A stretch of 20,000 nt of DNA. Source: Psammoneis japonica (lineage: Eukaryota). The stretch is taken from positions 120,361 through 140,360 of the forward strand of contig QPGO01000187.1 in the NCBI GenBank assembly GCA_008632985.1. Reading direction: 5' to 3'. The position numbers were made by a program, and so were the translations under genes. Under the pieces are notes generated by a model. It did no database searches. It was given only the letters and a program-made list of their open reading frames with translations, and was not told the DNA's origin. This document shows positions 1 through 20,000 of the stretch, one piece after another (the stretch's first letter is position 1; each line of letters opens with the position of its first letter).

Positions 1-2192
1 TCTTCTTCATGCGGTGGCACAGCAGGGTCGATCGTCTTAAAATCAATCAGCTTGCCCTTGTCAGGAGCACACTTCCCTTCCGCAGGAGGGTCCACACGCG
101 GCAATCTTGAAAAACAATCCGCCAAGAGACCATCTTTGCCATCAACGCATTCGAAAGTTGGGGCAAAATCTTCCAAGAAGAGTCGCCACCTAAGAACTCG
201 TTGAGAATTGAGCGCACGAAAGGTGAGATTTTTATGATCCGTAAAAACAGCACAGTCAGCTCCAAATGACATGCTTCGAAATTCTTTGAAACACATTGCC
301 ACCGCCAACAATTCTTTTTCAATCGTAGAGCAGTTCTGTTGTGCTGCGCTGAGTTTCCGGGACCAGTGAGCCACTGGTTTCCCGTCTTGCATAATTGCGG
401 CTCCCATCTGACAGTCCGAAGAGTCAGCACAAATGTGGAATGGTTTGTTGTGATCCGGGTGGACCCAAAGGGTGTCGTCCAGCATCAAGGTTTTCACATC
501 TTCAAAGGCTCGTTGACATTCAGGGGTCCATTCCAACTTGCTCTTGCCTGTCAACTTTGTGAGTGGAGCGAGCACGTGTGAGCGACGAGGCCACATGTTG
601 CGACAATAAGTTGCTGCACCGACAAACGATCGCAGTTGCGTCACAGTTTTAGGTGGTTGCATTCGTAGCACCGCTTCCACTTTCTTCTTCCACGGTCGGA
701 CTCCTGCAGGCATGAGCCAATGGCCTAAAAAATCCGTCTCTTGGACACACCATTCGCACTTGAGTGGGTTAATTTTCAGATTGTTCTCTTCTAGTCTGGA
801 TGACAGCTCATCGAGTCGACGCATGTGAGCATCAAACGAATCATCAAATTGAGCAATGTCATCGATGTAAGTTTCAACATCGACTCCTTTTGCCACTTTT
901 TCAATGATGGCTTGAGCAATGTCGGGAGAGGTTTTCAAACCCATGGCCAATCGACAACATCGAAATTTTCCAAACGGAGTAACAACAGCACACAAATCCT
1001 TGGATTCTTCGTCAAGCTCGATGTGACAATAAAACACAGTGAGGTCCAACTTGGTCAAGTGCTTGCATCCCGAGCGTCGGTGAATAACGTCTTGAATGAT
1101 CGGCAGAGGACAGACCTTTCGCTTGAGCACCTTGTTCAACTCACGAAAATCGGATGCCCATTGAACTCGTCCATCCTTTTTGGGAGTTGCAAAAGTTCCG
1201 GCTGCCCATTCAGTTGGTCCCACTGGTTCCAGTGCGCCAACATTACATGGATGTTGCAGTTCTTTCTTAAAAACGGCTTCATCCCTCTTGGACACTTCAC
1301 AAGCCTTAGAATGGAAGGGAACAGCATTGGGATCAACTTCCAAGTGAACAGTCTCATGCGGACATTTGCCAAGCATTCCATCAAAGAGGGTTTCATGCTT
1401 TTCAAGCACTGCCTGTAGCTCATCACGTTGTTCTTGAGTTAAGTGAGTTTGAGCTTGCGCCACTTTCGCGGATGATGCTTTCTCGCACTTGGCGTCCATC
1501 ACAAAAGATTGTCCGAAGGCTTCCTCATCGTCTTCGTCTTCTCCGTCGTTTTCCAGTGCATCCAACCAATTCTGAACTGAGTTCCAATGATTGGATTGCT
1601 TCATTGGGATCGACGTTTCCAACCACTTTGTTGTTCCAAATCGAAAATCAAGCACGATTCCGGCTTTCGACAAAAAGTCTTGTCCCAAAATTAAATCATG
1701 CTTGCATGGGGCATCAAAAACTTGAGCCGCAATGCTGTCGACTTGTTTTGACTTGTCAAATTCTGGCAATGTCAAGTCCTTCATAATGACGCATCGGGAG
1801 GATTCACATCGTCCGGCTGCCGTCTGAAAGCTCAACCGTCCTTCATCGTTCATGGTTGGATTCGCTCCCTTCGGCAAAACTCGAGAATGAACAAGAGTGT
1901 CAGCACCTCCTGAATCCAATGGCACTCGCAACACTCGCTCACTCTCTTGATTTTGAATGGCACGCACCGCCATCAACGTCGTTGGCACCACATTCAATGG
2001 TTTGGGAGTCGCAGTTTTAGGGGTTGGCTCAGCGCACTCCAAAACGCCGCCCAATTTTTCTTCATTCACAGCATGAGATTCCATCAGGTCTCCCACATTG
2101 TCATCAACATTAAAACATGTGTTTTCTTCACGATCACACGAAACATAAAAAGATTGAGCGACACGCTCTGACTCGGGCACTTCCGTCCCTTG
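1..2192 (-). CDS. pol: Gypsy #1 pol (protease-RT-RNaseH), open to the window edge
   Basis: Manual translation in one frame: LRVPLDSGGADT (D codon 1914-1916), KKDGRVQWASDFRELNK, ETYIDD, ADSSDCQMGA, WSRKLSAAQQNCSTIEKELL, TDHKNL, ADCFSRL. It is missing from the ORF track, consistent with no stop before base 1. Many expected Tyr are His/Cys. Confidence 0.9.
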
Positions 2193-3413
2193 TCAATTAC
2201 GCCAACTTCGTTGGCCTTGATGGGTGCGACCGTTCTGATCGCATCCATTTCCGCCTCGCATCTCACGAGGCCCTCCTTGATCAAAATGGTGCGACTCCAT
2301 TTGCCAGCCACCAGGGGGAGCTGCTCCAGCCGGATTTCCACAGCCTTGGGCATCACCGTTGGCTTGGGTGCCGTTTTGATTTTGGCAATAGGATCCATTC
2401 CCTTGAGAATTCTGGGAGTCATTGTAATTGCCGTAACCTCGGCCTCCACATCCTCCTTGATTGCCATGACTGCCACGTCCTCGACCTTGGAAGTTGCCAC
2501 GACCTCCTCGACCTTGGGGTCCTCTGCCTTGGCAGTTTCCTCGGCCTCCACCACGACCTCCGCTACGACCGCCACGGTCGGACCTCGGTCGATGGTTTTG
2601 GCTTTCTGGATTCAAAATGCAATCCTTCCACTTGTGGTCATGATTCGCATGCACCGGGCATCTAGATTCTGGATCCGTTCCACCACTGTTGCCACGAGAG
2701 CGTCTTGAAGCTTGAGACGAAGCACCATTGCTTTTCCTCTTCTTGTCCTGCTTCTTGTTGCTGCTCTTGTCAGCAAAAGATTTCTCATTGTTCGTGTGAC
2801 TGATGATCTCAGCGAGAGCATCGTTTGCTGTCGCTCGTCCTGCTCGAGTGCACATCTCACGCCACGGACGAGGGAAGCTGTCGAATGTCATCTTTTTCTT
2901 CTGAGCTTCGTTGACTTGAGGAGCATTTCCCGGAAGTTTGTTGGAGTGCCGAATCAAGGTTTCCATGCGATCTGCATGCGCCCGCACTTCAGATTTGAAT
3001 GGTTTTTTCAAAGTTGGCAAATGTTCAATCATCACATCATGCGCTTCATCATCACAATAAGACAAGTAAAAACGATTGATTTCCTGATCAAAACGCTCGA
3101 CAGTTTTATCGGCATCGTCAATTGCATTGGTCAAGTTCACCCACTTGTCCTCTGCAGCATCCGCAAGCACTTCCTCGAAATTTTCGAACAACTCCTCGCC
3201 AGTGGTGCACTCCAATTTCACAGCAATTTTACGAAAACGATCCTCAACGAACAACAATGCTTCAATGCCATGAGTGCCATCAAAACGCGGACACTTTTTT
3301 GTACGAGTGCTACCGTCATCATACGATTGGGTCAATTTCACGTCCTCCAAGTCAGAATGCTCAAATTTAGCTTCACAGCCAATGCAAGGCTCCTTCAACG
3401 ATTCACTCATCAT
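2193..3413 (-). CDS. gag: Gypsy #1 gag-like protein
   Basis: Part of ORF 2193..3581, likely ATG at 3413 (MMSESLKEP). It has a CPVH...HKWKDC knuckle-like motif and an RGG-rich tail, and lies directly upstream of pol. Confidence 0.8.
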   Translation of the reverse strand: MMSESLKEPCIGCEAKFEHSDLEDVKLTQSYDDGSTRTKKCPRFDGTHGIEALLFVEDRFRKIAVKLECTTGEELFENFEEVLADAAEDKWVNLTNAIDDADKTVERFDQEINRFYLSYCDDEAHDVMIEHLPTLKKPFKSEVRAHADRMETLIRHSNKLPGNAPQVNEAQKKKMTFDSFPRPWREMCTRAGRATANDALAEIISHTNNEKSFADKSSNKKQDKKRKSNGASSQASRRSRGNSGGTDPESRCPVHANHDHKWKDCILNPESQNHRPRSDRGGRSGGRGGGRGNCQGRGPQGRGGRGNFQGRGRGSHGNQGGCGGRGYGNYNDSQNSQGNGSYCQNQNGTQANGDAQGCGNPAGAAPPGGWQMESHHFDQGGPREMRGGNGCDQNGRTHQGQRSWRN

Positions 3414-3618
3414 GAAAAAGGGAATGCAATTGTTCAACAGTCCTTTCCAGGGACTCCACCTTTGACTCCAAATGATGCACTCGGCTCGCCAAATTCTGTT
3501 CGTGTCGTTTACGTTGTTGCACTTGTTTCTGGTGCTCAACAGCCCAAACTGCTGCTCCTGCGCGCAGTTCTCTTTTCTCACGTTTGGTCAATTTGTTTGC
3601 ATTGTTCCCAGTCTCCAC
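3403..3618 (-). CDS. Small coiled-coil-like ORF upstream of gag (uncertain)
   Basis: 71 codons with a GTG start and heptad-like LASRVHHLESKVESLERTVEQL. Its stop overlaps the gag ATG region. Confidence 0.3.
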   Translation of the reverse strand: METGNNANKLTKREKRELRAGAAVWAVEHQKQVQQRKRHEQNLASRVHHLESKVESLERTVEQLHSLFHDE

Positions 3619-3636
3619 CCAGTTCTTTGAATCGAC

Positions 3637-3779
3637 TGTAATTACAGTGCAAGGTCTAACGAGATAAAGACTTCAGTGACAACAAAATTGTGAGTGAAAG
3701 ACCAAGGCAACGAGGGTCGCTTTCAGCGAAGCCCGTTACAACGGCTTCCGTTGTGTCTAATGGGTTCATTGGCACTACA
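3637..3779 (-). repeat. Putative short 5' LTR of Gypsy #1
   Basis: The minus strand reads TGTAGT...ATTACA (TG..CA with a short inverted end) just upstream of gag. The partner LTR is not in the window, so the inner boundary is tentative. Confidence 0.45.
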
Positions 3780-3810
3780 TGTCAGAAAAACAAGGTGCGA
3801 GACACTGCAC

Positions 3811-3900
3811 TTGTGATGACTTATGATGACTTGGGATTGCTTGTGATGACTTGTGATGACTTTTGATGACTTTTGATGACTTGTGATGACTTGTGATGAC
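3811..3900 (+). repeat. 10-bp tandem array (TTGTGATGAC-dominant), 9 units
   Basis: 5x TTGTGATGAC, 1x TTATGATGAC, 2x TTTTGATGAC, 1x TTGGGATTGC. Confidence 0.97.
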
Positions 3901-4174
3901 TTCACTTAGGAAGTCGAGTGTGCGGTTCCCGTGCGAAGGACAGCCAGCTGTCTGTCTGTGCAAAAATGTCATCAACACGAGAAGACGGAAAGGACGCGTT
4001 GATGTTGACTGGCATCAACTATGGCGTTCAAAACAACAATCAGCAAAGCCATGAAAGTAAAACCATGATTACCACAATGAAGAATTCAACTACTTTAGGT
4101 GCTGCAAATGTGAGCGTGCGGCCAGAAGCACGCGCAATTGGGCAGTCTGAGGCATCGTCAACACAAGTTGCGAG

Positions 4175-4672
4175 TCAGTTCTTGTTTTTCTTGGACTTGA
4201 TGAGCCAGTGAGAGCGCGACAAACAGTCCCTCTTCTCCTGACAAATGTGATCTCGAAATGCTTTCAACGGGAAAGCCGCGCAAGCTTGGCGGGTTGCTCG
4301 TGGCTTCTCCGGCTCGATCTTTGTCTTGTCGCGAATCGACGTGTCGACGTCAATCTTGAGCCACCTCTCCACCTCGGATCCCTGCCAACGAGGATAGCCT
4401 CGGAAGGCATGCGGTGCAGGAGGATGCAAACGCAGGTCGTGCAAGAAATCAGCCCTGTCTTGTTTGGCACGGGCTTGCCCGGCAGCGATGGTTTTCCGAA
4501 GATTGTTCAGGTTGCTCTGAAAACGCTCACAGGGGAATTCTTGAAATTCGGGGCACGTTTGGCAGATGGCTTTGGGTCCCATTCTGTCAACCTTCTTGGA
4601 AATGATGTCTTCCCCAAGAAGCATCTTTGCCTTGCTGTGCTTCCAACCTTTTTTTCCTCTTGCCATGGTCAT
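4175..4672 (-). CDS. Transposon accessory protein with an internally duplicated helical domain (putative DNA-binding)
   Basis: ATG at 4672/4666. Two related modules: WKHSKAKMLLGED..PKAICQTCPEFQEFPCERF and WQGSEVERWLKID..PEKPRATRQACAAFPLKAF. Basic termini. Confidence 0.7.
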   Translation of the reverse strand: MTMARGKKGWKHSKAKMLLGEDIISKKVDRMGPKAICQTCPEFQEFPCERFQSNLNNLRKTIAAGQARAKQDRADFLHDLRLHPPAPHAFRGYPRWQGSEVERWLKIDVDTSIRDKTKIEPEKPRATRQACAAFPLKAFRDHICQEKRDCLSRSHWLIKSKKNKN

Positions 4673-5061
4673 CGTTCCCTGTTGGCTCTGTCGTCTTGGT
4701 TCTGCTGTGTGCTGTGGACTGGCCAGGAAATCGCCAAAAATTGTTTTGCCACAAAACTTTGGAATTTGAGTGGGCGGCACATTTCTACGTGCACACTAGA
4801 TTTTCGGTGCATTTCTGCGAAACTCAGTGAGAAACAAAAACCATGTGGAAGCGCACAGGCAGAGATTGCCAGGTTAACCCGGCAAAAAAATTTGAGTTTG
4901 AATCCCTCTTGTTGATCCTCGAAGGAAAATGTACATTGTGTTGTCTTTGCAAACACACATGGGAAAAACATTTCCCACGCTTGGCACGAACAAAATTTTG
5001 GAGGTTTAGCGAGGCAAAGTTCTCGCTCAAGTTCTTTCTTCATTGCATGCACAGCAGCTCA

Positions 5062-6845
5062 ATGAGCAGCAGTGGCAGTCAAAACCAACAGCTGCAGCAG
5101 CCACTTTCCTCTCCATCGCCCAACAGGACCAGGAGATCCATCGGAAGCAGACGTTGCGACTCTGTTCCCGCAGCTGTCAACCAAGCAATCATTGAATCGC
5201 TGCTCCGTGATGGGACCGTCTTGTTCTCCGACTTTCACAACAACGAACTTTGCGGATCAGCCGACAAGTCCGAGGAAAGAAGAGCTAGAAACCAATTTGA
5301 CGTCATCCGCCGCTGGCTGAACTGTCAACCCAATCATTTCGACAACTTGGTCAGAGATCTCGAAGCAATCGAAGACACGCCGGAACCGGAAGAGCCTTCA
5401 CCAGCAGCCGCACCAGCAGCGGTGCCAGCAGCCGCACCAGCAGCAGAACCAGCAGCATCAACACGAAGAGCCATGGCGAGCAAGTGCTGCATTGTTCCAT
5501 TTTTTACAACTGTTTTGCATCTCTCACCATCACGTCGCCTTCTTCTTTTGTTCTTTTGCAGATGTCTTTGATGGTGCCAACGAGACGGCGGAGCTCCTGG
5601 CCATCGAGATCAAGGTCAGGACATTCAACTTAGTCCGACCCGAGAGGAACGACGGTGTGCTCCTTTTGCCCATCCCACGTGAGACAGTCGCGACCGGTGA
5701 GGTGGTCAGGGCCCTGACCATCCAGCAACCTGTCGGTGACGACGACTGCCGCGATGGTTTGCACTCCACAGAAATCATTGAGGGGGGGCGTGGCATCAGG
5801 ATCAAGAAGCCCGCCATCTACAACTGGCAACGTCAAGCACAGGCAGTCCAAGAAATAATTGGAAATGGGGCCGCAAACCCTGACACGCTCGTCACTCATC
5901 AGGCAGTCGAGACTGCGTTGAACGAGGACGAGACTCGTCGCACCGTCAAGACAGACTGCATGCTGCCCGACGGCCTCATTTGCAGCAAACGCTGCTTCAA
6001 CACTGGGGCTCCGAACGAAATGCTCAACAACAATTGTCATGTCATTGGTTTTGTTGAGAGTGACCAAACCGATGCCACCGGCGCAAGGCAAACGATTGCC
6101 ACGGTCACGAAGATGCTCGTCCAATGGAAGGTCATGATCGAGAGAGCCAGGGTTGAGCGCATTGGCCCTCAAGCCACCAACGATCACAACCGGGCCATGA
6201 ATGATGCACTGGAACGCATCAGGAACTTGCGCCTTGGTGCTGGTCATGGACGTGGACGTGGATGTGGTGGCGGTGGTGTGTGAGCAATGTGTGCTGATTT
6301 CCATTTTGTGTTTCCTTTTCTAAAACAGATTTGTTTGTTTCTTCAAATTCCTTTTTCAAACAGTTCCTCCTGGAAACAATGGTGCTCAACTGCCTCCAGC
6401 AGCATTGGTGCCGGTGCAAGCTCCTCCAGCAGCATTGGTGCCGGCGGAAGCTCCTCCAGCAGCGTTGGCACCGGTGCAAGCTCTTCCACCGTCGCCTCCA
6501 GCAGCAGCCGCCGCAGCAGCAGCAGCCTCGTCGTCTCTTGCCAGAGCTGCTGCGCAACCTAGAAATGAGGTTCGTGTGGCTGATGAGACGGCACATCTAA
6601 AGCGTCCACGCAGCCGCATCGAAAATGATGACGAGGAACACGAGGAGCTGTCGCGCCAGGCGAATTCGGCCTTGCGTCGTGCACAAGCCAACAGAGAGAG
6701 AGCTCTGCGTCGACGTGAGCAGGAAGAGCAAGCAAGGCACGTTCAGAATCTAGAGGAAGTGCGACGCATCCGGGAGCTGCAAGAGCAAGAGCAGCAGGAG
6801 CAAGAAAACGACGTTGATGGCGACTGCGACATCATGCCTCTGTGA
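5062..6845 (+). CDS. Three-exon unknown protein (~537 aa): exons 5062-5479, 5562-6275, 6364-6845
   Basis: Intron 5480-5561 (GCAAGT...CTCAC...pyrimidine tract...GCAG) and intron 6276-6363 (GTGTGT...ACAG) join three listed ORFs in frame (1614 nt). It has Pro/Ala linkers and a charged coiled-coil C-terminus. Confidence 0.6.
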
Positions 6846-6921
6846 GCTGTCCTCTGGTTTGTTGTCATTTTAGAACACCGCATCACAACTTAAACTGCCA
6901 CTAATTCTTCAAAGTAAAAAG

Positions 6922-7621
6922 CCAGACATCAAACAGGGGATGTCCATTGTCCATGTTGCACTGCACAAGAACGCAGACCACTTCGAAACAGGCTTGGTGG
7001 CGGTCGAATCCGTGCCTGAAAGGCTTTTTCAAGACCTCAAAACTCTTGAGCAACCCGTTCAATTTTTCGTGACGGGCACGAGCTCTCCTCTTGAAGCGAA
7101 TGACTTCCACAGAATCAAGATCATTGCGGATTGCACAAGTCGGATCCCTGCAAATCCGATCCGCAACGACTTTTTTCCCAGGCGGGATCTTGCTCTTGAG
7201 TCCGTTGGGCGCTTTGCAGATCTTGAGGTCGTTGCCAGCTCCAGACCGAAACGGTCCATTGATCCATGCAATCTTGCTTTCATGCATTGAAAGGCCGACC
7301 TCACAGGTGACCCCAGGCCCATTGGATTTCTTGGAGCACCAATTCGAGTTTGGGTCTTGTCGCTGCTCCTCCATTTCACAATCGATGCCATCAGTGGAAA
7401 GCACAAAGACCTCGCCACGCTCACCAAGGTTGGCCCAGACAATCTGCATTGTGTGGACAGCAGACAGAAAGCAAAAGAGTGCAAGCGAAAACATTTAAAG
7501 TCGTCCCAATGCCAGTGACGATTCACGACTCACCTTGTGTTCTTTCAATGCGGCGGTGGCATTGACGTGCTTCTTGATGTGGTTGCGACATGTTTCTTCA
7601 CAAGGTCCCCATCGTCCAGAC
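6922..7621 (-). pseudogene. DDE transposase, 3' part (exons 7534-7621 and 6922-7443; intron 7444-7533)
   Basis: Motifs STDGIDC, WINGPF..G..ND, VVADRIC, RARARHEKLNG..K.F..L...FRH. A phase-0 GTGAGT...GCAG intron joins ...LKEHK to IVW... Confidence 0.85.
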
Positions 7622-7821
7622 TGTGTGTTCCAGCTCTAGGTGGGACCTCGCACTGCTGAACTGTGACACAATTATTTTTTGTCATCCGTCGCATGTTTCG
7701 CACGTGCATTTCTACGTGTTCCATTATAAAAAATTGTTCCACACTGCCTGTTTTGTGAAGCCAAAGGCTTTCTGTCATCTGCACTTTTGTCAACAAAAAT
7801 GCGCTGGGCACATTCTTTAAT

Positions 7822-8252
7822 TGCCCTGTGCATGCACTGGGCGCTGAAAAGAAGATGTGTTGCGACTTTGTCGTTGTGAAAATTGTGAGCCAGTTTAGAG
7901 CAGAGAAAGTGGGATCGTGCGAACAGGGAATCTTGCCAAATCCCTGTTCGTTCGCATTTGGATCGCATCAAATCGATCGTGCATTCGCATTGTGGATTGT
8001 GCGAATCAAGCCATCATGCGCTGTGCACGAGTGATGTCAGCGTGTGGAATCACGCTGCCATCGTGGGCCAGACGACGGGCCAGTGTGCTTCACACGGATG
8101 CTCTCTTGGCATCCTTCTGGAATTGCCCAAGACCTGGAGCCACGCCCTCCTGTGGTCGTGCTTCCCAGGTGCGCGTTAACAATGCCACATTGCCACGCAC
8201 AAGAGGCTCATGCATGGTCTCGCCGTGTTGTCCAGTGGCGAGGCATGCTGCA
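7822..8252 (-). repeat. 3' LTR of Gypsy #2
   Basis: Ungapped direct repeat of 14040-14470; TG...CA on the minus strand. Confidence 0.93.
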
Positions 8253-8266
8253 CACCCCCCCATGAT
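8253..8266 (-). other. Polypurine tract
   Basis: Minus strand ATCATGGGGGGGTG immediately before the 3' LTR. Confidence 0.8.
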
Positions 8267-10585
8267 CAGGGCCGTCAAGTGACAGGATGTCTCACTGGTG
8301 ATGGGGTGCAATCTGCCGTAGATTGTGCGTGTCTGTCAGCGCTCCGTTCTGGATGCGCAACGTGCTGTTGTCATGTGCGCGGACAACTCTGGCAGGTCCT
8401 GCATGGCTGTCAGAACCGCATTTAGAGGATTGTTCCTGTTTGATGAGCACCAATTGCCCTGCGGTGTGTTGGTGCTCCTTGCGTTTCTGATTTTCATGCT
8501 TGTTGTTTAAGTGGACAAGCTTCTGCTTTCTGGTTTCTGTGTGCTTCCACTCAGCATGATGGGCAACAGACAAAACCGCATCGCGTCCGAAGACCAATTG
8601 CATGGGACTTGCACGCGTGGTCGCATGTGCCGTAGCTCCAATGGCGAAGGCTGCTGCGGAGAGGATGCCACTCCATGGGTCATCTTCATCCAGTTCCACA
8701 TCCTGTGCTGAAAAGGAACGCACCATGTTGCCAAGTGTCTGGTGCGCACGTTCCACTGTGGCATTCGCCTGTGGATTCCGTTTGCTTGTGGGTTTCTTCA
8801 AAATCCCACAGTCATTTTTAATCATCTGGCTAAATTCTGCCACAAATTCTGTCCCACGGTCATAAACCACCTGGGTTGGCCACGGACATCTGCATGGCCA
8901 CGTTTGTTCCACGACGTTTGCTGCGACGTCTGCGCGTTTCACAGACACTTCTTTAATCTCGAACCACCCGGTTGCTGGGTCAATCATTGTGACTGCCCAC
9001 AATTGCAAAGTGTCCTTTCCGCGTCTTTGAATTTTATGTGGCCCTGTCATGTCTGTGCATGGAGTCTCCCATGGAATTATCTCAGCGACCTTTTCTGGTG
9101 GCTTCCCATGACGCTGCGTTCGGCGTTTTGTCTTCTGGCATTGATCGCACTTGACGCACGTAGAATGCACCCTAGATCTCACACTGGGCCAGCAGAAGTG
9201 CTGGGCAATGGATGTTTCCATGCGTGTCTCACCTGGATGACACAGTGTCTCGTGGCGCCATTCAGTTAGCGGAACCTGCAATGACTGTGGTGCTGCAATT
9301 TTGTCCTTATGACAGATTGATTGTCGTGATGACCCTCCCCCACGATGCACGTGAATGGAGCAGTCGGACGAGTCCTCAGCTCGTGAGAGCAGGCGCTTGT
9401 CCTTTTGTTGTTCTTTTTGAATGTGCTTGAAGCTAACAGGCAGAGATGCATCGTTTTGCGCGTCTGCATTAAAAGCTTCATGCAAAGGACGACTCGATGG
9501 AGTGTCTTTTACATCCGGATTGGCCTCGGAAGGCAAGCTGGGTGCCAGCCGAAGGCGACTAAGAGCGTCAGCGACTGGGTTGTGGGCACCCTCAACATGG
9601 CGTAATTTGGGACCGCATTCTTTGCATGTTGACCACCAGCGCACAACGCGCTCGGTGTTGAGTGCTTTGTGCGCAAGATTTTTATGATCAGCACATGCAA
9701 TCATGCGATGACCAAGGAGAATCGTTCGAAATTCTTTCAACGTCTCCACAATGGCGAGCAATTCTCTCTCCGTTGTTGCACAATTTAATTGTGCACTGTT
9801 GAGCTTTCTGCTGCAAAAGGCGATGGGTTTGTTGTCTTGGGATGTGACTGCTCCCAATTGACATTTAGAGGCATCGGCGTGCATCTCAAAGGGTTTGTTA
9901 AAATCAGGATGTGACAACAAAACATCATCCGACATCACCCGTTCAACGGTTTCGAACGCCTCGTCTTCAACGGACGTCCACTCCCACTTAACAGTCTCGC
10001 TTGCGAGTCGTGTCAGCGGAGCCAAGACTTCAGAACGTCTGATCCACGTGTCACGGCAGTGGTTCGCCATGCCAACAAATGAGCGCAGGTCGCGTTCATT
10101 GGTTGGGGTCACGATTCGCTTGATGGCGTCAACTTTGTCAGGCGTTGGTCGCATTCCGTCTCTGTTGACCAGGTGACCCAAGTGTTCTAATTGGGTTTGA
10201 CAGAAGTGAGATTTAGTTGCGTTGACTTTTGGTCCTGCTTTCTGGACCCTCAACAAAACTTCTTCAAGTTTGTTGAGGTGATCTTCACAGGTGCCTTTCG
10301 TCATGACGAGAAGGTCATCTAAGTGCATTCGAACGAACGACAGATCTTCAAATGAGCCTGACATGCATTCTTGGAAAATGTCTGGCGAGTTGCACAAGCC
10401 CATGGGTGACACCTGCATCTCATGCTTGCCCCACGGGAAGATGAGCATGCAGAGCTTCTTGCTGTCAGCATCCAATCAGACATGACAATGGCCCACATTT
10501 AAATTCAGCGATGTAGCCCACACAAAGCCTTCGAGCTTGAGTGGCACATCCTGGACATGAGGAATCGGGTGAGGCAATCGCTTGA

Positions 10586-11496
10586 GACTTGTTCCAGACT
10601 TAGGTGGCGCGCACATGCCCCTTTTCGCAGAAAAAATTTTTTTTATGCTTTATACAACATCGTACATATTTCATTACATTGATCATATCAATTGCTTTTA
10701 AGTAAAATAAACAGAATAAACTCGAACAAACAAACAGCCAAACCGGCCATGGCTTTCAGTGACCATGACGGCCCACTTTTTTCAGCCTTATGGAAAATTT
10801 AATGTCATGACGAGGACCTCCGTATTTGATATAGTCTATGGCATCAACAACAATAGTGAAAATGCTTGTTACAGGTTGCAGCGCGGCACAATAATACTAA
10901 ATCTGTCAGCAACAACAATTGAGCCTCAATTCACTCACAATTTGCCTCTAAGGACCATTTCTTTGCCATTGCCATGTATACTTCCTCAATATATTCGACG
11001 GATTCAAGTGTCTCAATCGTTTATGCCTCTTAAACAGTGAAAAATGGTCCGAAGTCGACGCCATTGCGTGGCTGAGCTACCCTTCTTCTCACGTCGTCCG
11101 AAACTTATCAATCAACGTATGTTTTATTCGATCCGTTGAATCAAAGTTGTATTCGCGCATTGTAACCAAAGATTAATTATGTTATGTTAGAGGGTTAATT
11201 TATATATAAGAATAATATTTTATACGTTTCTACACACATTTAGACATCTATAAATCGCTCCTCGGAAAACAGAGCTCTCAACTTACGGTGCAATTTAGGG
11301 ACTAATAACTGAGTCCATCCACAGTTTCGAATACATGGGTACACGCACAAGACCTTTCTGTATGTACCCCATAACAACACATTTGAAAATTGTTATGTTT
11401 TTACTATCGAAAATGGTGCCGCAAGTGTGGACCGCGCGTTTCATGCGAAAAGGGTCATTTTTTCGCGCGTGAGGGCACCCAAGTCTGGAACAAGTC
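10586..11496. mobile_element. Non-autonomous TIR element B (911 bp, AT-rich)
   Basis: TIR GACTTGTTCCAGACTT(A/G)GGTG at both ends and a second inverted motif ATG(C/A)CCCTTTTCGCA (10615-10629 / 11444-11458). TTGA is duplicated (10582-10585, 11497-11500), and removal restores RT ...NKRIKRLP... Confidence 0.92.
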
Positions 11497-11530
11497 TTGA
11501 TCCGTTTGTTCAGCTCTCTGAAATCATTGA

Positions 11531-11977
11531 CGCCGCATCCACGGATTCACCAGGCAAAATTGGCAAAAGTCGGGTGTGGCAAAAAGTGTGCATTTGGTCA
11601 AAATCGATCATTGAGTGCAAGCGATGGTGTCTTTGGGGTCTCTTCAGTGAGCCGAACACGCACATTTCTCATTTGATCATCACAGGTCCGTCTCATGGGG
11701 GGTGTCAAAATGTCGTGCTTTGACGCGTCTCGAGGATCAATCGTCACATGGTGTGTGCAGCCATTGAGGTTGTGTGAAATTGAAAATTCACACATTAAAG
11801 CATGACGTTTTGACATCCCCCGCAAGACGACCTGTGATGGTCAGATGAGAAATGTGCGTCATTGGCTCACTGAAGGGACCCCAAAGATACCACCATTTGC
11901 ACTCAACAATCGATTTTGACCAAATGCACACTTTTTGCCGCACCCGAGTGTTGCCTGGTGAATCCGTGGATGCGGTG
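11531..11977. mobile_element. Fold-back MITE C (447 bp) with ~190-200 bp arms, piggyBac-like TTAA target
   Basis: 11531-~11728 is the reverse complement of ~11791-11977. Flanks are TTGA / TCAA; an ancestral TTAA restores RT VRFVNDFRELNK. Confidence 0.9.
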
Positions 11978-12916
11978 TCAACAAAGCGCACCGTCAAGTC
12001 TTTCTTCGGCATGATGAATGATGGAGCTGCCCATTGGGATCGGTTGATGCGTTTGAGAACACCGACACGTGCCAGGCGTTCTACTTCTTTACGCAGCGTA
12101 GCTTCGTGCGCACGAGGTGCTTTACACAGACGAGCGTGGCATGGTTCTACACCCTCCTTGAGTTGGATGTGGTGGGGTTCTCCCTTCCATTCTCCCAGTG
12201 TCCCATCAAATGAGGACTCATGGCGTTTCAACAGTGCCAAAAGGTCGTTTTGTTGAACCACAGAAAATCTCATTGCCCCTTGCGTTGTGTCCTCGAGGCA
12301 GGCCGGCGCGCACTTAGCGTCCAAAATGCGTGAAATCCGGTCGGTTTCCGAAGACAAGGCTTCTGGATCTTGAAGATAGAAGGAGGTTTCTACCGCAGCA
12401 TCTACGTGCCTCATTGGCACTTCTCCATTGACTGATGGCCACTCTGTCATCTGCTTAGAGAAGACAATGTCAATGCCTTGTGTCTCCAGAATGTCACGTC
12501 CAACAATCATGTCGCACTTGCCCAACTTTCCGTTGTGCACGTGGACGGCATGTTTGAGTTCTTCAGTTTCGCACAATTCTGGTAACCAAAATTTAACGGC
12601 ACAGTCGTTAGACGCACTGAACGAGCCTGCTGCCGTAGCCCCAGTTTGTCTCAGCCGTTGAATGGCTTCGCAGACGCTTGCAGCATCGACTGTCGAGTAG
12701 AGTGCTGCTGGCGCCGCTGTCTGGCAGTGCCTCAATGGTTTGAGTCTTGCCCTTGCCATGTTTGGCATTCACAGCCACAAACAAGATTGGAGTGAGATGA
12801 GTCTTTTTAACTCGTTTGCGGGATTGGCCTGCAACACGTGTACGATGGTAATTCAGTTGTTCATTTGTACATTCATCTGATGCATTAAAACCACCTGCAT
12901 CGTGTCGGCCCCCTTC

Positions 12917-13978
12917 TCAGGTGTCCGAATCTTCGGAATCACTTAAGTTGAGGTCGCGGAAGTGATTGAGCTCCTCCTCGCGTGCCTTGCGCTTTTTCTG
13001 AGCGTTGGCAAAGAACTCCTCGACCTTCGATCCGATGAGAGTGTCAATGTCTTCCTCATTCCGAGGTTTTGCACCAGGCTTGCTGCCTCCATTGTTGGAA
13101 TGTCCAGTCTTGACACGTTTCACGTGGTGCTTGAGCTGACGGCAATCCTCCGTATGATGTCCACAGTCAGTCCCGTGCAGCACACACGACTTCTGGGTGT
13201 TCTGTTGGGTCGTGATCAACGACTCAGGATTGTCCGTTCTACGTCCCCGCTTGCGTGGAATCTTAGCATGTTGGTCCAGGTTGCCTTCGGTGAGCTCAAC
13301 CTGCTCGATGCGCTCGCAGAACTGTGCAAATTCGGCGACAGTGTGCGCCAACGGGTCAAAATTCTGTAGCGTCATGAACTTCTGCCATGCGTTTGGCACA
13401 CCGTGCTCGAACACATCGCACAGTTCGTCATTGGGTGATGGTGCCGGTGCTTCTCCATCCTCCGTCACAGGTGGAAACTGAGAGATGTGGCCGTCAATTT
13501 CAACAGCCCTCGCGACGCAGTCACGAGCAGAAACCTCTGCGGGCTTGCGCATGAAGCGCCTCAGACAACGCTTCTGCAATGGTGCCACCCTGTGTGGGAA
13601 GATGCTTTCCTTTGGCTTCGCAACGCTGTTGGTTTGGGATGCCTGCTTGTTAGCGGCATTGTTGAATGACGTCAGAGCATCGCCCTGCAGTGGGTCACGC
13701 ATGAGGGCAAATTTCGCTGGCCCGGTCGTCATGTTTTGTCCTTCGTGCACGCGATCCACGTTGCGCAGAAAGATTGGGAGTGTCTCGCATGTAGCCGCAG
13801 AAAGGTGCGGGATGCCCATCTCGTGCGTTGGACTGCCCGGATCAGCGGGGTTGTTGCGCAGTTTGAACGTCTGGCACTCGCCCTGCTGTGGCTCTTTCTT
13901 CTCCGGCCGTGCGAACGGAATCGGCGGCTCAATCCGCTTCTTCATGGTCGTTTTGAGATTTGTCGGTCCCACCAACAT
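12917..13978 (-). CDS. gag: Gypsy #2 gag-like protein
   Basis: 353-aa ORF between the 5' LTR and pol with a CVLHG..CGHHTEDC knuckle-like motif; contains no Tyr. Confidence 0.85.
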   Translation of the reverse strand: MLVGPTNLKTTMKKRIEPPIPFARPEKKEPQQGECQTFKLRNNPADPGSPTHEMGIPHLSAATCETLPIFLRNVDRVHEGQNMTTGPAKFALMRDPLQGDALTSFNNAANKQASQTNSVAKPKESIFPHRVAPLQKRCLRRFMRKPAEVSARDCVARAVEIDGHISQFPPVTEDGEAPAPSPNDELCDVFEHGVPNAWQKFMTLQNFDPLAHTVAEFAQFCERIEQVELTEGNLDQHAKIPRKRGRRTDNPESLITTQQNTQKSCVLHGTDCGHHTEDCRQLKHHVKRVKTGHSNNGGSKPGAKPRNEEDIDTLIGSKVEEFFANAQKKRKAREEELNHFRDLNLSDSEDSDT

Positions 13979-14039
13979 TTCGCAGTTTCGTTTCTGTGGA
14001 TTTCGTCACCTCACACAACATGCGGGAGCAATGTCACTG

Positions 14040-14470
14040 TGCCCCATGCATGTGCCAGGCACTGAAAAGAAGATGTGTTGCGACTTTGTCGTTGTGAAAA
14101 TTGTGAGCCAGTTTAGAGTGGAGAAAGTGGGATCATGCGAATGGGGAATCTTGCCAAATCCCTGTTCGTTTGCATTTGGATCGCATCAAATCGATCGTGC
14201 GTTCGCATTGTGGATCATGCGAATCAAGCCATCACGCGCCATGCACGAGTGATGTCATCGTGTGGAATCACGCTGCCATCGTGGGCCAGATGATGGGCCA
14301 GTGTGCTTCACACGGATGCTCTCTCAGCATCCTTCTGGAATTGCCCAAGACCTGGAGCCACGCCCTCCTGTGGTCGTGCTTCCCAGGTGCGCATTAACAA
14401 TGCTGCATTGCCATGCACAAGAGGCTCATGCATGGTCTCACCATGTTGTCCAGTGGCGAGGCATGCTGCA
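14040..14470 (-). repeat. 5' LTR of Gypsy #2
   Basis: Direct repeat of 7822-8252. Confidence 0.93.
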
Positions 14471-14669
14471 CAATGTCCAAAGAACACACCCGGGCACACT
14501 GCAAAGAATGCACTTCAAGTGTGGAGGAGGAGATGCGTTCGCAAAATTGCCTCTTTTTCTGTTGGCGATCACCCATGTGTCCATTGCTTGACAATTTTGC
14601 TGCGGAGCTCGCACGTGGAATTCTACGGGCCCAATGTCACAAAAAGTGCCACCTGGGCTGGAGCCCGTC

Positions 14670-14933
14670 AGACATGGGTTTCTCTTTGTCATGGCTTTGC
14701 AACCAATTCAACGCCATCAGAAACTTGCGAGCGTTGATTTTCGCAACACAAGCATTCGGAATCATCGTCATTTGAAGGTCGACGAAAACGCACGCACAAG
14801 CCTCAGGACAGACACCAAAGCCAGAGTGAAGACGCTCATGGTTCAATGAAGCTCTCACGTTTTGCCTGCCCTTGAAGCCAACAGAATCAAGGCCTGCCCC
14901 AAGAAAATCCTGTGGCGAGATGACAACGACCAT
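14670..14933 (-). pseudogene. DDE transposase, 5' part
   Basis: MVVVISP...FLMALNWLQSHDKEKPMS joins in frame to GRWGPCEETCR (codons from 7617 down) once the insert and one AGAC copy are removed, giving ~289 aa in total. Confidence 0.8.
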
Positions 14934-15074
14934 GGTTGGCTTCTTTGGTTTTATGGGGTTTGGTTTTGGTTGAACGGAGGACAAAACAATTTTCTGTCAA
15001 TGATGATGTCATTCAACTGGGGGCAACGGTCAGATTTGAAGGGCTGCATGTCAGTTTGTCTGTGGACACTGTTG

Positions 15075-15154
15075 TCTTGATGACTTATGATGACTTATGA
15101 TGACTTATGATGACTTTTGATTACTTATGATGACTTATGATGACTTATGATTAG
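15075..15154 (+). repeat. 10-bp tandem array (TTATGATGAC), 8 units
   Basis: Same unit and orientation as 3811-3900, but the TA is retained. Confidence 0.97.
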
Positions 15155-15591
15155 TTAACGAGTTTCCGCGACCAACTCTCCATTGACATTTCACGATTAA
15201 AAACATTGGCGAGTTTGGCGAGCACAGAATGTGTCTTATCGCTAAAGCAATATGAACCGTCATAACATATATATATATTTGTCCGTTGGATTCTTATAAA
15301 TAGCATATAGTAATGAAAATTCGCGGACGGTGCAGCAGTTTCTACTCGTAACGGCAAACCCAAAACGTCGTTCGAACAATGTCGTACGTCCGTCGACCGT
15401 AGGTGATTCCGTTGTAGTATGTGTCCTACGAAGTCCTACTGCAGTTTGAAAATTTGCCGTTTTGGAGTTTGCACCAACATCAGCGCGGCGGTCGGTCCAG
15501 CACAGATTTGCACTTTGCACACTTCATACCGGTAGCAGAGGAAAGGTGGTTTGTTTGTTGCTGCGAGCTTCGTACACACAGCATCCAAACC

Positions 15592-17477
15592 ATGACAAAC
15601 ACCACTCACATCGCTAGTCTCAGTTCTATTCCACACCTCTCGATTCCAAGCTGCAAAGGTCATTTCCGCAACACTCGAGTTGTGATAATTGGAGGATCCG
15701 TTGGGGGGTTGGCCGCCGCAGCCTCCCTCAAGGCTGCTGGGTTCAATCCAAAGAACCTTACCGCGGTGGAACGGGCCAAAAGTCCTCCATCTGGAGCAGG
15801 AATTGGCCTCGACGATGCATCAGTAGGCATCCTTAAGGGGTTGGGGTTGTTGTTGGGGAAAAGAGGAGAAACAGGCACTGTCGTCTCTGTTCAATCCATG
15901 CGAATGACTGAAGAACGCATACTCCCTACATGTGGAGAAGTCAAGAAAGAGATTCGTCTTTCGCAGCCGTATCCATACTCTGCAGTTTTATATTCAGAAC
16001 TGGTCAAAGGATTAGAAAGTGCTGCAGAAGGAATTGACTTTTTGAGAGGCCACAAAGCTGTAGAAATCATTTCTGAAAAAGAAGGATGCTCCCAAGTTCT
16101 TGTACAACAGGTGGATTCCCATGCTCAGAAAATTCTAGAGTGTGACTTGGCGATTGTAGCAGATGGACCCAGATCTCGATTTCGACATTTGTTTGCTTCT
16201 AGTAAAACAAAAGAAGACAAGGAGGATCTTCGATTTTCCGGGTACACGGCTTGGAGGGGAACTGTTCCTGAGACTGAACTTTCTGACAAAGTACTCGACA
16301 ACCTAAAAGAAGCTTATCCTGACTTTGGTAATTGTCTGTACTTTATCTGGGGTCCACCGGGCAAGTCGGCAGTTTTGTATGACATCGGAAAGGGCCTAGT
16401 TAATTGGTTGTTTACGATACAGAGACTTGTCCCAATGGCCAGCCCAAAGCGCCCCCTGGAAGGACAACCACCACTGCGACTCCTTCTGATATCCAACAGC
16501 TCCACCAACAGGCCGTCCATGAGTGGGGAGATGCCTTGGGAGCTTTAATTCAATCAACTCCGGATCCCTTTCAAAATGATATTTACGACATTGAAACACC
16601 TCTCGACAACTTTTGTCGTTCAGGCTTGTGTATTTTGGGAGATGCAGCGCATCCCATTTCGCCTCATTGCGCCAAGGGATCCAATTTGGCAATCCATGAT
16701 GCCTACGTGTTGGCGTGTGCCGCGGCAAAGGCCACATGCATTGCAGAACTATTACAGATGTACTCGACCTCGAGAGTTGAGGCTTGTAGGACGACCGTCA
16801 TGCTGAGTCGACATCTCGGAAGACTGAGAAATCGAATGAAGCCACTTTTACTAAACAGCGAGAGCAACATCGGCGTCGAAGTTCCTTCCACGACAGAACA
16901 ACTGAATGCTCTGGTGCGACTAGCTGATGCACAAACTTCTGTCACGTTGCCTTTTGGAAGTAGCGTGTTTGAACCTACCTGGAGCTTTATTGATGCACAA
17001 GTTCCCGCTGAGCAGCGGGGTTTCTGCCTGTCCAATGTAATGCCGACCCGGCCGCTTTCTATTGCTCAAGTGAACCATTTTTCATTGGAGACGACTCGAG
17101 TAGATCGTTTAGTAGGATTTTATCGAGACGTCCTTGGATTGACCGTCTTGACAACGAGACCAAATTTTGGCTTTGGAGGCGCTTGGCTTCAACTACCTGG
17201 AGGCATTAGTCTTCATATCATTGAACGAGATCCTACCAAGCCATCTGCGAGTGCAATCACCATTGGCAGCCAAAAGTTGGCAGTTCCAGAACGATTCATT
17301 CGACGAAGCAATCACCTAGCTCTGACGGTTCTAGACATTGAAGCTGCAAAGGCAACTCTTCGCGATCATGGCATAACGTTTGCAGTCAACAAGGTTCCCG
17401 ACACTTTTATTGAACAACTGTTTGTCTATGACCCCGACGGGAATGGGGTGGAAATTGGAAACTTTGGTCTAGTTTAA
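15592..17477 (+). CDS. FAD-dependent monooxygenase (aromatic hydroxylase type) fused to a C-terminal glyoxalase/VOC domain; 1-bp frameshift at ~16411
   Basis: Motifs VVIIGGSVGG, ER..GAGI, ADG, GY.AWRG, GDAAH, then VNHFSL..FY.DVLG..GAWL..LHII..NHLAL..DPDGNGVE. The two ORFs meet at TGG TTG TTT AC GAT, where one base is missing. Confidence 0.85.
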
Positions 17478-17513
17478 TTTAAAACCTTATCCTAGTTTAA
17501 TTTAAAACCTTAT
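17469..17513 (+). repeat. 22-bp direct duplication spanning the stop codon
   Basis: CTAGTTTAATTTAAAACCTTAT at 17469-17490 and 17492-17513. Confidence 0.95.
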
Positions 17514-17741
17514 AAAAGTTCTCTACTTTAGACTACAGTTACCACAGTCACTAGTTCCTACTTTCTAGCTCTAGGAGAGGGAGGCAGAAGGTCGGAAAGT
17601 ACAGTAGAAGGGGATTTCTGTCTGCTCCACGCGAATAACGCGAAATGCCATGCGCGTCGCTCGGCGTCCTCACTTCGCTGTGACCGCAAAATCCTTTTAG
17701 TGTGGTAGGCCTTACGGTATCTTTTGTTGGGACGAGTGACG

Positions 17742-18292
17742 ATGATGAATGGGTCCTTTTGTTTGTTGTTGCTTCTGCAGTGCTGTTCATCGTGGCTAAC
17801 GGTGGATTCGAAGCTACTGTCATCACCCACCATCAATGTTACAGGTGCGATTTCGGCTTCGCGCTCGGACGTGTGGCCTCTGGTGCGAGCCGTCGATCAA
17901 TGGAGTTCCTTTACTGACACCTTTGTCCCCGAGCTGATTGGTGGGAACGAAATTGTAGAAGTGGGACAAGAAATCCTCTTTACGACAGAATTTAAATTAT
18001 TTTCGCAACAAACAATCGATCGAATTTACGACATTGTGGAGGAAGAACGAATTTGTTGGAGTCTAGAATCGCTCGTTTTGGGGCCGACGAGAAGGAACTT
18101 GAATTGAGCCCAAAGGTGCTGCGCACTACGGGGCGATGCATTGAATTGTTCGATGATGGAAATGACAACACGATTATTCACAACTGGATCAGCTATGGTG
18201 GGATCCTGGCACCAGCGGTTCTACTCTCCACCGGGTCAGAGCTTAAAAAGCTGTTTCAAGAATTCAATCAAGATCTCGCAGTTCAGTTCTAG
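17742..18292 (+). CDS. Putative secreted SRPBCC/polyketide-cyclase-like protein; frameshift at ~18076-18083
   Basis: Hydrophobic N-terminus, I.AS.SDVW.LV..VDQW, a RICW strand and a C-terminal amphipathic helix (LKKLFQEFNQDL). The two ORFs overlap at a TTTTGGGG run. Confidence 0.6.
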
Positions 18293-18639
18293 AGGCGGTG
18301 TCTGAAGTGCGTCTAGGGATGAACATAGTTGCCTTTTACTAAACCGTGCAATCATGATACCTTCCCACTGACATGAGAGGTTCAAGCAAAATGACTTTCT
18401 CTATAAATCGGTGTGCTAATAATCAGAAACTCTACAATAAATTCCGATACGCCATTGGAAACGGATTCTAAGAAGCTTTTAGGGGAGCGGGATGCATTTG
18501 TAAGGGAAATCTAGCTTCTGGTGCTCATATTGTCGCGGTTCTAGGAGGTGCCCGATACGTTCACCCACTTCATCCCAACGATACATTTTGAATCTAGTAT
18601 GTCGATCATTGGACTATGCTCTAGAGGATTGCATAAACA

Positions 18640-20000
18640 TTCCTCACCTAGTAGATGGACTGAAGTCAGTTTTCCTTTCGGGTCTAGTTTGGTGCCTTAA
18701 AAAGGAGAGCTCTAGAAGGTGATGAAACGAAGAGGAGGGTCCGTCTCCAGAAAGGGCGATACGCTCTCGCTTTCCAAGATGCTCGTTGACATTGCCCCAG
18801 ATACTTGTTCCCAACAGCACCCATTCCTTGCGAAACGAATTGTAATCATAGACGTTCACATAGCCGCGCGTGAGGAACCAAACATGTCATTCGTGTACTC
18901 CCTAAATCCCTTTTGGTCACACCTACTGCAATGCGCTACCATTAGACGAGATTGATACAGAGTCACCACACGCATCTTCGTGATTCCCTGTGATTGGTTG
19001 ACCAAGCAACTCGTACTTCTTGGTTGATGCAACCCATCTGAAAACATTTACTCGCCTGAATCGTCTTGGTACTGTCCTTGAACCCCACCATCAAATGCAG
19101 GTGCTCCAACCACAACGAATTCTCCTCTTTTGCTTAATGATAGTGAATACCAAAGAGACCACTTTTTCCATACCTTGTGATTGCATCTCGAAGCTTCCAA
19201 GTTAGCGTGCTATCGCTGGACCTCTCCAATTCGTAAATGTAGACGAAGCCATTTTTGTTCTCGTCTTGGCCGTGGACGGCAAACACTTGGCCATCACCAG
19301 ACAGACGCAACGTGTCTCCAATAGTCTTCTTTCCTCCTATGCTGCCTTTGATTGTCTGTCCAATTTGTTTCCACGTTTGGCCTGACCATTCAAAGACACG
19401 ACATCTTCCAGTCCTTTTTCGCCAGTTCTCTCCGCACGTGGCTATTCGCAATCCATTATCCGAAATTGAAATTCGCTCTGCAAAGTCTTCAAAGTCCTCA
19501 GATCCCAAAATGTCACTACCCAGTTGTATCCATTGCTGTATTTTTCTATTGTATTGATAGACACGTACGGCGCCGATTCTTGTTCCGCTTGTTGTGGTCG
19601 TGCTTCCCAAAGCGACATGGTCACAATTTGCTGATAAAGCGATTGCACCGTTATCGATTCCCCATTTTCCGTCCTTCCATCATTCTCTTTTGGGAAATTG
19701 GCTGACCCTTTCCTTCTGCTTCTATTTTACCATCAACAACTTTCCTGATAAATAGCCTGTGGGTGTTCTTGAACCTCCCCGAGACCGCCACGCAGTTACC
19801 ACTTCGTGAAATATAAGAAGCTGTAAACCTCTTCCAACCCGGGTGTCCAAACTGTCCAACTTGCTTCCATGCATCATTGGGATCCTCATTGCTATTCGTC
19901 GTTGCCTTTGGTACGCGGATAGTAGAGGTGTGGTTGCCACCTGAATGTGAGACTCTCTTCTCAGCGATGCATCTCTGATTCTCTTTAGATTCATGAACTC
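18640..20000 (-). CDS. FG-GAP-like beta-propeller repeat protein, multiply frameshifted (pseudogene or assembly errors); ends uncertain
   Basis: Repeats such as IALSANCDHVALG, GAVRVY..WIQLGSDI, ISISDNGLRIA, LSGDGQVFAV, FG.SLSLS..VVVGAP, IALSGDG, distributed over several frames. Confidence 0.7.

Follow-up and report, generated by a model that had tools for sequence, protein, structure and literature searches.

Why does a ~14-kb block of defunct transposon sequence hold almost no TpA beside a host gene of ordinary composition? In the 20,000-nucleotide stretch analysed here (the window), nearly all TA steps of the block now read TG or CA, and the adjoining host gene is unaltered. A preliminary description of this DNA had proposed a repeat-restricted hypermutation that runs opposite to fungal repeat-induced point mutation (RIP).

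Composition of the block and the limits of the depletion

The window opens inside a minus-strand Gypsy element (no. 1), whose internal part (1..3587) runs past the left window end and holds a protease/reverse transcriptase (RT)/RNase H open reading frame (3-2192) and a gag-like one (2193-3587), as identified by Pfam (RVT_1, RT_RNaseH, RT_RNaseH_2) and by tblastn of homologues, which align to 63-2009. Its LTR-like end (3588..3946, minus strand) carries a 10-nt tandem array at 3811-3902 with units mostly reading TTGTGATGAC. Old transposon-derived DNA follows (3947..7821, minus strand), including a minus-strand remnant of a PIF/Harbinger-type transposase (6901-7494) that gave 2003 hits in the library, the best at 53% identity; its Pfam DDE_Tnp_4 hit (E 3.6e-5, 23.9 bits) lies just below the 24.8-bit cut-off.

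A second minus-strand Gypsy element (no. 2) is delimited by paired LTRs of 433 bp each, the 3' LTR at 7822..8254 with TG...CA ends and the 5' LTR at 14040..14472. Between them tblastn placed gag (12917-13978) and the N-terminal part of pol, from the protease to the RT start (11977-12910), with a frameshift at ~12640; one-base indels occur at 12637-12640 among other copies. The C-terminal part of pol (8295..10586), comprising RT from mid-domain, RNase H and integrase, was supported by Pfam and by tblastn with residues 330-1096 of homologue P0019, and the best match to pol is Tyr-rich and 58% identical. The tblastn gap in pol (10587-11976) spans two nested insertions, namely a 915-bp element (10584..11498) that splits the RT and has terminal inverted repeats (TIRs) of ~24 nt (AGACTTGTTCCAGACTT...), and an insertion (11499..11976) whose inverted arms, 127 nt long, occupy 11562-11688 and 11829-11955. 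The depleted block ends with a flank at 14473..15084; a 10-nt tandem array with units TTATGATGAC (15085..15160) forms its right boundary. Beyond it, on the plus strand, lies a host gene (15571..17474) for a fusion of an FAD-dependent monooxygenase and a glyoxalase/VOC domain, assigned from Pfam, homologues and tblastn frames. It has no intron, a normal Tyr content and a frameshift near 16443-16452 (tblastn frames), and its protein had no match above 62% identity among the proteins searched.

Over 1-10579 and 11501-15084 (14,163 nt) we counted 145 TpA, against 856 ± 22 in 1000 mononucleotide shuffles with a minimum of 774. The observed/expected ratio (o/e) of TpA was 0.07-0.26 in each 1-kb bin of 1-10000 and 13001-15000, 0.36-0.50 in 10001-13000 and 0.50-0.67 in 15001-20000; outside the island described below, TpA made up 0.4-1.8% of dinucleotides per bin. 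By segment, TpA o/e was 0.19 in 1-3946, 0.12 in 3947-7626, 0.19 in 7829-10475, 0.19 in 11501-14483 and 0.05 in 14484-15084 (2 TpA in 601 nt), compared with 0.61 in host DNA (15085-20000). CpG o/e stayed at 0.72-1.10 in 1-kb bins of the whole window, and the values for TpG and CpA ranged over 1.16-1.77 in the transposon part. Scarce TpA with plentiful CpG, TpG and CpA, as first described, is thus a property of most of the block, but not of 1-15084 continuously, because a TpA-normal island (~10601-11405, o/e 0.77) lies in the nested TIR element. Among 79 related Gypsy loci, TpA o/e averaged 0.79 ± 0.13 (minimum 0.52) at a GC content of 0.44, against 0.05-0.19 and 0.48-0.52 in the window elements. 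Because these relatives are TpA-normal, the low TpA is not native composition.

The pattern of sparing did not follow copy number. The TIR element (10584-11498) retains 65 TpA, at positions 10601-11405, and is repeated in the genome, with a summed contig depth of 3865 (bin 10673-11339) compared with ~55 for non-repeated DNA; the array at 15085-15160 is likewise repeated, yet keeps its TpA. Conversely, parts whose k-mer depth marks them as non-repeated (4003-7337, at ~55-70 similar to the host gene, and 14658-14992) are as depleted as the rest, and the second nested insertion is nearly TpA-free (2 TpA between 11406 and 12081). The right boundary is sharp, with 9 TpA in 15086-15156 against 1 in the 460 nt before, and the homologous 10-nt arrays carry TG inside the depleted block and TA outside. 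Since the host flank was spared and so was a nested element that is repeated, copy number alone does not explain targeting, and the label "repeat-restricted" is not supported. Timing or selectivity may account for repeated DNA being spared beside depleted non-repeated parts; the host DNA itself is spared.

Direction and context of the changes

As the preliminary description had counted, Tyr is almost absent from the depleted reading frames: 1 in 727 aa of pol (8292-10475), none in the 353 aa of gag and none in the 197 aa of the transposase frame, whose homologues average 5.5 (n=138). We aligned pol with 120 homologues of 48-58% identity. Changes affected 110 of the 427 conserved columns, and not one of 20 conserved Tyr columns was kept (12 His CAY, 6 Cys TGY, 1 Arg CGC, 1 Met); the homologues themselves retain 15-20 of those 20 Tyr. 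All three conserved Tyr columns of the transposase remnant read Cys (TGY), and the 21 of Gypsy no. 1 gave 3 Tyr, 6 Cys, 5 His, 5 Phe, 1 Val and 1 Trp. The eight altered motifs reported earlier were each located on the minus strand: HLDD, at the catalytic YxDD (10314-10325), EHLGH (10173-10187), NHCR (10053-10064), HPDF (9900-9911), FCSRKL (9801-9818), NCATTE (9768-9785), GHCH (10482-10493) and LPDSG (12713-12727).

Seventy-five changes in pol were single-step and unambiguous. T>C or A>G made up 53 of them, 46 within TpA, where only 2 transversions were found; none of the 20 A>G changes lay at ApA. The directed changes were thus not mostly CpG→TpG/CpA: 46 had a TpA context and 6 a CpG one, these six being all of the C>T or G>A changes. 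In an intact relative (L001), 1 of 20 single-step changes had a TpA context. No strand-coordinated runs of change were seen (P = 0.2). The conversion of TpA to TpG or CpA is therefore directional, TpA-specific, strand-symmetric and nearly transversion-free, and it leaves ApA alone. This upholds the proposal of a directional change on both strands in transposon-derived DNA and not in the host gene, and in dinucleotide terms it is the reverse of RIP.

We favour, with a probability of roughly 0.78, a host process that converts TpA in integrated DNA and is of the same kind as that reported from Bigelowiella natans (Mettrop et al. 2026, bioRxiv 10.64898/2026.01.13.699255), most likely by deaminase-type chemistry. 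Such a process would act on chromosomal DNA after integration and turn the A:T pairs of TpA steps into G:C, TpA→TpG on one strand being TpA→CpA on the other. It would have come near saturation over a nest of dead elements (two Gypsy LTR retrotransposons, the PIF/Harbinger-type remnant and unclassified flanks) and would stop within tens of bases at the host side. The likeliest chemistry would be enzymatic deamination of adenine after T, giving inosine that is read as G, on either strand and aimed at silenced or foreign DNA. This chemistry, the role in defence and the way targets are chosen are inferred. The ADAT2 of amphioxus, the one ADAT2 tested on DNA, is described as preferring adenine in GAA and not in TA (PMC10354150), so the ADAT2 analogy drawn in the preprint is weak.

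Because Tyr outcomes over the elements were symmetric (17 His : 15 Cys), the signature does not tell which base was attacked: A→G on one strand and T→C on the other leave the same trace. This ambiguity gives some room, though not much, to thymine chemistry, in which a TET/JBP-type dioxygenase would modify the T of TpA steps in silenced transposons, to 5-hydroxymethyluracil (5hmU) or a base-J-like product, and mispairing or faulty repair would then make T→C, which appears as A→G in the opposite strand. In the telomere repeats of trypanosomes, base J stands in place of the T that precedes A. In dinoflagellates, 5hmU preferentially takes the place of T in TA and TC; a TET/JBP homologue produces this transposon-directed DNA modification, which silences the elements and is described as an epigenetic mark but not reported as a mutator (PMC11572971). 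The preference for TC also sits poorly with pol, where T>C outside TpA was rare (2 at TpG, 1 at TpT, 0 at TpC). Opposite A, 5hmU is not known as a strong mutagen.

Error-prone repair synthesis drawn to heterochromatin, such as polymerase eta at WA motifs as the preliminary description had suggested, would insert wrong bases opposite the T or A of TpA. Of the two WA motifs, TA is one, but the other was untouched (ApA o/e 1.23, in addition to the absence of A>G there), and the TpA changes were overwhelmingly transitions, whereas polymerase eta yields many transversions at A. We regard this poor fit as making it very improbable.

Timing and reproducibility of the changes

The two LTRs of Gypsy no. 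2 record when and on which molecule TpA was converted. They differ by 9 TG↔CA double differences, 11 CG↔TG/CA differences and 1 transversion, and share 19 CG and 2 TA. In a model with CpG decay as the sole process, 0.8 TG↔CA sites are expected against the 9 observed (Poisson P = 1.7e-7), and the excess implies that each LTR independently lost ~18 of ~20 ancestral TpA to conversion. TpA was thus converted separately in each LTR, after integration, and in DNA rather than RNA.

Contigs from a public run (X1) matched the TpA-poor 4249-7652 and 14658-14992 with differences of at most ~1%, a comparison that bears on assembly artefact only, as X1 possibly derives from the assembly's own sample. Within 4249-7652, none of the 22 listed differences restores TpA and 19 are CpG↔TpG/CpA; overall, TpA was involved in 3 of 40 listed differences between assembly and X1, and ongoing activity was not seen there. 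These results bear on the idea that nothing happened in this genome, either because the elements are natively TpA-poor (through selection or donor composition) or because the assembly miscalls modified TA. Signs of long-read error do exist, namely the host-gene frameshift, where the public-run contigs show a gap, and the many CpG↔TpG/CpA differences from X1. However, the homologues carry Tyr and normal TpA, the invariant catalytic YxDD is replaced by HLDD, the LTRs have diverged at former TpA sites and the X1 contigs reproduce the TpA-poor sequence in non-repeated parts. We give this idea, already contradicted by these four observations, hardly any credence.

Editing of A after U in transposon transcripts by an ADAR- or ADAT-like enzyme, with the edits fixed by reverse transcription, would suit a block that is mostly retrotransposon and the preference of ADARs for a 5' U and for repeat-derived double-stranded RNA (discussion in bioRxiv 10.64898/2026.01.13.699255), but it is scarcely tenable, being contradicted by LTRs that were identical at integration (from one RNA) and now differ at 9 sites, by equal depletion of the DNA-transposon remnant and unclassified flanks, by equal effects on both strands, by the untouched ApA (the second-best ADAR context) and by the de novo origin of the B. 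natans mutations in single-copy integrated DNA (same preprint).

A second process is present besides the TpA conversion. CpG↔TpG/CpA changes form the second commonest class (11 of 21 LTR differences; all six C>T or G>A changes in pol), as in methyl-CpG decay. CpG decay, or consensus errors that a long-read assembly makes at methylated CpG, may therefore account for part of the excess of TpG and CpA. As the main process, methyl-CpG decay is ruled out: CpG o/e in the window elements is still 0.69-0.90 (0.97 ± 0.28 in relatives), while TpA is 4- to 15-fold down.

Relation to known systems and consequences for the elements

RIP of ascomycete fungi is likewise a hypermutation of DNA through dinucleotide-specific transitions, which disables mobile elements and marks them by their dinucleotide content (PMC2621366, PMC7296669). 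RIP turns CpA/TpG into TpA, lowers GC, creates stop codons and is triggered by duplication. Here TpA becomes TpG/CpA, GC rises, stop codons are erased, and non-repeated parts are affected while a repeated nested element is spared. ADAR hyper-editing and APOBEC in animals likewise mark retroelement copies with deaminase-type transitions as a by-product of defence, but are described as acting on RNA or reverse-transcription intermediates, before integration and on one strand, APOBEC giving G>A/C>T (PMC4866542, PMC3197674). The changes here postdate integration, affect the A:T pairs of TpA on both strands and extend to a DNA transposon.

The closest counterpart is a hypermutation, specific to TpA, of viral DNA integrated in the B. 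natans genome, which Mettrop et al. report from mutation-accumulation lines (bioRxiv 10.64898/2026.01.13.699255). Two viral inserts there carried 231 de novo mutations, of which 230, every one at TpA, were A>G or T>C. Both cases involve TpA→TpG/CpA only, as transitions on both strands, in foreign or mobile DNA beside normal host DNA, and the long-term footprint in both is TpA depletion with a gain of CpA/TpG. TpA-depleted coding sequences of B. natans are enriched, in the same account, for reverse transcriptase and DDE-endonuclease Pfam families, the two found here. The B. natans mutations arose in giant-virus and virophage inserts that still hold much TpA (Rho 0.45; 3.3% of dinucleotides), whereas here the process has hit LTR retrotransposons as well as a DNA transposon, nearly to saturation, and is known from a footprint and not from a rate. 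The window probably comes from another organism than B. natans, whose genes are intron-rich: the host gene here lacks introns and has no match above 62% identity among the proteins searched, and the best match to pol is only 58% identical and rich in Tyr.

Because such a process would never make T or A, and TGA would arise only from TAA, it could not create stop codons, and in each of the six reading frames it would erase TAA and TAG. TAA plus TAG occur at 11-15 per kb in the elements and at 45 in host DNA; TGA is as frequent or more so. The elements would thus stay "open" while losing every Tyr, including that of the catalytic YxDD of the RT. Many codons for Ile, Leu, Val, Met, Thr and Lys that hold a TpA or come after one would be lost as well. 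The preliminary description knew of no characterised pathway with this signature, but a TpA-erasing signature was described in 2026 in one other alga, B. natans (bioRxiv 10.64898/2026.01.13.699255), and the footprint in this genome matches what the same kind of process would leave.

Layout of the nest and its base composition

The window contains a nest of dead mobile elements at 1-15084 that adjoins a single host gene. The left end cuts a first Gypsy element on the minus strand (Gypsy no. 1), which consists of pol at 3-2192 (identified by ORF, Pfam and tblastn), a gag-like ORF at 2193-3587 and, up to about 3946, an LTR-like end that contains a 10-nt array. Old transposon-derived DNA follows at 3947-7821, with the remnant of a PIF/Harbinger-type DDE_Tnp_4 transposase at 6901-7494 (Pfam and library matches). 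Gypsy no. 2 (7822-14472) has the features of a Ty3/Gypsy element, namely 433-bp LTRs (7822-8254 and 14040-14472) bounded by TG...CA and, between them, gag and a pol in the order PR-RT-RNase H-IN; no target-site duplication was recognisable. The Pfam domains found in the Gypsy carriers were RVT_1, RT_RNaseH, Integrase_H2C2 and rve. By tblastn, the pol of Gypsy no. 2 aligns collinearly to full-length relatives with two breaks, a frameshift at about 12640 and a 1390-bp interruption of RT at 10587-11976. This interruption holds a nested, non-autonomous element of 915 bp with terminal inverted repeats of about 24 nt (the TIR element, 10584-11498) and a second nested piece of 478 bp with 127-nt inverted arms. 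The arms (11562-11688 and 11829-11955) lie 140 nt apart, are 88% complementary with 15 differences of mixed kinds, and belong to a foldback-type element that is free of TpA. Rfam and tRNA scans of the window returned no matches.

Within the window, summed contig depth peaks in the stretches on either side of Gypsy no. 2, at about 39,000 in 7338-7821 and about 55,000 in 14473-14674 (vs about 55 in non-repeated DNA). The element thus appears to be embedded in a short repeat of very high abundance. Contigs with loose ends are concentrated at 7627, 7668 and 14571. The 10-nt minisatellite, TTATGATGAC and variants, occurs in two copies (3811-3902 and 15075-15160) with a similar lead-in, CATGTCAG...GACACTG. 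Its unit is a dispersed repeat, since short run contigs join both places, and is perhaps part of the Gypsy no. 1 LTR. A structural link from 3946 to 15048, read from contig joints, was dropped because its sides span only 21-26 nt across similar arrays.

A TpA-depleted flank (14473-15084) is followed from 15085 by a 10-nt array, a promoter region and the host gene (15571-17474), which encodes a FAD-monooxygenase/glyoxalase fusion without an intron over 1.9 kb. Its best homologues share 62% identity over the second half and 50% over the first, and of all matches just one is named, a protein of the diatom Seminavis robusta (45%). The change of frame at 16443-16452 is a one-base indel beside a C run; no homologue residues are lost and it is not an intron. 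Contigs from two public sequencing runs (X1, 15304-18476; X2, 16168-16473) span the site with gaps relative to the window, and the frameshift is probably an assembly indel rather than the mark of a pseudogene.

As the preliminary description had claimed, TpA is scarce throughout the transposon DNA, with an observed/expected ratio of 0.05-0.19 in every transposon segment vs 0.61 in the host part; the nested TIR element stands at 0.77. When the TIR element is left out, the depleted block holds 145 TpA against 856 ± 22 in shuffled sequence. CpG is undepleted in the transposon part (0.69-0.90), and TpG and CpA are raised (1.26-1.63). The Tyr counts and His/Cys motifs that had been described were likewise all found in place.

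Low TpA is not native to this Gypsy clade. Using an intact relative (P0024) as query, we recovered 79 related loci from metagenomes with a TpA observed/expected ratio of 0.79 ± 0.13 and a GC content of 0.44, and none of these was depleted (minimum 0.52). A metagenome scan for further mutated copies with the window's own pol gave 77 pattern matches, none of which was confirmed. GC content in the window elements is 0.48-0.52 vs 0.44 in the relatives, and the extra 4-8 points are about the yield of some 700 A:T to G:C changes in 14 kb. TpA hypermutation has been described in the alga Bigelowiella natans (Mettrop et al., bioRxiv 10.64898/2026.01.13.699255). Among the 1-kb windows of 1-15000, 13 of 15 pass the TpA cut-off of that preprint and 2 of 15 pass both of its cut-offs, which are the 5% tails of another genome. 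The X1 contigs match the TpA-poor sequence of the non-repeated parts, and none of the 22 listed differences between X1 and the assembly at 4249-7652 restores a TpA; this agreement speaks against an assembly artefact only, as X1 may come from the same sample as the assembly.

Direction and timing of the changes

To follow the direction of change, the 727-aa pol ORF of Gypsy no. 2 was aligned with 120 homologues of 48-58% identity, the best of which (58%) is rich in Tyr. Over the aligned columns the homologues have 21-36 Tyr vs 1 in the window ORF. Tyr is the residue of at least 70% of homologues in 20 columns, and here the window ORF reads 12 His (CAY), 6 Cys (TGY), 1 Arg (CGC), 1 Met and no Tyr, while individual homologues, taken as a control, retain 15-20 of them. 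Conservation of most other residue types is 82-100%, but it is lower for Ile, Thr, Val, Met, Lys and Leu, whose replacements go back to A>G or T>C. Changes affect 110 of 427 conserved columns (75 unambiguous single-step, 25 several-step and 10 ambiguous). T>C or A>G accounts for 53 of the 75 single-step changes, and 46 of these 53 fall inside TpA; in an intact relative (L001), read from its own DNA as a control, TpA-context changes make up 1 of 20 single-step changes. Only two transversions were seen at TpA in this pol, the six C>T or G>A changes are all at CpG, and none of 20 A>G changes lies at ApA.

The other two coding regions changed in the same way. Gypsy no. 1, which is more distant from the homologue set, has His or Cys at 11 of 21 Tyr columns, with 3 Tyr, 5 Phe, 1 Val and 1 Trp at the rest. 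The DDE transposase remnant has no Tyr, vs a mean of 5.5 in 138 homologues, and all three of its conserved Tyr columns read Cys. Tyr outcomes over the three genes (17 His to 15 Cys) are symmetric between strands. The directional mutation is confined to TpA and gives TpG or CpA. Strand-coordinated patches, as expected of processive single-strand deamination, were not detected among these changes (19 runs vs 21.9 expected, P = 0.22; Tyr only, P = 0.20), and the flanking base had no effect on the choice between His and Cys (Fisher P = 0.48).

Since neither T nor A is a product of the process, new TAA and TAG cannot arise, and TGA can come only from TAA. Stop codons are lost from every frame. TAA and TAG together number 11-15 per kb in the depleted block vs 45 in host DNA, a third or less, and of 22 ORFs that reach 150 aa, 19 are in the depleted 15 kb, where they occur on both strands. 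The long ORFs of the block are therefore no sign of selection. The element proteins were ruined by missense changes instead, such as the catalytic YxDD of RT, which reads HLDD. Dead elements with long frames on both strands will mislead gene callers, as well as tests that equate an intact ORF with an active element.

An LTR retrotransposon integrates with two identical LTRs, both copied from a single RNA. Those of Gypsy no. 2 differ in 30 of 433 columns, made up of 9 double changes with TG in one LTR and CA in the other, 11 cases of CG opposite TG or CA, and 1 transversion; they have 19 CG and only 2 TA in common. A TG/CA pair requires one change in each LTR, from TA or from CG. A model of CpG decay alone, with 19 shared and 11 half-decayed CG, predicts 0.8 such pairs vs the 9 found (P = 1.7e-7). 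The 9 pairs imply that about 18 ancestral TpA were converted independently in each LTR, at random to TG or CA. Together with the 2 survivors this gives about 20 TpA per 433 bp; the corresponding observed/expected ratio, near 0.7, equals that of intact relatives. About 90% of TpA in the LTR pair was converted, vs 1 difference of any other kind in 433 bp, and TpA sites therefore changed at least about 1000 times faster than ordinary sites, a rough lower bound that has a very wide error as it rests on a single background event.

Hypermutation thus acted on integrated chromosomal DNA, after integration. ADAR-type editing fixed by retrotransposition would have left the same changes in both LTRs, whereas these LTRs differ at former TpA sites. 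ADAR also prefers U or A as the 5' neighbour, in contrast to the lack of A>G changes at ApA, and a DNA transposon is affected here as well. In combination, the LTR differences, the DNA-transposon target and the strand symmetry rule out RNA edits made permanent by reverse transcription. With 30 mismatch columns and only 1 attributable to background, the normal LTR-divergence clock will overestimate age by an order of magnitude.

The next commonest class, changes between CpG and TpG or CpA, makes up 19 of the 22 listed differences between X1 and the assembly at 4249-7652 and 11 of the 21 LTR events. For 12 of those 19 differences the run reads CG and the window TG or CA. These changes fit methylated CpG in silenced transposons; they may partly be consensus errors at methylated sites, given that indels of the long-read type occur in the assembly. 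We considered a second step from CpA or TpG to CpG and set it aside, as the 4 single-step changes and one Tyr to Arg change that create CpG, vs 6 that destroy it, are too few against background and methyl-CpG decay. We draw no conclusion on whether transposon DNA diverges more than host DNA between the assembly and X1: transposon DNA has 25 differences in about 3.4 kb vs 1 in 3.2 kb at 15304-18476, but 18670-20000 has 26 in about 1.2 kb. The latter region, which contains a minus-strand ORF (19134-19679), has normal TpA despite its many differences between run and assembly.

Targeting and preferred sequence context

The right boundary of the depleted block is sharp, with a switch at 15085 (4 TpA in 14000-15085, 9 in 15086-15156 and normal density beyond). 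The array at 15085-15160 reads TTATGATGAC, and the homologous array inside the block (3811-3902) is mostly TTGTGATGAC. Depletion does not follow present copy number. The segments 4003-7337 and 14658-14992 are depleted although their k-mer depth, about 55, equals that of the host gene; the TIR element is undepleted at a summed depth of about 3900, a figure that is not a copy number. The restriction to repeats put forward in the preliminary description is not demonstrated, with non-repeated parts depleted and both the repeated TIR element and the repeated array spared. Fungal RIP is triggered by sequence duplication; whether such a trigger could have acted here would depend on past copy number and on insertion order.

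The TIR element is AT-rich and repeated, has terminal inverted repeats of the sequence AGACTTGTTCCAGACTT... and has kept 65 TpA, whereas the DNA on either side is almost without TpA. The dinucleotides flanking it are TG on both sides. A Tc1/mariner-type element is expected to have a TA duplication at its flanks, and we speculate that the TG flanks would fit a mutated TA target duplication. Either the TIR element came after the episode of mutation, or targets are chosen element by element. Hypermutation is reported to be active in only some B. natans lines (bioRxiv 10.64898/2026.01.13.699255), which fits episodes.

The 145 surviving TpA are a biased sample. With both strands taken into account, the A is followed by T in 9.7% of cases, compared with 27% in relatives, and by another A in 43%, compared with 26%. 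ATAT is absent (0 of 145, with 8% expected), ATAC, ATAG and GTAC stand at 0.16-0.39 of expectation, and TTAA and CTAA at about twice expectation. These frequencies tentatively indicate an RTAY-like best site, with TTAA a poor one, and some survivors may be new TpA.

Comparison with known systems and implications

Beyond the one preprint, the literature searched contained no other description of a TpA to TpG/CpA signature, the rest being RIP or animal RNA/DNA editing. The preliminary description knew of no characterised pathway with this signature; it is already in that 2026 preprint (bioRxiv 10.64898/2026.01.13.699255). In B. natans mutation-accumulation lines, 231 of 302 nuclear mutations are reported from one giant-virus and one virophage insert, of which 230 are A>G or T>C and invariably within TpA (bioRxiv 10.64898/2026.01.13.699255). 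The reported insert rate is about 6e-7 per site per generation vs 3.5e-10 elsewhere, about 1000-fold, and TpA-depleted coding sequences are described as enriched in reverse transcriptase and DDE endonuclease families (same preprint). The window resembles this system in three respects: its changes are transitions confined to TpA that give TpG or CpA, the process acts on integrated DNA (including a DNA-transposon remnant), and it is confined to mobile DNA, with adjoining host DNA normal. The window captures the long-term outcome of a process of this kind on transposons. Its organism is very probably not B. natans itself, as a high-copy family and an expressed gene of that alga would be expected to have near-identical entries in the collections searched, and the best matches reach 62% for the host gene and 58% for pol.

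With respect to chemistry, the preprint authors proposed an ADAT2-like DNA adenine deaminase (bioRxiv 10.64898/2026.01.13.699255). Amphioxus ADAT2, which they cite, is reported to prefer GAA for adenine in DNA (PMC10354150). The ADAT2 analogy is therefore weak. To our knowledge, the natural tRNA target A34 always follows U33. A thymine-side route in place of adenine deamination is a possible rival, and dinoflagellate 5hmU, described as preferring TA and TC and as silencing transposons (PMC11572971), lends it support. Fungal RIP runs in the opposite direction, as it changes C to T at CpA, creates TpA, lowers GC and introduces new stops. Polymerase eta at WA motifs, a candidate of the preliminary description, is disfavoured; apart from this candidate, the repeat trigger and the novelty of the signature, the core of what had been proposed is supported.

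TpA-specific hypermutation has so far rested on one preprint and one alga, and a second genome shows that ordinary transposons are targeted besides viral inserts. Relative to the preprint, the added evidence is the LTR proof of DNA-level action, a DNA transposon among the targets, a tentative preference in sequence context and a nested element that was spared. LTR pairs provide a clean natural test of DNA level and timing and can be scored genome-wide as a clock. A second genome also permits phylogenetic profiling for the enzyme, through genes common to both organisms and absent from footprint-free relatives. A naturally T-A-specific activity that converts A:T to G:C in DNA is indicated, which would be of interest for base-editing work. 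We give a probability of roughly 0.35 to the broader reading that a second, non-chlorarachniophyte lineage carries the same hypermutation, taken to saturation on ordinary transposons with an RTAY-like preference and element-specific targeting at base-pair resolution, and that it is a widespread or horizontally spread defence rather than a peculiarity of B. natans. If this is true, the element-specific sparing of the TIR element would point to sequence guidance, for example by small RNA, rather than to spreading chromatin.

Follow-up and report, generated by a model that had tools for sequence, protein, structure and literature searches.

The 20,000-nt stretch of Psammoneis japonica DNA analysed here (the window) contains a dead Ty3/gypsy retrotransposon on the minus strand, and we put at roughly 0.8 the probability that this element sits in a transposon-derived block of at least 15 kb that was hypermutated from TpA to TpG or CpA in the chromosome after insertion. 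The pattern of TpA loss, its direction, its action on both strands, its near-saturation and its sharp borders are all visible in this locus.

The element is bounded by two LTRs of 433 nt each, starting with TG and ending with CA, which ungapped extension places at 7822..8254 (3′ LTR) and 14040..14472 (5′ LTR), both on the minus strand. The first-pass annotation of this DNA had these coordinates right except for the last, which it set at 14470. A repeat finder recovered the pair as 92% alike over 300 nt. The C-terminal part of Pol (end of the reverse transcriptase, RNase H and integrase; 8295..10586, minus strand) was identified by Pfam, homologs and tblastn in a frame that is still open, and a Gag-like ORF plus the N-terminal part of Pol occupy 11977..14005 (minus strand). 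The Gag-like ORF (12920-14005), for which the Pfam search gave no family, has zero tyrosines in 362 residues, and the N-terminal part of Pol (12910-11977) is split over two frames. Pol homologs of about 1000-1100 residues align over 12910-8295, and the order of the Pfam domains found in 8295-10475 on the minus strand (RVT_1, RT_RNaseH_2, Integrase_H2C2, rve) is that of Ty3/gypsy elements (Metaviridae). Inside pol lies a nested element of 913 nt with 22-nt terminal inverted repeats (10585..11497); adjoining it is a TA-poor palindrome (11527..11981) whose arms are 77% alike and which is not present in the Pol homologs. By eye, seven G in a row on the element's strand, directly beside 8254, resemble a polypurine tract, and a TGG-type tRNA primer-binding site was not seen beside 14040. 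The flanks (TTAAT and ATGTC) form no target-site duplication of 4-6 nt, so the LTRs may stem from two insertions joined by recombination, or there may have been a later rearrangement; a two-insertion origin would alter the dating, not the mutational reading. Some contigs join 7771 or 7775 to 14541.

TpA is depleted over positions 1..15085, with rho_TA of 0.03-0.37 per 500 nt everywhere except in the nested element. TA density is 10.2 per kb in the block (145 TA in 14172 nt) versus 48.2 per kb outside it (281 in 5828 nt); what is left amounts to about 1% of dinucleotides, about four fifths of the TA having been lost over at least 15 kb. The observed/expected ratio for TA is 0.08-0.09 in the LTRs (two TA left in the 3′ copy), 0.16-0.24 in other transposon parts and 0.50-0.63 in the gene and right flank; for CpG it is 0.70-1.04, i.e. 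only mildly low. To the left of 15000, 13 of 15 one-kb windows have rho_TA ≤0.43, versus 0 of 5 to the right. The right border is sharp: the TA at 14952 lies on one side of it and that at 15086 on the other, which fixes it to about 130 nt. The left border lies beyond the window. The nested element has a normal TA content (64 TA between 10601 and 11405) and therefore either escaped conversion or inserted after it.

The depletion is confined to mobile DNA: reverse transcriptase, integrase and DDE genes lie inside the block and the neighbouring genome is normal. Besides the studied element, the block includes the pol of a second, unrelated gypsy element (3-3587, minus strand), whose 730 residues include 4 tyrosines and which has His, Cys or Trp at 10 of 18 tyrosine columns, and a Harbinger/PIF-like DDE ORF (6904-7494, minus strand). 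FAD-monooxygenase and glyoxalase-domain reading frames outside the block (15418..17477, plus strand) provide an internal control, with 2.4% and 1.7% tyrosine and rho_TA of about 0.5. Flanking DNA foreign to the studied element has lost as much TpA as the element itself, and together with the sharp block borders this upholds the earlier suggestion that the mutations arose in the chromosome rather than by RNA editing or reverse-transcriptase error; we infer that conversion took place in place, after insertion.

The direction of change can be read from the protein. At 17 columns whose Tyr is shared by 80% or more of 120 Pol homologs, the studied Pol has His 11 times, Cys five times, Arg once and Tyr never, whereas each of the control homologs (120 of 120) keeps at least 76% of its Tyr columns, with a median of 100%. 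Tyrosine makes up 0.14% of the studied Pol versus 3.99 ± 0.38% in the 120 homologs, while Cys (3.30 vs 1.47%) and His (5.36 vs 2.49%) are raised. Other conserved columns are kept: Arg at 24 of 26, His at 7 of 7, Gln at 13 of 13 and Cys at 7 of 7. Among the 78 conserved columns that differ, 42 fit a single TA step (TA>CA in 24 and TA>TG in 18 on the sense strand; p = 0.44) and 6 fit CpG decay. Since His or Cys has taken the place of conserved Tyr in 16 of 17 columns, and Arg in the remaining one, the direction was from TA to CA or TG and both strands were affected; and since Arg was largely kept but Tyr was lost at every one of the 17 columns, TA conversion has been far more complete than CpG decay in this copy.

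The two LTRs differ at 30 positions, by 29 transitions and one transversion (8040, G/T), in line with the earlier description of a gap-free pair separated almost only by transitions, often TG against CA; the four example pairs quoted in that description are all found as written. Over the 435 positions compared there were 32 differences, of which the last two fall past the end of the LTR. Nine dinucleotides (at 7827, 7835, 7838, 7901, 7924, 7998, 8022, 8107 and 8186) are reciprocal, i.e. TG in one copy and CA in the other (TG/CA at five, CA/TG at four). At another 11 single sites, CG in one copy (nine times the 7822 copy, twice the 14040 copy) always faces TG or CA, and these are ordinary CpG decay. 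Outside the reciprocal and single dinucleotides, the LTRs differ at only one position. The copies agree in having CG at 19 sites and TA at 2, and over the 433 nt there is no site at which TA in one LTR is paired with TG or CA in the other.

Of the nine reciprocal sites, some eight were, we infer, once TA. The ninth may be 7998, which is possibly CG-derived because its motif is present three times in the LTR and reads CG at the other two occurrences. The first-pass annotation had proposed a TA ancestor mutated separately in each LTR and on both strands, and this is supported by the loss of TpA, the replacement of Tyr by His or Cys and the TA that other family copies show against TG or CA in the window, LTR site 14299 included (below). 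In its reconstruction of the first pair, however, the last dinucleotide (7842-7843, CG vs CA) was more likely CG.

We propose that a region-limited chromosomal process would turn TpA into TpG or CpA nearly to completion, the base change being A to G or, when it comes from the opposite strand, T to C, TA being self-complementary. Each LTR would be struck separately, and chance would decide in each copy whether an ancestral TA ended as TG or as CA; of the sites converted in both copies, half would then be reciprocal (the nine) and half would be alike and unseen in the pair. A slower second process, decay of CpG to TpG or CpA, would give the eleven single differences. Quantitatively, two estimates (control DNA and another family copy) put the ancestral TA density at about 47-48 per kb, so about 20 TA per LTR and 8-9 reciprocal sites are expected. 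With uniform TAs and a conversion of 0.9-0.95 per copy, the prediction is 2-4 sites that keep TA in one LTR only, where 0 are seen, and about 0.1 that keep it in both, where 2 are seen; a refractory class of TAs is needed to account for this misfit. Among surviving TAs, 43% in the block versus 26% outside have a 5′ T, and 10% versus 27% have a 5′ A (p = 1e-10). This context bias supports but does not prove a refractory class, and may be the enzyme's preference for flanking bases.

All 20 variable dinucleotides could instead have been CpG, the nine being fast-decaying, heavily methylated sites that lost an amino group in both LTRs, each on a different strand, and TpA conversion having either preceded insertion or never occurred in the LTRs; we regard this as unlikely. 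Deamination of methyl-CpG does resemble what we see, in that a single palindromic dinucleotide yields both TG and CA, separately in each LTR. It accounts for all 11 single differences and is favoured by the CG readings of the 7998 motif, by LTR site 14291, where 5 of 5 other contigs read C (CG), and by the palindrome arms, whose nine single CpG differences and three reciprocal sites could be explained by CpG decay alone. But independent CpG decay fitted to the single LTR sites predicts 0.47 reciprocal sites where 9 are seen (P(≥9) = 2e-9; Fisher p = 0.011 if only visible double hits are counted), so that two classes of CpG would be required, about 18 saturated sites and about 31 with 9-32% loss. 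The ancestral LTR would also have had about 48 CpG and nearly no TA, whereas family copies have a normal TA density and, at LTR site 14299, 9 of 9 other contigs read T (TA) where both window LTRs read CA; in one other copy 426 nt contain at least 20 TA, provided that the window's six are retained there. If each LTR did start with some 20 TA at insertion, these must have turned into something else, and half of them should be reciprocal today. The retention of Arg beside the loss of Tyr again argues against CpG. As the sole cause, methyl-CpG deamination therefore fails on TpA loss, on the change of Tyr to His or Cys and on the number of reciprocal sites.

It is less probable still that the TG and CA states are artefacts of assembly or base calling, which might arise if T or A were modified at the TpA of silenced repeats and misread per strand by long-read callers. 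A modified palindromic dinucleotide would likewise give consensus noise that is strand-symmetric and random per site; only 0.51 of the 31-mers sampled from 7000-15000 were found in the contigs of one public run, and the 14299 readings point the same way. However, a converted site is expected about every 25 nt, so that the 31-mers present in those contigs span converted sites and the same converted states occur in the reads. At many sites contig depth is mixed, with the window's TG or CA beside TA (TA share 0.05 to 0.71). Among the positions listed, there are 15 at which every contig differs and the window's base is in no contig, and these private differences are mostly not at TA. A comparable process in Bigelowiella natans was, by the preprint's account, measured by short reads as real new mutations (Mettrop et al., bioRxiv 10.64898/2026.01.13.699255, 2026). 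Given the fraction of 31-mers found and these 15 positions, the studied copy itself is without base-for-base confirmation from independent reads.

That the window's CA and TG are original, other copies having been changed by RIP-like C to T at CpA that makes TA, is scarcely credible: the differences are one-sided as this would require (at 15 of 40 positions listed, LTR site 14299 among them, other family copies carry TA against CA or TG in the window, and the reverse is seen at 0), but distant homologs give Tyr (TAY) at the 17 columns occupied in the window by His, Cys or Arg, TA in the block is too scarce when RIP would raise TpA, and TAA plus TAG occur at 17.7 per kb, TGA at 43.6 per kb. Animals are known to have edited retroelement copies, a precedent for editing before integration, by ADAR-type A-to-I change on RNA or by deamination of reverse-transcription intermediates. 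ADAR favours a 5′ U, according to the part of the preprint that treats it (Mettrop et al., 2026), but this explanation too has very little to recommend it: LTRs share one template and would be identical after RNA editing, contradicting the reciprocal sites, the two sense-strand transition types are near-equal, the DNA of other elements is equally converted, the border near 15085 is sharp and the nested element is spared.

Chromosomal TpA conversion has a counterpart in B. natans. In mutation-accumulation lines of this alga, two integrated viral regions yielded 231 mutations, of which 230 were A>G or T>C and, as the preprint reports them, all of these were at TpA; its TpA-poor coding sequences are enriched in reverse-transcriptase and DDE domains (Mettrop et al., 2026), the same two kinds of gene as the RT and DDE genes of our locus. 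As far as the preprint's account goes, both systems affect TpA alone, yielding TpG or CpA by strand, and both are confined to foreign DNA in an otherwise normal neighbourhood; both show TpA depletion, which goes with CpA+TpG excess in B. natans and perhaps at our locus. Runs of 10 and 3 of 20 windows at our locus show TpA values of the B. natans type, and only 2 of 20 reach 1.52 with our own pooled formula, which may differ from the preprint's. The B. natans mutations described there are new, in integrated giant-virus and virophage regions that still have 3.3% and 9.2% TA, whereas the locus is historical, near saturation at about 1% TA, and its record lies in LTR retrotransposons and a DDE transposon rather than viral regions. 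A term search of the preprint's main text gave no occurrence of LTR, retrotransposon or tyrosine. Beyond what that source describes, our locus offers a protein read-out that is polarised and another from paired LTRs, together with a context bias of survivors and an untouched nested element.

The pattern also resembles fungal RIP, which is chromosomal, makes dinucleotide-specific transitions on both strands, ruins repeats in place and leaves sharp compositional blocks. RIP, however, changes C to T mostly at CpA, creating TpA and stops, whereas at our locus A:T becomes G:C, TpA is lost and G+C rises; with the direction opposite, we rejected RIP itself. For the enzyme, one candidate is the B. natans preprint's proposal of a DNA adenine deaminase that acts at T-A (Mettrop et al., 2026); an alternative would be thymine oxidation at TpA followed by mispairing, and the sequence alone cannot tell the two apart. 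In dinoflagellates, 5-hydroxymethyluracil is reported to be enriched on transposons including LTR elements (PMC11572971; PMC11071213); in Crypthecodinium it is described as replacing T preferentially in TA and TC (PMC11572971), and in Breviolum the reports' relevant passages record no sequence motif around the modified T (PMC11572971; PMC11071213). Chemically, this could conceivably lead to T>C at TpA, though a mutational consequence is not among the effects given in those passages. The window has one weak spliced-leader-like match, versus 1.13 expected by chance, and thus gives no hint of a dinoflagellate origin.

Removal of TpA from mobile DNA appears, from the preprint's own account, to have been first reported in 2026, in one alga's laboratory lines (Mettrop et al., 2026). 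Our locus shows the end state of such removal, with every conserved Pol tyrosine replaced and a sharp right border. The raw Kimura distance between the LTRs is 0.074, with 1 of the 30 differences outside the two hypermutable dinucleotides, which bears out the earlier claim that LTR dating is inflated: in such blocks LTR-divergence dating errs by over an order of magnitude, and the element looks far too old. Because change from TpA to TpG or CpA never makes a stop codon, the 59 open frames of at least 100 codons in the window stay open; frames thus remain open in dead genes, so that an open frame is no evidence of function, and family searches are less sensitive in TpA-converted blocks. Tentatively, and with the odds in our judgement somewhat against it, TpA hypermutation in a lineage other than B. 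natans may point to a wider RIP-like eukaryotic defence that converts whole transposon blocks to saturation, sparing TAs with a 5′ T and later insertions. Since such a process makes no stops, it would then leave genomes full of long spurious open frames and of LTRs that seem older than they are.

Judging by its coding sequence, the element is a Ty3/gypsy retrotransposon on the minus strand. The C-terminal frame of its Pol (8295–10475, minus strand) carries, by Pfam and in this order, the end of the reverse transcriptase, RNase H, the integrase zinc domain and the integrase core; Pol homologs of about 1000–1100 residues align on the same strand over 12910–11977 and 10586–8295, and 10587–11976, taken up by a nested element and a palindrome, has no counterpart in them. 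The repeat finder returned a single long direct pair, 7822–8121 and 14040–14339, with 92% identity, and ungapped extension brings each LTR to 433 nt (7822–8254 and 14040–14472). Both copies start with TG and end with CA, and their likeness breaks off abruptly on either side. Because the element reads on the minus strand, 14040–14472 is the 5′ LTR; a G run on the element's strand adjoins 8254, where the polypurine tract belongs. There is no target-site duplication (the flanks are TTAAT and ATGTC). Should this mean that the LTRs stem from two insertions that recombination brought together, they would still preserve changes made independently in two chromosomal copies.

The LTRs differ at 30 positions, by 29 transitions and one transversion (8040). 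The first-pass annotation's description, almost only transitions and often TG opposite CA, is accurate: 29 of these 30 differences fall within CG, TG or CA dinucleotides, the remaining one being the transversion. The dinucleotide tally gives nine reciprocal sites (TG in one LTR and CA in the other), split 5 to 4 by direction, and 11 single sites, at which CG in one LTR faces TG or CA. Nineteen CG sites and two TA sites are common to both copies, each of the latter preceded by T; nowhere in the 433-nt pair does TA in one copy stand opposite TG or CA in the other. Two ideas were set aside: unequal CpG loss between the LTRs (9 vs 2, p = 0.065), and a near-palindrome where the LTR begins, which is probably a by-product of TG/CA-rich sequence.

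The Pol reading frame indicates the direction of change. It is open over 727 residues and contains one tyrosine (0.14%), compared with 3.99 ± 0.38% in the aligned parts of 120 homologs that are 48–58% identical to it, while cysteine (3.30% vs 1.47%) and histidine (5.36% vs 2.49%) are overrepresented. Taking columns with the same residue in 80% or more of the homologs as conserved gives 361, of which the window's Pol matches 283. Not one of the 17 conserved tyrosine columns is kept: 11 read His, 5 Cys and 1 Arg. All Ala, Asp, His, Gln, Ser and Cys columns are retained, as are 24 of 26 Arg and 14 of 15 Trp columns. When the homologs were tested in the same way one at a time, each retained 76% or more of the tyrosine columns, with a median of 100%. 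Forty-two of the 78 differing columns fit one TA step, and these divide into similar numbers of sense-strand TA>CA (24) and TA>TG (18; p = 0.44). Of the rest, a CpG step would explain 6 and some other transition 6, while 13 call for a transversion and 11 for more than one step. The classification favored TA steps when several routes were possible, a choice of which the tyrosine result is independent. TA was thus the ancestral state, and it was changed on both strands. The conversion is later than the loss of function, because a polymerase stripped of every conserved tyrosine could not have worked.

A second, unrelated gypsy pol at 3–3587 has 4 tyrosines in 730 residues, and its 18 tyrosine columns read Cys 5, His 4, Phe 4, Tyr 3, Trp 1 and Val 1; the FAD-monooxygenase frames right of the block retain 2.4% and 1.7% tyrosine. 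Two further ideas were dropped: a secondary conversion of CA or TG to CG, since the conserved His, Gln and Cys and 14 of 15 Trp are kept in the first Pol and none became Arg, and strand-coordinated runs of CA versus TG along pol (17 runs vs 21.6 expected, p = 0.07, short of significance).

RNA editing cannot make the LTRs differ, because both are copied from one template. CpG decay explains part of the pair: the caveat attached to the first-pass annotation, that a CG ancestor fits as well, is true of the 11 single sites. As sole cause we modeled it by taking all variable sites as former CpGs, decaying independently in the two LTRs, and fitting to the single and conserved sites. With about 31 sites, the fitted losses are about 0.10 and 0.32 for the two LTRs, from which one expects about 0.95 sites changed in both and 0.47 reciprocal sites, whereas nine are observed (P = 2e-9). 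A 2-by-2 independence test gives p = 0.011 with the visible double changes alone and p = 8e-5 after an equal number of invisible concordant sites is added. By these counts, either a saturated CpG class exists or the reciprocal sites arose otherwise. Among the reciprocal sites, the CG ancestor perhaps holds at one (7998); this is plausible because the LTR has three occurrences of the motif around 7998, and the other two have CG.

A TA ancestor would yield about the observed number. At 47–48 TA per kb, the 433-nt LTR would once have held about 20 TA, of which two remain, and independent conversion of 18–20 TA in each LTR would give 8–9 reciprocal sites and as many concordant ones. We observe nine reciprocal sites, to which CpG decay would contribute about 0.5, and the expected TA-derived share among the nine is more than 90%. 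Uniform conversion at 0.9–0.95 misfits in two respects: it predicts 2–4 sites with TA in one LTR only, against none observed, and almost no TA in both LTRs, against two. A refractory class of TA would account for both. In the block as a whole, the base 5′ of surviving TA is T in 126 and A in 28 of 290 cases (both strands pooled), compared with 144 and 154 of 562 outside it (p = 1e-10).

TpA depletion reaches well beyond the LTRs, across a transposon-derived block from 1 to about 15085. The observed/expected ratio of TA is 0.33 for the whole window, 0.08–0.09 in the LTRs, 0.16–0.24 in other transposon parts, 0.61 in 10476–11787 (most of a nested element) and 0.50–0.63 in the gene and right flank; that of CpG is 0.70–1.04, and those of TG and CA are 1.2–1.8. 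In 500-nt steps, the TA ratio is 0.03–0.37 over 1–15000, the nested element excepted (0.66–0.82), and 0.42–0.80 past 15000; TA density is 10.2 per kb in the block and 48.2 per kb elsewhere. The borders are sharp: at the nested element, 64 TA lie between 10601 and 11405 and the next only at 11796, and on the right, TA occurs once at 14952 and then becomes dense from 15086 on, resolving the edge to about 130 nt. TAA and TAG together occur at 17.7 per kb in 1–14472 and 40.3 per kb to its right, and TGA at 43.6 and 37.1 per kb. Because TAA and TAG were lost, the window contains 59 open frames of at least 100 codons. Long open frames occur in all six frames of 1–15000, most of them with no family match.

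The nested element (10585–11497, 913 nt, with 22-nt terminal inverted repeats) is inserted in the gypsy pol. Its 64 TA and G+C of 0.40–0.41 are unlike its TA-poor surroundings, and its two terminal repeats differ at one place only, TA in one and TG in the other. Either it was inserted after the conversion or the conversion spared it. Adjoining it is a TA-poor palindrome of 455 nt (11527–11981, about 2 × 227 nt, arms 77% alike), which neither the Pol homologs nor the family's other copies contain. Between the arms there are 29 transitions and 9 transversions; these differences include nine single CpG sites, three reciprocal TG/CA sites and two sites with TG opposite TA. A minus-strand frame at 6904–7494 resembles the Harbinger/PIF-type transposase family DDE_Tnp_4 (E = 3.6e-5; 23.9 bits, the cut-off being 24.8).

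A 10-nt unit is tandemly repeated at 3801–3912 and 15065–15156, in two arrays that are 83–84% alike and share one orientation. Most units of the left array, within the TpA-poor block, read ..CTTG.., and the right array, which starts exactly at the border, reads ..CTTA.. instead. The arrays are a third paired record of TA>TG, and the fact that all converted units are TG and none CA suggests array homogenization. To their right, FAD-monooxygenase and glyoxalase-domain frames assigned by Pfam (15418–17477, plus strand) overlap in two reading frames, 15418–16548 and 16404–17477, and could belong to a single gene interrupted by a short intron or frameshift; the protein atlas returned only generic FAD-monooxygenase clusters.

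That unrelated neighboring elements are equally converted and the nested element is untouched, together with the differing LTRs, both transition types and the ~130-nt edge, argues for change in the chromosome.

Other copies of the family are represented in X1, a public sequencing run that contains 0.51 of the sampled words of 7000–15000. We placed 8706 X1 contigs on the window at 80% likeness or more; they differ from it at 176–219 places per transition kind and 9–20 per transversion kind. Among the 40 of 882 difference rows listed, 15 have CA or TG in the window and TA in other copies (TA share of depth 0.05 to 1.0; one row comes only from X2, another run), and none has the reverse; eight rows pair CG in the others with CA or TG in the window, and three have CG in the window. 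Two of these 40 rows lie in an LTR. At 14291, a single site, all 5 contigs read C, so it was ancestrally CpG. At 14299, T in all 9 contigs makes the dinucleotide TA, against CA in both LTRs of the window: a direct case of ancestral TA in the LTR. At LTR positions 10–11, one contig has TG and both window LTRs CA. Over 12860–13285, another copy would have at least 20 TA if the window's six are also kept, or 47 per kb, the same as the window's unconverted DNA. Variants in the gag region straddle codon borders and are uninformative on direction.

In 15 of the rows listed for 7600–14700, every contig differs and none has the window's base, 10 of them being T or A in the window and C or G in the others; X1 probably does not represent the window's exact isolate or copy. 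Summed contig depth over the element's flanks (7600–7836 and 14473–14700) is above the element's own, and the element appears to be set in a still more abundant repeat. Further searches gave no other LTR copy within the window (blastn), no match to an LTR 21-mer and no Pol relative in viral_contigs, one chance 23-nt match to the LTR 21-mer in metagenome_contigs, no match to a degenerate LTR pattern in genome_contigs, and no protein match to a frame translated from the LTR in a set of 5.8 billion.

Coding direction, other copies and block composition thus support the first-pass reading of a TA ancestor changed in the chromosome on either strand, which also matches a process described in Bigelowiella natans (bioRxiv 10.64898/2026.01.13.699255). 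In that preprint, 231 of 302 nuclear mutations in mutation-accumulation lines fell in integrated giant-virus and virophage regions, and 230 of the 231 were A>G or T>C, all on TpA, at about 6e-7 per site per generation and in some lines only. TpA-poor coding sequences were rich in reverse-transcriptase and DDE-endonuclease domains, TpA-poor 1-kb windows formed 124 clusters, and an ADAT2-like deaminase was proposed as the agent. By titles and abstracts, it is the sole paper we found on TpA hypermutation. Thymine oxidation stays an alternative chemistry, because 5-hydroxymethyluracil is enriched on transposons in dinoflagellates (PMC11572971; PMC11071213) and, in one species, preferentially takes the place of T in TA and TC (PMC11572971); no motif was found around the modified T in Breviolum (PMC11071213). 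Nothing links the window to dinoflagellates: when it was screened for a relic of their spliced leader, there was one match with 3 mismatches, where 1.13 would arise by chance.

The TpA process itself is known from B. natans, in a preprint whose main text does not contain the words LTR, retrotransposon or tyrosine; the present locus adds LTR retrotransposons and a DDE transposon in which the process has run to saturation, a protein-level read-out, a flanking-base bias and a spared nested insertion. In such TA-poor blocks, gene callers would predict many false proteins. As the first-pass annotation anticipated, LTR dating is inflated as well, and this locus is a clear case: the pair has a Kimura distance of 0.074 and one ordinary substitution.
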